A stretch of 64,000 nucleotides of DNA. It comes from Polyangiales bacterium (GTDB lineage: Bacteria > Myxococcota_A > Polyangia > Polyangiales > Houyiibacteriaceae). Shown here one piece after another: positions 1 through 64,000 of the stretch (positions within the stretch are counted from its first letter, which is position 1; the number at the start of each line of letters is the position of its first letter). The notes under the pieces were generated by a model. That model made no database searches and was not told where the DNA came from. It saw only the letters and a program-made list of their open reading frames with translations. The stretch is taken from NCBI GenBank assembly GCA_965227405.1, contig OZ245758.1:1577693-1641692 (forward strand), given 5' to 3'. Both the position numbers and the translations under genes were made by a program.

Positions 1-349
1 AGTGCTCACGAACGCGCTTCTTGAGCGTGGGGTAGAAACCCTCACCGTCCCAATCGTGCGCCGGCTGGTAGTCCGGCACATCACCAACATAGTACTTGCG
101 CATTGTTGCGCGCGGGATCTTGTCGTGCAGATGAGTGCTGTTGAACAACGCAGTGCAGTCGATGCCGCGCGTTTGTTCCAGGAAGCGTCGACCGCCAGGG
201 TGCTTCTCGAGGAAGGGCTCCAGGTCGTAGTACTTGCCTTCGATCTGCCAGAGCTTCGAGGGATCGAGCGGTGCGTCTTCCACGCATGTGGCTACTCCTC
301 CAATCGCATCGGGTAAAGGACTTCCTCGTCGGCGTAAGGCTTTTCTCAC
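1..349 (-). CDS. Partial N-terminal cytochrome b5-like heme-binding domain, probably the N-terminus of a fatty-acid/sphingolipid desaturase fusion; the gene runs off the window start. GTG start at 349-347 overlaps the TGA stop of the upstream VWA gene.
   Basis: Own minus-strand translation: ...LWQIEGKYYDLEPFLEKHPGGRRFLEQTRGIDCTALFNSTHLHDKI... This matches the cyt-b5 signature (HPGG ... G.D.T..F ... H). The ORF is absent from the track because it has no stop inside the window. The listed 2..316 (+) ORF is its antisense shadow. Confidence 0.55.
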   Translation of the reverse strand, partial: MRKALRRRGSPLPDAIGGVATCVEDAPLDPSKLWQIEGKYYDLEPFLEKHPGGRRFLEQTRGIDCTALFNSTHLHDKIPRATMRKYYVGDVPDYQPAHDWDGEGFYPTLKKRVREH

Positions 350-1773
350 TCACAGACGTTTCGGATCTCCAGCCGACCTCCGTCGCTCACACGCTCACAC
401 GTATCGGGACAAAGCTCGACATACCCAACCGGTTCACCCAGCTCGACGTCGTAACTGAAGTAGAAACCGCGACCGTCACGACACGTTACTTCGTCGCTGA
501 CTTGTGGAACTTCGGCTCGACTCCCGTCGCGTTCGATGACCACTGCCTCAAGACCTGCACGCGCACCACTCGGCAGTTCGTAGATGCAGGCCGACTCTTC
601 TTGGCGAAGCACGCGCAAGTACTCGACGAGTGCGTCGCCGACCGCTTCAGCCGTCGAGAAGAGCGCGAGTTCGGTCCCTCCAGCTTCCGACACCGTCGCG
701 AGATCAGAGGCAACCCCATCTTCGTCCGCTCCGAGGATAGCCAGCACGAACGTAGGCACTCCGTTGGCGAGACCTGCGGCCGCTTCGCGTCGCAAGGTTG
801 CAAGCCCGCCAAGGTGGTCGCATCCGAGGGTTCGGGTGTCGGTCGCAAGAACCAGCACGACTTTGCGATGGGTGCGCGCAGCGCTGGTTCGCGCCGCACG
901 GTGCATGCCTCGGAGCGCGGGAATGGTGGGTGTGCCTCCTGCGGGCACGATCTCCGTCAGTGTTTCGGTGAGAAGAGGCGCTCCACGCGGAAGGTCCACC
1001 GAAGCGACGCTCGGGGACACGTAGTACGAAGGCATACAAATCGGTGTGTCGCGATGCAGACGCCACGGCGGTCCGTTCTCGCAGTAGCCGAAATCGATGC
1101 ACTCGATTTCGCCGGGGCAGCCGGTACCCCCATCGCGCCGTGTTCCGCTATCCGGCTGCGGAACGAAACAGGTGACGATGTTGAGCGGGTTGAGATCACA
1201 ACGCCCAAGCGGGACACAGTCGAGGTCGCCGCACGACCGGTCGTCTGTGCACGTGGACGATTCGTCCTGACAAATGTCGGGCATCACACAGCGACCGATC
1301 ACACAGTCTCGGTCGGTGCTGCAGGCGATCGGAGCTCCCGGAAAGAACGTCAGACTCGCGTAGGTGCCAGCAGCCTCGGGAAGCGTAAAGAAGCGCGCAA
1401 ACCCGTCGGCGAGCTCCTCTGATTTCGTGCGGCCGGTCGAGGTCTCATTGGCCATTGAGAAGGACCGATCGACGAGGAACCGCAGTTCAAGCGCAGCGGG
1501 ACCAACTTGCGTTACGAAACGGCGACAGAGGTTGGCGTCGCCAACGGTGTCGCGTGGAGCATCGAACCCAGAATCGATGGGCCGTCGAACATCGCGGACC
1601 GCATCACGTGGCGCATCGCGCGTCGCGTCGAGGGCGCCATCGCTGCGGGCATCCCGATCGACGCGTGATCCGTCGACCGAGCCACCATCGCCCACATGGA
1701 CTTCGAGGGCACTCTTTGCTCCACACGCTGCGATGAGCGCGCATGAAAAGAAGAGTCGGGCGTAAGGCAACAC
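346..1773 (-). CDS. Secreted von Willebrand factor A (VWA) domain protein with a Cys-rich C-terminal region
   Basis: Signal peptide MLPYARLFFSCALIAACGA. MIDAS motif DRSFSM (DxSxS), followed by a VWA-like alpha/beta stretch. Cys-rich tail of the kind seen in myxobacterial VWA lipoproteins. Confidence 0.6.
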   Translation of the reverse strand: MLPYARLFFSCALIAACGAKSALEVHVGDGGSVDGSRVDRDARSDGALDATRDAPRDAVRDVRRPIDSGFDAPRDTVGDANLCRRFVTQVGPAALELRFLVDRSFSMANETSTGRTKSEELADGFARFFTLPEAAGTYASLTFFPGAPIACSTDRDCVIGRCVMPDICQDESSTCTDDRSCGDLDCVPLGRCDLNPLNIVTCFVPQPDSGTRRDGGTGCPGEIECIDFGYCENGPPWRLHRDTPICMPSYYVSPSVASVDLPRGAPLLTETLTEIVPAGGTPTIPALRGMHRAARTSAARTHRKVVLVLATDTRTLGCDHLGGLATLRREAAAGLANGVPTFVLAILGADEDGVASDLATVSEAGGTELALFSTAEAVGDALVEYLRVLRQEESACIYELPSGARAGLEAVVIERDGSRAEVPQVSDEVTCRDGRGFYFSYDVELGEPVGYVELCPDTCERVSDGGRLEIRNVCE

Positions 1774-1858
1774 AGCGTGGGTCGTTAGCAGCCGTCGGAG
1801 TTTCTAAGCTCCAACCAATACGCCCCGGCGGTCGCTGGAAGCACCGTGCTCAACGTGC

Positions 1859-2665
1859 TCAACGTTGGAAGCACCATGGGCTCTCGGCTCGCTCGACACA
1901 CATTCCCCCCTCACATCGAAACGTAGAGCACTCTCCCCAGAGCTCACAAGGTTCGCCGACGGGCTTGTCGCCGTACGCAACGCAGATGTCGTCCGTATCG
2001 TTGCAAAAAGCCTCAGTCACCGAGCACCGATTCCCCAACGATGCTGGAAAGCACGCTTCACCAATCTCGGGATACGCGGTGCAAACATCGTCGATGCACT
2101 CCGCACCCTCTGCACAAAGGAACGAAGGGTTGAACCCCTCCGACGAGCAGTCGTCGCCCGGCTCCAGATTGCCAAATGTGAACACAAACTTGACCACGAG
2201 CTCACCGCAGTCGTCAGCAGAATCCGCGAGACGCTCAAGGTTGGCTTCGAGTGCTTCGACGTCCTGTGGTCCGACAGCATCAGGACGGTCCGGCCAGATA
2301 TCGCAGAGGCTCCTGAGCAGAGATTCGTGACAGTCAGCGAGGTCGTCGCCGAAGCGTTCCAGGTCGTCGTCACAACACGCCAGGGCACCCCGACAGAAGG
2401 TCTCGGTGAGAAACCAACAGTACCTGTAGATGTGGTCCGCATCGGATCCGGGCTCCAACGTCGTCTCGTCAGGCTCCGAGTCCCCTGGGCCGTCGACACG
2501 ATCGATACGCTCGACGTTGCCATCAGCGTCGCTGGTTGCGTCCATGGCGGTCGTTGCGTCGATCTCGCTGGTGTCGGATGTACTCGAGTCCGGTCCATCG
2601 ACCCCTGAGTCCGCGCTACCGCTAGAACCACCACACGCCAACGCGAAGAGCAGCAGCCACCTCAT
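1859..2665 (-). CDS. Cys-rich secreted lipoprotein, hypothetical
   Basis: Lipoprotein signal MRWLLLFALACGGSS. Acidic S/T/D-rich linker, then a Cys-rich domain. Same strand as, and immediately downstream of, the metalloprotease pair. Confidence 0.45.
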   Translation of the reverse strand: MRWLLLFALACGGSSGSADSGVDGPDSSTSDTSEIDATTAMDATSDADGNVERIDRVDGPGDSEPDETTLEPGSDADHIYRYCWFLTETFCRGALACCDDDLERFGDDLADCHESLLRSLCDIWPDRPDAVGPQDVEALEANLERLADSADDCGELVVKFVFTFGNLEPGDDCSSEGFNPSFLCAEGAECIDDVCTAYPEIGEACFPASLGNRCSVTEAFCNDTDDICVAYGDKPVGEPCELWGECSTFRCEGGMCVERAESPWCFQR

Positions 2666-2740
2666 CTCAATCCCCCTCGTTGCAAGTTAACGAAAAAGGC
2701 CCGCACATGGCGGGCCTTTCTCAGATGACTTCGGTGTCGA

Positions 2741-5700
2741 TCAGATGCCGAAGTAGTTCGAGATGCCGTACTCAGCCTGAAGCTGAATCAGGTACTCGAG
2801 GAACGACTCCTGACGCTGAAGCTCGGACGGGGGCGTACGACCGTCTTCCTGCATGTCCACCAGGCGGCGAAGCATCTGGAAGCCGAGCTGCTCCTCTTCG
2901 AGGTTGTAGGTCAGGCGCGGACGCACCTTCACGGCGACGTACGGCGTATGGAGACGCTCCGAGTTGTACACGACATAGGTCGCGTCCTCCGCGGTGTCGC
3001 AGCCGTTGGGAACGCCCGGATCAACCAGGTTGTGGCCGGGCTCGAGAGTCTCACCATAGGCACACGCCGGCGATCCGTCCGGCTGGAAGTCCGGGATGTC
3101 GTGTCCGGCGCCTTCGCCGTTGCGGAAGACGATCAGACGCTGCTCGAAGCTCGAGTCGTAGAAGACCGGGAACTGAGCCAAGGCGAGGATGGTCGCCCAG
3201 GAGCGAAGGATGGTGTTGGAGGTGCCATCCAATGCCGCAGCCGGGTACTCGATGTCCTGCGATTCGGTGCAGGGCGTCGAAGCACCGCCAAGACGACACT
3301 CGCCAAGTGCGAGACCGCGGTACCAGGTCATGTGCTCGATCTCGGGTTGACCATCGACGAGGTTGACGCGCGGAGCGAACCAACGGGGGTTGTCGAGGAT
3401 CATGCCACCGAAGAACTCGGTCATCGGGATGGCGAAGAGATCGTAGTAGTTGATGAAGTAGCGCTCATCGATCGTGAAGCTCAGGCCCCAGTCACGAATC
3501 GCGAGTGCGAGTAGCGCGTAGAACTTGTCGTAGAACACGCCGCCACGCTCGGTCTTGAAGAAGCCCTGGTGGCCTTCCTGGAACTTGGTCCACATGCCGT
3601 AGCCCTGACCAGGTCCGAACGAGAAGTCCGAGCCGGCCATGTCCATACCCTCGCCCATGTATTCGTAGACGTTGGTACGGGGGTTGAGCGCGTAGGAGCC
3701 TTCATCCGGAAGGTTCGCAAGCTCGATGAACCAGTTCATGCCGTCCACGGAGGCCTGGAACTGGTCCAGGAATCCGAGCGGGCCGTCGTTGGCCGAGAAG
3801 CCCGGCTCGAAGAAGAGGCGGAAGAACAGGTGCTGGTAGATCTTGGCTGCGTCCACAACCATGCCGAACGACGCTGCGGTGCGAACACCTCGGAAGAAGC
3901 GGCGGTTGTAGTTGTTGGCGTAGCCCTCGTAGAAGCTGCGGCGGTAGAAGTCGATGACCTCTTGGAAGGACTCACCGGCGTCGCCACGCGAGTTCCACGA
4001 GATGTCGTTCGCACGCTCGTCCGGACCGAAGAGGTACTCGACCGGGAAGTAGTCGAGCACGCGGTCACGGTCGGCGTCGAAGTCGAACGCAACACCGTCG
4101 ACAGCGTCTTCCATGTCGGACTCGAAGGGCGAGCACACACACTCGGCAGCCGAGCCACACGCCTCAGGAAGGCGGGTGAAACGCGGGTGCTGAATGCAGC
4201 GCTGGTAGATGCCCTGGTCGCCCGTGAGAAGGGAGCTGCCCGGACCCGCTGCGCAGTCGGTGTCGACACGGCAGGTCTCGCCACCGCTGTAGTAGTGCCA
4301 CAGCGTGCGGTCGGTGGTGTGCGTGGTGTGCAGTCCGTCCAACGAGTCGGACGAACTGATGCGAGGGTCACCCTCGTAGGCCTCGACAAGGTCGAAGTAG
4401 CTCCAGAGGGTGGCGGCCTTGTCGTATCGACCCAGACCCGCGACGTCCGAGTGGTCGCCGTTGTAGTCCATGATCGAACCCGTCATGTAGTTGTGGATAC
4501 CTGCGGCGGCGCGCTCGTTGCGCACGCGACGCAGTTCCTGACGGTAGCGCTCGACCTCGGAGGTGCCGACGAATCCGTCGCTGTTACCACCGTTGGCGAC
4601 ATCGTCGAAGTCCTCGAGCTGCGGGAGCTGAAGACCACGCTCGATGACGAGGTTGTGGTAGCCGTCGGAGTAGTGGTTGCGGTCGAAGCTTCCGCCGAAG
4701 TTGTGGCGGAGACCGACGCTGTGTCCGATCTCGTGGTACTGGACGTTACGAAGGAACATCTGCTGGATGCGGATGTTGGCTTCCGTTCCGGGACGACCGC
4801 GGAAGGCCTCGGCCCAGTACTGCCAGACTCGGTTCTGGAGGAAGGTACGAACGTCGGTCAACTCCATGAAGTCGAAGTTCAGGCGACCGGCGTGCCATGC
4901 GATCTGGCGATTCTGCATCGCGTTGCGCATGTAGTTGTTGTTTCGGAAGGGGGAGATCTGGTCGAGCACAGCGTCGTCCGTCACCGACGCAGTCGGGTCG
5001 AGCTCCACCATGTCGAATCGACCACCACCGCTGAGGTGGGTCTGGAGAGCCTGGCCACCCAGGGCTTCCATGATCTGCGACTCGAACTGCGTTCCCTCAA
5101 GGTTGCGCATGCGGTCGCTGTAGATCTGCGCGCGGGCATCTTCACCATGGAGGTTCTCGATGCGGGGCATGGCACGCATCACGTCTTCCATGAGCGCGTC
5201 GCCGAAGGCGTCGCCTGCGGGAAGCGCGGGACGGCCGCGGTCAGTCGTACGACCGGTGCCGTCCGTACCCGACGCAGCGATGGCGATGGGCAGGTCGGTG
5301 TCGCCGAGTCGGCTGAAGTAGTTACGCATGGTGTCACCGGCGAGCCAACGCTCGGCGGCGCCTTCTTCACCCGGGGCACAACCCGCGTCGCTGACGCAGC
5401 GCAGGACGGGCAGCCACTCGAGCGCAACAACGCTCAGGTTCTGCGAGATGGCGTCCGAGTAGTTGGCGTCCGCGGTGATGAGCTCACCGCTGGTCGGGTC
5501 AGCCAGAAGCTCCGACACACCACCGAAGGCCGTTCCGACCTGGTCGATGTAGTTGAAGAACTGGTAGCGAATGTCGCCCTGCTGCTGCCAACGCACGGAC
5601 TCGCCGGCGTCGTTGGTCACAACATCACAGTGCTGGCTCGCGTCGGTACGCCACCAGTCACAAGCGTTGGTCTCGAGAGTGAACATGCACTCTTCACCGA

Positions 5701-7426
5701 CCATCTCGTAACGGTACGCACCGGGAATGGCGTACTCCTCGAGGCTGGTGGGACGCGCCGGCTCGGCAAAGCCGTCGGCGTTCGCCACGTAGCAGTCGTA
5801 GGGGTTGGTCACGCCGCGGGCGACCCACTCATCCGGGGACACGAAGGGGTCGTACTCGGCGTTGCAGGTGCCGTCGCCAAGGTCGTCGGCCGAACCGCAG
5901 AAGCAGTGACGGGTCGGGTCGTCGCTCTGACACGAGACCTGAACCGCGCGGTAGTTGGCGTCTTCGACACCGTTGACCGCACGCCAGCCGCGCGCGAACA
6001 CGGCGTTCCAGTTGGCAACAACCTCATAGGCGGGCGCGACAAGGTGTGCCGGGTATCCGTCGTTGAGGTGGTAGGTGACGGGGCGAATCTCACGCTCGGT
6101 GACGGGGATGGTGCAGCGACCTGCAGCACGATCACACTCCGAGCCAGCCACGCCGGGGACGTCGTCGTAACGACCGTTGCACTGCCAGTCGGCAACACAC
6201 TCGGTGTCCGTGAGGCTGTCGGCGTAGAAGTTGTGGCGCGGACGAAGGAAGGTGAGAAGGTCGGTCTCGCCGAAGTCGCTGGTGAGACCACCGGTGCAGA
6301 CGTGGGCTTCCATGTCACACGCTCGGCCGCCGCAGTCTGCGTCGCTCGAGCAGTGAATCGCCTGGCTGTCGAAGTCGCGTCCACCACGCACGTAGGTGCG
6401 CTGGTAGGTGCGGAACAGACCGAAGCGGTCGAAGTCCTGGTGCGGCTGAATCGACGAAGCGTAGGTGTGGTTGGGCGGAACGCGAAGGAACGCGGTCCGA
6501 ACCGGGACGGTCAGCGTCGAGCAGACGTTGACGCCACCACCGATGAGCAAGCAGTTCCCGCCGGGCGAGAAGGCCATCATCGAGACGAAGCTCATGTAGT
6601 GGACGGTGTCCTGCATGTCCTCGGGCCACTCGTCCGCGAAGCGATAGTCGGGATCTTCTGCGACACGCACAAACTCGGGAGCCCAGGACTCGGGGAAGCA
6701 GTCGCGGCCTGCGCCCTCTTCGACGGTGGTGCCCGGCGCGCAGTGCGACTGGGTGGCGTCGAATTGGAACTGAACCGGTTCGTGCATCCAACCCGCACCG
6801 ACGAGGCCGGTGACGTTGATGTAGTCGTTGAACCAGGAGAACGAGTTCGCCTCGTTCATCGACCAGTCGACGCGCATGTAGTCGCGCTCGAACCAGCGAC
6901 GGTCGGTGGTGTTCTCCACGACGGTGTTCGTGGTCTCACCCGTAACCGCGTTGTACTCGCGTTGGATGTCGATGTGGTTGTCGATGTGGAACGCAGCGAG
7001 CGGCTGACCACGGAAGTCGTCGTCGCGACCGTCATCGTTTCCGCCATCGATGAGCTCGTACGCACGATAGGCGTACAGGAAATGCTCGTCGATGACCCAG
7101 CGAATGCGGGCGATGGTCGCCGAGCTACCACCGTCGACACCAAGGTCAGCGAAGGAGCTACCACCGCTGTACATGTACAAGCTCGCGGAGCGGCCGTACG
7201 CGGTGGTGTCGCCGTCGACGTCGATGGCGGTCTGAAGTGCCCACCACTCGCCTTCGAAGATCGACTTGTCGACGAGGTTGACCTGGACGCGGTTCACGTC
7301 GGGGCCACCGGTATTACAGCCACCAATCGCGGCCATCAGGGATGCAAGGAGTGCAAAGCGGAACATGGTCAGTGCCTTGTTTTCAGTCTTCTGGTTGTTG
7401 ATTTCGTTATTCATCGTCATCCCCAA
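2741..7426 (-). CDS. Giant secreted zinc metalloprotease (metzincin-like, extended HExxHxxGxxH motif), paralogue 1
   Basis: 1561 aa. N-terminal signal/TM MFRFALLASLMAAIGGC. Motif HEIGHSVGLRHNF. Many Cys residues. Shared N-terminal (RVQVNLVDK...) and C-terminal architecture with the adjacent paralogue. Confidence 0.75.
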   Translation of the reverse strand: MGMTMNNEINNQKTENKALTMFRFALLASLMAAIGGCNTGGPDVNRVQVNLVDKSIFEGEWWALQTAIDVDGDTTAYGRSASLYMYSGGSSFADLGVDGGSSATIARIRWVIDEHFLYAYRAYELIDGGNDDGRDDDFRGQPLAAFHIDNHIDIQREYNAVTGETTNTVVENTTDRRWFERDYMRVDWSMNEANSFSWFNDYINVTGLVGAGWMHEPVQFQFDATQSHCAPGTTVEEGAGRDCFPESWAPEFVRVAEDPDYRFADEWPEDMQDTVHYMSFVSMMAFSPGGNCLLIGGGVNVCSTLTVPVRTAFLRVPPNHTYASSIQPHQDFDRFGLFRTYQRTYVRGGRDFDSQAIHCSSDADCGGRACDMEAHVCTGGLTSDFGETDLLTFLRPRHNFYADSLTDTECVADWQCNGRYDDVPGVAGSECDRAAGRCTIPVTEREIRPVTYHLNDGYPAHLVAPAYEVVANWNAVFARGWRAVNGVEDANYRAVQVSCQSDDPTRHCFCGSADDLGDGTCNAEYDPFVSPDEWVARGVTNPYDCYVANADGFAEPARPTSLEEYAIPGAYRYEMVGEECMFTLETNACDWWRTDASQHCDVVTNDAGESVRWQQQGDIRYQFFNYIDQVGTAFGGVSELLADPTSGELITADANYSDAISQNLSVVALEWLPVLRCVSDAGCAPGEEGAAERWLAGDTMRNYFSRLGDTDLPIAIAASGTDGTGRTTDRGRPALPAGDAFGDALMEDVMRAMPRIENLHGEDARAQIYSDRMRNLEGTQFESQIMEALGGQALQTHLSGGGRFDMVELDPTASVTDDAVLDQISPFRNNNYMRNAMQNRQIAWHAGRLNFDFMELTDVRTFLQNRVWQYWAEAFRGRPGTEANIRIQQMFLRNVQYHEIGHSVGLRHNFGGSFDRNHYSDGYHNLVIERGLQLPQLEDFDDVANGGNSDGFVGTSEVERYRQELRRVRNERAAAGIHNYMTGSIMDYNGDHSDVAGLGRYDKAATLWSYFDLVEAYEGDPRISSSDSLDGLHTTHTTDRTLWHYYSGGETCRVDTDCAAGPGSSLLTGDQGIYQRCIQHPRFTRLPEACGSAAECVCSPFESDMEDAVDGVAFDFDADRDRVLDYFPVEYLFGPDERANDISWNSRGDAGESFQEVIDFYRRSFYEGYANNYNRRFFRGVRTAASFGMVVDAAKIYQHLFFRLFFEPGFSANDGPLGFLDQFQASVDGMNWFIELANLPDEGSYALNPRTNVYEYMGEGMDMAGSDFSFGPGQGYGMWTKFQEGHQGFFKTERGGVFYDKFYALLALAIRDWGLSFTIDERYFINYYDLFAIPMTEFFGGMILDNPRWFAPRVNLVDGQPEIEHMTWYRGLALGECRLGGASTPCTESQDIEYPAAALDGTSNTILRSWATILALAQFPVFYDSSFEQRLIVFRNGEGAGHDIPDFQPDGSPACAYGETLEPGHNLVDPGVPNGCDTAEDATYVVYNSERLHTPYVAVKVRPRLTYNLEEEQLGFQMLRRLVDMQEDGRTPPSELQRQESFLEYLIQLQAEYGISNYFGI

Positions 7427-10400
7427 TCAGAAGCGCAGGTAGCTACGAACACCGAACTGGTTCTGTAGCTGGATAAGCTGGAAGAACTGGGACTCGAGCT
7501 GTCGAAGCCGGCCGTCGTTTCGATCGACCTCCTCGTCGAGGAAGGAGATGCTCGTCGGCAAGCTGTACTCGAGAGCATCAAGTCGATCGCGTGTTGCCGC
7601 GTCGAGGTTGTCAACGTCGATGGGGTCGCCACCGAAGTCGCCACGATAGGTCTGCAGTGCGAGAAGCAGGAACTGCGTCTCCTCTGCTTCTCGGACCATC
7701 TCGAAACCAATCGAGGTCTGGTTCGGAACGTCCTCGCTCGGCTCAACCTGCCAGGCGATGAAGTCCTTGCCGTAGCGCTCCGAGAAGAAGGTCGCGTAGT
7801 CGGCATCTTCGATGTCGGTCACGCCCGGGACGTACGCGACGTCGCCTGCATTCGGCTCGAAGCACGCTCCGTTGCCTCGCTGACAAACGAAGAGCTGATT
7901 CTGGAACGTGGTGTCGAAGAAGACCGGGAAGTCGGACAGCGCGAACACCGTGGCCAAGAACGAGAGGGTGACGTTCGAGCCAGCCGAGACGACGAGCTCA
8001 TCACCAAAGCGCTCTTCCACGCTCGGACGACACGTCGCCGGGGTGGAGCAGTCGCCACGGTAGAAGTCCGGGTAGACCAGGCGCGGTTCGCCACAGTCCG
8101 GGAAGCTTCCGCTGTTGCAGATGACGCGCGGCGCGATGGCCTCGGGCTGGCCGAGAATCATGCCGGTGAAGATCTGCTGCATCTCGACCGGGAAGAGGTC
8201 GTAGAAGTTCGTCCAGAAGGGAACGTCACGCGCGTAGCTGGTGGTCCAACCACGCTGGGTGAGCATCTGCATCGTGAACCACTTCTCGTAGAACGAGCCG
8301 ATGAGCTCGATGCGCGAGATGCCGCTGATGCCGTTCTGGTACTCCGAGAACTGGTAGCGAGCCATACCGAGCGGCAGCGAGAGCTGGGCGCCGGCGGTGT
8401 CCGGGTCGAGGCTGGTGAGCTGGTAACGCTCCCAACCCGCATCCCAGCGGTACGCACCCAGACCCGGCTGGGACATGATGCGGCCGTAGAAGTTGAGGGT
8501 GTCGGCGGTCGACAAGAAGTGGTCGTCGAAGCCGAAGGCGCCCGTCGAGTCGCGGTAGTCCGGGTCCTGCGTGTAGCGGTACAGCAGGTCCTGGAACATC
8601 GACTGAAGGATGTTGAACTGACGGCCGATCAGGCGGTTGAAGAGGTAACCACCCAAGCTGAACGAGGAGCGGTATCGGCGGAAGTTCGTGAAGAGGTACT
8701 GACGGTCGTACTGCTCGGCGATGTTGCGAACGATCTCGCGGTAGCTATCGCCCTCGTCGAAGCGGTGACACTCGGAATCGGTGCCCACGCGGCCGTCGGT
8801 GCAGAACTTGTACTCGACCGGCGCGTAACGCGGCGCGGGACCGGTCACAAGCGCTGCCATGTCGGCGTCGATGTTCGAGCAGATGTTGCCGAACGCGGCG
8901 CCGCGGGTGTCGGGCTGACAGGTCTGGGTCAGACCCACCGTGCTGTTGCTCGAAAGCAAGAGTGCGGAGTTGGCGCCCGAGGTGCTGTAGGGACAGTCCG
9001 CGTCCACGTTGCAGCTCTCGCCGCCGTGGTACGACTTGACCCAGAGGCGGTCGGTGTTGATCGGGTTGATCTCGTCGAGGTTGAGGCCGCCCGCGTTGTC
9101 GTAGACCTCAACAAGGTCGCCGTAGGCGTAGCTGATGGCCATGTCGTCGTAACGACCGGTGCCCGTCGCGGTGCGCTCGTACCACTGCGCCGTGTACTCC
9201 ATGATCGAGGAGTCCATCCAACGCTCGATGCCGGCGAGCTCACGACGCTCCTTCATCGCGTGGTACGCGTCTTCCCAGGTGGCCTGCTCGGTCGGATTGA
9301 GGCCGTTGATGCCGTCCGTGTCGAACTCCGCCGGCTCCGGAAGCGGGAGGTTTTCGGCGATGTAGTAGTAGTTGTCGTCGTAGTTACGGTTGTCGGCGCT
9401 GGCCTTGAAGCTGTGGCGCAGACCCAAGCAGTGACCCACCTCGTGGAGCTGCGTCTGGTACATCAGGGTCTGGTTCAGCTCGATCTCGAGGCGAGCACGT
9501 GGCCAATCGCGGTGGCGAATGACGTACTCCATGACCGAGTTGTCGGTGAACTCGTTGGGCATGTAGACGTTCGCCTCGCCAATGCGACGCTCAACGTCGT
9601 TCTGGTACTGGAGTCGCTCCATCGGCGAAACGCGGAAGGGCGAAACGCGGTCCAGGATGGCGTCGTTGATGTCGGCGGGTCCGAGACCGTCGGGGAGAAT
9701 GTCGATACCGGCCATGGCCAAGGTGTCGTGGTTCTCCATGAGTCGACGCTCGATGTCGGTGCCGCGGAGGGTGTTGAGGCGGTCGCTGAAGATGCTGGCG
9801 CGACCCTCGGGACCGGCGAGCTGCTGACCGCGCTCGACGAAAGCGTCCATGCGGTTGAAGAGCTCGGTGCGATCGAGGAAGCCAGCCGACTCAGCGCTGG
9901 TGGGCCGCGGCGCGAACTCCTCACGCGGAATCGCGGGAGGCTGCACGTTGCCGAGGTTCTCGATGAAGTCACGGACATCCTCACCGATGAGGAAGTCCTC
10001 GCGGCGGATGTCGCCGTTGACGATGTCGTAGGTCTGAAGAGCAAACGTGCGGTAGCCGTCGAGGGCCGGGCCGCCGATGTTTGCGTCACCCGTGATGACC
10101 TCGCCGGTGATCGGGTCGGTACGAAGGGTCGCAACACCGAGGAAGCCGGTGCCGGGCTGGTCGACGTAGCTCATGAACTTGAAGCGAAGGTCACCACGCT
10201 CCTGGCAGTTCATGCCGTCGCGGGTGCCGCCGTTGGCTTCGATCGTCGCGCGGTTGCAGGTGTTGATGCGAAGGGTGTTGATGCACTCGCTTCCGACCAT
10301 CTCGGCGTCGAACCAGCCGTAGAAGTCGCTGTCCGAAAGAGCCGGGTTGTTCATGTCGGGCTGTGCGCCCTCGGGAACCTGCACGTGGCACTGGTAGGGG

Positions 10401-11821
10401 TTCGACACGCCACGCGCGGCGGCTGCCTCGGGCGTCTCAAACGGGTCGTACTGACCGGCGCAGGTGGGGTTGAGGGTCTCGCCCGTCTCAGGATCGACGT
10501 GGCAGTAGCAGTAACCCTCAGCGTCGGAGGTCTGGCAGGAGACCGGCGGGTAGACCGCATCGGGCTCGTTACGCAGGTGACGCACCATGCGCATGTAGAC
10601 CTCGTTCCAACGTGCGGTGAGATCGAACGTCGGCTCGACGAGGTGACCCGGAAGCTCGGTGCTCGTGTACCAAACGATCTCGCGGGTGCGGCGATCGGCG
10701 TACGGCGTCGGGCTGCCGTCCTCTTCCACCCAGTCGCGCCAGATGTTCTGACGGTTGGCGTTGTAGTTGAGGAAGTCGGTGCTGCCCCAGGCCGGATCGT
10801 CGGCGCCGGTGCTGCGGTCGAAGGTGCGACGCTCGTTGCGGAAGTAGCCCGCTCGGTTGAAGCGGCTGTCGAGCCAGTTGACCGGCTCGTACTCGCGGGT
10901 GTCGGAGACCTTGAGGAACGCGTTGCGGATGTAGATGGCGGTCGTGGTGCAGGTCGGGGCGTCGCCGTAGATGGACGCACACCAGTTGACCGGGCGACCC
11001 GTGAACGGGTCAGGCACGTTACCCGGGCTGAGAAGCTCCTGGGTCACGAACGAGAAGTGGTAGAACTCGCCGGGCTCGTAGTCTTCGGCGAAATCGCGCT
11101 CTTCGCGGGTACAGGCTTCGGACGTGTCGTCGAGACCCTGGCACTCCATGAAGTCGAAGGTCGGGCGCCAGCTATCCGGGAAGTCGCTCTGGCCCTGGAT
11201 GTAAAGGTCGCTCGGCTCGCGGTTATAGAAACCAATCACCTCGTAGAGGTTGGCGATCTGGCCGTAGTAGGACGGCAGCATGTTCTTCGACCAGTCGACG
11301 CGCATGTAGTCGCGCTCGTACCAGCGTCGGTCGGTCGTGTTCTCTTGGATGACGTTCTGTTCTTCGCCCGTCAGCGTCGAGTACCCACGACGAATGTCGA
11401 AGTGGCTTTCGATTGAGAACGCCGCCACGGGGTGGGTCAACGTCTCGCCCGCCGTCGCTTCACCTTCAGGGTTAATCCCCTCGATGATCTCGTAATCTCG
11501 GTACGCGAAGAGGGTGTCCTCATCGATGACCCAGCGGATGCGGGGCATCGAGGTGTTGAAAATCGCCGGGTCGACAAAGTCGATCGCAGCGTCACCGGGG
11601 TAGGTGCCAACACCGGCGGCTTCGTAGTCGACGTCGATGACGACGCGCGAGTAGTACCAAGAGCCGCTGAAGAGCTGCTTGTCGACAACATTGACGCCGA
11701 CGCGGTTGACCGCGGGGTCTTTGCTGCAGGCGCCAACCAGCAGTGAAATGGTCACCAGCGCTACTGCAGAAGCTAGCGGGGTAACCAACGAACCAAGATG
11801 AGAAATGAACGAGCGCTTCAT
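7427..11821 (-). CDS. Giant secreted zinc metalloprotease (metzincin-like HExxHxxGxxH), paralogue 2
   Basis: 1464 aa. Signal peptide with lipobox (LLVGAC). Motif HEVGHCLGLRHSF. Collinear similarity to 2741-7426, e.g. RVGVNVVDKQLF vs RVQVNLVDKSIF; NTTDRRW(Y/F)ERDYMRVDWS is conserved in both. Confidence 0.75.
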   Translation of the reverse strand: MKRSFISHLGSLVTPLASAVALVTISLLVGACSKDPAVNRVGVNVVDKQLFSGSWYYSRVVIDVDYEAAGVGTYPGDAAIDFVDPAIFNTSMPRIRWVIDEDTLFAYRDYEIIEGINPEGEATAGETLTHPVAAFSIESHFDIRRGYSTLTGEEQNVIQENTTDRRWYERDYMRVDWSKNMLPSYYGQIANLYEVIGFYNREPSDLYIQGQSDFPDSWRPTFDFMECQGLDDTSEACTREERDFAEDYEPGEFYHFSFVTQELLSPGNVPDPFTGRPVNWCASIYGDAPTCTTTAIYIRNAFLKVSDTREYEPVNWLDSRFNRAGYFRNERRTFDRSTGADDPAWGSTDFLNYNANRQNIWRDWVEEDGSPTPYADRRTREIVWYTSTELPGHLVEPTFDLTARWNEVYMRMVRHLRNEPDAVYPPVSCQTSDAEGYCYCHVDPETGETLNPTCAGQYDPFETPEAAAARGVSNPYQCHVQVPEGAQPDMNNPALSDSDFYGWFDAEMVGSECINTLRINTCNRATIEANGGTRDGMNCQERGDLRFKFMSYVDQPGTGFLGVATLRTDPITGEVITGDANIGGPALDGYRTFALQTYDIVNGDIRREDFLIGEDVRDFIENLGNVQPPAIPREEFAPRPTSAESAGFLDRTELFNRMDAFVERGQQLAGPEGRASIFSDRLNTLRGTDIERRLMENHDTLAMAGIDILPDGLGPADINDAILDRVSPFRVSPMERLQYQNDVERRIGEANVYMPNEFTDNSVMEYVIRHRDWPRARLEIELNQTLMYQTQLHEVGHCLGLRHSFKASADNRNYDDNYYYIAENLPLPEPAEFDTDGINGLNPTEQATWEDAYHAMKERRELAGIERWMDSSIMEYTAQWYERTATGTGRYDDMAISYAYGDLVEVYDNAGGLNLDEINPINTDRLWVKSYHGGESCNVDADCPYSTSGANSALLLSSNSTVGLTQTCQPDTRGAAFGNICSNIDADMAALVTGPAPRYAPVEYKFCTDGRVGTDSECHRFDEGDSYREIVRNIAEQYDRQYLFTNFRRYRSSFSLGGYLFNRLIGRQFNILQSMFQDLLYRYTQDPDYRDSTGAFGFDDHFLSTADTLNFYGRIMSQPGLGAYRWDAGWERYQLTSLDPDTAGAQLSLPLGMARYQFSEYQNGISGISRIELIGSFYEKWFTMQMLTQRGWTTSYARDVPFWTNFYDLFPVEMQQIFTGMILGQPEAIAPRVICNSGSFPDCGEPRLVYPDFYRGDCSTPATCRPSVEERFGDELVVSAGSNVTLSFLATVFALSDFPVFFDTTFQNQLFVCQRGNGACFEPNAGDVAYVPGVTDIEDADYATFFSERYGKDFIAWQVEPSEDVPNQTSIGFEMVREAEETQFLLLALQTYRGDFGGDPIDVDNLDAATRDRLDALEYSLPTSISFLDEEVDRNDGRLRQLESQFFQLIQLQNQFGVRSYLRF

Positions 11822-12183
11822 TCTATGAGCTTTCTTTCCGCCCTATTCGGGAGGTGCAGGAGCCGTTTCGTAAAAAACAAAAGGGAGGGCCGGCGTCAGA
11901 AGACGCACGACTCGAAGGCGGGTCCATACCGCCACGGCCTACCTTGGGCAACCCGTGTGCCACCTGCCCCTACAAGGGGGAAATCACCCGATCATCGAAG
12001 GATCTGGAGCGATCGGACTTCGCGCAGGAAATTGCGTGGCGCGACAGAGTGTCACGAGTTTTGGGTGAGGACGAAGATCCCCTGCGCTACAGGGATGATC
12101 GCACGCGTCAGAGAAGTAACGGAGACGCTTGGGACGGGACTCGGGCGACCAGACACGCTAGGAAGCCAATTCATTTCACCTGA

Positions 12184-12906
12184 ATGATTCCGTGGAGGGT
12201 GTGCATGCGCGAAGAAACCTGGGGCGGTTTGAAAGTCAGAATCCTTGGTGGTGAGGATCGTCACGGTGGCGGATCCGGACCTGTCGTGACTTTGCTGCAC
12301 GGTTTTGGAGCTCCTGGAACAGACCTGATCGGGCTGCTTCGTGTGCTCGACGTGCCGCGTGACTGGCGGTGGGTGTTTCCAGAAGCACCCATCGAGTTGG
12401 GCCCGATGTACGGAGCCGGTCGAGCCTGGTGGAACCTCGATGTGGCGGCGCTCGAGAAGGCGATCGCAGCCGGCAAGGGTCGGGACCTTCGCGACGTGAA
12501 ACCCGAAGGCATTGAAGACTCCGCCAACAAGGTCATCGCGATGCTCGAAGAAGGGCGTCAGCAACTCGGCGGCGAGTGGGTGCTCGGCGGCTTTTCGCAG
12601 GGCGCGATGCTCTCGTGCGACGTGGCTCTACGGTCGGATCTGGATCTGAAGGGGCTCGTGCTGATGAGTGCCGGCTATGTCGACGCGGAACGTTGGAAGA
12701 GCGCCATGCCTTCGCGAACCGGAATGCCCTTCTTCCAGAGTCATGGGCAGATGGACGCGCTACTGGGATTCGGCGCTGCGGAAGCCTTGCGCGACGATCT
12801 TAGTGCGGCGGGGTGGAAGCCCTCGTGGGTGGGTTTTCGAGGGGGCCACGAGATCCCGATGTCCGTGCTGGAAGGCGTCGGCACCTTCTTGAACTCAGTT
12901 CTCTGA
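12184..12906 (+). CDS. Alpha/beta-hydrolase, phospholipase/carboxylesterase family
   Basis: LLHGFGAPGTDL ... GGFSQGAMLS (GxSxG nucleophile elbow). About 240 aa, typical of PF02230-type esterases. Confidence 0.7.
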   Translation: MIPWRVCMREETWGGLKVRILGGEDRHGGGSGPVVTLLHGFGAPGTDLIGLLRVLDVPRDWRWVFPEAPIELGPMYGAGRAWWNLDVAALEKAIAAGKGRDLRDVKPEGIEDSANKVIAMLEEGRQQLGGEWVLGGFSQGAMLSCDVALRSDLDLKGLVLMSAGYVDAERWKSAMPSRTGMPFFQSHGQMDALLGFGAAEALRDDLSAAGWKPSWVGFRGGHEIPMSVLEGVGTFLNSVL

Positions 12907-12922
12907 GACGGAGATTCTCTCC

Positions 12923-14137
12923 CTAAAACGTCTTCGGCTCAGCATCGGGCTTGTTCCGCACGAGCGGCAACACCAATAAATAGAGCGCACTCACGATCGT
13001 GGCGGCCGCGAACACGGGTACATAGCCGTAGTTGTCGCCGACGTAGCCTGCGATCGGCGCTGCTGGGAACTTCCCGAACACCTCCACACTCGCCAAGAGC
13101 GTGTAGTGCGTCGCGCCGATGCGCCGATCCACCCGCGACATCATGAACGCGAACATCACTGTGGTGAGCGCGCCACCGAAGAACGCCTCCGCGCACGTCA
13201 CGGCAATAATCGCAGTGGGCTGAGGATCTCCCGACCACGCCAACCACCACTGCGCGGCATGCGGGATAACGCGGAGCGTCGCCGTGAAGAGCAGCGCATC
13301 CACAAGCCGCATCCGAATCGCCAGCAACCCACCAAAGAGTGAACCACCAAGCGAGCAGATCATCCCCCACGTGCCCAGCCACAGCCCCAGTTGCGCTGGG
13401 GTGTAGCCCGCATCGACGAGGAAAGGACCGAACATCGCATCGGCCATCTTCTCGCCGATCTTGTAGGTGCCGACGACGACCAGCAGTCGCCACGCCCCCG
13501 ACTGAAAGAAGGCCGACTTCAGTCGATCAACAATCTCGCCGACCTTTGCTTGTGCTTCACCCGAACTCGGCGGTTCGCGATGCATGGCGCTGATCGCCAA
13601 TCCGAACAGGACAAGCCCCGCCATGATCCGAAACAGGTTCGCGAACCCCAGAAACCCACTCGCCCAAACCAGCAGACCCCCGCCGACGAGCATCCCGACT
13701 TTGAAGCCCACGACCTGCGCGGTGTTGCCTAGTCCTAGGTGCCGTTCTTCGAGCAAGTCGACGGCAAGACCATCGACAGCGACATCGAGCGTGGCGGCGA
13801 CCAGATTGGCGCTGAAGATCAGTCCCAGCAGAAGTCCCAACGAGTGACTGGGAGGCGCGAACGAGCATCCCAAACACACCAGGGCGAGCAGCAACTGCAG
13901 CGGAAGGATCCAGGAGCGTCGACGGCCCCATCGAGATGAACCGAAACGGTCCACGACGGGAGACCAAAGCGCTTTGAGCAGCCACGGCAGCGCCAAAAGG
14001 TCGAGGAAGCCGATCTCGGTGAGCGACACCCCGGACTCGCGAAGAAAGGCAGGAAGTGCCGCTGCCTGAAAGCCAAAAGGCAGTCCCTGAACGAGATAGA
14101 GGGAGGCGAGCCAAACGATGCGCCGTCCGAGGGACAC
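12923..14137 (-). CDS. MFS transporter, AmpG / acetyl-CoA-transporter-like (PAT) family
   Basis: 404 aa, about 12 TM segments. N-terminal [47 protein letters not shown] is characteristic of AmpG-family permeases. Confidence 0.65.
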
Positions 14138-14167
14138 GCGAGAGGATACCGCGATACTCTCCGCGCA

Positions 14168-15109
14168 GTGGGCGAGTTCCCGACGCTAGACGATCTGCAA
14201 AAGGCCCGTGAACGCATCGCGCCGCATGTGACGCGAACGCCGGTCCTGACCTCGCGAACGATGAACGCGCGTGCCCAAGCAGAGCTCTTCTTCAAGTGCG
14301 AGAACTTCCAACGCGTGGGTGCGTTCAAGTTTCGAGGCGCGTGCAATGCGGTGATGGCGATGGACGATCCGGTCGCCGTCGCGACACACTCGTCCGGCAA
14401 CCATGCCCAAGCTGTTGCTCTCGCCGCACAGATTCGCGGCATCGAAGCGCACGTGGTGATGCCTATCGATGCGCCGCGAGCCAAGCGCGCCGCCGTGGAA
14501 GGGTACGGAGCGCGCGTCATCGAGTGTGCACCCACGTTGGAAGCGCGTGAACGAACGTTGGAGAAGGTGCTGCTGGAGACCAACGCCACAGCGATTCACC
14601 CCTACAACGACCCCTTCGTGATCGCGGGCCAGGCTTCGGCAACACTCGAACTGCTCGAGGAGGTTCCAGGCCTCGACGTCATTCTGATCCCGGTGGGCGG
14701 TGGTGGGCTCATGAGTGGATGTGCGCTCGCCTGTCACTACACCTCACCGAACACCAAGGTGATCGCCTGCGAGCCGGCGATGGCGGATGACGCACGTCAG
14801 GGGTTTCTGTCGGGCGAGCGAATCGCTCCACGTCCGCCGCGCACCGTGGCCGATGGTCTCCGTACCGCTCTGGGCCCACTCACGTTCGCGATCATGCAGG
14901 CGCACGTGACCGACGTCCGCACCGTCACCGAGAGCGCAATTGTCGATACGACCCGGTTGATGTTCGAACGGATGAAACTCGTGGTCGAACCCTCCGCTGC
15001 GGTGCCCGTCGCCGTCGCTTTGGAAGGGAAGTTGTCTACAAAGCGGATTGGCGTGGTGATTTCCGGAGGGAATCTGGATCTCGACCGGCTACCATGGCAG
15101 GAGAATTAA
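14168..15109 (+). CDS. PLP-dependent serine/threonine dehydratase family enzyme (serine-racemase / threo-3-hydroxyaspartate dehydratase-like)
   Basis: 313 aa. FKFRGA with the PLP-lysine context. SSGNHAQAVALAA and a Gly-rich loop PVGGGGLMSG, as in the PALP fold. Confidence 0.75.
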   Translation: MGEFPTLDDLQKARERIAPHVTRTPVLTSRTMNARAQAELFFKCENFQRVGAFKFRGACNAVMAMDDPVAVATHSSGNHAQAVALAAQIRGIEAHVVMPIDAPRAKRAAVEGYGARVIECAPTLEARERTLEKVLLETNATAIHPYNDPFVIAGQASATLELLEEVPGLDVILIPVGGGGLMSGCALACHYTSPNTKVIACEPAMADDARQGFLSGERIAPRPPRTVADGLRTALGPLTFAIMQAHVTDVRTVTESAIVDTTRLMFERMKLVVEPSAAVPVAVALEGKLSTKRIGVVISGGNLDLDRLPWQEN

Positions 15110-15508
15110 GTGGCCTATCACGACCATCACGACTTCGAGTCCTACGGCGACAAGAAAACGAAGCTCTCCAACTTCGACAAGCTCGCGGTTTGGATCTGCG
15201 TCTTGGGCGCCGCCATCATCTTCGCGCTGCACATGATCGTTGTGAAGTCATCCGCACGCGTCTACGGACGGGTTGATGATCTGATCCCGGGTATGGGCAA
15301 GGTGATCATGACCCCTGGCTACGCCGCTGCGTCGGCCATGTTGATGCTCTTCTTGGCCTGGTACGGCACTCGGATGCGTCGCTTGTTCAATAACAAGATG
15401 GCGAGCCGAACCTTGTTTGCCGGAATCGTGACGGCAATCGCCACCAACGGCTTGCTGATTTGGGCGGTGTACAGCCCGGCAAGCCGTTCGATGCGCTACC
15501 TCGGCTAA
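15110..15508 (+). CDS. Small integral membrane protein (3-4 TM segments), hypothetical
   Basis: GTG start with RBS AGGAGA 5 nt upstream. Hydrophobic segments. The start abuts the TAA stop of the dehydratase gene. Confidence 0.45.
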   Translation: MAYHDHHDFESYGDKKTKLSNFDKLAVWICVLGAAIIFALHMIVVKSSARVYGRVDDLIPGMGKVIMTPGYAAASAMLMLFLAWYGTRMRRLFNNKMASRTLFAGIVTAIATNGLLIWAVYSPASRSMRYLG

Positions 15509-15515
15509 CGGCCTG

Positions 15516-16196
15516 TTAGATGCGCGTGATCACGATCGGCTCGGGTCGTCGATCTCGGGGACGACGCGGACGACGCGGACGACGAACTTCAGGCGCGAGT
15601 TCGAGTTCTTGGTCCCAGGTGAACACCTCGTCATGCGCCGAGATGTTGAACTCGACGTAGGGCTCTTCCGGGCGAAGTCGTGAGTTCACCGTCGTGTCGA
15701 GCTTGAGGTGAAAGGTCGTCTCTGGATCGGTCTCGCGATGGAAATGTGCGACGCCCTCGGCGTTGGTCGTGGCAACCACTTCGTTGTTCAGCAGCACCGG
15801 AACGTCGGGCTGACCCGTTCGGACAATAAACGCCGCTTGGCGCTTCATCGGCGGACACGCCAAGAGCATGTGCAGTCCGGCCTGAGCCTCTGGATCCAAC
15901 GCGCGGAAGCGGTGAAGACGAAGGGTCTGCGGCCCCTCGGGCTGAACATGGCCCTCTGGACACGTGTAGGTGATCTCGACAGCGGCACCATCAGGTCCGC
16001 GCAACATCGTCTGGACAACCCCATCCTCATCCGAAGCACCGACGTTCGCGCCGTTTGCGCTCACTGCCACACCGCCGAGCGGAAGGCCCAGATCGGACTC
16101 GGTTGTGAAGGTCACCGCAAAACTCGAACTGGTCGGCCCTGTCTGAGCTCCACACGCGAGAGCAAACAAAATCGACGTAATTCCGGTAATTCTCAT
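15516..16196 (-). CDS. Lipoprotein, hypothetical; terminal gene of the Tad-like operon
   Basis: Likely start MRITGITSILFALACG (lipobox). The ATG overlaps the stop of the upstream FHA gene as ATGA. C-terminal RRPRRPRRPRDRRPEP basic tail. Confidence 0.5.
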   Translation of the reverse strand: MRITGITSILFALACGAQTGPTSSSFAVTFTTESDLGLPLGGVAVSANGANVGASDEDGVVQTMLRGPDGAAVEITYTCPEGHVQPEGPQTLRLHRFRALDPEAQAGLHMLLACPPMKRQAAFIVRTGQPDVPVLLNNEVVATTNAEGVAHFHRETDPETTFHLKLDTTVNSRLRPEEPYVEFNISAHDEVFTWDQELELAPEVRRPRRPRRPRDRRPEPIVITRI

Positions 16197-17710
16197 GGCG
16201 TACACTCCGTCCCGTTCCGTCTGACATTCCGACGGCACTCAACCTTGGCTCGAATTACAGCAGCCGCGGCTGTGTATTCGGGGTTGGGATAGTCCGATGC
16301 CAAAAGCTCATAGAGAGCGAGAGCATCTTCGAGCTGATTGGTCATCGCGGCATCGACCGCCTTCTTCTCGATCAGCTTTTGCTCTGCGACTCGAATCGCT
16401 GCAGTGCGCTCTTCTTCCGTGGCGCGACGCCCGAGTTCATCCACGGCTTCTTCGCGCGCGGTTTCCAGGTCTGCGCTAATCACGCCCATGATGCGCTCGC
16501 GTTCGGCGACCTGCTGTTGCGCGACGCGCGCGCGATCGGCCCGGATTCGTTGCCGGAGGTTGTCGGCGATCGTCTGCGCTTCCTGCGCCTGACGTTCCTG
16601 CTCCGCCACGGCCGCTGCTTCGGCAGCCGCGCGTTGGCGCTTCTTCTGGATCGCTTGCAACGTCAGTGCGCCAAGAGCCACGAGCAGGGTGATCGCAAAG
16701 AGGATCATCGTGCGTTGCGGTGGACGCTCGAGCCCTTTCTTTTCCTCAAGCTCGTCGCCGGTTGGAATCGGTGGCAACGCAAACGAGCCACCGCCCGGTC
16801 CCACGTGCATGCGGTCGCCCGGCGGAGCCGCACCCGCACCCGCATCTTTCGGAATGATGTCCGTCGCGACCGACGACTGCATCAGCGTCGGGCGTTGCTC
16901 CACGACAGCACCACCACCAGGTCCAACCGCAGGCGGAAGTGCCTGCGCACCCGGCGCAGCCATCGGCGGAACATCACCGATCGCTGCAGGGTCGAGAACC
17001 TGGGTCTTGAACTCTTGGCGTCCGCCCATGACGGGCTTGGCGGTCGAGTCGTTCATCTGAAAACCGACTGTCGGCGGAGCCGCACGCCCACCACCGGGTG
17101 CAGAGGGAACACCGGTTCCGAGACGCGGTGCGGCCAAACCCGCGGGCGGTGCAACCACGCCACCGATTGGTGTGGGTGCGGATGGACCTCCCGAATGCGG
17201 CGGAACCATCCCCTCTTCGTAGATCGCCGTGGCGTCATCGTCCGCGAAGTCGTCAAGAGAACCGATGGGCAACGCGGCTTGTGAGGTGAGTGTCGGCGCG
17301 GGCGCGCGTGGTGCAACTGGTGCCGCAGGTGCAGCGGGTGCAGGTGGAGCGGCAACAGGGGCGGGTGCGGCAGGCGCAGCAACCGCTTGTGCACCCGACG
17401 TTTCGACCGCCATCGCTCCGCCGCCAAACTGAAGTTGGCATTGCCCCGTCAGCTGTCGCCACGACTGCACGGGCTGTCCGTTGACTGCAAGCGTGCCGGC
17501 CATGGGCGGTCCGACCCAGAGTGCTTTGCCGTCCCAATACAGTTCGAAGTGAACCGCTTGAACGCCTGGCGCTTGAACGTTCCAACCCGCATCGGCACCG
17601 CTTCCCACCGTGACGCGTGCTTCAGGTAGTGCGCTCGAAAGATCCCACATGGCCGCGCCGGAGTTACCAGCGACGAGCTTGACCCGAGCCCAATGCGAGG
17701 GAGCGTTCAT
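16193..17710 (-). CDS. FHA-domain protein with Pro/Ala-rich linker, a single TM helix and a C-terminal coiled coil
   Basis: N-terminal FHA-like fold (VTVGSGADAGWNVQ...VHFELYWDGKALWV...NGQPV). Long P/A-rich low-complexity region. TM helix ILFAITLLVALGALTL. Charged coiled-coil tail. Confidence 0.6.
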   Translation of the reverse strand: MNAPSHWARVKLVAGNSGAAMWDLSSALPEARVTVGSGADAGWNVQAPGVQAVHFELYWDGKALWVGPPMAGTLAVNGQPVQSWRQLTGQCQLQFGGGAMAVETSGAQAVAAPAAPAPVAAPPAPAAPAAPVAPRAPAPTLTSQAALPIGSLDDFADDDATAIYEEGMVPPHSGGPSAPTPIGGVVAPPAGLAAPRLGTGVPSAPGGGRAAPPTVGFQMNDSTAKPVMGGRQEFKTQVLDPAAIGDVPPMAAPGAQALPPAVGPGGGAVVEQRPTLMQSSVATDIIPKDAGAGAAPPGDRMHVGPGGGSFALPPIPTGDELEEKKGLERPPQRTMILFAITLLVALGALTLQAIQKKRQRAAAEAAAVAEQERQAQEAQTIADNLRQRIRADRARVAQQQVAERERIMGVISADLETAREEAVDELGRRATEEERTAAIRVAEQKLIEKKAVDAAMTNQLEDALALYELLASDYPNPEYTAAAAVIRAKVECRRNVRRNGTECTP

Positions 17711-17711
17711 A

Positions 17712-18875
17712 TCAGTGCGTGGCGAGTCCTGCGCCGGGGTCGTTCGCGTCGGGGATCTCGTAACCCGCCGCGCGCGCCGCGTCGTAGAGCATTTGAGGAA
17801 GTTCGAGGCCCATCGCTCGAATCATGTCGAGACAACGGGGGAGTCGACCCGTGGGGTTGAACTCCGAAATCACCTTGCCGTTGTTGTCGCGACCAACGTA
17901 CTTGCGGATGAAAATATCTCCGAGCTGGTAGCCCGTGCTCGGCTCGTACCCCAGCACCTCGGTGATGTGGGTCACGCAACGCGAGCCATCGAGCAAGCGC
18001 GTGGTCTGCACGATGAAGTTGATGGCGGACGCGATCTGCGCACGCATCGCCTGGAGCGGAATCTCGACGTCACTCATCATCGCCATCGTCTCAAGACGGT
18101 TGAGTGTGTCGATCGGATAGGTCGCGTGAACCGTGGACAGACAACCACCGTGACCGGAGGTCATCGCCTGGATGAGTTCAAGAGCCTCACCGCTTCGAAT
18201 CTCACCCACCACGATTCGGTCCGGACGCATACGAAGCGTCGCCTTGAAGAGATCGCGAATGGTGACCTTGCCGCGTCCACGCGGGTCAGGGGGCTGTGCT
18301 TCCATCTGCACAACGTGCGGAAGCTGCAGCTGAAGTTCGCGCGCATCCTCGATGACGACCACGCGCTCTTCGGGAAGTGCAAAGGACGAGAGACAGTTGA
18401 GCAGCGAGGTCTTTCCCGAACCCGTACCGCCAGCGACGATCACGTTCTGTTTGGCGGCGACAACCGCCTGCATGACCTGGGCTGCTTCGGGTGTGAAGCT
18501 CTTGTATTGCAGGAGCTTTTCGATCGTCAGCGTGTCCTTGCTGAAACGACGAATCGCAACGCTGGGGCCATCTGGGGAAGCCGGCGGAATGACTGCCTCG
18601 ACACGCGAACCATCCGGCAAACGTGCTTCGAGAATCGGAACGAACTCGTTGATCTGGCGACCGACGAACTGCGAAAGGTTGCGCAGCGCGGACATCAACG
18701 CTTCGTGCGAGGGGAACTTCGCCTCGGTCTTGTAGAGCTGTCCGCCGCGCTCCACGTAAATCTCCGCAGGTCCGTTGATCATGATCTCGGACACCGAGGG
18801 ATCATCGAGAAAGGGTCGAATCGGATCGAAGAAGCTCAAGAGCGTCTGTTCGAAGACTTCACGCGGAATCGGCAT
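17712..18875 (-). CDS. cpaF: CpaF/TadA-family secretion ATPase (second ATPase of the locus; no FHA domain)
   Basis: 387 aa. Walker A VIVAGGTGSGKTSLLN, Asp box, Walker B and His box are all characteristic of the type II/IV secretion NTPase family. Stop/start are coupled with the upstream TPR gene. Confidence 0.85.
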   Translation of the reverse strand: MPIPREVFEQTLLSFFDPIRPFLDDPSVSEIMINGPAEIYVERGGQLYKTEAKFPSHEALMSALRNLSQFVGRQINEFVPILEARLPDGSRVEAVIPPASPDGPSVAIRRFSKDTLTIEKLLQYKSFTPEAAQVMQAVVAAKQNVIVAGGTGSGKTSLLNCLSSFALPEERVVVIEDARELQLQLPHVVQMEAQPPDPRGRGKVTIRDLFKATLRMRPDRIVVGEIRSGEALELIQAMTSGHGGCLSTVHATYPIDTLNRLETMAMMSDVEIPLQAMRAQIASAINFIVQTTRLLDGSRCVTHITEVLGYEPSTGYQLGDIFIRKYVGRDNNGKVISEFNPTGRLPRCLDMIRAMGLELPQMLYDAARAAGYEIPDANDPGAGLATH

Positions 18876-19534
18876 CAGACTCCTCCCTCGGGAGCGGGCG
18901 TGTCGCCCTCAGCGGGCTCGGTGTTGGCCGAACCGTCGGTCACATGATCGTCGAGTCGCTCGATGCGCTGAACCGTCGGTCGAAGTAGTTCACGAACTTC
19001 ATCGGCATGGTTGCCGTCAGGAGCGAGTTCGATATAGCGCTGCAGATACTGACGCGCGGCGTCCATGTCCTCGTGCTGCTCGTGATGGAGCATTCCTAGC
19101 GCGTAGTAGGGAACCGGTTCCTCGGGTGCGTCGCGCACCACCTTCTCCAGTTCAAGTCGCGCCTCTTCGTCGGAGCCCATCGCGATGTGCAAGGTGGCAA
19201 CGAGGTAACGAAGCGCCCAGTTTTCGGGATGGTCACGCAGGTAGGGATCCGCATGGTGCAGCGCGATGGCGTAGCGCTGCGACGCGATACAAACACGAAG
19301 CAGCGCTGGAAGTGCTTGCTCCCGGTCGTACCCCTTCTCGATCGCCGCCAGGATGTACTGCTCAGCACGCACCAGGTCACCACGCTCCGCCATGCCCAAT
19401 CCGTGGGCATAGAGCTCCTCCGCTTGGACGTCGTCCAAGGGATCTGGAGTGGGTGTTCGTGATTGGGAGGATGAGCCTCCGCATCCAAGAAGCACCGCAA
19501 GAATGATCGTCGACCTCAGCGGTGAACGCGCCAT
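18875..19534 (-). CDS. TPR-repeat lipoprotein (TadD-like)
   Basis: Probable start MARSPLRSTIILAVLLGCGGSS (lipobox). The rest is TPR-like helical repeats (AEELYAHGLGMAERGD...). Confidence 0.6.
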   Translation of the reverse strand: MARSPLRSTIILAVLLGCGGSSSQSRTPTPDPLDDVQAEELYAHGLGMAERGDLVRAEQYILAAIEKGYDREQALPALLRVCIASQRYAIALHHADPYLRDHPENWALRYLVATLHIAMGSDEEARLELEKVVRDAPEEPVPYYALGMLHHEQHEDMDAARQYLQRYIELAPDGNHADEVRELLRPTVQRIERLDDHVTDGSANTEPAEGDTPAPEGGV

Positions 19535-19556
19535 CGCAGGCAGGACTATACCAAAA

Positions 19557-20438
19557 TCACTCTCGACGCTCTCGCTCCTTGTCCCAGCGCCCTTGAACGA
19601 TGCGACGGGTTCGATCGAGCCACACCACGTACTCGTTCTCATCATCGAGATGGTCGACCAAACGACTCAACGCACGGGTTTCGACAAACGAACGCTCCCA
19701 GTCCTCGGTCTGCAACGCATGGTGCAGGCGTAGCCGACGCGCAGCGTATTCCGCTTCCACGGTTTCTTGCAGTTCGGCTGCAAGAGCATCCATTTCGGCT
19801 GCCTTGTCGGTGTTGCTCGCGTCTCGGTAACACTGCGCGGCCTGCTTGTAGAGCATCACAGACCGAACGCCATCACGGAGGTCGTAATTGAGTCGGTCTC
19901 CGCGCGCGTGAGCACGAAACTCGGTTTGGACTGCACGTTCCGATGCCTCTTGCGAACCTTCGGGGCACGCTTGTGCCTGCTCTTCACCGAAGAGCGCAGG
20001 CGGCTCGATACCCTCGCCGGACGGAAGCCCTTCCGCCGAGCGCTTGGACAAAATCATCCAACCGCCACCGGCAACCGCAACCACCAACGCGATCAAAAGA
20101 ACCGGGCTGACGCCACCGTCTTTGTCGTCTTTCGACGCGCGCTTGTTGGTGACGCGAATGCGCAAGCGACCGATCGCAAACTCGCTGCCCCAGGGAACGA
20201 TGCCACTGGTGAAGGGCTTGCCCTTGAGCATGGTCGGTGTGAGCGCGCCCTGGGATGTACTGACCCAGCATCCTTCTTTGCCGCGTGGCGCGAGAAGAAG
20301 ATGTTCGAGCTCGAGTTCCCGTGCAGCGGGCACCGAGATCTGCGCGGAGCCGGACTTGCCCAGCGTGACCTGCGCACCCTCGATCGGAAACCGATCTTGG
20401 GTTCCATCTGGATTCACGATTTCGACAAATGCATCCAC
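19557..20438 (-). CDS. FHA-domain membrane protein
   Basis: N-terminal FHA-like region (VTLGKSGSAQISVP ... GKPFTSGIVPWGSEFAIGRLRIRV). TM helix VLLIALVVAVAGGGWMIL. C-terminal soluble domain. Confidence 0.6.
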   Translation of the reverse strand: MDAFVEIVNPDGTQDRFPIEGAQVTLGKSGSAQISVPAARELELEHLLLAPRGKEGCWVSTSQGALTPTMLKGKPFTSGIVPWGSEFAIGRLRIRVTNKRASKDDKDGGVSPVLLIALVVAVAGGGWMILSKRSAEGLPSGEGIEPPALFGEEQAQACPEGSQEASERAVQTEFRAHARGDRLNYDLRDGVRSVMLYKQAAQCYRDASNTDKAAEMDALAAELQETVEAEYAARRLRLHHALQTEDWERSFVETRALSRLVDHLDDENEYVVWLDRTRRIVQGRWDKERERRE

Positions 20439-20439
20439 G

Positions 20440-21342
20440 TCACAACCCCGTAGCCATCCACTTGACGACGAACGGCCCCAAGAGAAGGAGAATGATACAG
20501 ACGAACATCAACATGAGGGGACCCATCATCATGATGCCCGCCTTTGCGGCGTTTTCCTCTGCGCGAACACTGCGACGCATGCGCAGCATTCTCGCCTGAA
20601 TCATCAAGACCTCGGAAAGCGGCGTACCCTTGGCCTCGGCCTGAACAACCGTGTTCACGAAGTCTTTCACCGCATCGATCGGCACTCGCTCGGCAAACCC
20701 TTCGAGTGCTTTTCGACGGGTGTGACCGAGTTCGAGCTCCTGCAGAATGCGACCGAACTCTTCCTTGATGACCGCGTCCTTCGACGACGACTTGTCGACG
20801 ATCTGCTTCACGGCACCCGGGAAGTCCAAACCAGCACTCATGCAAAGTGCGGCAAGGTCGATCGAGGTCGGAAGCGATCGGTTGACCGACTTGAACCGCT
20901 CATTCGCCTCACCGGTCAGTCGCGACCAGGGGATGTACGCACCCATGAAGATCGCGACCATTACCAAGATGACCGGCAAGTCGAGCATGAACACGGCAAA
21001 GAAACCAAAGCCCATCATGCCGATGCCGCACATCAGGCTGAGTGCGATGAACTCGTTGGCGCTCAGCCCAAGCCAGTCACCCGCGTACGTGATTTGCTCC
21101 TGAACCGACTTGCGGAGCTTCGGCATCGGAACGCCTTCGAACCAACCTGCGACCAAGCGCATGGCCGGTTCCATGGTTGCAAAGAGACCGCCGGCTTCCA
21201 TCGCTCGACGACGCTTCAAACCACGAAGGCCCAGTTCGGGACGTTTCGCCGGCGGGTTGCGCCCGAGGATGAACGTAATGACAAAGAGACCGCCGGCGAC
21301 TAGCGCCAAGGCTCCAAATCCGAGTAGGCGAGTCGGGCTCAT
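20440..21342 (-). CDS. tadC: TadC-like pilus assembly inner-membrane platform protein (T2SS-F domain)
   Basis: T2SSF-type topology and size. Start chosen at MSPTRLLGFGALAL, whose ATG overlaps the tadB stop. The longer ORF in the track would overlap tadB by 115 nt. Confidence 0.7.
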   Translation of the reverse strand: MSPTRLLGFGALALVAGGLFVITFILGRNPPAKRPELGLRGLKRRRAMEAGGLFATMEPAMRLVAGWFEGVPMPKLRKSVQEQITYAGDWLGLSANEFIALSLMCGIGMMGFGFFAVFMLDLPVILVMVAIFMGAYIPWSRLTGEANERFKSVNRSLPTSIDLAALCMSAGLDFPGAVKQIVDKSSSKDAVIKEEFGRILQELELGHTRRKALEGFAERVPIDAVKDFVNTVVQAEAKGTPLSEVLMIQARMLRMRRSVRAEENAAKAGIMMMGPLMLMFVCIILLLLGPFVVKWMATGL

Positions 21343-22208
21343 CAGATGTCCACCGCGAGAATCTTTCGGGCCCAAACGATCGAGATGAACCACATGGTCA
21401 ACGCGATGCCCGTGATCGTGTAGCCGATAAAGCCGGATGCGAGCGGCTTGAGCCACTCCGGATCGATCAGGCTCAACACACCCGACATGACGAAGGGCAT
21501 GGCACCCAACACGACTGTCTGACCCTTACCTTCGGCGGTCTTGGTCTTCACGACGCCCTCGAGACGTGACATCTCGCGAAGCGTACCGGCCGAACTTTCC
21601 AACACCGCGGAGAGGTCACCACCGGTCTGACGCGCGATGACGATCGTGGCCAACGCACCTGCGATGGTCTGACTCTGCATGCGCTCGGCAGCGTTCAACA
21701 CGGCCTTATCCACCGGCGTACCGAGCTGGTTCTCCTTCACGAGGAGGTCGAGTTCCTCGCTCATCGGTGCCTGAACCAGCTGAACGGTGGACTTGATCGC
21801 CTCACCAATGGCGGGCGTTGCCTTCAGTGCGTTCGAAAGCATGAGCAACCAACCATCGAGCTGCGCTTCAAGCTGTTCGATGCGCTTGCCCTGCTCCGAC
21901 TCAAGCCACGCCCAAGGGATGAACGCGATACCCATCAACGCGATCAACAGCGCGGGGTGACCGGTCGCCGTAAACGCCAGACCACAAGCTGCAAGGGCGA
22001 GCGCCTGAGTGCGCGCGATCTCGGTGCCGCTCTTTTTGAGCAGCAGAAACTTCACGTACTTGTCGAGGAAGCGAACGTACTGGTCCCACTTGTCTTTGAC
22101 GGGACTGCTCGGCATCGCGAGCGCCATGTAGATCGCGCCGAATCCCCCGAGGCCCATCAGAGCGATGGCCAACCAACCCGAGAGCGGGCTTTGAAGAAAC
22201 GCGGTCAT
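21342..22208 (-). CDS. tadB: TadB-like pilus assembly inner-membrane platform protein (T2SS-F domain)
   Basis: 288 aa. N-terminal TM, cytoplasmic T2SSF domain, C-terminal TM pair. Located directly downstream of the ATPase. Confidence 0.7.
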   Translation of the reverse strand: MTAFLQSPLSGWLAIALMGLGGFGAIYMALAMPSSPVKDKWDQYVRFLDKYVKFLLLKKSGTEIARTQALALAACGLAFTATGHPALLIALMGIAFIPWAWLESEQGKRIEQLEAQLDGWLLMLSNALKATPAIGEAIKSTVQLVQAPMSEELDLLVKENQLGTPVDKAVLNAAERMQSQTIAGALATIVIARQTGGDLSAVLESSAGTLREMSRLEGVVKTKTAEGKGQTVVLGAMPFVMSGVLSLIDPEWLKPLASGFIGYTITGIALTMWFISIVWARKILAVDI

Positions 22209-23938
22209 AGATACTCCCCGTCGTCGACCAAACCGTAGGTGATGAACTCGTCCAAGAACGAGGGCAGGTAGCCGCTTGCGCGGAACTCACCCGTGATCGT
22301 CCCGTCGGACTCAGTACCGGTTCGGTGGTACAGAAAGATGTCGTTCAACACGAACTCGCCATCGTCGTTGAGGCCGTTGAGTTCGGTGATCGCGCTCACG
22401 CGACGCGAACCATCGGAGAAACGCGTCTGCTGCACGACCAAGTGAACACTGGTGGAGATCTGCTCGCGGATCGCGCGAGAAGGAAGATCGATACCGCTCA
22501 TGAGACACAGGGTCTCGATACGTTTCACAGCCTCTTCAGGACTGTTGGCGTGGGTCGTGGTCATCGAACCTTCGTGACCGGTGTTCATGGCCTGAAGCAT
22601 GTCGAGTGCCTCACCGCCGCGACACTCACCGACGACGATTCGGTCCGGACGCATACGCAACGCGTTCTTCACCAGGTCGCGAATCGAGTACTCACCGCGA
22701 CCCTCCATGTTCGGCGGGCGCGTTTCGAGCGACACAACGTGCGGCTGCTCAAGACGAAGCTCGGCAGCATCCTCGATCGTCACAATACGCTCGGCAGAGG
22801 GAATGGCGGAACTGAGCACGTTAAGCAGTGTGGTCTTACCCGAGCCGGTACCGCCACTGATGACGACGTTCTTTCGCACCTTCACGGCGCGAATCAGGAA
22901 CATCGCCATGCGTTCGTTCATCGATCCAAAGCCCACCAAGTCCTTGATGGTCAGGGGATTCTTCTGGAACTTACGAATCGTGATGCAGGCGCCGTTGATG
23001 GCCAGCGGCTTGATGATCGCGTTCACGCGCGAGCCATCTTTGAGGCGCGCATCGACGAGCGGAGTCGACTCATCGATACGTCGACCCAACGGCGTGACGA
23101 TACGTTCGATGACCGCGCGCGCCGACTCATCGTCGGTGAAGCGCAAATCGGTCGCCCAGATCTTGCCGCCCTTCTCGATGTAAATCTTGTAGGGGTGGAC
23201 GACCATGATCTCGCTGCAGTCGTCGTCGGCGAGCAAGCGCTCGAGCGGTCCAAGACCCAAGGCCTCATCCGCCATTTCACGCTTGAACGCGTCCTGATCG
23301 GCCTGCGGCGGAATGTCGTGCTGCAGCTGCTGGAAGATGCGGTGCAAGGCCTGCATGACCTTGGGACGCATCGTGACGTCGTCCATCGCGCCGCGATCGA
23401 GACTCGCGAGGTCCAAGTGGTCGAGCAACATGCGGTGCACGCGACGACGCAACTCGACGCTAATGTCCGAGGTGCCACCTGCGATCTTCAGGAAGCGCTC
23501 GTCCTTGCCCGACGTGGTGCTGTCGAGATCGACTTTGCGCGAACTGGAACTCTGTGGCTTTTGCTGCTGCGCTTGCTGTGGCGGTTTGGGAACCGTCGTT
23601 GCAACCGGTTGTGAACGCGGCGGAGGCGGAGGCTCGCCAATCCGTCGCAGACGAACCAGGTAGGGTCCGATCCGCAACGGAATGTTTGGCGGCGTGTCCA
23701 CCTTGCTGCGCTTGACGCGTTGACTGCCCATCAACGTGCCGTTGGCAGACTGATCGGTGAGTTTGAAGCCCCGTGAAGACGGCTCGACGATCAGGTGTCG
23801 ACGGCTGACTTCGGGGGATGGGAGGACGACATGACAGCTTGGATCCCGCCCGATCACGACGGGACCGTCCGCTTGGATCGGTAGTTCTTCAACCGACCCG
23901 TCGGGCATCTCGATGGAAAGGAGAACGCCGGCTGTCAT
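22205..23938 (-). CDS. cpaF: FHA-domain / CpaF(TadA)-family secretion ATPase fusion
   Basis: 577 aa. N-terminal FHA (VVIGRDPSCHVVLPSPEVSRRHLIVE...FKLTDQSANGTLMG). Pro/Gln-rich linker. Complete CpaF core with Walker A VVISGGTGSGKTTLLN. Confidence 0.85.
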   Translation of the reverse strand: MTAGVLLSIEMPDGSVEELPIQADGPVVIGRDPSCHVVLPSPEVSRRHLIVEPSSRGFKLTDQSANGTLMGSQRVKRSKVDTPPNIPLRIGPYLVRLRRIGEPPPPPRSQPVATTVPKPPQQAQQQKPQSSSSRKVDLDSTTSGKDERFLKIAGGTSDISVELRRRVHRMLLDHLDLASLDRGAMDDVTMRPKVMQALHRIFQQLQHDIPPQADQDAFKREMADEALGLGPLERLLADDDCSEIMVVHPYKIYIEKGGKIWATDLRFTDDESARAVIERIVTPLGRRIDESTPLVDARLKDGSRVNAIIKPLAINGACITIRKFQKNPLTIKDLVGFGSMNERMAMFLIRAVKVRKNVVISGGTGSGKTTLLNVLSSAIPSAERIVTIEDAAELRLEQPHVVSLETRPPNMEGRGEYSIRDLVKNALRMRPDRIVVGECRGGEALDMLQAMNTGHEGSMTTTHANSPEEAVKRIETLCLMSGIDLPSRAIREQISTSVHLVVQQTRFSDGSRRVSAITELNGLNDDGEFVLNDIFLYHRTGTESDGTITGEFRASGYLPSFLDEFITYGLVDDGEYL

Positions 23939-23949
23939 GTCCCTTCGTC

Positions 23950-25113
23950 TCAGTCCTCGTCGGAGGACTCGTCCTCTGCGGTGTTGGTTCGAAGTCGCGC
24001 ACCGGGCGGTCGCGGCTGCTCCACAAGCTCAACCTCGGCAACGCCGCCGCGGAAGTCCTCGTAGATACGAATCGCTTCCTGGATTCGGTTGCGTTGTTGA
24101 AGCGGAATGCCCTGCACGATCGTGGGAATGATGAAGAGCAAGGTCTCGCTCTCTTCCCAACGACGCGAGTGCGATCCGAAGAGTGCACCCAGCACAGGAA
24201 TCTGGCTCAGGCCCGGGAAGCCATCGCGGCTGCGCTGACCCGAACGCGCGATCACGCCACCGAGCACGACCGACTGACCAAGCTCCATGTTGACCAAGGT
24301 GGACAACGTCGAAACGTTACGACCGGGAACACCGGAACCACCGTCATCGGTCAGGTCCGAGACGTCTGCGTTGATCTGGATCTCGAGACGACCACTCTCC
24401 GGATCGTAACGAGGTGTGCAGGTGAGGATTGTGCCGAACTCGATGGTTTCGATCGAACCACCCACGTTGCCCGGAACGAGGAAGTTCACCTCGCCGCCGA
24501 CGTTCACCTGAGCTTGCTGACCGTTGACGGCCACAACGCTCGCCTGACGATAAATGCGCGACCATCCGTTGGACTGCGCGATATCCAAGCGCGGAAGAAT
24601 CGATGAGCTGGTCAGGTTGATGCTGGTCTGCGCACCACCCTCACCTTGAACCCACTGGGTGTTGATGGCCGCAATACTCTGCTGCTGTCCACCGCCACCG
24701 ATCGAGTCGGGGAACCGGATACCAATCGCATGCGAGTACCGATCGACGAGCTGCACAAAGTAGAGGTCGAGACGAATCGTCTCTTTCTCTTCGATCCGCC
24801 CCTCCGGGACTTCCTCGGTCCCGCCCGGCACGGTGATGCGGTACTGCACCTGCGAGCCATCGCGCATGATCATCAGCAGCGATGTGCGACCGGGCTGAAC
24901 GCCGACCAGGATGAAACGGCTCTGATCAGAGGTGAGGCGAACATCGACGATGCCGCGCGTGCCTTCCGAGTAGCTGCGCACACCTTCGGCGGAAATGGAT
25001 GTCTGTTCGCCAACCTCGACCGTAATTTCGCGCTCGCGCTGCGCATGTACGGTCGCGGTTGCTGCCACGAGCGCCACACAACAAGCGGCTCGAATTAGGG
25101 TTCTGTGACTCAT
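23950..25113 (-). CDS. cpaC: CpaC/RcpA-type secretin
   Basis: Signal peptide. N-terminal pilus-formation domain (ITVEVGEQTSISAEGVRSYSEGTRGIVDVRL...). C-terminal secretin domain (VVLGGVIARSGQRSRDGFPGLSQIPVLGALFGS). Confidence 0.85.
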   Translation of the reverse strand: MSHRTLIRAACCVALVAATATVHAQREREITVEVGEQTSISAEGVRSYSEGTRGIVDVRLTSDQSRFILVGVQPGRTSLLMIMRDGSQVQYRITVPGGTEEVPEGRIEEKETIRLDLYFVQLVDRYSHAIGIRFPDSIGGGGQQQSIAAINTQWVQGEGGAQTSINLTSSSILPRLDIAQSNGWSRIYRQASVVAVNGQQAQVNVGGEVNFLVPGNVGGSIETIEFGTILTCTPRYDPESGRLEIQINADVSDLTDDGGSGVPGRNVSTLSTLVNMELGQSVVLGGVIARSGQRSRDGFPGLSQIPVLGALFGSHSRRWEESETLLFIIPTIVQGIPLQQRNRIQEAIRIYEDFRGGVAEVELVEQPRPPGARLRTNTAEDESSDED

Positions 25114-25907
25114 CGGTTTCCTCGAATCTCCTCGATCATGAAAGCTCTGGGACGCGAACGCTGCGCCATCGCCAGTTTCAGAGGCTCGATCAAATCCTCA
25201 TCGGTGGTCTCGGGAACGTCTTGAATGATCTGCATGTCGTCGCCGTTGCGAAGAAGCAGACTGAGATCTCCACGATCACGTCCATGCGTGATCATCGTCG
25301 CTTGCTCGATCGTCACCGCGACACTGACATCGACACCACGCGTGACTGCGCGATCGCTCGACTCGTCTTCGGCTTCGTCGGGTGCGCCGGTGTCGAGACC
25401 CACGGCCAGGACCAGCACGTTTTGAAGAAGCGGAACCGTGACGCGCGAAACGGAGCGCGGTCGGTTTCCGGTGAGCAAGATGTCGACGCGGTTGCCCGGA
25501 CGAAGCAAGCCACCAAACGACGCGGCATCGGACACGCGGATCGTCATCGCGCGCATGCCTTGACGAAGAAGCGCACTCAGATCGCGACGTGAGCCTGCGT
25601 TGGTGCTCAGATCGGTCCAGAACAGAGACTCGTCCGAGTTGATTCGGTTCAGGACGCGAACACCGAGAATGCGCTCGCGATCGGTGGACAGAATGTGGCG
25701 GTCTTCAATGTGCGCCTGAGGAAGCGAGGTTGTGCCCAGCTCCTCGATCGTGATCGGTTCGCCGACCTCGATGTCTGCCGTCGCACGCAGAACGTCGATG
25801 CGATCACCACCGGCCGCTTCCACGGAGAATCGCTTTGTGTAGAGCACAAAGAGAGCGATTCCCGCGATCACGACGATCGTTGCAGCTAGGAGTGCTGTCC
25901 GGTTCAT
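25110..25907 (-). CDS. cpaB: CpaB/RcpC-type Flp pilus assembly protein (SAF domain)
   Basis: N-terminal TM LLAATIVVIAGIALFVL. SAF-like segment LRATADIEVGEPITIEEL. Typical size and gene position upstream of cpaC. Confidence 0.8.
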   Translation of the reverse strand: MNRTALLAATIVVIAGIALFVLYTKRFSVEAAGGDRIDVLRATADIEVGEPITIEELGTTSLPQAHIEDRHILSTDRERILGVRVLNRINSDESLFWTDLSTNAGSRRDLSALLRQGMRAMTIRVSDAASFGGLLRPGNRVDILLTGNRPRSVSRVTVPLLQNVLVLAVGLDTGAPDEAEDESSDRAVTRGVDVSVAVTIEQATMITHGRDRGDLSLLLRNGDDMQIIQDVPETTDEDLIEPLKLAMAQRSRPRAFMIEEIRGNR

Positions 25908-26023
25908 CCTTCAGGCCCAAGCACAAGCAGGGTGCGGACGCTGACCATACCGCACCCGGGGGCTCAGTTCATCAACAGGTTTGTCGATGTCCGCTGAAAA
26001 TGACCTGGATTTGGAGTGTCGGC

Positions 26024-26590
26024 CTACACCAAGGGGATGACGTGTCGGTGAACAATCACCGCGATACACCCGACCAGAAATGCAGGCCCAATCCGAATCC
26101 GCGAGAGACTTTCGCGTTTGATCTTGCGCTTTCGGGCCTTCGGGAGAAACGGGTTGGTCAGGATGATTCCAACATTCTTGAAGGTTTGAAGCAGCTTCCC
26201 CTCGATCGCGAGTTTGCCGATCCCAAAGATCCCCACGGCAAAGAGCGTGGCGATTCCGACTTCGAGACCGATCTTCAGACCCACGATTCCACCGACGGCT
26301 GCGAGGAGCTTGACGTCTCCGCCTCCTCCGGCTCGCAGTTCTTGGCCGGGTGTCGGAATTCGAGCCTTAAATAGCAGAAACGGCACCAGCCCACACCCGA
26401 CGATGCCGAGTATTGAGGCGAGTGCCGCTTCTACGCCGCCCAACAAACCGTGGGCGATTGGCGCCGCAATCAAGGGTGGGAAGGTCAGCCAGTTTCGAAT
26501 CTTGCCCGTCCGGTAGTCCGTGATTGCAGCAACGAGACAAATGCTCGTGGCAATCGCGAGACCGACAAGATCCGGCCGGAGCTGAGGCAT
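26024..26590 (-). CDS. cpaA: A24-family prepilin peptidase (CpaA/TadV)
   Basis: 188 aa polytopic protein. Conserved Asp sites ITDYRTGKIRN and GGGDVKLLAAVG are typical of TadV/CpaA. Confidence 0.8.
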   Translation of the reverse strand: MPQLRPDLVGLAIATSICLVAAITDYRTGKIRNWLTFPPLIAAPIAHGLLGGVEAALASILGIVGCGLVPFLLFKARIPTPGQELRAGGGGDVKLLAAVGGIVGLKIGLEVGIATLFAVGIFGIGKLAIEGKLLQTFKNVGIILTNPFLPKARKRKIKRESLSRIRIGPAFLVGCIAVIVHRHVIPLV

Positions 26591-26616
26591 CCCACCCCAG
26601 GCGGGGCCAGGCTAGG

Positions 26617-26838
26617 TCAGGGCAGGCCGTTGATGGCGGCGGTCGACTGGTCCGCCTTACCGGTCACGGCGTTACCGAAGTTCTGCCATGCAACGATCGC
26701 GATAATCGCAATCAAAATCAGGATGATGACGTACTCAACCGTCGAAAGTCCCTCTTCGTCTTGAAGAAGCGCCTTGTTCTCGAGATCGATCATGGGTTCA
26801 ACCCTCTCCTTTGGTACCGAGCTATGCCGGACGTTCAA
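26617..26838 (-). CDS. flp: Flp-family pilin precursor
   Basis: 73 aa. Flp processing motif G/LSTVEYVIILILIAIIAIVAW (G-XXXXEY followed by a hydrophobic segment). Strong RBS AAGGAGAG 7 nt upstream of the ATG at 26838. Confidence 0.85.
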   Translation of the reverse strand: MNVRHSSVPKERVEPMIDLENKALLQDEEGLSTVEYVIILILIAIIAIVAWQNFGNAVTGKADQSTAAINGLP

Positions 26839-26847
26839 TGCCTAACA

Positions 26848-26900
26848 CCCAGGCTCACTTGTTGTACGGGGTACGTGCAGGGCTTGTCAAGCCATATTGT
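26848..26900 (-). promoter_or_regulatory. Candidate promoter region for the flp/Tad-like operon
   Basis: TTGACA hexamer on the minus strand at 26890-26885, with a weak -10-like GTACAA/TACAAC about 17 nt downstream. This is the AT-richer leader of the pilin gene. No other signal seen. Confidence 0.25.
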
Positions 26901-27176
26901 AACCGGACAGTGTGACTGAAGTGTTGTTGTCGTTGCCCACTCATACTGCAATGCAGGTGCCATGATCCAGCCCCACTGCTTTTTTCTTTTCAAGCGGTCA
27001 GAATCATTGGGCAAATCCTGAAATTACCTCGATTGAGTGATCTGACTGTGGTGGGCGTATCTGCCCCGGTGGGGTGTAAAATTCCGTCGATCGTGGAAAT
27101 TCACGAAGGATCTTGGGCGGGCGACCTTGTCCCCACTGGGAACGGATGGCCCCACGACTCAAATAATCCTTTGATT

Positions 27177-28556
27177 TCAGAATCTTACGGTCACGGGTCG
27201 GGCGGTATCGACGCCCCCACCTGCGCCGCCGAGGTAGATTCCTTGTCCCCAGCACTGCACGGCGTTGTCCACGATCGCACAAGAATGGCTGCGACCCGCG
27301 ACCACAAAGCTCGCTCCGCTGTCGATCACGCTTCGCGGAGACAGGACCATCAGGCCTGCTGCAACGCCGGCCTGGAAGAACTCGTTCCCGCCCCAACAGG
27401 CGACCTGGCCACCGGTGAGCAACGCGCAGTTGTGAAAACCGCCTGAAGAGATCTGCGTGGCTGTGGGTTCAGGCTCACCCTCTTCCACCAGCGAAGCGAA
27501 CGAGACTCGGGTTGGACGCAGCTGTCCCACTGTGCCGCCGTTTCCGATCTGTCCGAGGTCGCCGCGACCCCAGCACCAGACCTCGCCGTCGAGATCGAGC
27601 GCACATGTGTGAAAACCACCAGCCACGAGCTGAATCGGATCTTCAAGACTCGGTTCACCATCGGGGCGCGAGAGGTTCGCGGTGACGGGAGTGGAGCTGT
27701 TGTTGTTGGTGCCATCGCCGAGCTGGCCTTCGCTTCCAACGCCCCAGCAACGGATCGCTTTGCTTCCCGTTTCTTCGTTGGCGGTGGCCACACACGTGTG
27801 CGCCGAACCCGTGGTGAGCAAGTACGCGCCCGTCACGCCACCGACGAATACCGGAGAGCTCTGGTTCATCAACGAACCGACACCAAGCTGGCCATCTTCT
27901 CCGTAGCCCCAGCAGTACACACTGCCGTCTTCCCCGAGCCCACAGGTGAATGCGCGTCCACCACCAAAACGGCTCACCGCCAAATCGGTCAGTCGCCGCG
28001 GCGTGATGATTTGCGTCAGATCGACCACCGCATCTTCGGTTCCGTTGCCCACCTGCCCGTTTTCGTTGTTGCCCAAACAAAAGAGCTGACCATCAGCCAG
28101 GTTGCAGAGTGGATCGCCCAAGAACACGCGACCTCGAAGAGTTCGGCCAAGATTGAGCGGCTGCGGCACACCTTCGACAATCCAACACGTGGGTCGAATC
28201 ACCGGATCGAGTTCACCGTCGTCGACTCCGCCTGCATCCGGTCCGCCCGCGTCCGGTGCACCTGCGTCGGGCATTCCAACGTCGGGCATTCCAACGTCGG
28301 GCATTCCGCTGTCGGGCATTCCTGCATCCATGTCGACGCCGGAGTCGTCCATCCCTGCGTCGTCCGTGCCTGCATCCGTGCCTGCATCGGTTCCGGCATC
28401 GGTGGCTCCTGCATCAGGAGCGCTCGCGCCCACCGTTTGGATCGCACACGTGAAGATGTCCCCGGTTTCGACCGCGGTGAGCACCCGCGGTTGTTCTTCT
28501 TCATCCGTTCCACCGCACGCCACAGCAAGACACGCAAGCAAGACCACAAGTCGCAT
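27177..28556 (-). CDS. RCC1-repeat (beta-propeller) lipoprotein with an N-terminal (M/A)PD(V/A)G pentapeptide repeat tract
   Basis: Lipobox MRLVVLLACLAVACGG. Repeated ...C(W)G.N..GQLG.G... RCC1 blades, e.g. AIRCWGVGSEGQLGDGT. Confidence 0.75.
   Translation of the reverse strand: MRLVVLLACLAVACGGTDEEEQPRVLTAVETGDIFTCAIQTVGASAPDAGATDAGTDAGTDAGTDDAGMDDSGVDMDAGMPDSGMPDVGMPDVGMPDAGAPDAGGPDAGGVDDGELDPVIRPTCWIVEGVPQPLNLGRTLRGRVFLGDPLCNLADGQLFCLGNNENGQVGNGTEDAVVDLTQIITPRRLTDLAVSRFGGGRAFTCGLGEDGSVYCWGYGEDGQLGVGSLMNQSSPVFVGGVTGAYLLTTGSAHTCVATANEETGSKAIRCWGVGSEGQLGDGTNNNSSTPVTANLSRPDGEPSLEDPIQLVAGGFHTCALDLDGEVWCWGRGDLGQIGNGGTVGQLRPTRVSFASLVEEGEPEPTATQISSGGFHNCALLTGGQVACWGGNEFFQAGVAAGLMVLSPRSVIDSGASFVVAGRSHSCAIVDNAVQCWGQGIYLGGAGGGVDTARPVTVRF
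28236..28325. repeat. In-frame 15-bp tandem repeat (about 6 units, two of them identical) encoding the (M/A)PD(V/A)G tract of the RCC1 lipoprotein
   Basis: Units gtcgggcattccaac x2, gtcgggcattccgct, gtcgggcattcctgc, with degenerate units upstream (gtccggtgcacctgc ...). Confidence 0.7.
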
Positions 28557-28565
28557 GCGCTGATC

Positions 28566-29957
28566 TTACCTCTTGCGCTGCCAGACCGCGATGTGTGCGT
28601 TGCGGTACCGCTCCTCCCACCTGGGACTCTCCAAGAGCGCACGCGGCTGGTTCTCATCCAGCAACATCACGTGCTGAACATCCGGAAATTCGTCGATGAG
28701 CTCGATGTCTCCCGCCTCGATGCGAATAAAGCGCACCCAATCGTCATACGAAGCGACTTCCGAGCGGGCATCGAAGAGCACGCGGTTACGCAAATCCGGC
28801 CGATAGAAGAGCAGCCAGTCGCCGCGTTGTTCATCTGCCAAGATGTTGCCTTCAGCGTAGGGCAGCTCGAGCGCCTCACGTGGCCACTCCTCCGCGATCG
28901 CGGCAGGGACTCGGTTGAGTGCGATCACCACCGAGACGAGCCACACCGCCATCGCCAACGCGGCCACGTGTCGGCTCGAGCGAACTTCGCTCTCCCGCGG
29001 CGCCAAAAGCAGATCCAACATCGATGGGCCAAACACGACCAGACCAAAGCCCAGGATCAAGCCGTAGCGCATTCCGAGCATGCTGATGCCCGCGACCACC
29101 GCGAGGTAGAGCGCGTACTCAAACTTGAGTTTCTTGAACGTTGCCAGCAGGCCGAGGCCCAAGACACACACCATCGACACGTGAACCGGTTCAGTTGCAA
29201 AGGTGGGCATCAGCCATTCGATGAACGGCCCCGCGTCTGTGGTCATCTTCAACCAGTACGGAGGCAACCAGTACGGCGACACCAACGTGGCAGCCATAAA
29301 CGAAAGCCCCATCGCAACTCGCTCCACCGCAATGGTTCGCTCACGCCGACGACGAACCAGGGTGATCAGCGCCGAGAGTCCGAGCAATCCTGCACCCAAG
29401 ATCGCCGAGCCGTGCAGGTTGGTCCACAGCACCAACATCGGCACACCCAACCAAAGCCGACGGTTGCGCGCTTGGTTGGGTTGTGAGGTCGAAAGCTCAT
29501 CGACCACCAACCAGAACGTGCATCCCAGCAAGGGCCAAATGAACGTTTGCGCGCGCATCACCGAGTAGGTCGGCAAAAGACAAAGGCCAAAGAGCACGCC
29601 CATGGCGACGCGCATCGAGCTGGCGCCAGTTTTTCGGGCGGCGAGTGCGGCGATCGCTAAGCCCAGACCTTCGAGAAAGCCTTCGAGCACCATGCACACT
29701 TCAAAACCACCGAAGGAGAAGATGCGGTTCCAGCTAATGTGCGAAAGCCATTGAGCGTCGATCCACCAAGTGCCTGCGGCGACGACGGTGACGTTGTTGG
29801 TGTGGGGTAGGCCGTGCTCGAGGATGTCGCGGCCGAAGAAGAGGCAGAACCACGTGTCGCCGGAGACCGCGCTTTCGAAACGCAAGATGACCGCGCACGC
29901 CCACAACGTGACGAGCAGCACCGTGGGTCCGTATCGAGTGCGTGCGTTGGCGTTCAT
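28566..29957 (-). CDS. Polytopic membrane protein (about 10 TM) with a C-terminal soluble domain; possibly a GT-C-like glycosyltransferase (speculative)
   Basis: 463 aa. The hydrophobic N-terminal about 350 aa plus a soluble tail resembles the topology of ArnT/PMT-like enzymes. No diagnostic motif identified. Confidence 0.35.
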   Translation of the reverse strand: MNANARTRYGPTVLLVTLWACAVILRFESAVSGDTWFCLFFGRDILEHGLPHTNNVTVVAAGTWWIDAQWLSHISWNRIFSFGGFEVCMVLEGFLEGLGLAIAALAARKTGASSMRVAMGVLFGLCLLPTYSVMRAQTFIWPLLGCTFWLVVDELSTSQPNQARNRRLWLGVPMLVLWTNLHGSAILGAGLLGLSALITLVRRRRERTIAVERVAMGLSFMAATLVSPYWLPPYWLKMTTDAGPFIEWLMPTFATEPVHVSMVCVLGLGLLATFKKLKFEYALYLAVVAGISMLGMRYGLILGFGLVVFGPSMLDLLLAPRESEVRSSRHVAALAMAVWLVSVVIALNRVPAAIAEEWPREALELPYAEGNILADEQRGDWLLFYRPDLRNRVLFDARSEVASYDDWVRFIRIEAGDIELIDEFPDVQHVMLLDENQPRALLESPRWEERYRNAHIAVWQRKR

Positions 29958-30054
29958 TCGACGAAACCGGAAGACGTTGGCGTACTCATCTTCGGTGGGT
30001 GGGCATGGCGACTTATGTTCTTAGCCGGAAGCGAGGAACTATTCGGTTGGTCTG

Positions 30055-30168
30055 AGGCCAACATTTTTTACCGGAAGTACGAGAAGGCTGGAAGGCGGGA
30101 AGGTTCGGTATCCAAAACCTTCCCGCCTTCCAGCCTTCCCGTGCTTCCGGTTAAAATAGAAGCCCGTT
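30055..30168. mobile_element. Miniature inverted-repeat element (MITE): a left and a right terminal inverted repeat of the IS3-family element at 49638-51003, joined with no transposase gene between them
   Basis: ttttaccggaagtacgagaaggctggaaggcgggaaggtt ... aaccttcccgccttccagccttcccgtgcttccggttaaaa. Each arm is near-identical to the IS end sequence TTAACCGGAAGTGCGGGAAGGCTGGAAGACGAGAAG and its reverse complement. The two arms together form a near-perfect roughly 110-bp palindrome. Confidence 0.75.
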
Positions 30169-30191
30169 TCCAACACTCGCGGCGCAGAGTG

Positions 30192-32087
30192 TTAGTCGCG
30201 GCGACGGATCGCCAAAAGCATCAACAGGCAGAGTGCGCCGCTGCTTGGTGCGCCACCCGCGGAACAGCCACCACCGGACGAGCCTCCGGTGCTTCCCTCT
30301 TGTTCGGTTCCGCAGAGAAGCTCACCGCTCGAATCCACACACACGTAGGGAGTGGAGCACGCGCCTGCCGCACCACATGGACGCGTACAGATCTGCGCGT
30401 CACCCACCTCGCGACACATGCCCTCGTGACAGTCCGCATCTGCCGTACACGCTTCGCCCAAAGGAGCCAGGTCCGTACGGCAGAACATGTCCGTGCACGT
30501 GAGCCCGTCGTCGCACGAGTCGGTGCACGGTCGCGCACATCGTCCGTCGAGACACTCGCGCGTGCCTTGGCAGTCGTCGCTGGTCAGACACGGGTCGCCC
30601 GTTTGGCCAGGGTTGCCGCGTGCACAGCGGTCGCCCCGGCAGTGGAAGCCGTCGATACACGAACCAAAGCCTTCACATGCCACGCTGCAGTACTGCAGTT
30701 CGCCGTCGGTAAAACAGATCCCCGAGTTGCACTCTTCGTCCGTCGCGCAGGGTTCGCCAAGTCCGCGCCTGCCGCCGACAATCGAAGGATCGACGCAACC
30801 TCCACACGACCCCTCGCCGGCTGCGCACACTTCCGTTGTCGGGCACACGCCTGCGCCACCCTGACAACGGTATAAGCAGCGTTGCGTGCCGTCTCCGGGA
30901 TCCAAACACGCCAACGACGCACAGTCCGTGTCTGCCGTGCACGCTTCACCCAACGCAAGCTCGCCCGGTTCACCCGCCACGCACTGTCCATCACAACCGG
31001 TCGTGTTGAGGCAGTACGCACCCTCGACCGCAATCGAATCTCCGGGTCGGAAGGGATCAGGAATCGAGCCGCAGCTTTCACGCGGACGGAGAGGATCGCA
31101 GCGACGCGTGCACACGCGACCTGCGGGGGTGTCGCCACAAACGACGGGGTTGTCGGAACGAGGGGATTCCACGCCAACACCGAAGCGCTCGGGAAGATCG
31201 GCAAATGCACACTCGTCGTCGCTGCTACACGCTTCGCCGAGACCGAGACACCCTTCGTCAATGGTTCCGTCGCAGTCGTTGTCGAGACTGTCGCAGACTT
31301 CGTCCTCCATGATGGGGCAGTCACCCGCTTCGTAGAGAGCGGCGTCGATCATGCCGAGGAAGATATCGACTCGGTTGTGACCGTCGTTGACGCTGGGACA
31401 CGCGCCGCCCCCACCGATCGTGCCTTGGCCAAAGCTGGCGACACCGACGATCTCACGTGGCGTGCCTTCGAGGATCATCGGACCGCCCGAGTCGCCTTGG
31501 CAGATGTTCATCGCACTGTAGAGAACCCCGTCGTCGACGCGCGAGACCGTGCCTGTGGTGACGAGTTTCGTTCCGCTCGTTCCGGCGGGTGTGTTGCCGT
31601 ATCCGATGAACGTGACTTCTTCACCGACGAGTTCGCTGGCGACACCGCGGTGCACGTCGATGGGGGTGACGTCCGGGAAGTTACCGTCGCGGTCGGGAAA
31701 GATCGTGACCGTGGCAACGTCTTCACCGATCAACCCTGTGAGCAGCCCGTTGGAGAGGTACACGCCGGGTGTGGTGTCGATGCGACGAGCGCGATAGTCA
31801 ACTGTGTCGCTGAAGTCGGGACCGATGCCGATACTGACGATCGATTCTGGATACTTCTCGTCGTTGCCTGCGAGTTGAACGCAGTGTTTGGCGGTCAGTA
31901 CAACCGAGGGTGAGATGAACGTGCCGCTGCAGCGCAGCACACCGCCGACGACTTTGACGAGGACGACTGCTTCTTCATCGGGCGCGGGTGAACCGTCGAC
32001 GATCGGAAAGTCGACGCTTGCAGGGGCGTCGCGTTCAGGGGCCGCGCAAGCGAGCGCGAAGAGGAGAAGAAAAGCAGTTCGGAGCAT
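30192..32087 (-). CDS. Secreted trypsin-like serine protease (S1 family) with Cys-rich repeat domains and a C-terminal MYXO-CTERM sorting signal
   Basis: Signal peptide. Active-site His LTAKHCV and active-site Ser GDSGGPM. Multiple Cys-rich modules. Tail GGGCSAGGAPSSGALCLLMLLAIRRRD has the MYXO-CTERM form (Cys, hydrophobic helix, Arg-rich end). Confidence 0.85.
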   Translation of the reverse strand: MLRTAFLLLFALACAAPERDAPASVDFPIVDGSPAPDEEAVVLVKVVGGVLRCSGTFISPSVVLTAKHCVQLAGNDEKYPESIVSIGIGPDFSDTVDYRARRIDTTPGVYLSNGLLTGLIGEDVATVTIFPDRDGNFPDVTPIDVHRGVASELVGEEVTFIGYGNTPAGTSGTKLVTTGTVSRVDDGVLYSAMNICQGDSGGPMILEGTPREIVGVASFGQGTIGGGGACPSVNDGHNRVDIFLGMIDAALYEAGDCPIMEDEVCDSLDNDCDGTIDEGCLGLGEACSSDDECAFADLPERFGVGVESPRSDNPVVCGDTPAGRVCTRRCDPLRPRESCGSIPDPFRPGDSIAVEGAYCLNTTGCDGQCVAGEPGELALGEACTADTDCASLACLDPGDGTQRCLYRCQGGAGVCPTTEVCAAGEGSCGGCVDPSIVGGRRGLGEPCATDEECNSGICFTDGELQYCSVACEGFGSCIDGFHCRGDRCARGNPGQTGDPCLTSDDCQGTRECLDGRCARPCTDSCDDGLTCTDMFCRTDLAPLGEACTADADCHEGMCREVGDAQICTRPCGAAGACSTPYVCVDSSGELLCGTEQEGSTGGSSGGGCSAGGAPSSGALCLLMLLAIRRRD

Positions 32088-32223
32088 CCCGAGGGGTTAA
32101 TAGCGTCTTTGGCGGGGATCGTCCCTGGCAGGTGGTTCCGGTCGGCATTCTTCAGGGTGGGCAGCATTCCGCTTCGCGGATCCGGAAGATTTGAAGCTTG
32201 AAAGCCGGGAAGCTCGGACCTGA

Positions 32224-32496
32224 ATTTTAGTGGGAGACGCGAGGCTCGGAGACTGGAGATTTTTCTCTGCGGGGAGTCGCGAGGTTACCCGGCCATCATT
32301 GCTCAATGCGCATCACGCATTGCACAGCTTGAGTGCGAATGAGTTCCGCTTCGCGGGGCTGCCTCTAACGCCTGCGAACCTCGAACGGCCACGCGGGAAG
32401 AGGAATAGGAACGGGCGGGCGAACCAGTAGCGAACGAGTGACCTAATGAAAGGCAATTCTCTCCAGTCTCCGAGCCTCACGTCTCCCACTAAAAAT
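32224..32496. repeat. 273-bp intergenic element bounded by 37-bp inverted repeats (35 of 37 match); MITE-like, or a large structured leader upstream of the S1 protease gene
   Basis: Left arm attttagtgggagacgcgaggctcggagactggagat (32224-32260). Right arm tctccagtctccgagcctcacgtctcccactaaaaat (32460-32496) is its reverse complement with two mismatches/indels. Internal small palindrome caatgcgcatcacgcattg. Confidence 0.55.
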
Positions 32497-32522
32497 CACT
32501 GCGCCCTTTCGCCTTCCCTCTT

Positions 32523-32534
32523 CGAATCTTCGAA
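32523..32534. repeat. A12 homopolymer tract (T12 on the coding strand of the neighbouring genes)
   Basis: cgaaaaaaaaaaaacgaa; highly unusual in a genome of about 68% GC. Lies between the S9 peptidase stop and the S1 protease promoter region. Confidence 0.9.
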
Positions 32535-32572
32535 AAAAAAAAAACGAATAGCCCAGCCGACCAAGCCAACCG

Positions 32573-34492
32573 CTACCGCATCTTTCGGTCCAGAAAATCA
32601 ATCACCGCCCCATACCAATGCCGAATATTCCTCGGCTTCAGGATCCAATGATTCTCATCCGGGTACACGATCAACTCGCTGTCCACATCGTGCGCCTGCA
32701 ACGCCTCGAACAACGCTAACGCCTCTCCGATCGGGACTCGATAATCCTTCTCCCCATGGAGAACCAACGTTGGGGTCTTCCACTTCGACACGTTCACATG
32801 CGGCGAATACTTATCGATGTCGCCCGACCACGGGGTCGACGCGTTGTGCAGTCCAAAGTACGGCCCCGCATCGGTCGCCCCGTAAAACGCACGCAGGTCA
32901 AACAACCCTGCATGGCTCACCAACGCAGCAAAACGATCGGTCATCCCGCCGATCCAGTTGACCATGTAGCCGCCAAACGAACCGCCCATGGCCGCCAACG
33001 CACCGACATCATCGCGTTGCTCCAAGACATCGGTAACCGCCATCAGATCCGCGTAGCACTGCTCGCCCCACACGTTGCCCCAGATCCCGTCGATGAACTT
33101 GTCGCCGTATCCGGTTGATCCTCGTGCATTGGGCAACGCGATCGCATAGCCCGCACGCAACAACACCAACGGGTTCCACCGCCAATGCCACTGGTTTCCA
33201 AAATGGCTGATCGGTCCACCGTGGATCCACAACACTGTTGGAAAGGGGCCCTCACCACGCGGCTTGATCAAACGCGTGTCGATCGTGACTCCGTCGGTCG
33301 ACTCCACGCCAAAGCGTTCTTCCACCAACGTGGTTTGCTCTGCGGAACTCATCCGACTCAGTTCCGGAAGCCAGCATCTTCCGAAGTCGCTGGGCTTCTC
33401 ATCCGAGCTCACGACGTACACGCGCGGCGGTTGTGCCAGCGAGTGACCAATGCCGACAAACCCACCATCATCGAGAGCTCGCAAGCTGGCGTGCGAACCG
33501 TCTAGTGCGTGTTCCTCACGCTTGCCCGTCCTCAGGTCCACAGTGGCCGCGCGCACTTCGCCGTGTTCATCAAACGTCACGAGGCAACGCGTCGCATCCA
33601 CCATCGCATTGGGAATCGGACGGCGATCCCAATCGGTCGCGACCACGCGCATGCCATCGTCACCAAACACCACCAGCTCGTGCGTATGCACGTGCGCTTG
33701 GCTTCGCTCCGATCGCGTCGCGACAATCCCGCCTTCAAAGAAAAGCGCAGCGCCGTACCAGGCTCGTTCTGAGCGCCCGAACTCTTCCAGCAAGCCACTC
33801 TCGGTATCGAACACCTGCAGCCACGAACTTCGAATCCGATCGTCGGGATGAATATCGTGTCCCGTAACCAGGACACGTTGACCGGATGCATCCATCTTTA
33901 GATCGCTCTCCGGGCGAAGCTCCGCGTCGTAGTCAGGCGTCAGATCTCGGCGCACGCCATCGCGAACCACAACCAGGTGCGGCGCTGACTCAGGCTCCCA
34001 GTGATCCCAAAAGCGCACGGGAATACGCGTGTAGTGCAGCGCCGAAGGTCCGTGTTTGCTGCGCTTCTCGTCCAGCTCGCGCTGTTCGGCATGCGCAACC
34101 CCCAAACGAACAGGACTGATCATCGCGAGTGTGCCCGCCGCCACTTCGAACGAACTCACGCCGAGAGGTTCGTCGGTGACACGCGCAGGATCGCCGCAAT
34201 GCGCGCCGAACATCCACACCTGGCTGCACTTCTCCGGTTCGCCGCCTTCCGCCGGCCGATTGCTTAGGAAGTACAGCCGCTCACCATCAAAACGCGGACG
34301 ACGATCGTTGAAGGGACCCGAGGTGATCGGAGTGGGTTCATCGCCATTGAGCGGAACCCGCCACAGGTCATGTACGTACGCCGCATCCTTCGAATCGAGG
34401 CGGGCCACCGATACCGCAAGCCAGGTCTGGTCGGTCGACACTGCCAGTTCCGCAACCCGTCCGAGCTGCGTGAGCCGAAGCGCGGAAATCAT
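32573..34492 (-). CDS. S9-family serine peptidase (prolyl oligopeptidase / acylaminoacyl-peptidase-like) with an N-terminal beta-propeller
   Basis: 639 aa. Nucleophile motif GGSFGGYM (GxSxGG). C-terminal HGEKDYRVP...DENHWI supplies the catalytic Asp/His. N-terminal propeller-like repeats. Confidence 0.8.
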   Translation of the reverse strand: MISALRLTQLGRVAELAVSTDQTWLAVSVARLDSKDAAYVHDLWRVPLNGDEPTPITSGPFNDRRPRFDGERLYFLSNRPAEGGEPEKCSQVWMFGAHCGDPARVTDEPLGVSSFEVAAGTLAMISPVRLGVAHAEQRELDEKRSKHGPSALHYTRIPVRFWDHWEPESAPHLVVVRDGVRRDLTPDYDAELRPESDLKMDASGQRVLVTGHDIHPDDRIRSSWLQVFDTESGLLEEFGRSERAWYGAALFFEGGIVATRSERSQAHVHTHELVVFGDDGMRVVATDWDRRPIPNAMVDATRCLVTFDEHGEVRAATVDLRTGKREEHALDGSHASLRALDDGGFVGIGHSLAQPPRVYVVSSDEKPSDFGRCWLPELSRMSSAEQTTLVEERFGVESTDGVTIDTRLIKPRGEGPFPTVLWIHGGPISHFGNQWHWRWNPLVLLRAGYAIALPNARGSTGYGDKFIDGIWGNVWGEQCYADLMAVTDVLEQRDDVGALAAMGGSFGGYMVNWIGGMTDRFAALVSHAGLFDLRAFYGATDAGPYFGLHNASTPWSGDIDKYSPHVNVSKWKTPTLVLHGEKDYRVPIGEALALFEALQAHDVDSELIVYPDENHWILKPRNIRHWYGAVIDFLDRKMR

Positions 34493-35874
34493 CCGTAGCG
34501 CTTTTCGATCATGGAGTAGACCGCGCGAAGGGCCATCGCTTCACCACCCTTGGGTCGACCGGTTCGCTCCGAGTTGTTGTACGCCATCAAATCGATGTGC
34601 GCCCAAGGCACGTCCGAGTCGACAAAGCGCCGCAGGAAGAGCGCTGCTGTGATCGCGCCACCGTAACGCGTGCTCGATGTATTGCTGACGTCGGCCACGC
34701 GACTATCGAGGTAGCGGTCGTAGGGATCGTGCAAGGGCATCCGCCATGCTTCGTCGTGCTCGCGATGTCCAGCGGCAAGAATGTCGTCGGCCAACGCGTC
34801 ATCGTTGGAAAAGAGCGCAGGCAACTCGGTACCCAGGGCGACGCGTGCGGCACCGGTCAGCGTCGCAAAGTCGATCAACATGTCGGGCTGTTCGCGACAT
34901 GCCTCATGCAACGCGTCGCACATGATCAAACGTCCTTCGGCATCGGTGTTGCCCACTTCGATGGTCAGTCCCTTGCGCGACTGCAGCACATCAAGAGGCC
35001 GAAACGCGTTGCCCGACACCGAGTTTTCGACAGCCGGCACCAGGACGCGCAGTCGGATTGGCAACTTCGCCGCCATGAGTGCATGCGCCAGTCCGATCAC
35101 GTGGGCGGAGCCACCCATGTCCTTCTTCATCAGCAACATGCCCGACGCCGGTTTGAGATCGAGCCCGCCGCTATCGAAGCAAACGCCCTTACCGACCAAA
35201 GTGACTTTCGGATCCTTGGCGCGGCCCCACTTCAGATCGATAAGCCGAGGTGCTTCCGATGCGGCACGCCCCACCGCGTGAACCGCCGGCCAGTTCTTTT
35301 GCAGCAACGCGTCACCACGCACGACCGTCACGCGCGCTTGGTGCTTCTTGGCGATGCGCTTCATCGTGGATTCGATCTGCGCGGGACCCATGTCGTTGGC
35401 CGGCGTGGTGATCATGTTGCGGATCAAAAACGTCGCTTCGGCCAAGCGAGTCACGCGCGCCTTATTGGCAGCCTTGGGCCAAACCAAACGGCGGTCGGGG
35501 CGTCCAGATTTCTTGTACTTGGTGTACCGGTACTCTGCGAGCGCCCAACCCAATGCAAGCGCATCGGCAAGCGAGCCCTTCTTCACACCTTTGATCTCGT
35601 AACGACCCTTGGGCAGTCGACCGGGAAGACGTGCAGCAAGCAACGGGCTGGTTCGTTCGCGGTCGAGCACAAACAAAACGCTGGCGAGCTTTCCGTTGCT
35701 GCCTGGAACGAGAAGACTGCGTCCTGGGTACGCCTTGAAGTCGTTCGAATCCGCCCAAGCTCGGGTGGCTGCGCTTTGCTTGGCCAGCCACTTCTTCGCG
35801 CTGGCCGGCTGCATAGCGTGGACGGGAATGGTCGTCTTGGTCGCGCGTGCGGCGAACAGGTGATCAATCTTCAT
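34489..35874 (-). CDS. pepA: Leucyl aminopeptidase, M17 family
   Basis: 461 aa. M17 signature NTDAEGRLIMCDAL. Lys/Asp/Glu metal-ligand context VGKGVCFDSGGLDLKP. Confidence 0.85.
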   Translation of the reverse strand: MKIDHLFAARATKTTIPVHAMQPASAKKWLAKQSAATRAWADSNDFKAYPGRSLLVPGSNGKLASVLFVLDRERTSPLLAARLPGRLPKGRYEIKGVKKGSLADALALGWALAEYRYTKYKKSGRPDRRLVWPKAANKARVTRLAEATFLIRNMITTPANDMGPAQIESTMKRIAKKHQARVTVVRGDALLQKNWPAVHAVGRAASEAPRLIDLKWGRAKDPKVTLVGKGVCFDSGGLDLKPASGMLLMKKDMGGSAHVIGLAHALMAAKLPIRLRVLVPAVENSVSGNAFRPLDVLQSRKGLTIEVGNTDAEGRLIMCDALHEACREQPDMLIDFATLTGAARVALGTELPALFSNDDALADDILAAGHREHDEAWRMPLHDPYDRYLDSRVADVSNTSSTRYGGAITAALFLRRFVDSDVPWAHIDLMAYNNSERTGRPKGGEAMALRAVYSMIEKRYG

Positions 35875-35882
35875 GTGGCGCG

Positions 35883-36417
35883 GATGCTACGCCCGCTGGC
35901 GCGACGAGTCGACTGGCACTACCACCTCGGTGTGAGCGACGACCACGACGATCGGCACCGCGGGCCCGGCCACGCTTCGCCCTACGGGTTGAGCACATTG
36001 GCGCCATCGATTTCGTTAGTTGACGTTGCCGCCGAGATTCAACACGCCGACGCCATGATCGGCACCGCCGCGCACTCGAAGTTGCGCGTGATCGCGGAGC
36101 AAATTCGGGCGCTCCAAGAGCGCGCTCGCGAAGTGATGGAGGACGCCAAGCGCGATCTCGATCTGCACCGCGCGAAGTGTGCGTTTCCAAGGCGCCCCGG
36201 GCAGGTCTATCACCTCTACGCCAAGGCCGATGACGACCTCTATTGGTCGATGGTGTCGCCCGAGGAATGGGGCGCTCAGCCACCGCATCGTTTCGTGGGC
36301 AGCTATCGATTGGGAATCGATCAGAGCTGGACTCCCGTCGAAGAAAACGACGAGAGCGACCTTCCTGGACAGGAGCAACTTGTGACGATGTTGCTCACGC
36401 CAGATACCGAAGGGTAG
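35883..36417 (+). CDS. Hypothetical cytoplasmic protein (conserved-looking about 170 aa)
   Basis: This is the 3' end of the long 34597-36417 (+) track ORF that lies beyond the M17 gene. ATG at about 35883. Non-repetitive, balanced composition (…YHLYAKADDDLYWSMVSPEEWGAQPPHRFVGSYRLGIDQSWTPV). The start is uncertain; an alternative ATG is at about 36055. Confidence 0.4.
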
Positions 36418-36430
36418 CTTTCCACTTGGG

Positions 36431-37333
36431 ATGCGGTTTGGCTTCTGCGTAGCGCTCTTGAGCGCAGTGCTCTCGATGCACAGCTCCGTGCTGGCGCAAG
36501 ATGCACGCGACGAGTTCATGCGCGGAGCACAGCTCTACCAAAGCGAAGACTACGAAGGCGCGCTCGAAGCGTTTCGCACGTCGTATGGCCTTGCGCCTGT
36601 CCCGGTCGTGCTCTTCAACATTGCGCAGTGCTTGCGTTACTTGGATCGACCCGCCGAAGCGATCGCAGCGTTTCACGAGTATCTCGAAAGTGAAGAGTCC
36701 GTGGACAACCCGCGTCGCGAAGCGGTGGAAGCGGCGATGCAAGAACTCGAAGCCAAACTCGCGGCTGTCCGGATCATCGTGAACGTCGCGCGCACAGAAG
36801 TGTTCATCGGCGATCGACTCTTGGGCACGTCGCCTTTTGCGGGCGCTGTGTACGTCGGGGAGGGCCGACAACGCTTTCGCGCGGTTCGTGAAGGCTACTT
36901 GCCCACCGAACGCTCGATGACGTTGCGCGCAGGTCAAAACGCCACGCTGCGAATCGAGATGGAGCGCGAACCCGAAGAGGGCACGTTAGTGATCGATTCG
37001 AACGTCCCAGGCGCGGTGGTCTACGTCGACGATCGTCGCATCGGACAGGTTCCGGTCGAGCGAACCTTCTTGGCGGGTGAACACGACGTGATGGTCGAAG
37101 CGGATGGCTACCGCGACTTCGATCAAACTGTGACGCTTCGCGACGAAGAGCGCCTGGATGTTCAAGCTGACCTCGAACCCCGCGATCCGATCATTAACAA
37201 GTGGTGGTTCTGGACGGGCGTGGGTGGTGCGGCACTGATCGCGATCGTGACCACGCTGATCATCACGCTTCCCTCGAGCCCGCAGCCTTTGGATGGTTCG
37301 CTTGGAACCGTGCGCGCGTTGGAGTCGCCATGA
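36431..37333 (+). CDS. Secreted TPR + PEGA domain protein with a C-terminal TM anchor
   Basis: Signal peptide. TPR-like N-terminus. Two PEGA-like beta-sandwich segments (VIDSNVPGAVVYVDDRRIGQVPVERTFLAGEHDVMVEADGYRDF). C-terminal TM WWFWTGVGGAALIAIVTTLIITL. Confidence 0.7.
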   Translation: MRFGFCVALLSAVLSMHSSVLAQDARDEFMRGAQLYQSEDYEGALEAFRTSYGLAPVPVVLFNIAQCLRYLDRPAEAIAAFHEYLESEESVDNPRREAVEAAMQELEAKLAAVRIIVNVARTEVFIGDRLLGTSPFAGAVYVGEGRQRFRAVREGYLPTERSMTLRAGQNATLRIEMEREPEEGTLVIDSNVPGAVVYVDDRRIGQVPVERTFLAGEHDVMVEADGYRDFDQTVTLRDEERLDVQADLEPRDPIINKWWFWTGVGGAALIAIVTTLIITLPSSPQPLDGSLGTVRALESP

Positions 37334-37839
37334 GGTGGTGCGCGCTGACCTTGCTTGTGGCGAGTTGTGGCTCGGGTTCGGTCACCGAGATCTTTGCCTG
37401 CTACTCGATCGATCCCGCGTTGGTGTCCGACACCACCGTTGTACGGATTTGCGTGCGCGACGAAGAAGGCGAAGTTGTGCACGGTTGCGGTGACGCACGA
37501 CTGAGCTTGGCGAACACGGGCGAAACAGCCAGTCAGGGCTTTGTGCAGCGCAATGCGCAGTCACTGATCTTCGAGATCGAAGCGGAAGCACCGGTGGCAG
37601 GACGAACGGCGACCGTGTCGCAGTCGTTGCGGGTGCCCTTTGTGGATGGGGAGATCATCGATGTGACGCTGCGGCTCGATGCAGCGTGTGCCGATCGGGT
37701 GTGTGACCCTGGTGAGACCTGCGTTGCCGGCGAGTGCCAGGCATCCGAGGTTGGAACCCGTTGTCTGACGCCGCACGGATTGGAGCCCTTGCCCGAGTGC
37801 ACCGATCCGCGACTGATCAGTGTGTGCAACGCGCCCTAA
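37330..37839 (+). CDS. Small Cys-containing lipoprotein, hypothetical
   Basis: Start MRWCALTLLVASCGSG (lipobox) overlaps the PEGA gene stop as ATGA. 169 aa. Confidence 0.5.
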   Translation: MRWCALTLLVASCGSGSVTEIFACYSIDPALVSDTTVVRICVRDEEGEVVHGCGDARLSLANTGETASQGFVQRNAQSLIFEIEAEAPVAGRTATVSQSLRVPFVDGEIIDVTLRLDAACADRVCDPGETCVAGECQASEVGTRCLTPHGLEPLPECTDPRLISVCNAP

Positions 37840-37922
37840 CCGCCCAATCGCCCTTTCCTTTTCCTCTTCCTCTTCCCAACCAGCTGAAGAACCACAACAG
37901 GCGCGCAGGAGTCTTCCCAAAC

Positions 37923-39671
37923 CTACGGATAGCCGAGGTCGAGTTGCATCCCCAGCATCGAGTTCATCCGCGGGGTCATTCTTGGAGTCATGCGGGGTGG
38001 CGGGCGACGAATCACCATCTGCGAGGTCATTTGCGAGGTCATGCGCGGACGGATGGTGATGAACATCCTCGAGCCACCACGTCGCCTCATCCGGGGCGAG
38101 TCGTTCTGCGCATCGGGATCCTCGACCACCTCGTCAAAGTCGATCTCTTCTTCTTCTTCTTCTTCTTCTTCCTCGACGTCAGGCGCCACCTGCGCGGGTT
38201 CCATGCTGGCGGAGGGCACTGCCAGCGAGGGCACTGGAACCTGCATGTCTTCCCTGAAAATCGCGTCGTAGCGCCAGACCTCGCGCCCATCGATCAGCGC
38301 ACGAACATGGTGCACATCATCGCTCGCAGCGACGCGTAAGCGGTTGTCGGAAGTCAGCCGGCGTCCATCCACTTCCAGCACGACGCTCGACGGGACACCC
38401 GTGAAGGTCACCGTCACGTCCTCGGGAGTGGCTGCGGCTGAAGCCGTGGGTGGCAAGGGCGCGGGTTCTTCACCATCGCTCAGCGCCCATGCCGTAATTC
38501 CAAACGCAACCAGCAAAAGCGCCACGCCCCCACCCGCAAACATCAGCTGCGTCTTGCGCTTCTGAACTGCGGCGCGCGTCATGCTCGGAGTCGGCGTGTG
38601 TTCCGGAGGAGGCGGAGGCGGGGCAAAGCCATCCGGATCCACTTCGGCTCCAGACGGCGTGAAATCCACCCCCACAACCCGCAGTTCATCCGACGGAACA
38701 TCCTGCTCTTGCGGTTGGTCCGGCGCGTAAAACGCGGCATCGGCCTTCACGGGAACCGCATCGGCAAGCAGGCGCCGAACCAACTTCGATTCCGCCGCGG
38801 CGTTTTCCGATGACAACCAACTTCGCAACGCGTGCGCCAAACTCTCGCAGCTGTCGAAGCGATCAGTAGGACTGCGGCGTAGCGTTCGCATGACGATGCG
38901 TTCCAACGCTTCGGGGATCGGCGTGACCTGCGAGGGCTTGGGCGTGGGATCGTGGAACATCGCGGTCATGGTCTGCAGCGCATCGTCACGCGCGAACAAA
39001 CGCCTGCCGGTCAGCAGCTCCCAAAGCACCACGCCCAACGAAAACTGATCGGCACGTCCATCGACGTCTTTGCCGCGCGCCTGTTCGGGCGCCATGTAGG
39101 GCAGCTTGCCTTTGATCACTCCGCTTTCGGTGCGGTGCTGCTGGTACGCGCTCTTGGCAATTCCAAAGTCGAGAACCTTGAGGTGCCCTTCCCGCGTCAG
39201 GAACAAGTTGTGCGGCGAGATATCGCGATGCACGAGGTCCACGGGTTGGCCGCTGCGATCGCGTAAACGGTGTGCGTAGTCGAGCGCGGACGCCGCTTGG
39301 GCGATCACCGCAGCGGCGGCTTGGGGCGAAACGGTTTTCTTCGCCGAGGGAAGCGCGTGCAACACCGTCCACAAATCACGCCCCTTGAGAAACTCCATGA
39401 CGATGCAGGGTCGGTCATCGAGCGTCGTGACATCGTGAATCTGCACGATGTTGGGATGCGTGAGCATCGCGGCCACCCGCGCCTCCCGCATGAACATCAG
39501 GTTGAACTTCTCGTCCTCGGCGAGGTGCGGAAGGATCGCTTTGATCACAACCGGGCGCGTGAGCCCGCCACTCATCCGCTGAGCCGCGAGGAACACCTCA
39601 GCCATTCCGCCCGTGCCGAGCTTGCGAAGCAGCCGATAGCTACCGAGAGACTGCGCTCTGAGAGCGGTCAT
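37923..39671 (-). CDS. Ser/Thr protein kinase (Hanks-type) with a low-complexity C-terminus: P-rich linker, TM, poly-Glu and a Met-rich MTSQ/RMTP repeat tail
   Basis: Kinase subdomains: GTGGMAEVFLA (Gly loop), VIKAIL (Lys), HRDISPHNLFL (catalytic loop), DFGIAK, APEQ. Followed by EEEEEEEEEEEE and MTSQMTSQMVIRRPPPRMTPRMTPRM. Confidence 0.85.
   Translation of the reverse strand: MTALRAQSLGSYRLLRKLGTGGMAEVFLAAQRMSGGLTRPVVIKAILPHLAEDEKFNLMFMREARVAAMLTHPNIVQIHDVTTLDDRPCIVMEFLKGRDLWTVLHALPSAKKTVSPQAAAAVIAQAASALDYAHRLRDRSGQPVDLVHRDISPHNLFLTREGHLKVLDFGIAKSAYQQHRTESGVIKGKLPYMAPEQARGKDVDGRADQFSLGVVLWELLTGRRLFARDDALQTMTAMFHDPTPKPSQVTPIPEALERIVMRTLRRSPTDRFDSCESLAHALRSWLSSENAAAESKLVRRLLADAVPVKADAAFYAPDQPQEQDVPSDELRVVGVDFTPSGAEVDPDGFAPPPPPPEHTPTPSMTRAAVQKRKTQLMFAGGGVALLLVAFGITAWALSDGEEPAPLPPTASAAATPEDVTVTFTGVPSSVVLEVDGRRLTSDNRLRVAASDDVHHVRALIDGREVWRYDAIFREDMQVPVPSLAVPSASMEPAQVAPDVEEEEEEEEEEIDFDEVVEDPDAQNDSPRMRRRGGSRMFITIRPRMTSQMTSQMVIRRPPPRMTPRMTPRMNSMLGMQLDLGYP
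38144..38174. repeat. (TTC)8 trinucleotide microsatellite, plus flanking CTC, encoding the poly-Glu tract of the Ser/Thr kinase
   Basis: tctcttcttcttcttcttcttcttcttcctc; reads (GAA)n on the coding strand; in frame. Confidence 0.9.
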
Positions 39672-39708
39672 CGGCGGCGCGGCTCCATCCGAGGAGAGTC
39701 ACATCCGC

Positions 39709-40230
39709 CTATTCGCCGCGCAAGAGCCGCTCGATCCGCTCCCGATCGGCCCGCGGCAGCGCCGCTTGAGCCTCCGCACACTCGGCTTGATGCTCCACCG
39801 CATACCGCGCCATCAAACACCGCTGAGCCTCATCTGGGAGTCTCTGGCAGGCATCCACAAAGAGTTCCCGAGGCGGCATCTCCCGCGCATCTTCGGGAAA
39901 GCGCTCCCGAACGACTCGAACGAGTTCTGCGGTGCTCTCGTAGGCGGCATCGCATGTCGACGCACCAACCTCCGCGGCATGTGCAGCGGCAAGCGCTTGT
40001 CCAACCGTGTCTTCGAGGACCACCGCTGCCTGCTCCGCCTTGGTGAGTTCTGGGATCTGCTCGGCCTCGGGTTCCGACTCGGCTTCGGCTTCAGCTTCCG
40101 CTTCTCGAGTCTGCTCCGCAGCGTGATGGAGCGCCTCTTCGGCAGCGTCCGAACCACAACCCAAAAGTCCCAAGATCAGTAAGAACCGCACAACCATGGG
40201 TATACGAGAAACGAGGACGGTGAACCCCAT
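39709..40230 (-). CDS. Secreted/lipoprotein hypothetical protein with an acidic EAEAEAE tract
   Basis: Signal MVVRFLLILGLLGCGS (alternative start at 40197). Acidic low-complexity region, then a helical Cys-containing domain. Confidence 0.45.
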   Translation of the reverse strand: MGFTVLVSRIPMVVRFLLILGLLGCGSDAAEEALHHAAEQTREAEAEAEAESEPEAEQIPELTKAEQAAVVLEDTVGQALAAAHAAEVGASTCDAAYESTAELVRVVRERFPEDAREMPPRELFVDACQRLPDEAQRCLMARYAVEHQAECAEAQAALPRADRERIERLLRGE

Positions 40231-40387
40231 TCTCGGCCCACCTTACACTTGATCCGTGGTCGTACGTCCCCACACCCGCTGTCGGAGAATCGATTATACT
40301 GTGAAAATCCCGTGTGGCTGTTGGCGTGGAACTTGAACTCCACCTCACCGTGTGTGTCTGGGATCTGTCTTGAACTGGGTGGCGACG

Positions 40388-41881
40388 ATGATGCGTTTTA
40401 GTGCGGTCTGTGCATGTGTGTTCGCGTTGGCTTGTTCGGCCAACACACTGGGACCTGGCGGAATGGACCCGGATCGAGAGTGCCTCGACGACCGCGATTG
40501 CCCAGGCACGTTGATCTGCGAGGACTTCATTTGCCTCCCGCCCATCGGTGGCGAGCGCATGGAGTGCGACACCGCAGCGGACTGCCCCACGGACTACACC
40601 TGTGAGACCCGCGGAACGATCCGCATCTGCATCCCGCCCGACGTTGGACCCGAAGACTGTGGACCCTGTCCTGCTCCGGGTATGTGTCGTGACGGCGTCT
40701 GCATCCAGCCCGACGACGAAGGCGCGTTCTGCGAGTTCGACTCCGACTGTGGAGACCCCAACCTGCTCTGCATCGGTGGACGTTGCACCTGGGACCCGCG
40801 GATTCCGCGAACCTGCACCGATGGCGAAGAGTGCCCCGATGGTTTGATGTGCGCGATGGACGGTCGCTGCGTGTGCACCGGCGACGCCGACTGCCCGGTT
40901 GGAACGATCTGCTCCGACACCGGCGAGTGTATTCCCGGTGGTGAGTGTGTCGGCGATGACGAGTGTCCGATGGGGATGCTTTGCGACCGCGGCATGTGCG
41001 TTCCTGAAGCAGCATGTGACGTTGTTCACCCTGATCTGAGCACCACGACGGCGCCGATCTGGAACGTCAACTCCACGTACAACTTCCGCGAGGCTCTCCC
41101 CGGTTGGCTTGCCGGATTCCTCGATCTCGTTGCGGGTCCCTTCCGTTTCTTGGCCGGCGATAGCGACGATCCCGACTTGGGTCTGCCCGGCTTCATCGAA
41201 GACCTGATCGGCGACGCGATCCGCAACTGGGCGGAGCGCAACCTGCCGCCCTACGTGCTGGAAGCCATGGGCGGAATCGCGGACTTCAACGACATCATGT
41301 CGACCTGGCTCGTCGAAGAGCGCATGGAACTGACGCCCACGATGGACCGTGATGGATACCGCGGCCAAAACGAATGGGTTCAGGTCGCGTTCATGTACCG
41401 CGGCGAGATGGTGGTGGGTGACCCCGCCATGATCGCAGGCTGGAGCTACACGCCCTCGGCGTACGACGCGCAGGCAGTCTGCGGCACGCTCAACATCGAG
41501 CGTCACGACGTCGAGGTCGGCATTGGCGCGATCATCGCTTGGGCGCTCAACGCGATCGTTTACGAGTCGACCGATGGCCGCTACCGCGACGTCGATGCCA
41601 TGCTTGCGGGTCTCCGTGGCTCGTTCTGCAACGCAGCACGCAACTTGGCTGAAGACATCTACAGTGGTGCAGGCTCACTCGCGTACGCCTGGTGTGACTC
41701 CACGTTGGACAGCTACGCCGACGATCTGGTCGATGCGATCAACGACGCCCTCCTCGAGCTCGACCTCGTGAAGCTCAAGGGACACGCCATTATCATCGAC
41801 GGCAACAACCTCGATCCCGGTGTCTGGGAAGGCACGATGCTCGGCGGCGACTTCTCCGGTACGTGGTCCGCCGACCGGTAA
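40388..41881 (+). CDS. Secreted Cys-rich protein with an N-terminal repeated CxxGxC module domain, hypothetical
   Basis: Lipoprotein-like signal MMRFSAVCACVFALACS. Repeated DCP(x)G(T/M)xC modules over the first half. C-terminal about 250 aa is a non-repetitive domain. Confidence 0.55.
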   Translation: MMRFSAVCACVFALACSANTLGPGGMDPDRECLDDRDCPGTLICEDFICLPPIGGERMECDTAADCPTDYTCETRGTIRICIPPDVGPEDCGPCPAPGMCRDGVCIQPDDEGAFCEFDSDCGDPNLLCIGGRCTWDPRIPRTCTDGEECPDGLMCAMDGRCVCTGDADCPVGTICSDTGECIPGGECVGDDECPMGMLCDRGMCVPEAACDVVHPDLSTTTAPIWNVNSTYNFREALPGWLAGFLDLVAGPFRFLAGDSDDPDLGLPGFIEDLIGDAIRNWAERNLPPYVLEAMGGIADFNDIMSTWLVEERMELTPTMDRDGYRGQNEWVQVAFMYRGEMVVGDPAMIAGWSYTPSAYDAQAVCGTLNIERHDVEVGIGAIIAWALNAIVYESTDGRYRDVDAMLAGLRGSFCNAARNLAEDIYSGAGSLAYAWCDSTLDSYADDLVDAINDALLELDLVKLKGHAIIIDGNNLDPGVWEGTMLGGDFSGTWSADR

Positions 41882-41934
41882 CCGAGAGGACTCACGCTTC
41901 ATACCCCTCTTAGTTCCGACTTAATTGGGAGGGG

Positions 41935-42885
41935 GTGAAAGTGGACCCTCGCGATCGGCTGCGTATTATGTCCGAGATGCGCGCCCCATTTGTGGTCCTT
42001 CTCGCCGCCTTTTCATGGGCTTCCATAACCCAAGCCCAAGCCGAAGGCGCACCCGCGCCAGCGCCGGATGATGAGGCACCTGCGGAGACCCCCGCAGAAT
42101 CCGATGAGGATTACGACCCTCGTCAGATGCGAACGGAGGGCTTGGATGATGAACAAGCGCGATCCCGGTTTCGCATCGGACAGGCGCTGTACAACGAAGG
42201 GCGCTTCCTCGAAGCCGCCCGGGAGTTTGAGAGTTCCTACGAGTTGTCCAACCGCTCGTCGCTGCTCTTCAACGCCTACCTGAGCTATCGCGACGCAGGT
42301 CGCTTGGATGATTCGGTACGCGTGTTGGAGCGCTACTTGGGCGCGGACCCGGATGTGGAAGACGCCGACCGCTTGCGGCAACGACTTGCCGCGATGCGTG
42401 TTCAGTTGAACGACGAGCAGGAGAGAGCGCGCGCTGAGCAAGCCGAACGTGAGCGACTTGAGGCTGAGCAGGAACGCTTGGAGCGCGAGCGGATTCGTGC
42501 CGAGCGCGATGCCGAGCTTGCACGGGAACGAGCACGCCGAGCAGAACAGGGGTTGAATCCCATTGGATACATCGTCGGTGGAATCGGTTTGAGCATCGTG
42601 GCCGGTGGCGCAGTCGCAGGCGGCATCGCCCGAAACCGAGTGTCTGATATTGAAGACAACTGCCCGAATGATCGTTGCGCACTCACCTTCAATTTAGAGT
42701 CGAAGCGCGACAGCGCCGACCGCGCGATCCTCACGGCGGATATTCTGCTTGCGACCGGTATCGCCGTGACCGCGGTCGGCATCGGCTTGCTCTTTCTGAA
42801 GCGGAGCACCGAGAGCACTGCGCCAGACGTGTCCTTCGGTTGCGGACCCAACGGATGCAATGCCGAGATGCGGGTGGGCTTCTGA
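41935..42885 (+). CDS. TPR-like / coiled-coil membrane-anchored protein, hypothetical
   Basis: Signal peptide (possible start at 41968 MSEMRAPFVVLLAAF). TPR-like helices. ER-rich coiled coil (ERLEAEQERLERERIRAERDAELARERARRAEQ). Two TM helices flank a short loop containing Cys. Confidence 0.5.
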   Translation: MKVDPRDRLRIMSEMRAPFVVLLAAFSWASITQAQAEGAPAPAPDDEAPAETPAESDEDYDPRQMRTEGLDDEQARSRFRIGQALYNEGRFLEAAREFESSYELSNRSSLLFNAYLSYRDAGRLDDSVRVLERYLGADPDVEDADRLRQRLAAMRVQLNDEQERARAEQAERERLEAEQERLERERIRAERDAELARERARRAEQGLNPIGYIVGGIGLSIVAGGAVAGGIARNRVSDIEDNCPNDRCALTFNLESKRDSADRAILTADILLATGIAVTAVGIGLLFLKRSTESTAPDVSFGCGPNGCNAEMRVGF

Positions 42886-43874
42886 TGCGAGGTAAAGACA
42901 TGTTTCAGCGTGCCGCCCTGATTCTTGCCCTCGTTTCGTCGAGTGGTTGTTTCGTGCTGAGTGATACGGGTCGTTTCGAAACGGATTCCAGCTGTGACTT
43001 TCAGCTCCGACTTCGCAATTTCGCACCGCACACCGACGACAAGTTCACGATCGCACTGACGCAACGCACCTCAACAAACGTCGAACTGCTGACGACCGCG
43101 ATCTTTGAGCCACTCGAATCGGCAACGATGAACCTGCGGATGCCGCTGGGGGTGCCGCCGCTTTCGACCCCAGACCGAGAGTTAGCTGAGATCAACTTCT
43201 TCGGAGACGACGACTCCATGGAGGGGTACAGCTTTCCCGGAGACCATAGTTGGATTCTTGAAGATGCCTGCACGACTGGGCCCGAAGTATTTGAACACGA
43301 CATCGTGTTTCAGGAACTCATTCCTCCGCCGGACGCACCGGCCGAAGAACTTCAACGCCCAGCACGACTCTCAGTCTCACTCTGTAATGTTCCGCGCGGA
43401 TCACCAATCGAGGTTCGCGTGTACGGCGACTTGCCCGTTGTCGGCGGTGTCGAGGAGCGTCGTGCGACGGCTCTTTATCGATTCGTACAAAACCCCCGCG
43501 GTGACGTCACACGCACACTGGACATCCCAGCAATCGTCGACCGAGGGTTCGACCACTTCATCGACGTCTACATCGACAGCAACGAGAACGGTGCCTTCGA
43601 CGAAGGTGAAACGGCATGGTCGTTCACGTTTCGACCCGAACCAGACACGATTAGTTGTGACCTCAACGGGATGCTGCCCGGGGGAACACCGGATCCGTGT
43701 GCAGACATCATGCTGCCTGGGATGTTCATGGAGTTTCCGGCCTGCGCCGACGGTGACGACATTCGAGTCACGTTGGGTCCACTTGGCAACAACAACCGGA
43801 CCATGGAGATCGACGACTTTGGTCGCACGCCCAACTCGTGGATCAACTTCGATCCGGACGACATCGAGAACTAA
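42885..43874 (+). CDS. Lipoprotein, hypothetical
   Basis: ATG at 42885 overlaps the upstream stop as TGATG. Lipobox ALILALVSSSGCF. 329 aa with no recognizable motifs. Confidence 0.5.
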   Translation: MRGKDMFQRAALILALVSSSGCFVLSDTGRFETDSSCDFQLRLRNFAPHTDDKFTIALTQRTSTNVELLTTAIFEPLESATMNLRMPLGVPPLSTPDRELAEINFFGDDDSMEGYSFPGDHSWILEDACTTGPEVFEHDIVFQELIPPPDAPAEELQRPARLSVSLCNVPRGSPIEVRVYGDLPVVGGVEERRATALYRFVQNPRGDVTRTLDIPAIVDRGFDHFIDVYIDSNENGAFDEGETAWSFTFRPEPDTISCDLNGMLPGGTPDPCADIMLPGMFMEFPACADGDDIRVTLGPLGNNNRTMEIDDFGRTPNSWINFDPDDIEN

Positions 43875-43882
43875 AGCTCGAG

Positions 43883-45160
43883 CTAGAGCTTGGCGTCGTG
43901 CTTCACGACGCTCACATCCCGGATTCCATCGACGGAACCAAGTAGCGGCTTGAGCGTCTTCGCGTCACCGACGGCCACAATCGCTAGGTTCTGCGCTCGG
44001 ATTCTGCGCTGCACCGCTTCGTGCGCATCCTTTCGTCGCACGCCACCGACCGCTTTGCGGTAACCACCCTGGTGCTCATCGCCGAGCCCGTACAGCTGAG
44101 CGTTCATCCGAACATCGAGTCGCCTGTACGCGGTGTCTTCATCGAAGCAGCGCGCTCCACGCAGGTAACGCTTTGCGCGTCGGATCTCGTCTGCGGTCGA
44201 CCCCTTCTCGACCCACTGTTCTAAGAGCTGAAGCTGCAACGCTAAACAATCGCGCGCGTTGTCCACAGAGGGATGCGTCCACATGCGCCAAGCATCGCGT
44301 TGTCGCGACGCACCAAGGCTGCTGTACGCCGAGTAACTCCACCCGCGAACGGCACGAACCTCTTGCATCAAGCGCGATGTGAACATCCCGCCAAACGCCG
44401 AGTCCGCGACCAGAAGCGGAAAATAGTTCGCGTCACGCAGCTTCACGCCAAGCGTCGCGATCCCAAGTTGCGTTTGACTGCGACCAGGCTTGTCCACGAT
44501 GAGAAGACGTCGGCCCTTGGGCATCTTCGGAGCACCGAGTTTGGTCGAGCGCGAACGACGACCCGAAAGACCGCCAAAGTAGGTTCGCGCGAGCCGACTC
44601 AGTTCCTTGTCATCGATCGCTCCTGCCGCGCCGATCAGCAAGTTGCCCTTGGTCCACATTTCCGCATGACGATCGATCAGGTCGCTTCGGCGGATCTTTC
44701 CCATGCTGGCGTGGGTACCCCCAGTCGGTCGTCCGTAGAGATGGCCGTTGAACAGAAGTCGGCTCAGATGTCGCGAAGCAAGCGCGTGATCGTCGTCCTG
44801 AAGGCTCACCAAGTTCGCGCGAATGCGACGCTTTGCACGCGCGAGATCGGCATTGCGAAACGCCGGCTCGAAGAGCAGCTCGGCAAGCAACGCCACCAGA
44901 GGTTCGATATTGCGGGCCAGAACCGACGCCTGCACCCCTACGATCTCACGTGAGATCGTGAAGCTTACGCGTGCACCAAGCCGAGCAATCTCCGCGTCGA
45001 CCTGTTCGGAACTCCTCTTGCGCGTACCACGACGAAGCAAACGCGCCATCACGCGCGTCAGACCTTCTTTGCCTTGGGGATCGCCCAACGCACCACCCCG
45101 GATCTTGATCGCAAGATCGACCAAGGGGAGGTCGTTGCTGTGCTCGACCAAAAGCTTCAC
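43883..45160 (-). CDS. M16 (pitrilysin) family peptidase, non-catalytic or beta-type subunit
   Basis: 425 aa. M16 fold and length. Lacks the HxxEH zinc motif. Translationally coupled to the upstream M16 gene by a 4-nt overlap. Confidence 0.65.
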   Translation of the reverse strand: MKLLVEHSNDLPLVDLAIKIRGGALGDPQGKEGLTRVMARLLRRGTRKRSSEQVDAEIARLGARVSFTISREIVGVQASVLARNIEPLVALLAELLFEPAFRNADLARAKRRIRANLVSLQDDDHALASRHLSRLLFNGHLYGRPTGGTHASMGKIRRSDLIDRHAEMWTKGNLLIGAAGAIDDKELSRLARTYFGGLSGRRSRSTKLGAPKMPKGRRLLIVDKPGRSQTQLGIATLGVKLRDANYFPLLVADSAFGGMFTSRLMQEVRAVRGWSYSAYSSLGASRQRDAWRMWTHPSVDNARDCLALQLQLLEQWVEKGSTADEIRRAKRYLRGARCFDEDTAYRRLDVRMNAQLYGLGDEHQGGYRKAVGGVRRKDAHEAVQRRIRAQNLAIVAVGDAKTLKPLLGSVDGIRDVSVVKHDAKL

Positions 45161-46440
45161 GCGCTCTCCGGTCGCACGAAGAGAACGGTTCGTCGTCGCG
45201 GATCGAACACGCGTTGCAACACATGGCGCACCCGCTCGGCAGTGATCGCACGCGTGGCTTCGATACGCTCGAAGATGCCGTTGGGCGGCAATCCCAACGT
45301 TGCGTAGAAGCCCAAGAGATCGGTTTTGCCGCCTGCGGTTTCCATCGAGCAGTACGCCGAGAGTTCCAAGCGCGCTTTAGCGCGTTCGAGCGCTTCTTCG
45401 TCCACACGTTTGCTCAGCCGCTCGATCTCCTTATCGACCGCAGCAAGCGCTTCCTCCGCACGCACTCCTGGCCGCATGTCCGCGCCCACTTCGTAGAGCG
45501 AATCCAGTGCAAAGGGCGGGAGATATCCCCACACTTGGTTCGCACGTTCACGCTCCATCACCAGGTCCCGATGCAATCGCGAACTCGCCGACGAAAAGAG
45601 CATCTGACCGATGACCGACACGACACGCCAATCCGGGTCCGAAAACGGAGGCGCAGGATACGCGACCTGCAACTTTTCGCCCGACGTCGGCAGTTGGATC
45701 TCGAGTCGCTTCTCTTTGCGCGAACGCGTCGACCGATGGGTTCGCGTCGGAACCGTCGAACGCTTCATTCGGCCGTAGGCATCACCCACTGCTCCGAGGA
45801 GATCGCTCTCTTTGAACTTCCCGGCCACAGCAAGCGTGACGTTGTTGGGCGCGTACCACGTTCGGTAGAAGCGTCGACAATCGTCAGGCGTGTAGTTCCG
45901 GATGTCGCGCATCCACCCCAACGTCGGATGTCGGTAGGGGTGGTTGCGTAGCGCGGTGGCCCACAGCACCTCGCCCGCGCGACCTTCGACGTCGTCATCG
46001 ATGCGATCGCGACGTTCGCTCATCACAACTTCGCGCTCGCTTTCGATCTGCGGCTCTTTGAGCACCAAGTTCTGCAAGCGGTCTGCTTCTAACGTGATCG
46101 CGAGTGGAAGCTCACGACTCGGAAGGTTCTCGTAGAAGCAGGTCCAGTCGGTCCACGTTGCCGCGTTGCTCTCGGCACCGACTTCCTCGAAACGTCGATC
46201 CAGCTCGCCATGCGGCATGGTCTTGGTTTCGTTGAACATCAGGTGTTCAAAGAAGTGTGCGAGCCCGGTCTTGCCCTTCTCCTCGTGCCCTGAACCCACA
46301 CCCAGCCATGTTTGGTAGCTGACCACAGGCGCACTCGTGTCGCGCAACGCGAGCAAACGAAGCCCGTTGCGAAACCGCCAGTCGCGGACCTTCAGACGAG
46401 GTCCGAAGGGAAGCTCAGCGTGCAACGTGGGCTTGGGCAT
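45157..46440 (-). CDS. M16 (pitrilysin) family zinc peptidase, catalytic subunit
   Basis: 427 aa. Inverted zinc-binding motif HFFEHLMF (HxxEH) with downstream Glu. Typical M16 N-terminal domain. Confidence 0.8.
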   Translation of the reverse strand: MPKPTLHAELPFGPRLKVRDWRFRNGLRLLALRDTSAPVVSYQTWLGVGSGHEEKGKTGLAHFFEHLMFNETKTMPHGELDRRFEEVGAESNAATWTDWTCFYENLPSRELPLAITLEADRLQNLVLKEPQIESEREVVMSERRDRIDDDVEGRAGEVLWATALRNHPYRHPTLGWMRDIRNYTPDDCRRFYRTWYAPNNVTLAVAGKFKESDLLGAVGDAYGRMKRSTVPTRTHRSTRSRKEKRLEIQLPTSGEKLQVAYPAPPFSDPDWRVVSVIGQMLFSSASSRLHRDLVMERERANQVWGYLPPFALDSLYEVGADMRPGVRAEEALAAVDKEIERLSKRVDEEALERAKARLELSAYCSMETAGGKTDLLGFYATLGLPPNGIFERIEATRAITAERVRHVLQRVFDPRRRTVLFVRPESA

Positions 46441-46492
46441 CCGAAGCGGAAGCCAAGCACGGAACGGTCAACACGCAACCGTTCTTATGGGA

Positions 46493-48829
46493 TCACCGGC
46501 ATCCGAGCTCCTCGTTGCCAGAAAACGGCGAACAGATGTTCGAGGGTCCGGACGTGTCGCAGAGGCAGTTGAAGAACGGAACCGAGTTTCCACACTGCGC
46601 TGCGGGATGGTTGATTTGTGGGTTGTCCCCCACGCACTCACCGAAGCCGACGCCACAGACGAACGGTGGGTTCTCGTACGCGCACGCTGTGAACGCTGGC
46701 TGCGGGGTGGCAACCGCATCGCAGTCGTAGTCGTAACTGTCCGGTACCGGCGCGATGACGATGCAGGACCGGAAACAGCGTGGTGTGCCACCGCACGGAT
46801 ACGTCGCGTTGTGGCCATCGCATCGCGGCTCGGTGAAGTAACGCGTCTGCCCCGGAAATACGTTTCGGTCTGCGTCGTTGCAATCGGTCTTGGGGAAGCC
46901 GCCAAGGCACGCCGCCGTCGAGCGCGCGTACCCGTCGTTGTCCACGTCTTCGGCAACATCGACGCCGCCTCCGCTGCTGCAATCGTTGTCAATTCGATCG
47001 CAAATCTCCGACTCGCCTGGGTTCACGTTGATGTCCCCGTCGTCGCAATCCACGTCCATCCCGACGGGCTCGCGGTCGGTGGTTCCCATCGGACACGCAC
47101 AGACTTGGGTGGCCGTTGCACCCGCCGGTGCATAGTCATCGCGATCCGAATCCGTGTAGCAGGTTGTCAACAACGTCTCGTCCGTGGCGCCATCGCAGTC
47201 TTCGTCCAGACCGTCGCACGCGGTCTCCGTTCCCGCGGGTGGAATCGAGCACGACCCCCACGTTCCCGCAGTGCACGTTTGGATGCCGCCCGCACACACG
47301 CCCAAGAAGCCACCCTCCGAGCACGCACGAGTTTCACCACCCGAGCAGTCGCAAATGCTTGGCGGGTTGCCCGCTCCATCGCAGTCCTCGTCGACCATGG
47401 ATGCGTCGCACACCTCCATGGCATCCGGGTTGATGTTGAACTGACTGTCGTCGCAGTCCGTCTCCGAATCCCCGACCGTACCCGGCTCACGGTTCGTGAA
47501 CGTGAACGGGCAACCACCCACCGCATCACGTCCTGAAACCGTGCAGCGCTTCATGCTTGCGCCACCAGGACCAAACGTATCGTTGTCCGCGTCGACCCAA
47601 CACGTAGCGCTCACACCTTCGTCGATGCTGCCATCGCAATCATCGTCCAGGTCGATCACGGCGCCGTCGATGCAAATCTCCGACGCGCCAGGGTTCACCG
47701 ACGAACGCGTCTCGTCACAATCATCCTCGGTGCCGCCGGGGACGCGGTTCGTGAATCCGATGGGGCACTGTCCGACTTCCGGTCGCCCACTCGCGGGACA
47801 CAGGTTCTCCGCGGCAGCAACGGGAGAGGGGTACGTATCGTTGTCGTCGTCTCGGTAGCAAACGATCGTGAGTCCTTCGTCGATGTCACCCATGCAGTCG
47901 TTGTCGATGCCGTCGCAAATCTCGACCTCGGGCAAGATGCTGCAGGTCGTGCTCCAGGTTCCCGAGTCGCATGTCTCGACGCCCGCCGCACACGCTCCAG
48001 GGAGACTGCATGGGCGCGTTTCTCCCTCGGTACACGCGCAATCCTCGTTGATGGTGCCGTCGCAGTTGTCGTCGACATCCGCGGTCATTTCGCAACGTTC
48101 GGTGACACCCGGGTTGACGCCGGGGACTGTGTCGTCGCAGTCGCCGGGCGTGTCTGAAAACCCATCGGGACGTGCACACGCCAACATCGTGTCGCCGTCC
48201 TCATCACCGAACATGTCTCCGTCCATGTCTTCGTAGTAGGTAACGAGGACACCCTCATCGACGTCGGAGTCGCAATCGTTGTCCAGGGTGTCGCAGACTT
48301 CGGGTGCCGTCGTGTTGACCGTGGAACGCGCGTCGTCGCAGTCGTCACCACAGTTGAGCGTGCCACCGTCCATATTGCAGCACGCGGCGTCGCCTTCGCC
48401 GTCCATGTCTCCGTCACGGAAACCAAACGTGCGGGGATCGCAGTCCTCGTCGCGGTTGTCAGGATCACAGACCTCGGTATTTCCGGGATAGCGATTGGGG
48501 TCGTCGTCGTCGCAATCCGTTCCACCGCACGCCGAATCGGCGGCACCGTCGGCATCCGCGTCGGGACATCCTTCGTCGCACACATCGGCGATTTCGTCGC
48601 AACCCATGGCTGGGCAGGGCGGGTCGCCCGCAACACATCCGTCTGTGCCCGCGGCGGCGTTGTCCGGATCGCACGACTCCTCACCGTTGCAGTAGAGACC
48701 ATCGGCGCACATGTCGTCGCTCATGCAGATGGAGGTCGCATCGTCGCCTCCGTCTCGCGTCATCGACGAGTCGTCATCCCCGCATCCCCACACCACCAAC
48801 GCGAAAACCCACGCGAAACGTCTCGCCAT
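46493..48829 (-). CDS. Large secreted Cys/Asp-rich repeat protein of the myxobacterial 'putative metal-binding motif' (MopE-like) type
   Basis: 778 aa. Signal peptide MARRFAWVFALVVWGCGD. More than 15 repeats of the CDG.DNDCDG.IDEG / CD.DD...NPG form. Confidence 0.75.
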   Translation of the reverse strand: MARRFAWVFALVVWGCGDDDSSMTRDGGDDATSICMSDDMCADGLYCNGEESCDPDNAAAGTDGCVAGDPPCPAMGCDEIADVCDEGCPDADADGAADSACGGTDCDDDDPNRYPGNTEVCDPDNRDEDCDPRTFGFRDGDMDGEGDAACCNMDGGTLNCGDDCDDARSTVNTTAPEVCDTLDNDCDSDVDEGVLVTYYEDMDGDMFGDEDGDTMLACARPDGFSDTPGDCDDTVPGVNPGVTERCEMTADVDDNCDGTINEDCACTEGETRPCSLPGACAAGVETCDSGTWSTTCSILPEVEICDGIDNDCMGDIDEGLTIVCYRDDDNDTYPSPVAAAENLCPASGRPEVGQCPIGFTNRVPGGTEDDCDETRSSVNPGASEICIDGAVIDLDDDCDGSIDEGVSATCWVDADNDTFGPGGASMKRCTVSGRDAVGGCPFTFTNREPGTVGDSETDCDDSQFNINPDAMEVCDASMVDEDCDGAGNPPSICDCSGGETRACSEGGFLGVCAGGIQTCTAGTWGSCSIPPAGTETACDGLDEDCDGATDETLLTTCYTDSDRDDYAPAGATATQVCACPMGTTDREPVGMDVDCDDGDINVNPGESEICDRIDNDCSSGGGVDVAEDVDNDGYARSTAACLGGFPKTDCNDADRNVFPGQTRYFTEPRCDGHNATYPCGGTPRCFRSCIVIAPVPDSYDYDCDAVATPQPAFTACAYENPPFVCGVGFGECVGDNPQINHPAAQCGNSVPFFNCLCDTSGPSNICSPFSGNEELGCR

Positions 48830-48861
48830 TGAGCCCCTCCCTCGAGTGGGAGACTACAGAG

Positions 48862-49530
48862 CTACTGCGCGGCGCGCGCCCCACAGTTGGGGCATTCGGT
48901 GTCGTGCGCCGGAAACGCGTGAGTGCAGTACCGGCAAATCTGGTGACCCGGGCGGGTTTCCTTCCGCACAGCCGTCAACGCGGGCGCTTGCGCGTCGCGT
49001 GCGGTCTGAGCCAGCGCGACTTGGCCGCCGGCAAAATCCGGATCCGTCCACGCTGCGATCTTGCGCAGCTCGGCCACGACCTTTCCGAGATCTTGGTCGT
49101 CGGCGACCGTGTCCATGCTGCGTGTGCTGGTGACCGCAAAGCCAAGCACGACCCCGCCCGGCAGTCCGGTTCGTGCAAGAGTGGGCCCACCCGGAGCTTC
49201 GCGCGCGGGACCGACGAAGACATGGGTTGCGGTTGGTGCTGCGCGAACGAGATCGAGCGCGGCTTCGCGTGCGTCTTGAGCTGTGCGAAGCACCCCGTGC
49301 CGTTGAGCGATATCGCGGACGTACGTTTCGTCGTCGTTGCCTTCAAAGCGAAGGAAGAACACGACTTGGCGCGAGCGTGCAGCGGGAACGGGTGGAGCGG
49401 CTCCAGGAGGCATGGGGTCACGGCTGGGGCTGAGCTGAGCTTTGCGACTGACGATGTAGAACGTCGCGCCCGCGAACACGATGATCACCACAACGCCCGC
49501 GCAGATCAGCAGCTCGCCAAACCCGATCAT
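48862..49530 (-). CDS. Membrane-anchored protein with a C-terminal CxxC...CxxC zinc-ribbon, hypothetical
   Basis: N-terminal TM LLICAGVVVIIVFAGATFYIV. Central soluble domain. Tail CRYCTHAFPAHDTECPNCGA. Confidence 0.5.
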   Translation of the reverse strand: MIGFGELLICAGVVVIIVFAGATFYIVSRKAQLSPSRDPMPPGAAPPVPAARSRQVVFFLRFEGNDDETYVRDIAQRHGVLRTAQDAREAALDLVRAAPTATHVFVGPAREAPGGPTLARTGLPGGVVLGFAVTSTRSMDTVADDQDLGKVVAELRKIAAWTDPDFAGGQVALAQTARDAQAPALTAVRKETRPGHQICRYCTHAFPAHDTECPNCGARAAQ

Positions 49531-49731
49531 GCGAGGAGTCTATACGCAAAACGTCCCGAAGCCGGGAGCGAGAGGGCAAGTCGAGTGGCATAGGCCAGCG
49601 CCGCAAATTGCGAGATGCGCCGCCGGGTTGGCGATATTTTAACCGGAAGTGCGGGAAGGCTGGAAGACGAGAAGATTTCTGGATCCTAAATGGGCCTCCC
49701 TCGCTTTCGTTGACACCGCCTTGGAGGTGTC

Positions 49732-50063
49732 ATGGGCTCAAGAAGATCGAGAAGGAATAGTCGTTACTCGGCTGAGTTTCGCGCTGAAGCGGTGAAACTC
49801 GTCCTGCGAAGCGACGACACGTTTGCTGTGCTGGCGGAACGCCTCGGCGTGAATCGAGGCACGCTCTACAGCTGGTACCGTGATGAGATGGCTCGGAAGA
49901 AACCGAAAAAGAAGCGGACGGCGACGAGTTAAGAGACGCCCGAGGAGGAGTTGCAACGGTTGCGGCGTGAGGTGAAGCGTCTGCAACGGAAACTCGACTC
50001 CGCGGAAGAGGACAAGGTCATCCTAAAAAAGCCGCGGCCTTCTTTGCGCGCGAAAGCGAATGA
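49732..50063 (+). pseudogene. IS3-family transposase OrfA (HTH + leucine zipper), interrupted
   Basis: HTH segment SAEFRAEAVKLVLRSDDTFAVLAERLGVNRGTLYSWYRD. In-frame TAA at 49930-49932 precedes the leucine-zipper segment LQRLRREVKRLQRKLDSAEEDKVILKK. The conserved C-terminus AAAFFARESE-TGA lies in the -1 frame relative to the HTH, after the A6G tract at 50025-50031. Confidence 0.65.
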
Positions 50064-50932
50064 GATTTGCTTTCATTCACGCAGAGAAGGCAAACCACTC
50101 AATCGCTCGTCTCTGTCGCGTCCTTCAGGTCACGCGTGCCGGGTACTACGCGTGGAGAGATCGAGGGCCGAGTCGGACTGAAACGCGTCGACGACGCGTC
50201 GAAGAACTTGTTCAACTCATCTTCCTCGCGAGCTACCAAACGTACGGTAGTCCGCGCGTGTTGGCGGAGTTGCGCGAGACGTATGGGATACGAGTCTCCA
50301 AACGCACCGTTGAAAACGCCATGAAAACACTGGGGATCCAAGCGCGGAAGCGAAAGCGTTTTCGAAACACCACAGAACGCGATGAGACGCGGCCTGTTGT
50401 AGCAAACATACTCGACCGCGACTTTGCGGCGTCACGACCGAACGAAAAATGGGTCAGCGACATCACGTACATTCAGACCGCAAAAGGCTGGTCGTACCTC
50501 GCAGTGATCCTGGATCTGTTCTCACGCAAAGTCGTTGGCTGGTCATTGCGTAGCGACCTCACAACCGAGCTGGTGCTCAGCGCTTTCAATGCGGCGCTGA
50601 TTTCTCGCGCGCCAGAGGAAGAGCTCGTTCACCACTCCGATCGAGGCAGGCAGTACACAAGCTATGCATTCGAACTTGCGGCCACTCAAGCGGGAGTACG
50701 TCTGAGCATGAGTCGCAAAGGCAACTGCTGGGACAACGCGGTCGCGGAGTCGTTCTTCAGCACGCTCAAACAAGAACTCATCTCGCGTCGCACTTGGCGA
50801 GACGAGCAGGATGTCCGGAGTGCGCTCTTCGAGTACATCGAAGTCTTTTACAACCGGGAACGACGTCACTCGACGCTTGGGTACGTCTCCCCAGAGCAGT
50901 TCGAACTAAACCACGCGGCGTTTGTCGCATAG
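50060..50932 (+). CDS. IS3-family transposase OrfB (rve/DDE integrase core)
   Basis: 290 aa. Core regions DITYI...GWSYLAVILDLFSRKVVGW, HHSDRGRQYTS, GNCWDNAVAESFFSTLKQE. Its ATG overlaps the TGA of the orfA C-terminal frame (ATGA). Confidence 0.85.
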   Translation: MRFAFIHAEKANHSIARLCRVLQVTRAGYYAWRDRGPSRTETRRRRVEELVQLIFLASYQTYGSPRVLAELRETYGIRVSKRTVENAMKTLGIQARKRKRFRNTTERDETRPVVANILDRDFAASRPNEKWVSDITYIQTAKGWSYLAVILDLFSRKVVGWSLRSDLTTELVLSAFNAALISRAPEEELVHHSDRGRQYTSYAFELAATQAGVRLSMSRKGNCWDNAVAESFFSTLKQELISRRTWRDEQDVRSALFEYIEVFYNRERRHSTLGYVSPEQFELNHAAFVA

Positions 50933-51049
50933 GTGTCAACGAAACTGAGGGAACCCCAAAACCTTCCCGTCTTCCAGCCTTCCCGTACTTCCGGTTAAAA
51001 AAATCGAACCACCAAGCTCTTTGCACGCTTCGAAAAATGAAAAGCCTGC

Positions 51050-52813
51050 TCAGCGAGTTGCACTCGGAGACATCAGCGCAGCAGCTTGCTTCGCGTCTTC
51101 CCGCGCACGCACCCGATCGCCCAACGCTCGATGCACATCCGCGCGCAGAGCCAAACAAGCCGCAAGCTCCGCTCGATGCGCGCTGCTTCGCGACAGCTTT
51201 CGGACCAACGCCCCTAGCGCACTCAGCGCGTCCTCGTGCTGCTCCAGGTCGTAGAGCAGCGCAGCGCGTTCCCGTGCCGCCCCGATCTGCGCTGCACGTA
51301 GTCGCGCATCGCCTTTGCGGAAACGCTCCAAGATGTCGTCATACACCTCAAGCCCCGCACCCAACCGGTGGTCCGCGACCAACGCGCGTGCCTTCAACAC
51401 CAACAAACGCTGATGGGCACGCGGCATGCTCTTGAGCTGCGATCCCAACGCATCAAGCGCCTCGTCGACCGCCTGCAACGCCTTTCGAAAGTGCCCCTGC
51501 CGGTACACCGCCGCACAACGCGCGATCTGCACGTTCGCCACGCGCCCTTTTCGAACCGGCGCCGATGGCCGCTCGGCGATCACCCGCAAGAACGCTTCAT
51601 GGATCCGCAGGTCCTCCGTCGCGTTGCGACCGCCACGTGAAACCGCGGGCCACAACGCGTCCAACAACGCCTTGAGCTGAGGCTTCTTCCACGACCGCAA
51701 CTTGGCCGCGTTCGCGCGACGCGCCGCCAACGCGTAGCGACCTCGTCGAACCGCATCGCGAACGCTCTCAATCGTCTTGTCTGCACCCCGAAGGTCTTCA
51801 CCTGCCAACTCGGCAGCATGGCGAATACGCCGGATGACATCTTCGAAGTAGTACACGTCTGGCTGCGAACCCGTGGGACGCGCAGGTGCACTCGCTTCTA
51901 AGCGTTCGGCGAGAAACCCCAGCGGATCCCGCGTGAGCGGTGGTGCATCGGCTTTGAACACGCGCAGCAGTTCGTCGAACACCCGATCCGCGGCGAGCGG
52001 TTCGTCGTCGTCCGGCACCACGAAACACACGTTCGAGTGTTTTCGCAGCCACTTGGGCAACGACTCGACTCCCGCTGCGCGATAGCAAAACCAGTAGAGC
52101 TGATGTTTGAGTGGCTTGCGCAGGCGCTTGCGCAGCGCCTTCATGATCACGTCGCCTTCCCAACCCGAATAGCCCAACACGAGTGGCGAACGCGCACGCA
52201 ACACGTCGTCGAGCAAGTCGCTCATGCCCGAACCGCCGTAGCCTTTGGCGCGCTGTTCGATCTCGTCGTCGGTGTTGATCAGGTCATAGAACCAGTACGA
52301 CCCGTGAACGTGCACGATGCGAACGTCGGGACCTTCCAAGTCGATCCGCGCAGTCGTTGCAGGGTGGTCACACACCACATGCGGCACACCAAAGAGATGC
52401 AGTGCACGACTGCAAAAGTCGTCGAAGTTCGGGGTAACCAACAGACGCGTTAGCCCACCATCGACGAGGAGATGCGCGAGCCGCAGGTTTGCGTCCGTGA
52501 GCGGCTGGCCTTCGATCTTGTCGCGAAAGAACGCGCGCCGTTGATCCGGATCCGGATAGGCCTGCTCCAACCAATACGAGTACCCTCCCGCGGGGTCGCT
52601 CGGTGCATCGCCGCTGGCCAACCCGAGGTCTTCAGCACGACGCCGACACTCTTGCTCGATCTGCCACGCCAGCGGAACGCTCGGTACCGAGATCCCCGCA
52701 CCGCAAAGCAGGAAGAAGGGGCTGGTCGATCGCGTCCCCGCACGACTCTCCCGAATGCGAGCGGCGGCGGTTTTGAGGTTGATGAGCTTGGCCATTGTAT
52801 TGGGATCACCCAT
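51050..52813 (-). CDS. SIR2-like (SIR2_2 family) domain protein with a C-terminal alpha-helical, TPR-like region; candidate defence-associated NADase
   Basis: N-terminal half carries SIR2_2 landmarks in order: FFLLCGAGISVPS (GAG nucleotide-binding start), LLVTPNFDDFCSRAL (TNYD-like), IVHVHGSYWFYD (HGS), LVLGYSGWEGDVIMKAL (GYS..D). The C-terminal about 280 aa is helical with A/R/L-rich repeats. The gene abuts the IS3 element. Confidence 0.6.
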   Translation of the reverse strand: MGDPNTMAKLINLKTAAARIRESRAGTRSTSPFFLLCGAGISVPSVPLAWQIEQECRRRAEDLGLASGDAPSDPAGGYSYWLEQAYPDPDQRRAFFRDKIEGQPLTDANLRLAHLLVDGGLTRLLVTPNFDDFCSRALHLFGVPHVVCDHPATTARIDLEGPDVRIVHVHGSYWFYDLINTDDEIEQRAKGYGGSGMSDLLDDVLRARSPLVLGYSGWEGDVIMKALRKRLRKPLKHQLYWFCYRAAGVESLPKWLRKHSNVCFVVPDDDEPLAADRVFDELLRVFKADAPPLTRDPLGFLAERLEASAPARPTGSQPDVYYFEDVIRRIRHAAELAGEDLRGADKTIESVRDAVRRGRYALAARRANAAKLRSWKKPQLKALLDALWPAVSRGGRNATEDLRIHEAFLRVIAERPSAPVRKGRVANVQIARCAAVYRQGHFRKALQAVDEALDALGSQLKSMPRAHQRLLVLKARALVADHRLGAGLEVYDDILERFRKGDARLRAAQIGAARERAALLYDLEQHEDALSALGALVRKLSRSSAHRAELAACLALRADVHRALGDRVRAREDAKQAAALMSPSATR

Positions 52814-52928
52814 GGATCCACGCGCCTGTGTCGATCGAGAAACCCCTGAAAATCAAGTCATTTAGAAGCAGGTTCGGGTCCGTACGGACCTCGTCCCCAC
52901 ACGGACTCCGTGCTAGACGAGGCGCATC

Positions 52929-54365
52929 ATGAGCGTTCGCGTCCGCTTCGCCCCAAGTCCGACTGGTTTTCTGCACATCGGCGGCGTGCGCACGGCCTTG
53001 TACACCTGGCTGTGGGCTCGCAAGCACGACGGCAAGTTGGTGCTCCGTATCGAGGACACCGACGTTGCACGCAACACGCAGGAAGCCGTCGATGCCGTGC
53101 TCGAATCGATGCGTTGGCTGGGTTTGGATTGGGATGAAGGCCCCGACGTGGGCGGTCCGCACGAGCCCTACTTTCAGGGCGAGCGCACCGACATCTACCG
53201 ACAAGAGGCCGAGAAGCTGATCGCCAGTGGACACGCGTTTCGTTGCTTCGCGACCAAGGAAGAGATCGCAGAGCTGCGCGCCGCGTACGAGAAGGAACAC
53301 GGCAAGAAGGGTTTTCGCTTTCGTTCGCCATGGCGCGACCGAACCGACGGTGATGCGAGCCAGCCACACAGCATTCGCTTCAAAGCACCGGCGGACGGGA
53401 AGACCGGATGGGACGACTTGGTCTATGGGCGCGTCGAGTACCCCAACGCGGAACAGCAAGACTTTGTGATCCTGCGCCCCAACGGCCTGCCGCTCTACAA
53501 CTTTGCCTGCTACGTCGACGACAAACTCATGGGCATCACCTTGGTGACCCGTGGCGAGGACCATCTCGTCAACACACCACAACAGCTGCTCTTGTTCGAT
53601 GCTGCGGGTGCCGATCGTCCGCAGTACGCGCACCTTCCGCTGATCAACGGCGCGGACGGCAAGAAACTCGGCAAGCGACACGCGTCGGTGGCCGCATTGG
53701 CCTATCGCGACAACGGATTCCTGCCCGACGGCTTGCTCAACTACCTGGCGCGTTTGGGCTGGTCGCACGGCGACGACGAGATCTTCACGCGTGCGGACCT
53801 CATCGAGAAGTTCGACTGGAAGTCCGTGGGCAAGAAAGCCAGTACGTGGGACGAGAAGAAACTTCAACACGTGCAGGGCACTCACCTGCGCATGGTCGAC
53901 GACACCAAGCTCGCCGAAATGGTCGCTCCGCTTCTACGAGAGCGCGGACTCGATGTACCCGCGGACAACGCGCGTTTGATCGCCGCGATCGCGCCGGTGA
54001 AGTTGCGTGCGACCACGCTGCACGACTTGGCCAACGACTTGGATTACTTCTTCCGCGCCGACGATGAGCTGCAGTACGAGGAGAAAGGTTCCAAGAAGTT
54101 CCTCAAGCCTGACTACGCGCCCAACTTGGAGAAGCTGGCGGACATCGTCGAACAGGCGGATCCGTTCAACGAAGCCACGCTCGAGGAAAAGATCCACGCG
54201 TGGATGGAAGCCGAGTCGCTCAAGATGAAGGTCGTCGCACAGCCTGCGCGTATGGCACTGAGCGGACGCACGCGTAGCCCCGGTTTGTACGAGACCATTG
54301 TGCTGATCGGTCAGGAGCGAGCGGTGAAGCGTCTGCGCAAGGGCGCCGCCATGGCGAAGGGATGA
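52929..54365 (+). CDS. gltX: Glutamate--tRNA ligase
   Basis: 478 aa. Class I HIGH motif (PSPTGFLHIGGVRTA). KLGKRH, a KMSKS-like motif. Collinear with bacterial GltX. Confidence 0.9.
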   Translation: MSVRVRFAPSPTGFLHIGGVRTALYTWLWARKHDGKLVLRIEDTDVARNTQEAVDAVLESMRWLGLDWDEGPDVGGPHEPYFQGERTDIYRQEAEKLIASGHAFRCFATKEEIAELRAAYEKEHGKKGFRFRSPWRDRTDGDASQPHSIRFKAPADGKTGWDDLVYGRVEYPNAEQQDFVILRPNGLPLYNFACYVDDKLMGITLVTRGEDHLVNTPQQLLLFDAAGADRPQYAHLPLINGADGKKLGKRHASVAALAYRDNGFLPDGLLNYLARLGWSHGDDEIFTRADLIEKFDWKSVGKKASTWDEKKLQHVQGTHLRMVDDTKLAEMVAPLLRERGLDVPADNARLIAAIAPVKLRATTLHDLANDLDYFFRADDELQYEEKGSKKFLKPDYAPNLEKLADIVEQADPFNEATLEEKIHAWMEAESLKMKVVAQPARMALSGRTRSPGLYETIVLIGQERAVKRLRKGAAMAKG

Positions 54366-55240
54366 GCACAACCTGGCGCGAGCGTTTTGCGGAGCTGCAT
54401 CCGCGACGCTTCTTTGTGGAGACCTGGCGTGCGATGGACGCCGAGGCTGCACAAGAGCGCCAGGCTCGAACCGACGCAGGACTTGGCTACGACTGGCGAC
54501 CGCTGATCGCGTTGTGCGCCGGCACCGCGTTTCTCACGTTCATGGAGTACTGGGGCATGCCTCAGGACTGGGACACGATCGTCGAGTACCTGGTCGACCT
54601 GGAGATGGCCGGAGACCTTGAAGGTCGCACGTGGCAGGACTTTCGCTACGGCCCGTGGTGGCGCTTGTCACGTCACGTGTACTGGGCCGTGTGGCGCGTG
54701 CTCGGGTTCCTCGTGTTCCCGATGATCACCATCAAGCTATGTCGGCTGAAGGTGCGCGACCAGAACCTGACGTGGAAGGGAACCGGCGAGCACTTTTGGA
54801 TCTACGGACTCGCGTTCGTGGTGGTGCTTGTGTGTGTCGTTGCCGTCAGCTTCACCGAAGGCTTTTCGAGCTACTACCCCTTCTACAAACAAAGCCATCG
54901 CAGTTGGTTCGACTTCTTGTTTTGGGAGTTCTTCTACATCCTGCAGTTCTTGTCGCTCGAGTTCTTCTTTCGCGGATGGTGGCTTCGCGCCGGCAAGACG
55001 ATGATGGGCAGCACGGCGATCTTCGCGATGATCCCGGCGTACGTGATGATCCACTTTGGCAAAGAGATGCCAGAGACGTTGGCCGCGATCTTTGCCGGCG
55101 TGTTCCTGGGAACTCTCGCGATGCGAACGCGGAGTATTTGGGGCGGCTTTATGGTCCATTGCTTTGTGGCGATCAGCATGGATGTCGCGGCACTCCTGCA
55201 AACCGACGGACTCCCAACCCATTGGTGGCCTGAGTTCTAG
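54362..55240 (+). CDS. CPBP-family (CAAX protease / Abi) intramembrane metalloprotease
   Basis: Polytopic protein. Motif 1 EFFFRGWW (EExxxR-like). Motif 2 FAMIPAYVMIHFG (FxxxH). Motif 3 MVHCFVAIS. Translationally coupled to gltX. Confidence 0.65.
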   Translation: MSTTWRERFAELHPRRFFVETWRAMDAEAAQERQARTDAGLGYDWRPLIALCAGTAFLTFMEYWGMPQDWDTIVEYLVDLEMAGDLEGRTWQDFRYGPWWRLSRHVYWAVWRVLGFLVFPMITIKLCRLKVRDQNLTWKGTGEHFWIYGLAFVVVLVCVVAVSFTEGFSSYYPFYKQSHRSWFDFLFWEFFYILQFLSLEFFFRGWWLRAGKTMMGSTAIFAMIPAYVMIHFGKEMPETLAAIFAGVFLGTLAMRTRSIWGGFMVHCFVAISMDVAALLQTDGLPTHWWPEF

Positions 55241-56237
55241 CGTTTCTTCTTGGCCGCGCGCTTCTTGGTCGGCTTCTTCTTTGCCGCGCGCTTCTTCATC
55301 GGCTTCTTTGCCGCGCGCTTCTTGGCCGGCTTCTTCGCAGCCTTTTTCCCGCCCATGCGGAATTCGATCAGGTGGTTGTACGGGCCTGCGAGCAGCAGCG
55401 CTCCGTCATGAACACACGCCGTCGTAAACGCCTGACAGGGTGCATGCAGCGTTTGCCGCTCAGCGACAAAGCTCTCGCCATCATCCTTTGACGCCATCAC
55501 CAGCTCATCGCCGCCTGCAATCACCGGTCCGTTTGGAACCTCACCAAACACCATGATCGGATCGTCAACTTGCGTTGTCGTGAAGCTCTTGCCGCCATCT
55601 GTAGATCGCAGAAGCACAGCGGTATCGAAGTCGTACGTATCTCCGTCGAGCTCTTCCGCTGCCGACGCGAGGATCGTCCCTGTTGAGGTCTCGAAGACTG
55701 CAAGAATCGGTTTCTTCGCCGCGTGCAGCTTCTTCAGTTTGCCTGCTTGTCCGAGCCAGACGTCGCCTTTGCGATCACCGACGAGCACGCCTTTCGATGA
55801 CTGCTGCATTGACTTCACGAGGTCCTTCGGCCCGCTGACGTTCTTGAACGCTTTCGTGCCGGACTTGCGATACACGACGCGACCACCACCGTGGTAGCCA
55901 CCCGCGGCCCACAAACCTTGGTCACCGTCGACAGCGATGACACGCATGGCTTCGTCGGTCGGGATCGTGACACTGCTCCAGGTTTCCCCACCGTCTGTCG
56001 AGCACGCGACGCCGTCGGATCCCGTTGCGAAGAGAACTCCATCGACCCAGGCCAGACCATCCCCGTAGCCATCAAGTGACCCCTGCAAAACTTCGCTCAG
56101 ACGACCGCCGAGGTCGTTGTAGAAGCGAAGCCAACTGTGCACGTAGAGATTCTCCCCGTCCGACGCGAGTGCTTTCGGTGAGAACAGTTTGGCAAGACTG
56201 GACTGTGCTTTTCGCAGCGTGGTTATGGTCGGAGCCA
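55237..56237 (-). CDS. Beta-propeller (BNR/Ycf48-like) protein with a C-terminal Lys-rich histone-H1-like tail
   Basis: Repeated WS...DGG..W blades. Tail GGKKAAKKPAKKRAAKKPMKKRAAKKKPTKKRAAKKKR. Start taken at MAPTITTL; the longer track ORF (to 56352) would overlap the divergent neighbouring gene. Confidence 0.55.
55244..55340. repeat. About 28-bp tandem repeat (3 units) encoding the KKRAAKK tail
   Basis: ttgccgcgcgcttcttNNNcggcttctt repeated three times on the + strand; in-frame (9-aa unit). Confidence 0.7.
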
Positions 56238-56290
56238 TGCCCAACGCTACTCGGCGATCTTTACACGTGTCTATGGTGTAGCGTTGCGCG

Positions 56291-56905
56291 ATGGCGTACC
56301 GCATCGCGTTTGTGTTTCTGGCGTTTGCGCTTGGTGCCGCAAGTTGTGACAAGCGGCCCTCGTACGCCGAGTTTCAAACACGTAGCTGGCAAAACGGCTG
56401 CTCAAGAGATTCAGATTGCGTGTTGGTCCCCGTGCCTTGCGACCATTGCGGTGAGGAAGATTCCATCAACGCCAGTGTCGAACGCGACTACCGCGAGCTC
56501 GCCGCCAAAGTGAACTGCGACGACTACTCGACCGAAGACGAGTGCGGATCGCGAATCGACATGGAACCGGCGTGCGTGTCCGGACGATGTGCCGCACGCG
56601 TTGCGACCGTTGCCGAGGAACTTGCCGAGGAACCTGACCCTTGCGCGGAACTCCGGTCGCGTGCTCTCGCGATCCTCTCCACGCCCTCAGCAAGCTGTGG
56701 CGGTGAAGGCGATTGCACCTGCTACCCGGCGTTCATCGATTGTGGGGGTGTACGCGATACCGCGTCGGCCGAACAGCTGCGCACGATCGCCGAAGAAGGT
56801 CGTGCAGCGAACTGCGGCTACGTCAGCCCACAAGGCGCGACATTCAACTGCGCACCCTCCGAGTGCACACCGCTCTGCGACAACGGCACGTGCCGAAACG
56901 AGTAA
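56291..56905 (+). CDS. Cys-rich lipoprotein, hypothetical
   Basis: Lipobox MAYRIAFVFLAFALGAASC. 204 aa with about 20 Cys. Confidence 0.5.
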   Translation: MAYRIAFVFLAFALGAASCDKRPSYAEFQTRSWQNGCSRDSDCVLVPVPCDHCGEEDSINASVERDYRELAAKVNCDDYSTEDECGSRIDMEPACVSGRCAARVATVAEELAEEPDPCAELRSRALAILSTPSASCGGEGDCTCYPAFIDCGGVRDTASAEQLRTIAEEGRAANCGYVSPQGATFNCAPSECTPLCDNGTCRNE

Positions 56906-57036
56906 ACCCTGGGGACAGGTAAACTGGTTTACCGGACCTTTGATTTGGCAAACGCGGTTAGTTGCGAGCGAAAGCGTTCGAGGCTCGGTAAACAGGTTTA
57001 CCTGTCCCCAGGGTTTACTGTCCGTAGAGCGGACAG
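56902..57036. promoter_or_regulatory. Highly symmetric palindrome cluster between the Cys-rich lipoprotein gene and the GT2 gene; candidate operator, bidirectional terminator or structured RNA
   Basis: Perfect 23-bp inverted repeat GTAAACCCTGGGGACAGGTAAAC (56902-56924) / GTTTACCTGTCCCCAGGGTTTAC (56996-57018). Two 16-bp near-palindromes GGTAAACnnGTTTACC at 56918-56933 and 56987-57002. Six GTAAAC/GTTTAC hexamers in 117 bp. An adjacent perfect hairpin CTGTCCGtagagCGGACAG (57018-57036). Confidence 0.6.
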
Positions 57037-57142
57037 TGGGCGGCCGACAATCAATTACATCTGAGTGACAATTGAGTGAGGGCGCGTTGCTTGAATCCGC
57101 TTCATCGTGCGTCGATTCGCACGGTTTTGACGGAGAAGCACC

Positions 57143-58591
57143 TTGGATACGGCCATTATCGCCCTGTACTTAGTCGCCCTGAGCATCTTGGGGATCTACG
57201 GCGCCCACCGCGGCACGCTGCTGATGCTCTATTTGCGCCATCGGCACCGCAAGCACACGCCGGATTCGCTCTTTGCCGAAGCCGACTTGCCGCTGGTCAC
57301 GATCCAGCTTCCGATGTTCAACGAGATGTACGTGGTCGACCGCCTTCTCGAAGGTGTCGCCACGCTCGACTACCCGAAAGAGAAACTGCACCTGCAGATT
57401 CTCGATGACTCGACTGACGAGACCACCAAGATCGCGCGCGCCAAAGTCGACGAGCTTTGCGAGCGTGGTTTTGATGCGGAGTACATCCACCGCACCGATC
57501 GCACCGGCTACAAGGCGGGCGCTCTCGAACACGGTCTAAAGACCGCCAAGGGCGAGTTCGTGATGGTGTTCGACGCGGACTTCGTTCCCGAAGGCGACAT
57601 CATCCGCAAGCTCATCCACTACTTCACCGACGAGAAGGTCGGCATGGTGCAGGCTCGCTGGGGTCACATCAACGCCGAGTACTCGCTGCTTACCAAGTGC
57701 CAGTCGATGATGCTCGACGGCCACTTCGTCATTGAGCACATCGCGCGCAACCGCTCGGGTCGTTTCTTCAACTTCAACGGCACCGCGGGCATGTGGCGCA
57801 AATCCACCATCTTTGATGCCGGTGGTTGGCAGCACGACACCGTCACCGAAGACATGGACCTCTCGTTCCGCGCCCAGCTCAAGGGTTGGCAGTTCATCTA
57901 CGTGCCGACCGCTCTCGCGCCGGCCGAGCTTCCCTGTGAGATGAACTCGTTCAAGACCCAGCAGTTCCGTTGGGCCAAGGGTTCGGCGCAGACCACCAAG
58001 AAGCTTCTGTGGACGGTGTTGAAGGCCGACATCCCCTTCAAGGTGAAGATGGAAGTTGTCTTCCACCTCACGAACAACTTCGCCTACCTGTTCCTGGTGA
58101 TCCTCGCTGCGCTGCAGCTCCCGAACATGCTGCTGCGCCGTCACATGGACAATCCCGAGTTGCTCTTGCTCGACGTCCCGCTTTTCGCCGCCACCTGCGG
58201 CAGCATCTGTGTGTTCTACCTGGTCACGCACCGCGCGCTTTACGACAACCTCTGGGAGGCCGTGAAGCGCTTGCCGCTGATGATGGCGCTGGGCATTGGC
58301 TTGAGCATCAACAACGCGCGTGCAGTGCTTGAAGGACTCTTCGGCACGGACCTGGAGTTCGTCCGGACGCCCAAGCATGGTGTCGAAGGCACCGACGACA
58401 GCTGGAAGAAGAAGAAGTACAAGGCCAAGTGGCCGCTTCACTCGCTCATCGAAGTGGGCTTCGGCATCTACTTCGTGATCACGATCGCTCTTGCTGTGGT
58501 CACCGGAAGCTGGATCACGATCCCCTTCTTGGTGCTCTTCATGGTCGGCTTCCTCTACGTGGGATCGCTGAGCCTGTACCAGGCACGCTGA
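57143..58591 (+). CDS. Processive family-2 glycosyltransferase (cellulose/hyaluronan-synthase-like polysaccharide synthase)
   Basis: 482 aa. N-terminal TM, then GT-A motifs in order: ILDDSTDET (D,D), VFDADFVP (DxD), TVTEDMDLSFR (TED), QQFRWAKG (QxxRW). Multiple C-terminal TM helices. Confidence 0.85.
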   Translation: MDTAIIALYLVALSILGIYGAHRGTLLMLYLRHRHRKHTPDSLFAEADLPLVTIQLPMFNEMYVVDRLLEGVATLDYPKEKLHLQILDDSTDETTKIARAKVDELCERGFDAEYIHRTDRTGYKAGALEHGLKTAKGEFVMVFDADFVPEGDIIRKLIHYFTDEKVGMVQARWGHINAEYSLLTKCQSMMLDGHFVIEHIARNRSGRFFNFNGTAGMWRKSTIFDAGGWQHDTVTEDMDLSFRAQLKGWQFIYVPTALAPAELPCEMNSFKTQQFRWAKGSAQTTKKLLWTVLKADIPFKVKMEVVFHLTNNFAYLFLVILAALQLPNMLLRRHMDNPELLLLDVPLFAATCGSICVFYLVTHRALYDNLWEAVKRLPLMMALGIGLSINNARAVLEGLFGTDLEFVRTPKHGVEGTDDSWKKKKYKAKWPLHSLIEVGFGIYFVITIALAVVTGSWITIPFLVLFMVGFLYVGSLSLYQAR

Positions 58592-58659
58592 GTTCACAGC
58601 GAACTCGCATGGGAGCCCGGGCAACCGGGCTCTTTGCGTTTAAGCGGTAGGATGCGCAG

Positions 58660-59787
58660 GTGAGCGCGCCGCCCAAACCGCCAAAGTCGTACGACCGCGA
58701 GGGTGGACAGAAGGTCAAGCTCGCTCGCTACGCGCGTTGGTTTGGCGTCTTTCTCATGGTGCTGACGGTCTTGGCGTGGCTCTTTCTGCAGGACCGTCCC
58801 GCCGTCTCACGGAGTCAGTTGCGCGATGCGGTCGAGTGGGCGGAGTCCGTCCAATGGGAGCCGTGCGAACGTCCCGTGCTCTTTGGCGAAGCGATTGCGG
58901 GAGAAGGCACAGACCTGCTCCAGCGGGTGTTTGAAGCCAACGGTTGTCTCGACGAAACCTGCAGCACGTTGCGACGAGCGGTGCAGCACGAACGAGTCTG
59001 TTCACCGCAACGTCCCGCAGATGGACCGTGGCTCGAGGACGTGGTCGCGCGCATCCGGGCAATCGACGATCCACGCGAGAAGCTCGAGATCGGTTTTGCT
59101 GCACTACGCGCGGTCGATGACACCCGTCGCGGCGAACAGCGAGCGTTCAACTTCATTCCCCCTGACACCTCAAGCGTGCACGGGGAAATGGTCGGACTCG
59201 TACGGTTTCATCCTGAACTCATGCGAGACCCAGCCGTTCAGCGCGCTGCAAATACGCTTCGCGACACCTCACCACCAACGCATCGTTTCATCCCACAACG
59301 GCATGCGGGCATTATCTTGGGCCCGCTGGAGCGGGGGAGAATTCGTCCTCAGTCGCACACTCCCTATCCGCGCGCGGGCGCCGTGTCGCTGGCCATTCTA
59401 GGAAAGCGGGTGCAACGATGTGCCGAGTTTGAGTGTGTCCGAGCGGCGCTTCGTGGACGAATGGCGCGTGACGAACCGGGAGCGTGGAGCGTGCTTCTCC
59501 AAGGTCCGCGCGCGCGCGGTGCAACGCTGATTGCGGACACAACAAACATCGTGCTGCTTTCACTGGCCGAGGATGTCGAAGTGCTCGCAGCACATCGGTC
59601 TTCGCAACGCATGCTCGCGGTGCAGATCATGATGCGGGCGGACCCGTGCCGACCTGTTGCTGAGGTCATCACGGCCGAAACCGGACTGGTTCATGTGCCT
59701 GAAGAAGATGGCGTCGGAGCCATCCGCGATCCCGTAACCGGTTTCGAAGCGCCCGTGGAGTACTGCCACGAGGGGCTGCATCGATGA
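58660..59787 (+). CDS. Membrane-anchored hypothetical protein, paralogue A (tandem pair downstream of GT2)
   Basis: N-terminal TM (RYARWFGVFLMVLTVLAWLFL). Conserved block AVEWAES..EPCERPVLFGEAI...GC.DETCSTL.RAVQHERVCSP is shared with paralogue B. Confidence 0.55.
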   Translation: MSAPPKPPKSYDREGGQKVKLARYARWFGVFLMVLTVLAWLFLQDRPAVSRSQLRDAVEWAESVQWEPCERPVLFGEAIAGEGTDLLQRVFEANGCLDETCSTLRRAVQHERVCSPQRPADGPWLEDVVARIRAIDDPREKLEIGFAALRAVDDTRRGEQRAFNFIPPDTSSVHGEMVGLVRFHPELMRDPAVQRAANTLRDTSPPTHRFIPQRHAGIILGPLERGRIRPQSHTPYPRAGAVSLAILGKRVQRCAEFECVRAALRGRMARDEPGAWSVLLQGPRARGATLIADTTNIVLLSLAEDVEVLAAHRSSQRMLAVQIMMRADPCRPVAEVITAETGLVHVPEEDGVGAIRDPVTGFEAPVEYCHEGLHR

Positions 59788-60983
59788 ACGAGTCCAAAAC
59801 CCGAGACGGTGGCGAGCGCGCTGCAGCCGCTCGATACGCTCGATGGAGCGGAGTTCTGCTCATTGCACTCTGCGTCGTGAGCTGGGCGATCGTGTCGGCC
59901 CGCCCAGGAGTCTCCGACGAAGTGTTGCACGAGGCCGTGCGTTGGGCAGAGTCGGCGCCGCGAACACCATGCGAGCGCCCACCGCTGTTCGGAGACGCAC
60001 TGCCCGGCACGGGCTCTCTGCGCACGCTCGTGGAACGCGGTTGCACAGATGCGCGATGCAGCACGCTTCTGCATGCCGTCCAGCACGAGCGTGTGTGTGC
60101 GCCGGAGCGACACCAGAGTTCACGATGGATCGACGGCATCTTGGAGCGTCTGCCCGCCTCCCGATCACCCAGCGAACGCCTGCGATTGATCATGCACGCA
60201 CACCGAGCCATGGATGACTTCCGTAGAGGTGAGCAGCGGGCGTTTCCGCGTCCCTACGACCTGCGCGAACTGGCCTCGGCAACCCAGTCGGTATGGCGCC
60301 AAGCGCGCGAGCTGACGGATGTCGATGGACTCGTTGCTGCGGCCGAAACCCTGGTGGCGACGTCACCCGATGCCACGTTTCTGATCGGACGAAATGCAGG
60401 CGAGGTGCTCTGGGGATTTCAACGAGGTGAAATTGCACCTGGCCCGAACGCACCTCATCCGCGTGCGACTACAGTTGCTCTCGCGCACCTTGGACAGGGG
60501 ATTCAGCGATGCGAACTGCCCTGCGGAGAGGCATGGACTTGGGACGAATGCTCCCGGTTCGCGTGCGTTTCAACGTACCTGAGCACACGGCCAAACGCAG
60601 ATCCCGTCTCGAGGTGGCAGGCACTCGTCCGCGGGCCACGTGCGTACGGCCCCAGTTGGATCGTCGGCAACACGCAATTCGTCGGCGCGCAGTTGAACCA
60701 CCACCTGCGTGGGTTCGAGCAACAACGTTCGCTCGAACGGCTCTTGCTCACGGCACTTCGGCTCCGAGAGTTGGGTGAGTGTTCCACGGGAATCGAGCAA
60801 GTCGTGCAGCTCGGAGAGGTCATCGCACGGACATCGAGTTCTGCGCGGCTTCGAATGCACGCGCACGACGTCCCTTTCGAAGTGCACATCGAAACCAGCA
60901 ACTCTGCGTTATGGATTCGAGACTCGGTGCCCAACGGTCCAGCCCTGCGCGTCGAACTTTGTTTGGAAGAATCGGTCCGGTGA
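59784..60983 (+). CDS. Membrane-anchored hypothetical protein, paralogue B
   Basis: Its ATG overlaps the stop of paralogue A as ATGA. Same N-terminal TM and Cys block (AVRWAES..TPCERPPLFGDAL...GCTDARCSTLLHAVQHERVCAP). Confidence 0.55.
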   Translation: MNESKTRDGGERAAAARYARWSGVLLIALCVVSWAIVSARPGVSDEVLHEAVRWAESAPRTPCERPPLFGDALPGTGSLRTLVERGCTDARCSTLLHAVQHERVCAPERHQSSRWIDGILERLPASRSPSERLRLIMHAHRAMDDFRRGEQRAFPRPYDLRELASATQSVWRQARELTDVDGLVAAAETLVATSPDATFLIGRNAGEVLWGFQRGEIAPGPNAPHPRATTVALAHLGQGIQRCELPCGEAWTWDECSRFACVSTYLSTRPNADPVSRWQALVRGPRAYGPSWIVGNTQFVGAQLNHHLRGFEQQRSLERLLLTALRLRELGECSTGIEQVVQLGEVIARTSSSARLRMHAHDVPFEVHIETSNSALWIRDSVPNGPALRVELCLEESVR

Positions 60984-60993
60984 TGGCAGCGGC

Positions 60994-61368
60994 TTAGTCG
61001 ATCGCCTCGAAGATCACTCGGACGGTCCAATCCGCAGGCGGCGTCTCTAAACCTTCGCGAAGATCTCCGCCCTCCGCATCGACCACGATCACTTCGCCGT
61101 CGTGTCGCACGAAACGATACGTCCCTTCATGGAACGTGATCGCTTGAAGGCGTCCCAGCTGGTCATGCTTCAGCCCCAACACTCGACACTGCGTTTTGTA
61201 ACGAGGACGATCGAGTCCAGCCGCTAGCAACGTCAGCCCCGCTTGATCAGGAGCGACACCGCGAAAGTCGAACTCGCCCTCTTGGCCGTGCGCGACGCTT
61301 TGGTCTTGGCCAAACCAACGCGGCATCCAAAGCGCCTCAAACACACGCTCGTCCGGATTCATCGCCAT
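60994..61368 (-). CDS. Hypothetical protein (124 aa)
   Basis: ORF immediately downstream of uvrD on the same strand. No recognizable motif. Confidence 0.35.
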   Translation of the reverse strand: MAMNPDERVFEALWMPRWFGQDQSVAHGQEGEFDFRGVAPDQAGLTLLAAGLDRPRYKTQCRVLGLKHDQLGRLQAITFHEGTYRFVRHDGEVIVVDAEGGDLREGLETPPADWTVRVIFEAID

Positions 61369-61374
61369 GTGTCT

Positions 61375-63417
61375 TCAACCGCCTGCATTGGCTCTCAACT
61401 TGGCGAGGATATCGGACGCGGCATCGGCGAGTTCTTCCGAACCCATCATCTCGGCACCGCTGGGCGTGTAGGGCTCCCAGGCATCGGGCGGAAAGCCCTC
61501 GAGGAAGCGGCTGGGTGCACGAGGCGTCACGCGACCACGCAGGGTTCGGCGCTCGGGTCGGGTGAGGTAGAGCAGCTCGCGCGCACGCGTAATGCCGACG
61601 TAGAAGAGTCGACGTTCTTCGTCGATGTCCGTGACGATGACTTCGTTGATCTTGGGGTCCGTCGTACGACTGTGGGGCAGCTGTCCCTCAACGCAACCCA
61701 CGAGGAACACCGCGTCGAACTCCAGTCCCTTCGCCGAGTGCAACGACGAAAGGGTTACCTTGTTTCCCGGTGCTTCGCGTTCGCTTTCTTCGGCGCGCAG
61801 GGTCAAACCGGTGAGGAACTGGTCGATCGAACGCTTGCCGCCACCCTCATCGAATCGCTTGATGGCACCGAGCAGATACTGAACGTTCTGCCGCTTGCGC
61901 ACACCCAGCTTGCTGTCGTCGTCGGCGAGGTACTCCGTGAGTCCCACATCGTCGATCAGCTTTTGCGTGAGCGCTTGAATCGACTCGCCGTCTTTGAGTC
62001 GTCGCCGCGCATCGGACAACGCCATCATCAAGCTCGCCACACCACGCTTTGCTTTGCCGGGCACATCAAGCGTTTCTGCATCGGCCAACGCCTCGATGAA
62101 AGGCTTGCCGGTTCGCGCGGAATGCGCCTGAACTCTCTCCAAGGTCGCCGCACCAATTCCACGCGGTGGGTTGTTCAGCACGCGACGCAGCGAGAGTTCA
62201 TCGCGCGGGTGCACGACCACGCGAAGGTAGGCAATGACGTCTTTGACCTCTTTGCGATCAAAGAACTGCGTTCCGCCGAACACTTTGTAGGGCACCCCAC
62301 CCATCGCGAGCTCTTCTTCGAGAATCCGTGCTTGGGTGTTGCTGCGATACAGGATCGCGATGTTGCCGTAGTTGAAGATCTGCCCAAAGGGGCTGACCTC
62401 GGCGCCCTTGGACAACGCGCGAATTTCGCGAACCACAAAGCGCGCTTCCTGTGCCGGATCCGGCAACGACACCAGTCGGACGCGTGCGCCCGCACCTCGC
62501 GCCGAACGCAGCGTTTTGACGTGCCTCTTGCCGCGACTCTGCGCGATCACGGCGTTGGCCACATCCAAAATCGGCTCGCGACTCCGGTAGTTCAGCTCGA
62601 GTTTGACGATTTCCGCACCGGGATAGAACCGCTCGAAATCCAAGATGTTGCCGACTTCCGCACCTCGCCATCCGTAGATGGACTGGTCGTCGTCGCCAAC
62701 CACACACACGTTGCGATCCTCGTTCGTCAGAACTCGGACGAGTTCCAACTGACTACGGTTCGTATCTTGAAACTCGTCGATCAGCAGGTGCCGGAAACGC
62801 CGACTCCATTTCTCACGCAGGTCTTCGCGTTCCTTAAGAATCCGAACGGGTGCGACCACCAAATCGTCGAAGTCGACCGCATGCATAGCGCGCAGTTCGG
62901 CTTCGTATAGCGGATACACCGCTGCTGCGATGGCGTCGTACTCGAAGTCGCTTCCCTTGACTTGATCAGGCGCCTTGAACGCGTTCTTCCAGAGCGAGAT
63001 GCGCGTCAGGATCGACATGACGTCCAGGTTTCGATCCATCAGGCCTTCGCGCTTCATCAACTCGCGAACCAGACCGAGTGCGTCGCCCTGATCAAAGATG
63101 ACGAAGCGCCCGTCGTACCCCAGCGCGCGGTTCTCTTGATGAAGAAACCGAACACCAAAACTGTGGAACGTTGAGAGCCAGAGCTTGCCGGTCTTGGCCT
63201 TGCCGACGAGCGGGTGCATACGCTCGGCCATCTCCGCGGCGGCCTTGTTCGTAAAGCTCACGGCGAGGATCGAACCCGGAGACACCCCTCGTTCAATCAA
63301 CCGCGCAATCCGGTGCGTGATGACGCGGGTCTTGCCGCTTCCTGCACCGGCGAGGACGAGCAGTGGACCCTTCGCGTGCTCGACAGCTGCTCTTTGTGCG
63401 GCGTTGAGCTTGACCAC
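61375..63417 (-). CDS. uvrD: ATP-dependent DNA helicase, UvrD/PcrA/Rep family (SF1)
   Basis: 680 aa. Motif I LVLAGAGSGKTRVITHRIA. Q-motif context. Motifs II DEFQDTN, III, IV, V and VI (VGITRAR) are all recognizable. Confidence 0.9.
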   Translation of the reverse strand: MVKLNAAQRAAVEHAKGPLLVLAGAGSGKTRVITHRIARLIERGVSPGSILAVSFTNKAAAEMAERMHPLVGKAKTGKLWLSTFHSFGVRFLHQENRALGYDGRFVIFDQGDALGLVRELMKREGLMDRNLDVMSILTRISLWKNAFKAPDQVKGSDFEYDAIAAAVYPLYEAELRAMHAVDFDDLVVAPVRILKEREDLREKWSRRFRHLLIDEFQDTNRSQLELVRVLTNEDRNVCVVGDDDQSIYGWRGAEVGNILDFERFYPGAEIVKLELNYRSREPILDVANAVIAQSRGKRHVKTLRSARGAGARVRLVSLPDPAQEARFVVREIRALSKGAEVSPFGQIFNYGNIAILYRSNTQARILEEELAMGGVPYKVFGGTQFFDRKEVKDVIAYLRVVVHPRDELSLRRVLNNPPRGIGAATLERVQAHSARTGKPFIEALADAETLDVPGKAKRGVASLMMALSDARRRLKDGESIQALTQKLIDDVGLTEYLADDDSKLGVRKRQNVQYLLGAIKRFDEGGGKRSIDQFLTGLTLRAEESEREAPGNKVTLSSLHSAKGLEFDAVFLVGCVEGQLPHSRTTDPKINEVIVTDIDEERRLFYVGITRARELLYLTRPERRTLRGRVTPRAPSRFLEGFPPDAWEPYTPSGAEMMGSEELADAASDILAKLRANAGG

Positions 63418-63471
63418 GGAAATGGCGCCTTACCTTGCGCGATGCGTTCGTTCAAGGAAGCCTTCCGGCAC

Positions 63472-64000
63472 GTGCTTGAGCGTTTGCTTTTCTTGGGTTT
63501 TTTGGTCGTGCAGGGGTGCTACCTCTCGCACACGCTCGAACCCGCCGATGCGGGAACCGATGCACCCGACGCACCGGACGCTCGAGATGTAGGCGTCGAC
63601 ACGACACCCGACGCGTTTGACGCAGCCACCGATGCCGGCTGCGATGCGGGACCGCCGACGGATGCCGGTGGCACTCCCCTCACTCTCGACTTGCTCTTTG
63701 TCGTCGACAACTCGGGCTCGATGGCCGAAGAGCAACGCGCACTCGCGGAGCAGTTTCCCGTCATGGTGCGATCGCTCGCCACCGGCGACCTCGACGGTGA
63801 TGGACGAGCCGATGTCCAAGCGGTGAGCGATCTACGCGTGGGTGTCATCACCACAAACTTAGGTGCGGGTGGCTTCGAGAGCGGAGCGGGCTGTCGCATT
63901 CGCGACGGTGAAGGTTCGGATGGTGTGTTGCGCACGATTTCGCGTGAGCGTGGATGCCCGCGCGATCTTCCACCCTTTCTTGGGTTCATGCCGGGCGAAC
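63472..64000 (+). CDS. Partial (N-terminal) secreted VWA-domain lipoprotein; the gene continues beyond the window
   Basis: Own translation from the GTG at 63472 (RBS AAGGAAG 11 nt upstream): VLERLLFLGFLVVQGCYLS (signal/lipobox) ... LDLLFVVDNSGSMAEEQRALAEQF (MIDAS DxSxS). Not in the track because no stop lies within the window. The frame is open to 64000. Confidence 0.5.
   Translation, partial: MLERLLFLGFLVVQGCYLSHTLEPADAGTDAPDAPDARDVGVDTTPDAFDAATDAGCDAGPPTDAGGTPLTLDLLFVVDNSGSMAEEQRALAEQFPVMVRSLATGDLDGDGRADVQAVSDLRVGVITTNLGAGGFESGAGCRIRDGEGSDGVLRTISRERGCPRDLPPFLGFMPGE

What the first reader, a model, noticed from the sequence alone, without database searches (positions are those of the whole stretch)
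15516..26900. Complete Tad/Flp-type apparatus with two CpaF ATPases (one FHA-fused), two more FHA proteins and no CpaE/TadZ: a Kil-like predation/secretion machine?
Eleven or twelve co-directional, mostly translationally coupled genes: flp pilin, A24 prepilin peptidase, CpaB, CpaC secretin, FHA-CpaF, TadB, TadC, FHA membrane protein, TadD-like TPR lipoprotein, a second CpaF, FHA/coiled-coil membrane protein, and a lipoprotein. Canonical Tad loci have one ATPase and a ParA-like CpaE/TadZ. Here no CpaE is seen; instead there are three FHA (phosphothreonine-binding) modules and a Hanks kinase lies 11 kb away. This composition recalls the Tad-like Kil apparatus used by Myxococcus for contact-dependent prey killing, which to my recollection also carries FHA-domain components. 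This locus, however, is compact (a single cluster, a single Flp pilin, two ATPases) and may be a distinct variant. The second ATPase could be a dedicated retraction or substrate-export motor.
Basis: partly seen in the sequence, partly recalled or inferred. Interest (0 to 1): 0.72.

Follow-up and report, generated by a model that had tools for sequence, protein, structure and literature searches.

The report
Kil-like Tad pilus locus, two ATPases
This is a complete Tad/Flp pilus gene cluster of the FHA-rich "Kil-like" kind known from predatory myxobacteria; it is ordinary for its lineage (class Polyangia), but it always carries a second, shortened motor ATPase that the literature I could search does not discuss.

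Summary
Twelve co-directional, tightly packed minus-strand genes (15516-26793) encode an Flp pilin, an A24 prepilin peptidase, CpaB, a short secretin, FHA-CpaF, TadB, TadC, an FHA membrane protein, a TPR lipoprotein, a second CpaF, a second FHA membrane protein and a lipoprotein. All three FHA calls are confirmed; two needed profile searches. No CpaE/TadZ is present in the 64 kb window or in 1.3 Mb of related loci.

The locus is not unique. The order CpaB-CpaC-FHA-CpaF-TadB-TadC-FHA/TM-TPR-CpaF2 recurs in 53 of the 80 related genome loci fetched, all from Polyangia-type Myxococcota. These include Chondromyces, Labilithrix and Minicystis, genera where "Tad/Kil-like" genes were reported in 2023.

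The second ATPase differs from the characterised M. xanthus Kil system, which is described as having a single ATPase. CpaF2:
- is the best-conserved gene of the cluster;
- keeps its catalytic motifs;
- lacks the N-terminal NTD0/NTD1 domains of CpaF;
- has a charge-reversed platform-contact loop;
- is not a recent duplicate of FHA-CpaF;
- sits in a module that can occur apart from the Tad core.

Its role, retraction motor or otherwise, is inferred only. Verdict: a new variant of a known kind, of moderate interest.

The parts
26617..26793 (-). Flp-type prepilin, 58 aa; the mechanically listed ORF extends to 26838. Leader ...DEEG, mature LSTVEYVIILILIA...
   Evidence: Pfam Flp_Fap 21.5 bits, below cut-off. 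The G/xxxxEY motif is conserved in 8 homologous loci.
26024..26590 (-). A24 prepilin peptidase (TadV/CpaA/KilA-like), 188 aa
   Evidence: Peptidase_A24 49.9 bits. The catalytic motifs ITD and GGGD are conserved in homologues.
25110..25907 (-). CpaB/RcpC (KilB-like)
   Evidence: RcpC 89.2 bits. TIGR03177 CpaB equivalog 139.8 bits against a cut-off of 71.
23950..25113 (-). Short secretin CpaC/RcpA (KilC-like), 387 aa, with signal peptide
   Evidence: Secretin 110.8 bits plus T2SS-T3SS_pil_N 28.4 bits; no other Pfam hit at E <= 0.01, so no N0-type secretin N-domain was reported. A 4-nt overlap with cpaB.
22205..23938 (-). FHA-CpaF/TadA motor ATPase (KilF-like), 577 aa: FHA, a Pro/Gln-rich linker, and a CpaF-type region that aligns with KilF from residue 171 onward
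   Evidence: FHA 47.6 bits and T2SSE 208.7 bits. 53% identity to the M. xanthus KilF fragment. Walker A/B, His box, Loop 8 D and Central Loop E are all canonical.
21342..22208 (-). TadB/CpaG platform protein (KilG-like)
   Evidence: T2SSF 35.6 bits. A 4-nt overlap with the ATPase gene.
20440..21342 (-). TadC/CpaH platform protein (KilH-like); the likely start is Met39 of the listed ORF
   Evidence: T2SSF 63.9 bits. A 1-nt overlap with tadB.
19557..20438 (-). Bitopic membrane protein: N-terminal degenerate FHA, one TM helix, then a C-terminal helical TPR-like domain with conserved Cys
   Evidence: Profile A1 hits FhaA 3po8 at E=3.6e-5 and other FHA structures. The usual GR/S-x-x-H residues are replaced by GKS...ELEH. 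In the AF2 single-sequence model the C-terminal helices have pLDDT 80-89 and the N-terminus is low. Present downstream of tadC in 69 loci.
18875..19534 (-). TPR lipoprotein, 219 aa, lipobox LLGC; a candidate pilotin of TadD/PilW type
   Evidence: TPR_16, TPR_19 and TPR_14. Weak BamD and PilW NCBIfam hits, below cut-off. Conserved in 76 of 80 loci, directly upstream of CpaF2 in almost all.
17712..18875 (-). CpaF2: a second, short CpaF-type ATPase of 387 aa (NTD2 + CTD only)
   Evidence: T2SSE 193.5 bits. Aligns to C. crescentus CpaF residues 148-491. 62-88% identical in 80 loci, the highest of any gene in the cluster. Central Loop position E331 is K/R in 99% of 74 family members. Only 43% identical to FHA-CpaF.
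16193..17710 (-). Bitopic membrane protein: N-terminal FHA, Pro/Ala-rich linker, one TM helix, C-terminal coiled-coil/TPR-like region
   Evidence: Pfam FHA 18.8 bits, below cut-off. Profile A2 hits FhaA 3po8 at E=2.6e-10. Follows CpaF2 in 32 loci.
15516..16199 (-). Lipoprotein, 227 aa, lipobox FALAC, no known domain
   Evidence: No Pfam or NCBIfam hit. Conserved after the FHA membrane protein in 32 loci.
27177..28556 (-). Possible accessory: RCC1-repeat beta-propeller lipoprotein directly upstream of flp. Membership of the system is not shown.
   Evidence: RCC1 and WD40_RLD hits. Lipobox visible in the sequence. Found upstream of flp in L001 and L009.

Best explanation
The region encodes a type IVc (Tad/Flp) pilus machine of the Kil-like sub-kind found in Myxococcota. 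It is the orthologue of a cluster whose gene order is fixed across Polyangia.

Shown by sequence:
- Pilin and processing: an Flp prepilin and its A24 peptidase.
- Outer conduit: a CpaB/short-secretin pair.
- Motor and platform: a TadB/TadC platform and an FHA-fused CpaF motor closest to KilF.
- FHA proteins: two further bitopic FHA membrane proteins.
- Lipoproteins: a TPR lipoprotein and a second lipoprotein.
- TadZ/CpaE: none.

Inferred:
- FHA-CpaF with TadB/TadC polymerises the Flp pilin through the secretin.
- The TPR lipoprotein acts as pilotin.
- The three FHA modules put assembly under Ser/Thr-kinase control and replace the ParA-like TadZ as the recruiting or positioning device. The FHA of the 19557-20438 protein lacks the usual phosphothreonine-binding residues, so at least that one may be a plain scaffold.

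The second ATPase, CpaF2, keeps its catalytic motifs but lacks CpaF's NTD0/NTD1. It carries K/R where CpaF has the conserved platform-contact Glu, and it comes from a different CpaF lineage. With the TPR lipoprotein, the second FHA membrane protein and the lipoprotein it forms a module that can occur away from the Tad core.

My best guess (about 0.35) is that CpaF2 is a second motor acting on the same TadB/TadC platform in a different mode. The most likely mode is disassembly/retraction, which would make it a PilT-like partner to a PilB-like FHA-CpaF, docked by its neighbouring FHA membrane protein. A role in contact-dependent prey killing is extrapolated from M. xanthus and is not shown.
For: Domains. 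FHA folds. Operon-like packing.

Conservation:
- 536 genome stretches encode CpaF2 relatives.
- The top 80 loci are all Polyangia-type Myxococcota and include Chondromyces apiculatus, Labilithrix luteola and Minicystis rosea.
- The same gene order, with all seven core genes, occurs in 53 loci. TPR is present in 76 of 80.

Kil affinity:
- 53% identity to the KilF fragment.
- NJ grouping with KilF and FHA-T2SSE representatives.
- Kil hallmarks as described in Seef 2021.
- Tad/Kil-like genes reported in the same Polyangiales genera.

No TadZ: and the Pfam scans.

Kinase link: Hanks kinases are embedded co-directionally just downstream of CpaF2 or the lipoprotein in L019, L079, L067, L031 and L043.

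CpaF2 features:
- Aligns only to CpaF residues 148-491.
- Walker A/B and His box are intact.
- E331 is K/R in 99% of the family, against E in 94% of FHA-CpaF.
- E331K/G332A/S333A/G334A inactivates Caulobacter CpaF, and NTD0 promotes retraction (PMC11300603).
- Median identity is 66%, against 59% for FHA-CpaF and 28-48% for the other genes.
- The module is separable: L083 has CpaF2, the FHA/TM protein and the lipoprotein without the Tad core.
Against: - No functional data exist for any Polyangia copy.
- Grouping of FHA-CpaF with KilF has weak bootstraps (13-47). A 113-column comparison with the Seef supermatrix does not separate predators from beta- and gamma-proteobacterial CpaF.
- FHA-TadA fusions also occur in non-predatory lineages such as Ramlibacter and Thiodiazotropha.
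- No minor pilins (TadE/F/G, KilL/M) were found in the window, although Labilithrix has a TadE-like gene upstream of cpaB.
- No KilD orthologue was detected.
- For the retraction idea, the C-terminal-face residues reported as retraction-specific (R387, the beta13-14 turn, the C-terminal motif) do not cleanly distinguish the two paralogues.
- Non-Glu central loops are shared by a wider CpaF subclade whose gene context is unknown.
- The window's own kinase is 11 kb away, behind unrelated genes.
Confidence: 0.72

Rival explanations
1. This is an ordinary adhesive or surface-sensing Tad pilus with no role in predation. The FHA domains are generic regulatory add-ons and CpaF2 is a redundant paralogue, as reported for Bdellovibrio tadA2.
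For: FHA-TadA fusions sit in conventional RcpC-RcpA-TadA loci of gammaproteobacteria and in Ramlibacter. The duplicated rcpA2-tadA2 module of Bdellovibrio is dispensable. Placement in a 'Kil clade' is weakly supported.
Against: A redundant gene would not be the most conserved gene of the cluster over more than 50 genomes, nor keep a family-specific loop signature at 99%. The lineage, the absence of TadZ, the extra FHA membrane proteins and the short secretin all match Kil rather than Cpa/Tad.
Confidence: 0.15
2. Two machines are juxtaposed. The TPR lipoprotein, CpaF2, FHA/TM protein and lipoprotein form a separate envelope-spanning system (for example a secretion or effector-delivery module) that is merely adjacent to the Tad core and does not use TadB/TadC.
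For: The module occurs without the Tad core nearby in L083/L005, L026, L063, L034 and L043. CpaF2 comes from a different CpaF lineage and has an altered platform-contact loop.
Against: The module has no T2SSF platform, pilin or secretin of its own. A CpaF-type hexamer has no known function without a platform. In the great majority of loci it is contiguous with the core, and in the window its first two genes are translationally coupled.
Confidence: 0.15
3. CpaF2 is not an independent motor. It either forms mixed hexamers with FHA-CpaF or regulates it, for example as a TadZ substitute for recruitment.
For: TadZ is absent. CpaF2 lacks the N-terminal domains and has a divergent platform-contact loop.
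Against: Catalytic motifs are fully conserved, which argues for real ATP turnover. The two paralogues are only 43% identical. TadZ is a ParA-type protein with an unrelated fold.
Confidence: 0.1

Closest known systems
Myxococcus xanthus Kil system (kil clusters MXAN_3102-3108 and MXAN_4648-4661; Seef et al. 2021, Herrou et al. 2025)
   Same: FHA-fused TadA ATPase, short secretin, CpaB, a TadB/TadC pair, A24 peptidase, Flp-type pilin, several extra FHA proteins, an FHA protein directly after the second platform gene, no TadZ, and phylum Myxococcota.
   Different: - Here everything is in one contiguous cluster rather than two.
- A second CpaF-type ATPase is present, whereas Kil is described as having a single ATPase.
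- A TPR lipoprotein is present, whereas Kil is described as lacking TadD.
- No KilD-type protein (2xFHA-TM-long C-terminus) was detectable.
- No minor pilins or TadG-like gene are in the window.
- Myxococcia-type contigs show KilF followed by a KilD-like gene and then unrelated genes, without CpaF2.
Kil-like cluster of Bradymonas sediminis (DN745_00680-00700; Seef et al. 2021, Fig. 7 and Supplementary file 2)
   Same: One cluster with the same order: CpaB, CpaC, TadA/KilF, KilG, KilH.
   Different: I could not retrieve the Bradymonas locus (one search found nothing). Whether it has a second ATPase or the FHA/TPR module is therefore unknown.
Tad/Kil-like loci reported in Chondromyces, Minicystis, Labilithrix and Sandaracinus (Front Microbiol 2023, PMC10196010)
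   Same: Three of these genera (Chondromyces, Labilithrix, Minicystis) carry the orthologous cluster among my fetched loci (L019, L021, L069). For Sandaracinus I have only the CpaF2 homologue P0092. Identity with the loci in that paper is inferred.
   Different: That paper reports presence or absence from MacSyFinder only. The text does not mention CpaF or a second ATPase.
Caulobacter crescentus Cpa / Aggregatibacter Tad pilus (canonical type IVc)
   Same: The core set: Flp, TadV, RcpC/CpaB, RcpA/CpaC, TadA/CpaF, TadB and TadC. CpaF2 aligns to CpaF NTD2+CTD at E=1e-96.
   Different: Canonical systems have one bifunctional ATPase, a ParA-like TadZ/CpaE and TadE/F/G pseudopilins. They have no FHA modules.
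Bdellovibrio bacteriovorus Tad (TadZA fusion, tadA2, tadA3; bioRxiv 2026.07.08.737194)
   Same: A predator-associated Tad machine with ATPase paralogues and an N-terminal fusion on the main ATPase.
   Different: There the fusion partner is TadZ, not FHA. The paralogues lie in other loci, and the duplicated rcpA2-tadA2 module is dispensable. Here the paralogue is inside the operon and is the most conserved gene.
Type IVa pilus PilB/PilT motor pair
   Same: Two ATPases of one family serving one machine, with the shorter one lacking the N-terminal domain. This is an analogy in how it might work.
   Different: CpaF2 is a CpaF/TadA-type protein, not PilT: pilT_fam scores 45.8 bits against a cut-off of 319. 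No AIRNLIRE-type motif was tested, and no functional evidence exists.

Membership tests
Tad/Flp (type IVc) pilus system | Flp-type prepilin with the G/xxxxEY processing motif | tested here: met
   EEG|LSTVEY, conserved in 8 homologues. The Pfam Flp_Fap hit is below cut-off.
Tad/Flp (type IVc) pilus system | TadV/CpaA A24 peptidase, RcpC/CpaB, RcpA/CpaC secretin, TadA/CpaF ATPase, and two T2SSF platform proteins TadB and TadC | tested here: met
   All are above Pfam cut-offs. The CpaB equivalog is above cut-off.
Tad/Flp (type IVc) pilus system | ParA/MinD-like TadZ/CpaE | tested here: not met
   No deviant Walker A in six frames of the window. None in 1.3 Mb of 80 related loci. No Pfam hit. It could be encoded elsewhere in the genome.
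Tad/Flp (type IVc) pilus system | Pseudopilins TadE/TadF and TadG | tested here: not met
   No TadE or Tad (PF13400) hits among the window ORFs scanned. A TadE-like gene exists upstream of cpaB in Labilithrix L021.
Tad/Flp (type IVc) pilus system | TadD-type TPR lipoprotein pilotin | tested here: inconclusive
   A TPR lipoprotein is present and conserved. It gives only weak BamD and PilW hits, and no TadD-specific family appeared among the hits.
Kil system (M. xanthus-type Tad-like killing apparatus) | Central ATPase fused to an N-terminal FHA domain | tested here: met
   FHA 47.6 bits plus T2SSE 208.7 bits. 53% identity to the KilF fragment.
Kil system (M. xanthus-type Tad-like killing apparatus) | Over-representation of FHA proteins among accessory genes | tested here: met
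   Two further FHA membrane proteins.
Kil system (M. xanthus-type Tad-like killing apparatus) | Short secretin without an N0 domain | tested here: met
   387 aa. Only the pil_N and Secretin domains were found, with no other Pfam hit at E <= 0.01.
Kil system (M. xanthus-type Tad-like killing apparatus) | Single ATPase | tested here: not met
   A second T2SSE ATPase lies inside the operon and is conserved in all 80 loci.
Kil system (M. xanthus-type Tad-like killing apparatus) | KilD (2xFHA, TM, long C-terminal region) encoded next to KilF | tested here: not met
   KilD-like proteins from Myxococcia-type contigs match the window only through FHA similarity to FHA-CpaF.
Kil system (M. xanthus-type Tad-like killing apparatus) | Core proteins fall inside the Myxococcales/Bradymonadales/Bdellovibrionales clade of Seef et al., Fig. 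7 | tested here: inconclusive
   The NJ tree groups FHA-CpaF with KilF, but bootstraps are 13-47. The 113-column supermatrix block is not discriminating. KilB, KilG and KilH were not tested.
Kil system (M. xanthus-type Tad-like killing apparatus) | Assembly at prey contact sites and requirement for contact-dependent killing | not testable with these tools
   This needs genetics and microscopy in a Polyangia strain.
CpaF/TadA ATPase family (for CpaF2) | NTD2 + CTD fold with Walker A, Asp box, Walker B and His box | tested here: met
   E=1.3e-96 to CpaF 8rjf over residues 16-360. The motifs are 97-100% conserved in 74 family members.
CpaF/TadA ATPase family (for CpaF2) | N-terminal NTD0 (disordered) and NTD1 (three-helix) domains, and a conserved Central Loop Glu (E331) | tested here: not met
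   The protein starts at the equivalent of CpaF residue ~133. Position 331 is K/R in 99% of members.
PilT-type retraction ATPase | Membership of the PilT/PilU subfamily | tested here: not met
   TIGR01420 scores 45.8 bits against a cut-off of 319. Any PilT-like role would be by analogy only.

The most novel reading that the evidence does not exclude
Polyangia have turned the normally single-motor Tad machine into a two-motor machine. A full-length, FHA-gated CpaF would drive extension. A truncated CpaF paralogue with a charge-reversed platform-contact loop would be docked by its own FHA membrane protein and drive retraction or another opposing mode. This would be an independent, Tad-lineage reinvention of the PilB/PilT division of labour, under Ser/Thr-kinase control.
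Probability: 0.25. Interest if true: 0.75.

Novelty: new variant of a known kind. Interest (0 to 1): 0.5.

Why it matters
Current work on Tad pili centres on how a single ATPase can both extend and retract the fibre. Searches cover an allosteric N-terminal model and an 'inverted hexamer' model.

A widespread natural Tad-type machine that keeps two distinct, catalytically intact CpaF paralogues in one operon would be a ready-made comparison system. One paralogue lacks the N-terminal domains and has an altered platform-contact loop. If the two motors split the work, that would show which structural features matter for each direction.

The finding also extends the Kil-type apparatus to a large, mostly uncultured class of Myxococcota. 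Kil is the only Tad machine tied to bacterial predation. The kinases embedded in some clusters give concrete candidates for the unknown contact-sensing cascade that the Kil papers postulate.

If CpaF2 turns out to be redundant, the locus is just the Polyangia copy of a known system.

Tried and rejected
1. Retrieving the Bradymonas sediminis locus with a KilF fragment taken from the Seef supermatrix: no hits.
2. Retrieving M. xanthus KilF itself: only truncated relatives were returned. I used two Myxococcia-type contigs and one contig labelled Polyangia instead.
The single-sequence model was poor in the FHA part. Foldseek against PDB gave only non-significant TPR-like matches. The AFDB library was unavailable.
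4. The promoter/terminator scan gave nothing above chance.
5. Looking up names for short CpaF-like representatives gave almost nothing; one was from Planctomycetaceae.
6. Using the reported retraction-face residues (P386/R387, beta13-14 turn, C-terminal motif) to assign roles to the two ATPases did not separate them clearly.
7. Recent duplication of FHA-CpaF as the origin of CpaF2 is rejected: 43% identity and separate tree positions.
8. A specific link between the window's Hanks kinase and the locus is not supported by position, since unrelated peptidase genes lie between them.
9. A literature search for two-ATPase Tad loci found nothing relevant apart from separate loci in Sinorhizobium and Bdellovibrio.

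Full report
OBSERVATION

The window has about 61% G+C. Between 15516 and 26838 there are twelve consecutive ORFs on the minus strand. Pfam identifies them as follows:
- a weak Flp pilin (21.5 bits, below cut-off);
- Peptidase_A24;
- RcpC/CpaB;
- Secretin with the pil_N domain;
- a 577-aa FHA+T2SSE protein;
- two T2SSF proteins;
- a protein with no FHA hit;
- a TPR protein;
- a 387-aa T2SSE protein;
- a 505-aa protein with a sub-threshold FHA hit (18.8 bits against 20.7);
- a protein with no hit.

The pilin is real. It carries the Flp processing signature EEG|LSTVEY, and this is conserved in eight homologues. The peptidase has both aspartate motifs. NCBIfam confirms CpaB as an equivalog.

For the two doubtful FHA calls I built profiles from homologues in related loci. 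The profile for the 19557-20438 protein hits the FHA domain of M. tuberculosis FhaA (3po8, E=3.6e-5) and a series of other FHA structures. The profile for the N-terminus of the 16193-17710 protein hits the same domain at E=2.6e-10. Both proteins have one transmembrane helix after the FHA domain. The TPR protein and the last protein have lipoboxes. These features are visible directly in the sequences.

With corrected starts, the junctions are -7 to +26 nt, apart from a 116-nt gap between the peptidase gene and cpaB. The 'mostly translationally coupled' description therefore holds.

ABSENCE OF CpaE/TadZ AND THE KINASE

No deviant Walker A (KGGxGK[ST]) exists in any of the six frames of the 64-kb window. 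Pfam scans of about 44 ORFs across the window found no ParA/CpaE-type protein and no TadE/TadG pseudopilins. A looser TadZ-type motif is also absent from 1.3 Mb of 80 related loci.

The Hanks kinase is at 37923-39671 (Pkinase 145.9 bits). It is separated from the locus by peptidase genes, so its position does not tie it to the locus.

WHERE THE LOCUS OCCURS

The second ATPase (CpaF2) has homologues of 66-98% identity among the 120 best of thousands of hits in the protein database, several named 'Myxococcales', 'Sandaracinaceae' or 'Polyangiaceae'. In the species-representative genome collection, 536 stretches encode relatives. The best 80 loci are all Polyangia-type Myxococcota. Most are MAGs, but they include Chondromyces apiculatus, Labilithrix luteola and Minicystis rosea. 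The closest locus (88%) is a Myxococcota MAG that also shares the flanking genes. The window therefore comes from an uncultured relative.

tblastn of all window proteins against these loci shows the order CpaB-CpaC-FHA-CpaF-TadB-TadC-FHA/TM protein-CpaF2 in 53 loci that have all seven genes. The TPR gene is present in 76 of 80, almost always directly upstream of CpaF2. The second FHA membrane protein and the lipoprotein are detectable in 32 loci each. The short pilin and the peptidase are detectable in 8 each.

Median identity of the best segment:

| Gene | Median identity |
|---|---|
| CpaF2 | 66% |
| FHA-CpaF | 59% |
| TadC | 48% |
| TadB | 40% |
| CpaB | 40% |
| CpaC | 36% |
| FHA/TM protein | 28% |

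CpaF2 is thus the most conserved gene of the cluster.

RELATION TO KIL

Seef et al. 2021 (PMC8460266) describe the M. xanthus Kil system as follows:
- it is Tad-like and split into two clusters;
- it has a single ATPase, KilF, fused to an N-terminal FHA domain;
- it includes many further FHA proteins;
- its secretin is unusually short and lacks N0;
- it has no TadD, TadG or RcpB.

Their Supplementary file 1 lists an FHA 'PrgH-like' protein (MXAN_4649) next to KilH, and FHA+TPR proteins MXAN_4648 and KilD. Supplementary file 2 lists a Bradymonas sediminis cluster in the same order as here: CpaB, CpaC, TadA, KilG, KilH.

Using the KilF part of their published supermatrix, the window's FHA-CpaF is 53% identical to M. 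xanthus KilF over 234 residues. CpaF2 is 44.5% identical.

I built a neighbour-joining tree of 162 ATPase cores (349 columns, 100 bootstraps). The Polyangia FHA-CpaF proteins form a clade with 100% support. That clade joins representatives that Pfam shows to be FHA+T2SSE, and it joins the KilF fragment. These deeper nodes have only 13-47% support. A comparison limited to the first supermatrix block does not separate predators from beta- and gamma-proteobacterial CpaF. FHA-TadA fusions also exist in ordinary Tad loci of gammaproteobacteria.

Membership of a strict 'Kil clade' is therefore likely but not proven. The resemblance rests on architecture plus lineage.

A 2023 comparative study already reported Tad/Kil-like genes in Chondromyces, Minicystis, Labilithrix and Sandaracinus, without mentioning CpaF or a second ATPase (PMC10196010).

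Contigs carrying KilF at 69-80% identity to M. xanthus show KilF followed by a 620-720-aa KilD-like gene and then unrelated genes. A further contig shows A24 and the secretin directly upstream of an FHA-T2SSE gene. None of these has TadB/C or a second ATPase adjacent. The KilD-like proteins carry two FHA domains by Pfam, and the two I translated also show a TM helix. They have no counterpart in the window beyond FHA similarity.

THE SECOND ATPase

CpaF2 aligns to the solved C. crescentus CpaF at E=1e-96, but only to residues 148-491, which are NTD2 and CTD. It lacks the disordered NTD0 and the three-helix NTD1 (domain definitions from PMC11300603). It is 43% identical to FHA-CpaF and sits elsewhere in the tree. 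Its neighbours there are other short or FHA-fused CpaF-like representatives, so it is not a recent duplicate. In a library clustered at 50% identity the family collapses into essentially one cluster, and the next relatives are at or below 53%.

I aligned 74 CpaF2 proteins, 59 Polyangia FHA-CpaF proteins and 130 representatives to CpaF numbering:
- Walker A, Walker B and the His box are intact in both families.
- The Central Loop Glu (E331) is E in 94% of FHA-CpaF and 70% of representatives, but K or R in 99% of CpaF2 (motif D-P-[KR]-G-R-G).
- The His box reads SGHGGC in CpaF2 instead of TGHDGS.
- Loop 8 D208 is D in all FHA-CpaF. In CpaF2 it is D in 77% and N in 20%; the window copy has N.

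In Caulobacter, D208K and E331K/G332A/S333A/G334A abolish function and are modelled at the CpaG/CpaH interface. Deleting NTD0 reduces retraction. A 2026 preprint proposes that CpaF retracts by binding the platform with its C-terminal face, as PilT does, while the N1 domain belongs to the extension face. The residues that preprint names (R387, the beta13-14 turn, the C-terminal motif) do not clearly separate the two paralogues. Non-Glu central loops also occur in a wider set of CpaF-like representatives.

MODULARITY AND KINASES

In L083/L005 the CpaF2 is 88% identical to the window's. There the trio CpaF2, FHA/TM protein and lipoprotein stands without any Tad core gene in the 7.6 kb upstream. 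L026, L063, L034 and L043 look similar. The cluster can therefore be read as a Kil-like core plus a separable module of TPR lipoprotein, CpaF2, FHA/TM protein and lipoprotein.

In Chondromyces apiculatus a Hanks kinase (Pkinase 157 bits, with an SH3_3 domain) lies directly after CpaF2. Co-directional kinases also occur just downstream in L079, L067, L031 and L043. A PP2C phosphatase and a kinase lie near the KilF/KilD pair in L085. This supports, but does not prove, Ser/Thr-phosphorylation control through the FHA modules.

The FHA of the 19557-20438 protein lacks the usual Arg/Ser pair (GKS...ELEH; GSG...VEH in distant homologues). It may therefore be a scaffold of the PrgH/YscD kind rather than a phosphothreonine reader.

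INTERPRETATION

Shown:
- This is a complete Tad/Flp core with an FHA-fused motor, two further FHA membrane proteins, two lipoproteins, a second CpaF-type ATPase with intact catalytic motifs and no TadZ.
- It is conserved as a unit across Polyangia.

Inferred:
- It is the Polyangia form of the Kil-type apparatus.
- FHA modules replace TadZ for recruitment and gating.
- The TPR lipoprotein is a pilotin.
- Each ATPase has a cognate bitopic FHA protein: FHA-CpaF with the 19557-20438 protein, and CpaF2 with the 16193-17710 protein.
- CpaF2 is a second motor on the same platform, most plausibly for disassembly/retraction. The grounds are its missing N-terminal domains, its altered extension-face loop and its very strong conservation.

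Rival readings are a plain adhesive Tad pilus with a redundant paralogue, two juxtaposed machines, and a regulatory or mixed-hexamer role for CpaF2. None is excluded.

NOVELTY

The system as a whole is known in kind, and its presence in Polyangiales genera has been published. The in-operon second ATPase, its signature and the separable module are not described in any paper I could search. They contradict the 'single ATPase' description of both Kil and Tad machines.

I file the locus as a new variant of a known kind, with moderate interest. The limits are the lack of functional evidence and my inability to check Bradymonas and whole Myxococcus genomes for CpaF2.

Noticed in passing
window 2741-7426 (-) and 7427-11821 (-): Two adjacent giant ORFs (1561 and 1464 aa). 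The only recognisable feature in each is a short Met-zincin (DUF4953) motif.
   Followed up: no
window 30192-32087, 32573-34492, 34489-35874, 43883-45160, 45157-46440 (all -): The neighbourhood is rich in peptidases: trypsin-like, S9 prolyl oligopeptidase, M17 aminopeptidase and a pair of M16 peptidases. This fits a proteolytic or predatory lifestyle, but no link to the locus is shown.
   Followed up: no
window 27177-28556 (-) and 28566-29957 (-): An RCC1-repeat beta-propeller lipoprotein lies directly upstream of flp and is conserved there in L001 and L009. Beside it is a polytopic membrane protein with no family. M. xanthus kil cluster 1 also begins with two beta-propeller proteins, MXAN_3102/3103.
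   Followed up: partly
L019 11182-12939 (Chondromyces apiculatus); also L079, L067, L031, L043: A Hanks-type kinase is embedded co-directionally just downstream of CpaF2 or the lipoprotein. The Chondromyces copy has an SH3_3 domain.
   Followed up: partly
L083 7642-10891 (MAG-130): The module of CpaF2, FHA/TM protein and lipoprotein stands apart from any Tad core. It is preceded by a Peptidase_S13 (PBP4/DacB-type) gene and followed, on the other strand, by M50 and FliH-like genes.
   Followed up: partly
L021 979-1500 (Labilithrix luteola): A TadE-like pseudopilin gene lies upstream of cpaB, where the window has flp and the peptidase.
   Followed up: no
window 50060-50932 (+) and 51050-52813 (-): An IS-type integrase (rve) lies next to a SIR2_2-domain protein. 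The PADLOC hits of that protein cover only the SIR2 part of short-pAgo/Aga models, and the adjacent ORF 52806-53885 has no hit.
   Followed up: partly
window 46493-48829 (-): A 778-aa protein with seven MopE-type putative copper-binding motifs.
   Followed up: no
L085 7941-11214: A PP2C/SpoIIE phosphatase and a Hanks kinase lie within 8 kb of a KilF/KilD-type gene pair in a Myxococcota MAG.
   Followed up: no
L087 (Ca. Thiodiazotropha) and P0330 (Ramlibacter), P0321: FHA-fused TadA ATPases also occur in beta- and gammaproteobacteria. In Thiodiazotropha the gene follows RcpC and a secretin in an otherwise conventional arrangement, so the fusion is not restricted to predators.
   Followed up: partly

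Follow-up and report, generated by a model that had tools for sequence, protein, structure and literature searches.

An FHA domain on the motor ATPase of a Tad/Kil-like pilus gene cluster that lacks TadZ in an uncultured Polyangiales myxobacterium

Introduction

What does a forkhead-associated (FHA) domain do on the motor ATPase of a pilus machine, and does it place the motor under the control of Ser/Thr phosphorylation? We addressed this question for a motor ATPase (here FHA-CpaF) encoded in a 64-kb stretch of DNA (the window; the whole stretch that was analysed). The fusion as such has already been described. KilF of Myxococcus xanthus is an FHA-ATPase fusion for which phospho-signalling through FHA was proposed (Seef et al. 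2021, PMC8460266), and a 2025 cryo-EM paper on CpaF names the FHA-IDR-CpaF form "class III", occurring "mostly in betaproteobacteria" (PMC12019362). The present protein adds an uncharacterised member to this known kind, from a lineage of myxobacteria that has been little studied. FHA phospho-signalling, too, has been put forward before, as a hypothesis on the Kil system (PMC8460266, PMC12428579), whose FHA proteins are still called "promising candidates" in reviews as of 2025.

Results

FHA-CpaF is a hexameric motor ATPase of the CpaF/TadA family and belongs to a Tad/Kil-like type IVc pilus machine of an uncultured, Sandaracinaceae-like Polyangiales myxobacterium (Table 1). Its gene opens with ATG, 11 nt past the stop codon of the secretin gene and with a GAAGGG ribosome-binding site 5 nt 5' of the start; its own stop codon shares ATGA with the start of the TadB gene, and the gene is therefore operonic. 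The initial annotation had read a full CpaF core from the sequence, and this was borne out: T2SSE (PF00437) matches aa 227-504 with E=1.3e-61, and all four motifs of a PilT/VirB11-class ATPase core are intact (Walker A 363-370, Asp box 388-394, Walker B 432-438, His box 454-463). The best solved relative is Caulobacter crescentus CpaF (E=3.7e-118 over aa 106-570). The cluster holds TadB and TadC, CpaB, a prepilin peptidase, an Flp pilin candidate and a secretin of 387 aa, made up of the pilus N-terminal domain and the secretin domain only. TadZ was not found anywhere in the 64-kb window. Its absence sets the cluster apart from the canonical Tad system but does not set the ATPase apart from the CpaF/TadA family.

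Table 1. Coordinates of FHA-CpaF, its regions and the other genes of the tad cluster (positions in the window).
Feature	Position	Strand	Remarks
FHA-CpaF motor ATPase, Tad/Kil-like pilus, class III architecture	22205..23938	minus	577 aa
FHA domain, aa 4-100	23639..23929	minus	Pfam, AF2, Foldseek; residues invariant in 31 homologs
Disordered Pro/Gln/Ser-rich tether, aa 101-153	23480..23638	minus	Model pLDDT, alignment, composition
Three-helix bundle region, aa 154-227	23258..23479	minus	Begins with invariant clade-specific motif G-T156-[AS]-x-[IV]
CpaF N-terminal domain and C-terminal ATPase domain, aa 228-577	22208..23257	minus	Walker A, Asp box, Walker B, His box
Flp-type pilin candidate	26617..26838	minus	…EEG/LSTVEYVIILILIAIIAI…
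Prepilin peptidase, A24 family	26024..26590	minus	
CpaB/RcpC-like protein	25110..25907	minus	
Short secretin, CpaC/RcpA-like, 387 aa	23950..25113	minus	Pfam Secretin and T2SS-T3SS_pil_N
TadB-like platform protein (T2SSF)	21342..22208	minus	
TadC-like platform protein (T2SSF)	20440..21333	minus	Start set by homolog match
293-aa membrane protein	19557..20438	minus	Degenerate FHA-like cytoplasmic N-domain aa 3-103, TM aa 106-132, C-terminal domain
TPR lipoprotein, TadD/PilW-like pilotin candidate	18875..19534	minus	LLGC lipobox
Second CpaF-type ATPase, 387 aa	17712..18875	minus	Catalytic motifs intact
505-aa protein	16193..17710	minus	Degenerate FHA-like N-domain ~aa 22-109, Pro/Ala-rich disorder, TM aa 331-355, charged C-terminal tail
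Conserved last gene of cluster	15516..16196	minus	Lipoprotein-like N-terminus

The N-terminus of FHA-CpaF is a canonical FHA domain, as the initial annotation had claimed. The Pfam FHA profile (PF00498) matches aa 27-90 over profile positions 1-66 of 67, with E=2.2e-12 and 47.6 bits against a curated cut-off of 20.7; Yop-YscD_cpl also matches above its cut-off (E=2.4e-8). An AlphaFold2 model of aa 1-104 (pLDDT 88.2) is an all-beta sandwich of 10 strands, and a Foldseek search of the PDB with this model returned FHA or FHA-like domains in 50 of the 50 matches listed (TM 0.65-0.82, E ~1e-6), among them MDC1, Rv0020c FhaA, ArnA, GarA, YscD (4a0e), the T3SS protein 4d9v and DgcB (6hc1). The residues that contact phosphothreonine in FHA domains (G-R, S-x-x-H, N-G) are present as G30-R31, S45-R46-x-H48 and S64-x-N66-G67-T68, which predicts phosphothreonine binding. 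In an alignment of 31 homologs (63-96% identity) G30, R31, S45, R46, H48, S64, N66 and G67 are invariant, while the surface positions around them vary freely within the clade.

The linker rich in Pro and Gln that had been noted behind the FHA domain is also real: the 53 residues of aa 101-153 include 10 Pro, 7 Gln, 7 Ser and 11 Ser/Thr and are disordered in the model. The tether is hypervariable in length and sequence among the homologs, with no conserved position in the alignment. In the full-length model the FHA domain (5-99) is followed by disorder (107-147, pLDDT <50), helices (154-227) and two globular domains, which is the class III layout of FHA, disordered region, three-helix bundle, N-terminal domain and C-terminal ATPase domain. 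The T156 motif that opens the bundle was considered as a general FHA ligand and set aside, being restricted to the clade and lying in a short helix; it is left as a weak clade-specific candidate.

The FHA domain is not a generic N-domain of CpaF proteins, since C. crescentus CpaF and the paralog in the cluster are devoid of it and, of the 150 nearest representatives (50%-identity clusters), no more than 53 have it. Within the FHA-CpaF clade the fusion is the norm, as nearly all of the top 120 matches contain PF00498 together with PF00437. The range of FHA-CpaF proteins extends beyond proteobacteria to Myxococcota, PVC-group phyla and Spirochaetota. At least one key phosphothreonine-binding residue is substituted in 27 of the 53 more distant FHA-CpaF representatives, which shows that canonical phosphothreonine binding is not required for the fusion to be maintained. 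KilF orthologs keep the same residues (IGR…SK[YT]H…STNGT), and the phosphothreonine pocket is strictly conserved in the myxobacterial FHA-CpaF clades.

Two further proteins of the cluster carry FHA-like domains that are degenerate at the phosphothreonine-binding positions. In the 293-aa protein, which has one predicted transmembrane segment, the domain was detected with a leave-out iterated HMM (E=2e-8) and with hhalign against the CpaF-FHA profile (E=6e-4); its signature at the key positions is GK/E/H/T, and orthologs occupy the same position in the related loci L001, L002, L005-L007 and L018. The domain of the 505-aa protein scores below the Pfam FHA cut-off (E=0.0022, 18.8 bits) and was detected with a leave-out HMM (E=2e-4); hhalign against the clade FHA profile gave no match, and the assignment appears less secure than for the 293-aa protein. 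Searches of the window (Pfam on the 43 larger ORFs, HMMs on all ORFs) returned no PP2C phosphatase, no further FHA genes and a single kinase. Extra FHA ORFs are commoner near FHA-CpaF genes (19/43 loci) than at FHA-less loci (1/37; p=1e-5; best 80 of at least 600 matches).

TadZ/CpaE is a ParA/MinD protein required for positioning of the machine; in C. crescentus, cryo-tomography maps were fitted with a ring of it encircling CpaF (PMC13170226). We therefore looked at its distribution in a census of 83 loci of related sequences (flanks of at most 10 kb; from the best 80 of at least 600 matches). A ParA/MinD domain is encoded at none of the 46 FHA-CpaF loci, 40 of which extend more than 2 kb upstream, and at 35 of the 37 FHA-less loci, as a separate gene in 24 and fused to CpaF in 11; the two remaining FHA-less loci are cut by a contig end. 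Likewise, the 150 nearest representatives comprise the 53 with FHA-CpaF, 54 with TadZ-CpaF, 43 with neither and none with both. The occurrence of FHA-CpaF thus coincides with the absence of TadZ. We found no statement of such an exclusion in the literature searched. Given flanks of at most 10 kb, a TadZ could be encoded elsewhere in these genomes; the M. xanthus kil genes span two loci.

Of the systems described, the closest in layout is the Kil Tad-like prey-killing apparatus, whose ATPase KilF (MXAN_3107) shares the canonical FHA domain, the disordered linker and the CpaF core. Both ATPase genes directly follow a gene for a short secretin, both systems lack TadZ and both clusters encode further FHA-domain proteins. 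The three-helix bundle and N-terminal domain of the two ATPases are ~50% identical, whereas the FHA domains are only ~26% identical, and the KilF linker is acidic and rich in Glu and Tyr instead of Pro and Gln. KilF falls in a clade separate from the present ATPase in a neighbour-joining tree which, like our parsimony counts, has no support values and gives a rough indication only. The gene sets differ as well. The kil genes lie at two loci with KilD (FHA and TPR) downstream, while the present cluster is contiguous, with TadB and TadC downstream of the ATPase and with FHA and TPR on separate small proteins. Kil is described with a single ATPase and without a TadD pilotin, while the present cluster has a second CpaF-type ATPase and a TadD-like TPR lipoprotein. 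The KilF-like set used for comparison consisted of partial proteins (P0147) and then of loci from Corallococcus, Citreicoccus and Archangium (L035, L036, L025); a protein-database search for full-length KilF with the trimmed M. xanthus KilF block (eLife supplement) returned only proteins of at most 412 aa. Placement by one 113-column supermatrix block was not discriminating, with 39-47% identity to most taxa compared.

The class III orthologs (for example Achromobacter xylosoxidans E3HIW0; PMC12019362) have a domain order identical to that of the present ATPase. A Ramlibacter example is ~41% identical over the aligned region, which includes the FHA domain, and shares the N-terminal "IEMPDG". 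The beta- and gammaproteobacterial examples examined carry substitutions at the phosphothreonine-binding positions (R to K/S, S to G/A), while the present ATPase keeps all of these residues. C. crescentus CpaF (class II; 9e24, 8rkd) has the same catalytic motifs and also a disordered N-terminal region ahead of the three-helix bundle, but it lacks FHA, works with CpaE/TadZ (PMC13170226) and is ~39% identical to the present ATPase in the core. In TadZA of Bdellovibrio bacteriovorus (TadZ-linker-TadA; preprint 10.64898/2026.07.08.737194) a targeting module is flexibly linked to the ATPase N-terminus, as here, a form also taken by 54 of the 150 nearest representatives, but that module is a ParA/MinD-like TadZ which binds the polarity hub RomR, instead of FHA.

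Discussion

Coupling of the motor to Ser/Thr phospho-signalling is plausible, because the phosphothreonine-binding residues are invariant in the 31 clade members. The best explanation of our results, to which we give slightly better than even credence, is that the FHA domain is a motor recruitment module which replaces TadZ and makes engagement of the motor kinase-dependent through phosphothreonine docking. The tethered domain would dock the hexamer to the inner-membrane platform via a phosphothreonine on a partner, for which any disordered or cytoplasmic stretch of the FHA-like membrane proteins, the platform proteins or the motor's own tether is a candidate. A Hanks-type Ser/Thr kinase encoded elsewhere would in that case be required for engagement and hence for pilus extension, and the two degenerate FHA-like membrane proteins would probably be the fixed, phosphorylation-independent part of the cytoplasmic scaffold. 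In the only relative that has been studied, the step under regulation is recruitment: NG-KilF is diffuse and clusters at prey contact sites (PMC8460266). A functional analogy is offered by the threonine phosphorylation pathway of the Pseudomonas aeruginosa H1-T6SS (PpkA/PppA/Fha1), the model used by Seef et al., where FHA makes assembly of an envelope-spanning machine dependent on Ser/Thr phosphorylation. There, the FHA protein is a scaffold of its own, encoded in one cluster with the kinase and phosphatase, whereas here FHA is fused to the motor and the cluster encodes neither.

The FHA domain could instead be a structural scaffold that takes no kinase input, and with the two FHA-like membrane proteins form a cytoplasmic ring that holds the motor. 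The FHA-like cytoplasmic domains of the T3SS proteins YscD and PrgH function without phosphorylation. The Yop-YscD_cpl score, the presence of YscD and 4d9v among the fold matches listed, the degenerate positions of both neighbouring FHA-like domains, the substitutions in about half of the distant representatives (27/53) and the absence of a conserved kinase or phosphatase from the cluster are all consistent with such a role. It would, however, leave the R, S, H and N contact set invariant in the present and KilF clades amid a freely varying surface and tether, a pattern difficult to account for unless phosphopeptide binding is under selection, and we consider a purely structural role unlikely, if a serious alternative. 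Less probable still is regulation from within, where FHA would bind a phosphothreonine in its own tether or in the T156 motif, in cis or between subunits, and would switch hexamer assembly or ATPase activity instead of recruitment. The 11 Ser/Thr of the tether would offer acceptors, T156 is invariant in the 31 clade members with an aliphatic residue at +3 (C. crescentus CpaF has Gln), and the fold matches listed include the FHA domain of DgcB bound to its own phosphorylated N-terminal peptide (6hc1); Bdellovibrio DgcB and Mycobacterium tuberculosis Rv1747 are precedents for FHA self-regulation. Against this, no tether position is conserved, neither the canonical-FHA representatives listed from beyond the clade nor the KilF orthologs that we inspected have the T156 motif, and in the model T156 sits in the short helix that opens the three-helix bundle, so that it may simply be structural.

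Our analysis did not yield a kinase, a phosphatase or a conserved phospho-acceptor that we could assign to FHA-CpaF. The initial annotation had suggested the kinase at 37923-39671 as a possible gate of the motor, a link for which we found no evidence. The gene shares the 64-kb window with the motor gene and its product is a true Hanks-type kinase (Pkinase E=1.9e-42), and Hanks kinases are modestly commoner near FHA-CpaF as a class (8/43 loci against 0/37 FHA-less loci, p=0.006; best 80 of at least 600 matches). It lies ~14 kb from the motor gene, however, with at least seven unrelated genes in between, one of them on the opposite strand (an RCC1-repeat gene, a trypsin-like protease, an S9 peptidase, an M17 aminopeptidase and the opposite-strand PEGA/TPR gene are among those separating the two), and it adjoins the PEGA/TPR gene, not the tad genes. 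Most of the closest related loci lack a kinase in the fetched flanks (at most 10 kb, against the 14 kb that separate kinase and motor here), which is the case for L001-L006, L018 and L024 but not for L007 and L008; the kinases near related loci are not orthologs of the one in the window, with identity of at most 36% confined to the catalytic domain. For myxobacterial genomes of ~9 and 13 Mb, we estimate the Poisson chance of at least one kinase per 64 kb at ~0.5-0.8. One such kinase in the window is to be expected, because myxobacterial genomes encode 99-317 of them each (PMC2887360). That this kinase is the cognate one gating the FHA-CpaF motor is therefore very improbable.

Returning to recruitment by FHA in place of TadZ, we tentatively extend it to a wider possibility, of which we are less than half convinced: across bacterial phyla, the Tad motor may be positioned and engaged either through FHA or through TadZ, the one excluding the other. 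In FHA-CpaF systems, the present one and Kil included, the ParA/MinD ring around CpaF would be replaced by an FHA-based cytoplasmic scaffold built of six tethered, phosphothreonine-competent FHA domains of the motor and of degenerate FHA-like domains on membrane proteins. If true, a constitutively positioned adhesion pilus would have become a pilus recruited on demand by Ser/Thr kinase signalling. The absence of TadZ, the conserved phosphothreonine pocket and the FHA-like operon partners together provide a concrete, testable model for the role of FHA, which is an open question in the field (PMC12428579).

The second CpaF-type ATPase of the cluster has no FHA domain, as had been noted at the outset, and no tether or three-helix bundle either. 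This minimal paralog could serve as a separate, tether-free motor, for example for retraction, in the Polyangia version of the machine.

Architecture of FHA-CpaF and its operon

The initial annotation read FHA-CpaF as an N-terminal FHA domain joined by a Pro/Gln-rich linker to a full CpaF core, and this was confirmed in all details. The ORF, whose coordinates had been given exactly, encodes 577 amino acids. Pfam places FHA at residues 27-90 (E=2.2e-12; score 47.6 bits, cut-off 20.7) and T2SSE at residues 227-504 (E=1.3e-61), and among solved proteins Caulobacter crescentus CpaF comes closest (E=3.7e-118, residues 106-570). The AlphaFold2 model of residues 1-104 is all-beta and confident (pLDDT 88.2), and all 50 listed Foldseek matches to it in the PDB are FHA or FHA-like, including MDC1, Rv0020c, ArnA, GarA, YscD and Bdellovibrio DgcB. 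In the full-length model the FHA domain (residues 5-99) is followed by a disordered stretch (residues 107-147), a three-helix bundle (helices 154-227) and the two globular domains of CpaF; Pro, Gln and Ser are abundant in the linker, and the catalytic motifs are intact. The N-terminal region is not a generic CpaF N-domain, since FHA is missing from both C. crescentus CpaF and the operon paralog.

The secretin stop codon and the FHA-CpaF ATG, which has a GAAGGG ribosome-binding site 5 nt upstream, are only 11 nt apart, and the FHA-CpaF stop codon overlaps the start codon of the next gene (ATGA), indicating that the gene is internal to an operon. The cluster has an identical order in Sandaracinus amylolyticus and related metagenome-assembled genomes. 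In relatives (for example, related locus L002, 3276-7906), the prepilin peptidase and CpaB genes are separated by four others, which encode a TadE-like protein and proteins of 740, 183 and 322 aa; none of the four has a match in the whole 64-kb window, where prepilin peptidase directly adjoins CpaB (25907-26024). The pilin gene and a gene for a trypsin-like protease flank one for an RCC1-repeat (beta-propeller) protein whose N-terminus resembles a signal peptide; L002 has a homolog of it at the equivalent place.

Features of the window; the tad cluster genes come first, in transcription order
Feature	Position	Strand
Flp pilin candidate	26617-26838	-
prepilin peptidase	26024-26590	-
CpaB	25110-25907	-
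short secretin	23950-25113	-
FHA-CpaF	22205-23938	-
TadB	21342-22208	-
TadC	20440-21333	-
293-aa protein	19557-20438	-
TPR lipoprotein	18875-19534	-
second CpaF-type ATPase	17712-18875	-
505-aa protein	16193-17710	-
small conserved protein	15516-16196	-
RCC1-repeat protein	27177-28556	-
Hanks-type kinase	37923-39671	
giant ORF, 1561 aa	2741-7426	-
giant ORF, 1464 aa	7427-11821	-
M16 peptidase	43883-45160	-
M16 peptidase	45157-46440	-
778-aa protein	46493-48829	-
transposase-type integrase	50060-50932	+
SIR2_2-domain protein	51050-52813	-

Relation to KilF and class III proteins

FHA-CpaF is a real feature, and it adds an uncharacterised protein to a class that had already been described. KilF, the ATPase of the Myxococcus xanthus Kil system, was reported as 'itself fused to an N-terminal FHA domain'; kil clusters hold further FHA proteins, and a signalling cascade through FHA, with the Pseudomonas aeruginosa T6SS as its model, was proposed for Kil (Seef et al. 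2021, PMC8460266). FHA-IDR-CpaF proteins were termed 'class III' in a 2025 CpaF cryo-EM paper (PMC12019362), and the role of the Kil FHA proteins was still an open matter in a 2025 review (PMC12428579). On direct inspection, KilF orthologs of Corallococcus, Citreicoccus and Archangium have a canonical FHA domain first, then an acidic linker. Over the three-helix bundle and N-terminal domain, with the window protein as reference, core identity is ~50% for M. xanthus KilF, ~51% for a betaproteobacterial class III protein, ~45% for Bdellovibrio, ~39% for C. crescentus CpaF and ~36% for the window's own paralog. We rejected the window protein as a KilF ortholog: a rough NJ tree places it outside the KilF clade, in another clade with 31 leaves (28 with FHA), and it therefore represents a Polyangia lineage of its own within this architectural class. 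Unlike Kil, the window cluster is contiguous and includes a further ATPase as well as a lipoprotein resembling TadD.

The second ATPase (387 aa) lacks FHA, as initially annotated, and also the tether and three-helix bundle; its catalytic motifs are intact, and its identity to the core of FHA-CpaF is 43%. Since Polyangia-type clusters keep it at the equivalent position, this Tad machine would have two motors, as against the single one described for Kil and canonical Tad systems.

Conservation of the FHA domain

An FHA domain occurs in 53 of the 150 nearest cluster representatives (clusters at 50% identity), and PF00498 occurs in nearly all of the top 120 matches to the window protein, making it the rule within the protein's own clade. 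The closest homologs (95-96% identical) come from metagenome assemblies, and the named matches are Polyangiales, Sandaracinus and Myxococcota bacteria, which makes an uncultured, Sandaracinaceae-like myxobacterium the source of the window. Residues G30, R31, S45, R46, H48, S64, N66 and G67 are invariant among 31 homologs of 63-96% identity, in which both the length and the sequence of the tether are hypervariable. KilF-type proteins retain the identical set of phosphothreonine-binding residues. By contrast, at least one of these is substituted in 27 of the 53 representatives with FHA, among them most of those examined from beta- and gammaproteobacteria. The pattern as a whole argues for, but does not prove, selection on phosphopeptide binding in myxobacterial lineages. 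In the class III proteins P0170, P0179, P0196, P0201 and P0206 from these groups, the key Arg is mostly replaced by Lys or Ser and the key Ser by Gly or Ala; such FHA domains may not bind phosphothreonine.

The 293-aa and 505-aa proteins of the cluster, unannotated by Pfam and NCBIfam, each have an FHA-like, cytoplasmic N-terminal domain followed by one predicted transmembrane segment. The former matches an iterated CpaF-type FHA HMM built without it (E=2e-8, whole domain) and the clade FHA profile (hhalign, E=6e-4); the latter has a sub-threshold Pfam FHA match (E=0.0022) and matches the leave-out HMM (E=2e-4). Phosphothreonine-binding positions are degenerate in both. The 505-aa protein also has a long disordered Pro/Ala-rich region and a charged C-terminal tail, and orthologs of both proteins occupy equivalent positions in related clusters.

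No TadZ found at 46 FHA-CpaF loci

TadZ/CpaE, a ParA/MinD protein, is termed ubiquitous in canonical Tad systems, and six CpaE dimers were fitted into cryo-tomography maps of C. crescentus as a ring surrounding CpaF (PMC13170226). We searched loci from a genome scan (the best 80 of a longer list) with a TadZ HMM derived from 15 ORFs that closely precede CpaF genes without FHA. The ParA/MinD type was confirmed by Pfam for two seed ORFs, one also with a receiver domain, and for the Bdellovibrio fusion protein. A ParA-like domain was present in 35 of 37 FHA-less loci: 24 encode it as a gene of its own, and 11 as part of a CpaF fusion like the 'TadZA' of Bdellovibrio. A contig end cuts both of the remaining loci. 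In contrast, none of 46 FHA-CpaF loci (40 with >2 kb of upstream sequence) had one within flanks of up to 10 kb, so that absence refers to the locus rather than the genome, nor had the whole 64-kb window. Because the sequences are related, Fisher tests between the two kinds of locus overstate independence. The 150 nearest representatives comprise 53 FHA-CpaF, 54 TadZ-CpaF, 43 with neither and none with both. The two types interleave on a rough tree without support values, and the exclusion is therefore probably not a single event. It is the most informative new result and, with the FHA-like membrane partners, the lead worth following.

TadZ-CpaF fusions are thus common among these representatives (P0241-P0390) and reach well beyond Bdellovibrio, where they were recently described as atypical; fusion loci are L019, L042, L044, L047, L051, L054, L059, L070, L071, L074 and L080.

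A possible recruitment module

In the Bdellovibrio fusion, the TadZ region and linker recruit the ATPase to a polarity hub (preprint 10.64898/2026.07.08.737194), and KilF is diffuse in M. xanthus until recruited to prey contacts (PMC8460266). We propose that the tethered FHA domain would be the recruitment module of the motor, in place of TadZ. Most likely, it would dock the hexamer by binding a phosphothreonine that a partner carries at the inner-membrane platform, with the two degenerate FHA-like membrane proteins as the fixed part of the scaffold; we infer that recruitment is the controlled step. Alternatively, the FHA domain could be a phosphorylation-independent scaffold, a reading to be set against its invariant binding residues, or the motor could regulate itself through the tether, hypervariable as it is, or through T156, at the start of the three-helix bundle.

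The initial annotation had also suggested gating of the motor by the kinase encoded at 37923-39671. This is a real Hanks-type kinase; its link to the motor, however, was not borne out, and specific gating by it has no support. It sits 14 kb from the motor gene, beyond unrelated genes (the RCC1-repeat gene, proteases, peptidases and an opposite-strand PEGA/TPR gene), and no ortholog of it was found among kinases near related loci. Among the closest of these, L007 and L008 have a kinase within the fetched flanks, and L001-L006, L018 and L024 have none there. Myxobacterial genomes encode 99-317 such kinases each, and the authors of that count cautioned against reading meaning into kinase proximity (PMC2887360). 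No PP2C phosphatase was found among the scanned ORFs. Nearby kinases are in modest excess at FHA-CpaF loci (8/43, versus 0/37 FHA-less loci; p=0.006) and further FHA genes in strong excess (19/43 versus 1/37), both comparisons being confounded by taxonomy.

Other features of the window

The adjoining integrase (rve core domain) and SIR2_2-domain genes may represent a small insertion, either mobile or related to defence. The sole Pfam match in each of the tandem giant ORFs is a short Met-zincin (DUF4953) motif. The M16 (insulinase-type) peptidase gene pair adjoins the gene for the 778-aa protein, which has seven MopE-like putative metal-binding repeats.

What the first reader, a model, noticed from the sequence alone, without database searches (positions are those of the whole stretch)
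51050..52813. Stand-alone SIR2_2-like protein with a C-terminal helical (TPR-like) domain beside an IS element: candidate single-gene anti-phage/abortive-infection module
The N-terminal half carries the ordered SIR2_2 landmarks (GAG start, TNYD-like, HGS, GYS..D) that are typical of defence-associated sirtuins such as ThsA and DSR-type proteins. The C-terminal half is an A/R/L-rich helical repeat region that could act as a sensor. The gene sits between an IS3 element and gltX, diverging from housekeeping genes, a context typical of small defence islets. At 587 aa it is shorter than described DSR1/DSR2 (about 1000 aa), and no partner gene (ThsB, HerA) is present, so it may be an undescribed SIR2-helical-repeat architecture.
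Basis: partly seen in the sequence, partly recalled or inferred. Interest (0 to 1): 0.6.

Follow-up and report, generated by a model that had tools for sequence, protein, structure and literature searches.

The report
Chromosomal SIR2–TPR fusion protein
The gene is a real fusion of a defence-type SIR2 (NAD-consuming) domain to a TPR repeat domain. It is not on a mobile defence islet: it is a long-resident gene of this myxobacterial lineage, as conserved as the essential gene next to it, and its function is untested.

Summary

The protein has no Zn module, no P-loop, no APAZ and no SLOG. No partner gene is conserved across 80 related loci.

The "defence islet beside an IS" reading is not supported:
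- The gene lies in the same M16-M16-p222 … gltX neighbourhood in relatives at 62-83% identity, three of them without any IS.
- One relative carries a different IS family at the same intergenic site.
- Its dS (1.10) and dN/dS (0.115) match gltX and the M16 genes.
- Its GC3 is native.
- The immediate neighbours of 31 homologues are housekeeping-type genes.

At large scale the family is patchy across phyla: 417 clusters at 50% identity, mostly with longer TPR arrays. It is rarely on a plasmid or viral contig.

My best reading is a single-protein, TPR-gated NAD+ hydrolase whose trigger, phage or endogenous, is unresolved. It is uncharacterised, a new variant of a known kind, and of moderate interest.

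The parts
51050..52813 (-). SIR2_2-TPR coding sequence, 587 aa. An alternative start at 52795 gives 581 aa.
   Evidence: ORF list. Homologues of 83-100% identity and the same length. Homologue starts align to Met7.
51944..52792 (-). SIR2_2 (SIRim-type) Rossmann domain, residues about 8-290. It has no Zn-binding module.
52688..52702 (-). G38-A-G-I-S42 dinucleotide-binding loop
   Evidence: G38, G40 and S42 are invariant in 74 and in 47 homologues.
52418..52435 (-). T127-P-N129-F-D-D132 motif, with the predicted catalytic Asn
   Evidence: Invariant. Aligns to TTNFDD of SPARSA Sir2-APAZ.
52301..52312 (-). H168-V-H170-G171. H170 (52304-52306) is the predicted catalytic His. The invariant Y-W-F-Y-D loop that follows has low model confidence.
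   Evidence: Invariant. Aligns to the IHG motif of Sir2-APAZ. pLDDT is below 50 at residues 173-176.
52151..52174 (-). G214-Y-S-G-W-E-G-D221 motif
   Evidence: Invariant or nearly invariant. Aligns to GYSGRDEN of Sir2-APAZ.
51614..51943 (-). Helical neck conserved across the whole family, residues 291-400. It carries invariant P291, P297, Y321 and R356 and the VRDAxRR motif, and leads into the repeat array.
   Evidence: Alignment A2. Helices in the model. About 34% identity to distant members, against 18% for the array.
51053..51613 (-). Variable TPR solenoid, residues 401-587. Together with the neck it makes 13 helices (323-586). An M463-P-R-A466 / R469 / R476 patch is invariant within the myxobacterial clade.
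49691..50958 (+). IS3-family insertion sequence. It is a secondary insertion and not part of the SIR2 module. orfA carries a premature TAA at 49930.
   Evidence: rve, HTH_21 and rve_3 domains. Terminal inverted repeats and AAA target duplication. About 56% GC against about 62% in the flanks. Absent at this site in L001, L008 and L015.
49637..51000 (.). Long palindromic intergenic repeat, split by the IS3. The arms are at 49637-49678 and 50959-51000.
   Evidence: 42-nt arms, 93% complementary. An intact copy lies at 30065-30156.
48862..49530 (-). p222: a membrane-anchored zinc-ribbon protein and the conserved neighbour on the side away from gltX. It is the first gene of the p222-M16-M16 cluster.
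   Evidence: Adjacent to the SIR2 gene in L001, L007, L008 and L015. No Pfam match. Heads an M16 pair without SIR2 in L101.
52929..54365 (+). gltX (glutamyl-tRNA synthetase), the divergent housekeeping neighbour used as the rate yardstick
   Evidence: tRNA-synt_1c in the syntenic loci. 84% and 68% identity in L007 and L001. dN/dS 0.128.

Best explanation
The gene encodes a single-polypeptide sensor-effector. The N-terminal part is a SIR2_2 ('SIRim') domain with a complete NAD+-binding and catalytic site. A helical neck conserved across the family joins it rigidly to a six-repeat TPR solenoid.

The most likely mechanism, inferred and not shown, is that the enzyme rests in an inactive state. A protein or peptide ligand then binds the concave TPR surface. 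That binding switches on NAD+ hydrolysis, either allosterically or by driving oligomerisation. The result would be lower cellular NAD+ and arrested growth. This is the logic shown for DSR2 (solenoid plus SIR2), and for ThsA, KomC, Avs5 and SPARSA.

What is shown here is that, in this lineage, the gene is a stably and vertically inherited chromosomal gene under housekeeping-grade purifying selection. It is not a recently acquired islet. The adjacent IS3 is an unrelated late insertion into an intergenic palindrome.

Whether the activating ligand is viral or endogenous is unresolved. I put anti-phage at about 0.35-0.4 and an endogenous trigger (stress or development) at about 0.3.
For: Domain identity and active site:
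- Pfam SIR2_2.
- The best PADLOC hits are pAgo-associated SIR2 models, at 5.8e-20 and 8.5e-16.
- A family profile hits SPARSA Sir2-APAZ structures at 5e-13, with motif-for-motif alignment.
- The catalytic Asn and His and the Gly-rich loops are invariant in 74 and in 47 homologues from many phyla.

Fold:
- AF2 gives pLDDT 91.6 and pTM 0.89, so the two domains are modelled as one rigid body.
- Foldseek's best matches are full-length DSR2 (E=3e-9), then ThsA and KomC.

Stand-alone status:
- All-against-all clustering of ORFs from 80 loci finds no neighbour family shared beyond lineage-level synteny.
- There is no Walker A motif and no CxxC motif.

Sensor-like behaviour of the C-terminus:
- The SIR2 domain is about 49% identical to distant members, the neck 34% and the array 18%.
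- Array length varies from 570 to 999 aa in the aligned sample and beyond 1400 aa in the library search.

Vertical inheritance.

Background knowledge: all biochemically characterised bacterial SIR2_2 proteins are NADases, and the subfamily lacks the Zn module needed for deacetylation (PMC12700824; bioRxiv 10.1101/2024.09.18.613514).
Against: - No biochemical or phage data exist for any member of this clade.
- The model coordinates could not be inspected, so autoinhibition and the ligand site are not demonstrated.
- Against the immune version, synteny is conserved and the evolutionary rates equal those of gltX and the M16 genes.
- Also against it, dN/dS of the TPR part is only 0.18, with no sign of diversifying selection, although dS of about 1 is near saturation.
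- The ±2-gene neighbourhoods of 31 homologues hold 204 different Pfam families, none in more than 3 proteins, and these are mostly metabolic or regulatory. The few PADLOC hits are mostly generic kinase-type models; mad6 and MkoA account for two proteins each.
- No full-length PADLOC model matches.
Confidence: 0.5

Rival explanations
1. One reading: a recently acquired, mobile, single-gene abortive-infection module sitting in a small defence islet delimited by the IS3 element and gltX.
For: - It is a SIR2_2-type effector with a repeat sensor and no partner gene.
- An IS element is adjacent.
- At large scale the family is patchy across phyla, including one archaeon.
- One member lies on a Priestia plasmid and one on an IMG/VR contig.
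- The M16-to-gltX interval varies in content between relatives: MopE protein, SMI1, PTH2 and IS elements.
Against: - The gene is present in the same interval in every syntenic relative examined, at 62-83% identity, with or without an IS.
- Two different IS families hit the same intergenic site independently.
- dS is 1.10, against 0.58-1.40 for the flanking genes. dN/dS is 0.115, against 0.128 for gltX.
- GC and GC3 are native, while the IS is GC-poor.
- There are no integrase, restriction-modification, toxin-antitoxin or other defence genes in the surrounding window genes scanned.
Confidence: 0.12
2. A domesticated, non-immune SIR2_2 enzyme. The TPR domain would recruit an endogenous protein or peptide. 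The SIR2 domain would then modify it (ADP-ribosylation) or tune NAD+ levels, as part of normal physiology such as stress response, development or programmed cell death in a myxobacterium.
For: - Conservation is of core-gene grade, with synteny among housekeeping genes and purifying selection equal to that on an aminoacyl-tRNA synthetase.
- A surface patch in the TPR (MPRA, R469, R476) is invariant across the myxobacterial clade, which suggests one constant ligand.
- Acidobacterial homologues also sit among housekeeping genes: IF2-RbfA-AccD-FolC and M16-UbiD.
- M16 peptidase pairs recur within 10 kb of family members in about four independent lineages.
Against: - No non-immune function is known for any bacterial SIR2_2 protein.
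- No conserved partner or substrate gene was found.
- The distribution across phyla is patchy and the TPR arrays are highly variable, which is more typical of accessory or conflict genes.
- Some defence genes are also stably inherited, so conservation alone does not decide the matter.
Confidence: 0.3
3. A canonical sirtuin-like protein lysine deacylase with a TPR substrate adaptor.
For: The SIR2 superfamily fold and the catalytic His are present.
Against: - There is no hit to the canonical SIR2 family. It matches only SIR2_2.
- There is no Cys4 Zn module: no CxxC motif among its 8 Cys. That module is required for deacetylation by canonical sirtuins (PMC12700824).
- All the nearest structures are NADases.
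Confidence: 0.04
4. A catalytically inert scaffold: a TPR adaptor that retains a dead SIR2 fold.
For: No activity data exist. The loop after the catalytic His is modelled with low confidence.
Against: Every NAD-binding and catalytic motif is invariant across phyla, and dN/dS of the SIR2 domain is 0.085.
Confidence: 0.04

Closest known systems
DSR2 (defence-associated sirtuin 2, Bacillus subtilis; PDB 8wy8, 8k9a and others)
   Same: A single polypeptide with an N-terminal SIR2_2 NADase domain followed by an all-helical repeat solenoid that acts as the sensor. It is the best Foldseek match for the whole model, at E=3e-9.
   Different: - DSR2 is about 1000 aa, with a MID domain and a HEAT-like C-terminal domain. 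This protein is 587 aa with a TPR array.
- Identity is only 11-16%.
- No PADLOC DSR model matched at E≤1.
- By sequence, the SIR2 domain here is closer to pAgo-associated SIR2.
- DSR2 is a sporadic defence gene, whereas this gene is vertically conserved.
SPARSA Sir2-APAZ (short pAgo-associated SIR2; PDB 8in8, 8jkz, 8k87)
   Same: It is the closest characterised SIR2 domain by sequence. The PADLOC pAgo/Aga_SIR2 models score 5.8e-20 to 8.5e-16. The family profile scores 5e-13 with aligned catalytic motifs. The protein lengths are also similar, at about 585 aa.
   Different: There is no APAZ domain: the C-terminus is TPR. No Argonaute gene is present in the window or in any of the 80 loci. Nucleic-acid guidance is therefore not expected.
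Thoeris ThsA and Kongming KomC
   Different: There is no SLOG or Macro sensor domain, no ThsB/TIR gene and no KomA/KomB partner. No PADLOC ThsA model matched.
Avs5 / SIR2-STAND, and eukaryotic SIR2-NACHT/NB-ARC-TPR proteins (SIRim clade A, SAMD9/9L)
   Different: The central STAND NTPase switch is missing. There is no Walker A motif and no NTPase Pfam hit. Activation cannot be nucleotide-driven.
PADLOC candidate PDC-S65
   Same: A single-gene candidate whose model is about 590 positions long and starts with a SIR2 domain. It matches at E=1.8e-11.
   Different: Only positions 34-259 of the 592 profile positions align. The C-terminal halves are unrelated, so this protein is not a member. I found no published description.

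Membership tests
SIR2_2 / SIRim subfamily of the sirtuin superfamily | Match to Pfam PF13289 above the gathering score | tested here: met
   44.7 bits against a 24.5-bit cut-off, E=1.9e-11.
SIR2_2 / SIRim subfamily of the sirtuin superfamily | Rossmann fold with conserved NAD+-pocket residues (Gly-rich loop, catalytic Asn, catalytic His) and no Zn-binding module | tested here: met
   G38/G40/S42, N129 and H170 are invariant and align to Sir2-APAZ motifs. Fold matches to DSR2, ThsA and KomC. No CxxC motif.
SIR2_2 / SIRim subfamily of the sirtuin superfamily | NAD+ hydrolase activity | not testable with these tools
   This needs a biochemical assay.
DSR2 | Match to DSR2 sequence models, and the roughly 1000-aa SIR2-MID-CTD (HEAT-like) architecture | tested here: not met
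   No DSR model among the PADLOC hits at E≤1. The protein is 587 aa and its C-terminus is TPR. Only a structural resemblance is seen, at 11-16% identity.
DSR2 | Activation by a phage tail tube protein | not testable with these tools
   Experimental.
Thoeris (ThsA/ThsB) | ThsA with a SLOG or Macro sensor domain, plus an adjacent TIR-domain ThsB gene | tested here: not met
   No SLOG, Macro or TIR hit. The neighbours are the IS3 element, p222 and gltX.
SPARSA (short pAgo + Sir2-APAZ) | APAZ domain fused to SIR2, and an adjacent short Argonaute gene | tested here: not met
   The PADLOC pAgo/Aga models and the PDB Sir2-APAZ sequence align only over the SIR2 domain, residues about 51-263. The C-terminus is TPR. 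No conserved neighbour gene exists.
SIR2-HerA | Adjacent HerA-type ATPase/helicase gene | tested here: not met
   No such gene in the window neighbourhood or as a recurrent neighbour in 80 loci.
Avs5 / SIR2-STAND | Central STAND P-loop NTPase between the SIR2 domain and the repeats | tested here: not met
   No Walker A motif, no NTPase Pfam hit, and the model shows SIR2 leading directly into helical repeats.
PDC-S65 (PADLOC candidate) | Full-length match to the PDC-S65 profile | tested here: not met
   Only profile positions 34-259 of 592 are matched.
Canonical sirtuin deacylases (Pfam SIR2, CobB-like) | Match to the canonical SIR2 family, and a Cys4 Zn-binding module | tested here: not met
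   Only SIR2_2 is hit. No CxxC pairs.
Defence-island gene (operational criterion) | Enrichment of known defence or mobile genes in the neighbourhood; sporadic presence among close relatives | tested here: not met
   The ±2-gene neighbours of 31 loci are heterogeneous housekeeping types. The few PADLOC hits are mostly generic kinase-type models; mad6 and MkoA account for two proteins each. The gene is present at the syntenic site in all four related lineages examined. Caveat: the sample is small and there is no formal background control.

The most novel reading that the evidence does not exclude
In this Sandaracinus-like myxobacterial clade, a SIRim-type NADase has been domesticated into a core, non-immune function. 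One example would be a TPR-gated NAD+ switch for stress, development or programmed cell death, possibly linked to the neighbouring p222-M16 peptidase cluster. That would be the first bacterial SIR2_2 protein with a housekeeping or developmental role, and a bacterial parallel to the co-option of SIRim proteins in animals.
Probability: 0.25. Interest if true: 0.65.

Novelty: new variant of a known kind. Interest (0 to 1): 0.4.

Why it matters
Every characterised bacterial SIR2_2 enzyme is an anti-phage NADase that relies on a separate sensor: SLOG, APAZ/Ago, a HEAT-like solenoid, a STAND NTPase or HerA.

A compact SIR2-TPR fusion with no NTPase switch would be the simplest repeat-sensor plus NADase design known. 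It would be a tractable model for how a TPR array gates a sirtuin fold.

The family is sizeable, at 417 clusters at 50% identity, and it is absent from the named defence catalogues.

The unusual point is evolutionary. In this lineage the gene behaves like a core gene, with the same dS and dN/dS as gltX. Either an immune sensor is being maintained under unusually stable selection, or a SIRim enzyme has been co-opted for cell physiology. Both outcomes can be tested with one knockout and one NAD+ assay.

Tried and rejected
- NCBIfam gave no hit. A single-sequence search against PDB sequences gave none; only the family profile reached Sir2-APAZ.
- I looked for a partner gene. All-against-all clustering of 4271 ORFs from 80 loci plus the window found nothing shared beyond lineage-level synteny.
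- I tested whether p222 and the Rce1-like gene recur next to the acidobacterial homologue in L014. They are unrelated proteins. The 209-aa gene next to the acidobacterial M16 pair is a HEAT protein, not a p222 homologue.
- The UbiA and UbiD adjacency proved to be confined to one subclade each.
- The recurrence of M16 pairs (9 of 81 loci, about 4 independent lineages) is suggestive but too weak to build on.
- Mobile-element searches found one plasmid copy, one IMG/VR contig and no family-level phage hits. The BFVD fold search returned only generic TPR proteins.
- Rfam and tRNA scans of the window were empty. The promoter and terminator scan was not above chance.
- I could not name the source organism. 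Exact look-ups show a 9.07-Mb NCBI contig, but no name or accession came back.
- The afdb50 fold library was unavailable.
- Literature searches for 'SIR2-TPR' and 'PDC-S65' found nothing.
Full report
**1. The observation**

Close homologues begin at the Met that corresponds to residue 7, so the real start may be at base 52795.

Pfam gives SIR2_2 (PF13289) at 44.7 bits against a 24.5-bit cut-off, plus one sub-threshold TPR_2 hit. They are invariant in a 74-sequence alignment spanning several phyla and in a 47-sequence alignment of the N-terminal part.

The IS3 element is real (rve/HTH_21 transposase; inverted repeats and a 3-bp duplication). So is the divergent gltX.

**2. Anatomy**

An AlphaFold2 model built on 74 homologues is confident, with mean pLDDT 91.6 and pTM 0.89. 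It has three parts:
- a Rossmann-type SIR2 domain, residues about 8-290;
- a helical neck;
- 13 helices from residue 323 to 586.

The only weak spot inside the domain is the loop at residues 173-176 (Y-W-F-Y). It directly follows the catalytic His and is invariant across the myxobacterial clade, with Y176-D177 invariant family-wide.

By sequence, the nearest characterised SIR2 domains are those associated with short Argonautes. The PADLOC pAgo/Aga_SIR2 models score 5.8e-20 to 8.5e-16. A family profile hits the Sir2-APAZ structures 8in8 and 8jkz at 5e-13, aligning TPNFDD with TTNFDD, HVHG with KIHG, and GYSGWEGD with GYSGRDEN.

There is no Walker A motif and no CxxC zinc module. There is also no SLOG, Macro, APAZ or NTPase hit. 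The protein is therefore an effector-plus-repeat fusion with nothing in between.

**3. The family**

The word-indexed search found near-identical and 83-87% identical proteins. It also found about 30 myxobacterial proteins of the same length at 48-66% identity (Sandaracinus, Polyangiales, 'Polyangiaceae LLY-WYZ-15'). Beyond these were hundreds of proteins at 34-40% identity and 570-1000 aa that carry canonical TPR arrays.

An exhaustive HMMER scan of 1.84 billion cluster representatives used residues 1-400 as the query. It gave 417 clusters at E≤1e-30, 598 at E≤1e-10 and 1969 at E≤1e-3. This is a discrete clade within SIR2_2.

Identity to the distant members falls along the protein: 49% in the SIR2 domain, 34% in the neck and 18% in the array.

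In GTDB species representatives, two very specific peptide patterns recovered 115 relatives. Twelve are Myxococcota at 55-65% identity. The rest are mainly Acidobacteriota. Scattered hits come from Planctomycetota, Nitrospirales, Bacillota, Burkholderiales, Bacteroidota, Deinococcota and Verrucomicrobiota, plus one Methanococcoides MAG.

One member is on a Priestia megaterium plasmid, where it stands alone at 837 aa. One is on an IMG/VR contig. There are none at family level in sequenced phages.

At large scale the family is therefore patchy and occasionally mobile.

**4. Context in this lineage**

The window order is M16b(-) M16a(-) MopE-protein(-) p222(-) | IS3 | SIR2(-) | gltX(+) Rce1-like(+) … GT2(+).

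| Relative | SIR2 identity | Arrangement | IS at the site |
|---|---|---|---|
| L007 | 83% | Same order and orientation, without the MopE gene | ISL3 element with an 8-bp duplication, not IS3 |
| L015 | 65% | gltX(-) … SIR2(+) followed 22 bp later by p222(+) | none |
| L001 | 65% | SIR2 beside p222-M16-M16 in inverted orientation; gltX-Rce1 on the other side | none |
| L008 | 62% | SIR2 beside p222-M16-M16 in inverted orientation; no gltX | none |

Protein identities of SIR2 track those of its neighbours:
- L007: SIR2 82.7%, gltX 84.1%, M16 79-81%, p222 85.5%.
- L001: SIR2 64.8%, gltX 68.1%, M16 54-55%.
- L008: SIR2 61.8%, M16 44-51%.

Between the window and L007 the substitution rates also match:

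| Gene or region | dS | dN/dS |
|---|---|---|
| SIR2, whole | 1.10 | 0.115 |
| SIR2 domain | - | 0.085 |
| TPR part | - | 0.18 |
| gltX | 0.89 | 0.128 |
| M16 pair | 1.07-1.40 | 0.115-0.118 |
| p222 | 1.05 | 0.09 |

GC (0.60-0.65) and GC3 (0.71) are native, whereas the IS has about 56% GC.

The wider window holds ordinary myxobacterial chromosomal genes: Ser/Thr kinase, DUF7107, proteases and UvrD. They are in the same order as in L007 and L008.

The gene has therefore been co-inherited with its housekeeping neighbours since these lineages diverged, under equal constraint. The IS elements are late, independent insertions. The window IS3 sits inside a palindromic repeat with 42-nt arms, of which an intact copy lies at 30065-30156.

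More distant orthologues (57-60% identity) lie in other contexts, next to UbiA or a 421-aa kinase. p222-M16-M16 also exists without SIR2 next to it. This is the ordinary erosion of synteny.

**5. Is it in defence islands elsewhere?**

Two acidobacterial homologues on long contigs sit among housekeeping-type genes. One is near IF2, RbfA, AccD and FolC. The other is near CN-hydrolase, PAD and α2-macroglobulin genes.

I scanned the two genes on either side of 31 homologues (124 proteins) against Pfam and PADLOC. This gave 204 Pfam families, none hit by more than three proteins. The top ones are histidine kinases, radical SAM, UbiD, MFS and Pkinase.

PADLOC hits were essentially the generic kinase models (PD-T4-6), with mad6 and MkoA hit by two proteins each.

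This sample is small and has no formal background control. Even so, it shows no sign of the defence-island enrichment reported for SIR2_2 proteins in general (12-fold; bioRxiv 10.1101/2024.09.18.613514).

**6. Mechanism**

*Shown here:*
- a complete, invariant NAD-binding and catalytic site on a defence-type SIR2_2 fold with no Zn module;
- a TPR array packed rigidly on it;
- a stand-alone gene;
- strong purifying selection.

*From the literature:*
- Characterised bacterial SIR2_2 proteins (ThsA, DSR1/2, SIR2-HerA, SPARSA, Avs5, KomC) are NADases switched on by ligand binding, oligomerisation or both.
- The Zn module that SIR2_2 proteins lack is needed for deacetylation (PMC12700824).

*Inferred:* a ligand bound by the TPR activates NAD+ hydrolysis.

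I give this gated-NADase mechanism about 0.5. Within it, the trigger is open. The family's patchy distribution and variable arrays point to conflict. This lineage's core-like behaviour, and the TPR patch invariant across the clade (M463-P-R-A466, R469, R476), point to a constant and possibly endogenous ligand.

**7. Comparison with known systems and novelty**

It works most like DSR2, being SIR2 plus a helical-repeat sensor in one chain. Its catalytic domain is most like that of SPARSA Sir2-APAZ.

It is not a member of DSR1/2, Thoeris, SPARSA, SIR2-HerA, Avs5 or PDC-S65. In each case a defining feature was tested and not met (see the membership table).

SIR2_2 proteins with TPR fusions are visible in databases and as labels in a published tree. 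I found no functional work on them.

I file it as a new variant of a known kind.

**8. Verdict**

- Observation: confirmed.
- Interpretation: partly supported. The architecture and the stand-alone status hold.
- Interest: moderate, 0.4. It is a sizeable, uncharacterised and minimal SIR2-sensor design. Its core-gene behaviour in this clade is the one surprising element.

Noticed in passing
window 30065-30156; 49637-49678 with 50959-51000: A family of long palindromic intergenic repeats of about 92 nt (41-42-nt arms, loop of about 10 nt). One copy is intact. The other is split by the IS3 element, which inserted at the junction of the loop and the right arm. This looks like a REP-like or MITE-like element, or a large bidirectional terminator, that may attract insertion sequences.
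   Followed up: partly
L007 11790-13145, compared with window 49637-51000: In the 83%-identical relative, an ISL3-family element (8-bp duplication AAGTTAAT) occupies the same SIR2-p222 intergenic spot. It sits next to a different long palindrome at 13068-13145. Two IS families have hit the same intergenic site independently.
   Followed up: partly
window 49733-50060: The IS3 orfA has an in-frame TAA at 49930, upstream of the A-AAA-AAG frameshift site near 50026. The element is therefore probably defective.
   Followed up: no
window 46493-48829 (-): A 778-aa Cys-rich protein with eight MopE-type metal-binding repeats lies between p222 and the M16 pair in this genome only. It is absent at that position in L007, L001 and L008. 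A 42%-identical segment occurs in the MopE protein near the SIR2 orthologue in L004.
   Followed up: partly
window 48862-49530 (-); L101 8001-8660: p222 has an N-terminal membrane helix and a C-terminal CxxC…CxxC zinc ribbon, with no Pfam match. It consistently heads an M16-M16 peptidase pair in this clade, including where no SIR2 gene is nearby. It is an uncharacterised conserved companion of M16 peptidases.
   Followed up: partly
L073 4005-11989; L081 3538-11962; L094 43-6145; L026 3972-8119; L043; L093: M16 peptidase pairs lie within 10 kb of SIR2-TPR genes in 9 of 81 loci, representing about four independent lineages. Examples are the Acidobacteriota order M16-M16-HEAT-UbiD-SIR2TPR and the Polyangiales order SIR2 followed by M16-M16. 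This is more than my rough chance estimate of about 1, but it is weak and unexplained.
   Followed up: partly
window 58660-59787 and 59784-60983 (+): Two tandem paralogous genes of unknown function, with no Pfam match, correspond to a single gene in L007 (46% and 36% identity). This is a lineage-specific duplication.
   Followed up: no
window 2741-7426 and 7427-11821 (-): Two adjacent very large genes (1561 and 1464 aa, GC3 0.81-0.85) carry only a short Met-zincin (DUF4953) signature. They are probably secreted metalloproteases.
   Followed up: no
L035 and L044: Two SIR2-TPR paralogues come from the same Acidobacteriota MAG (MFD04408.bin.3.357), so some genomes carry more than one copy of the family.
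   Followed up: no
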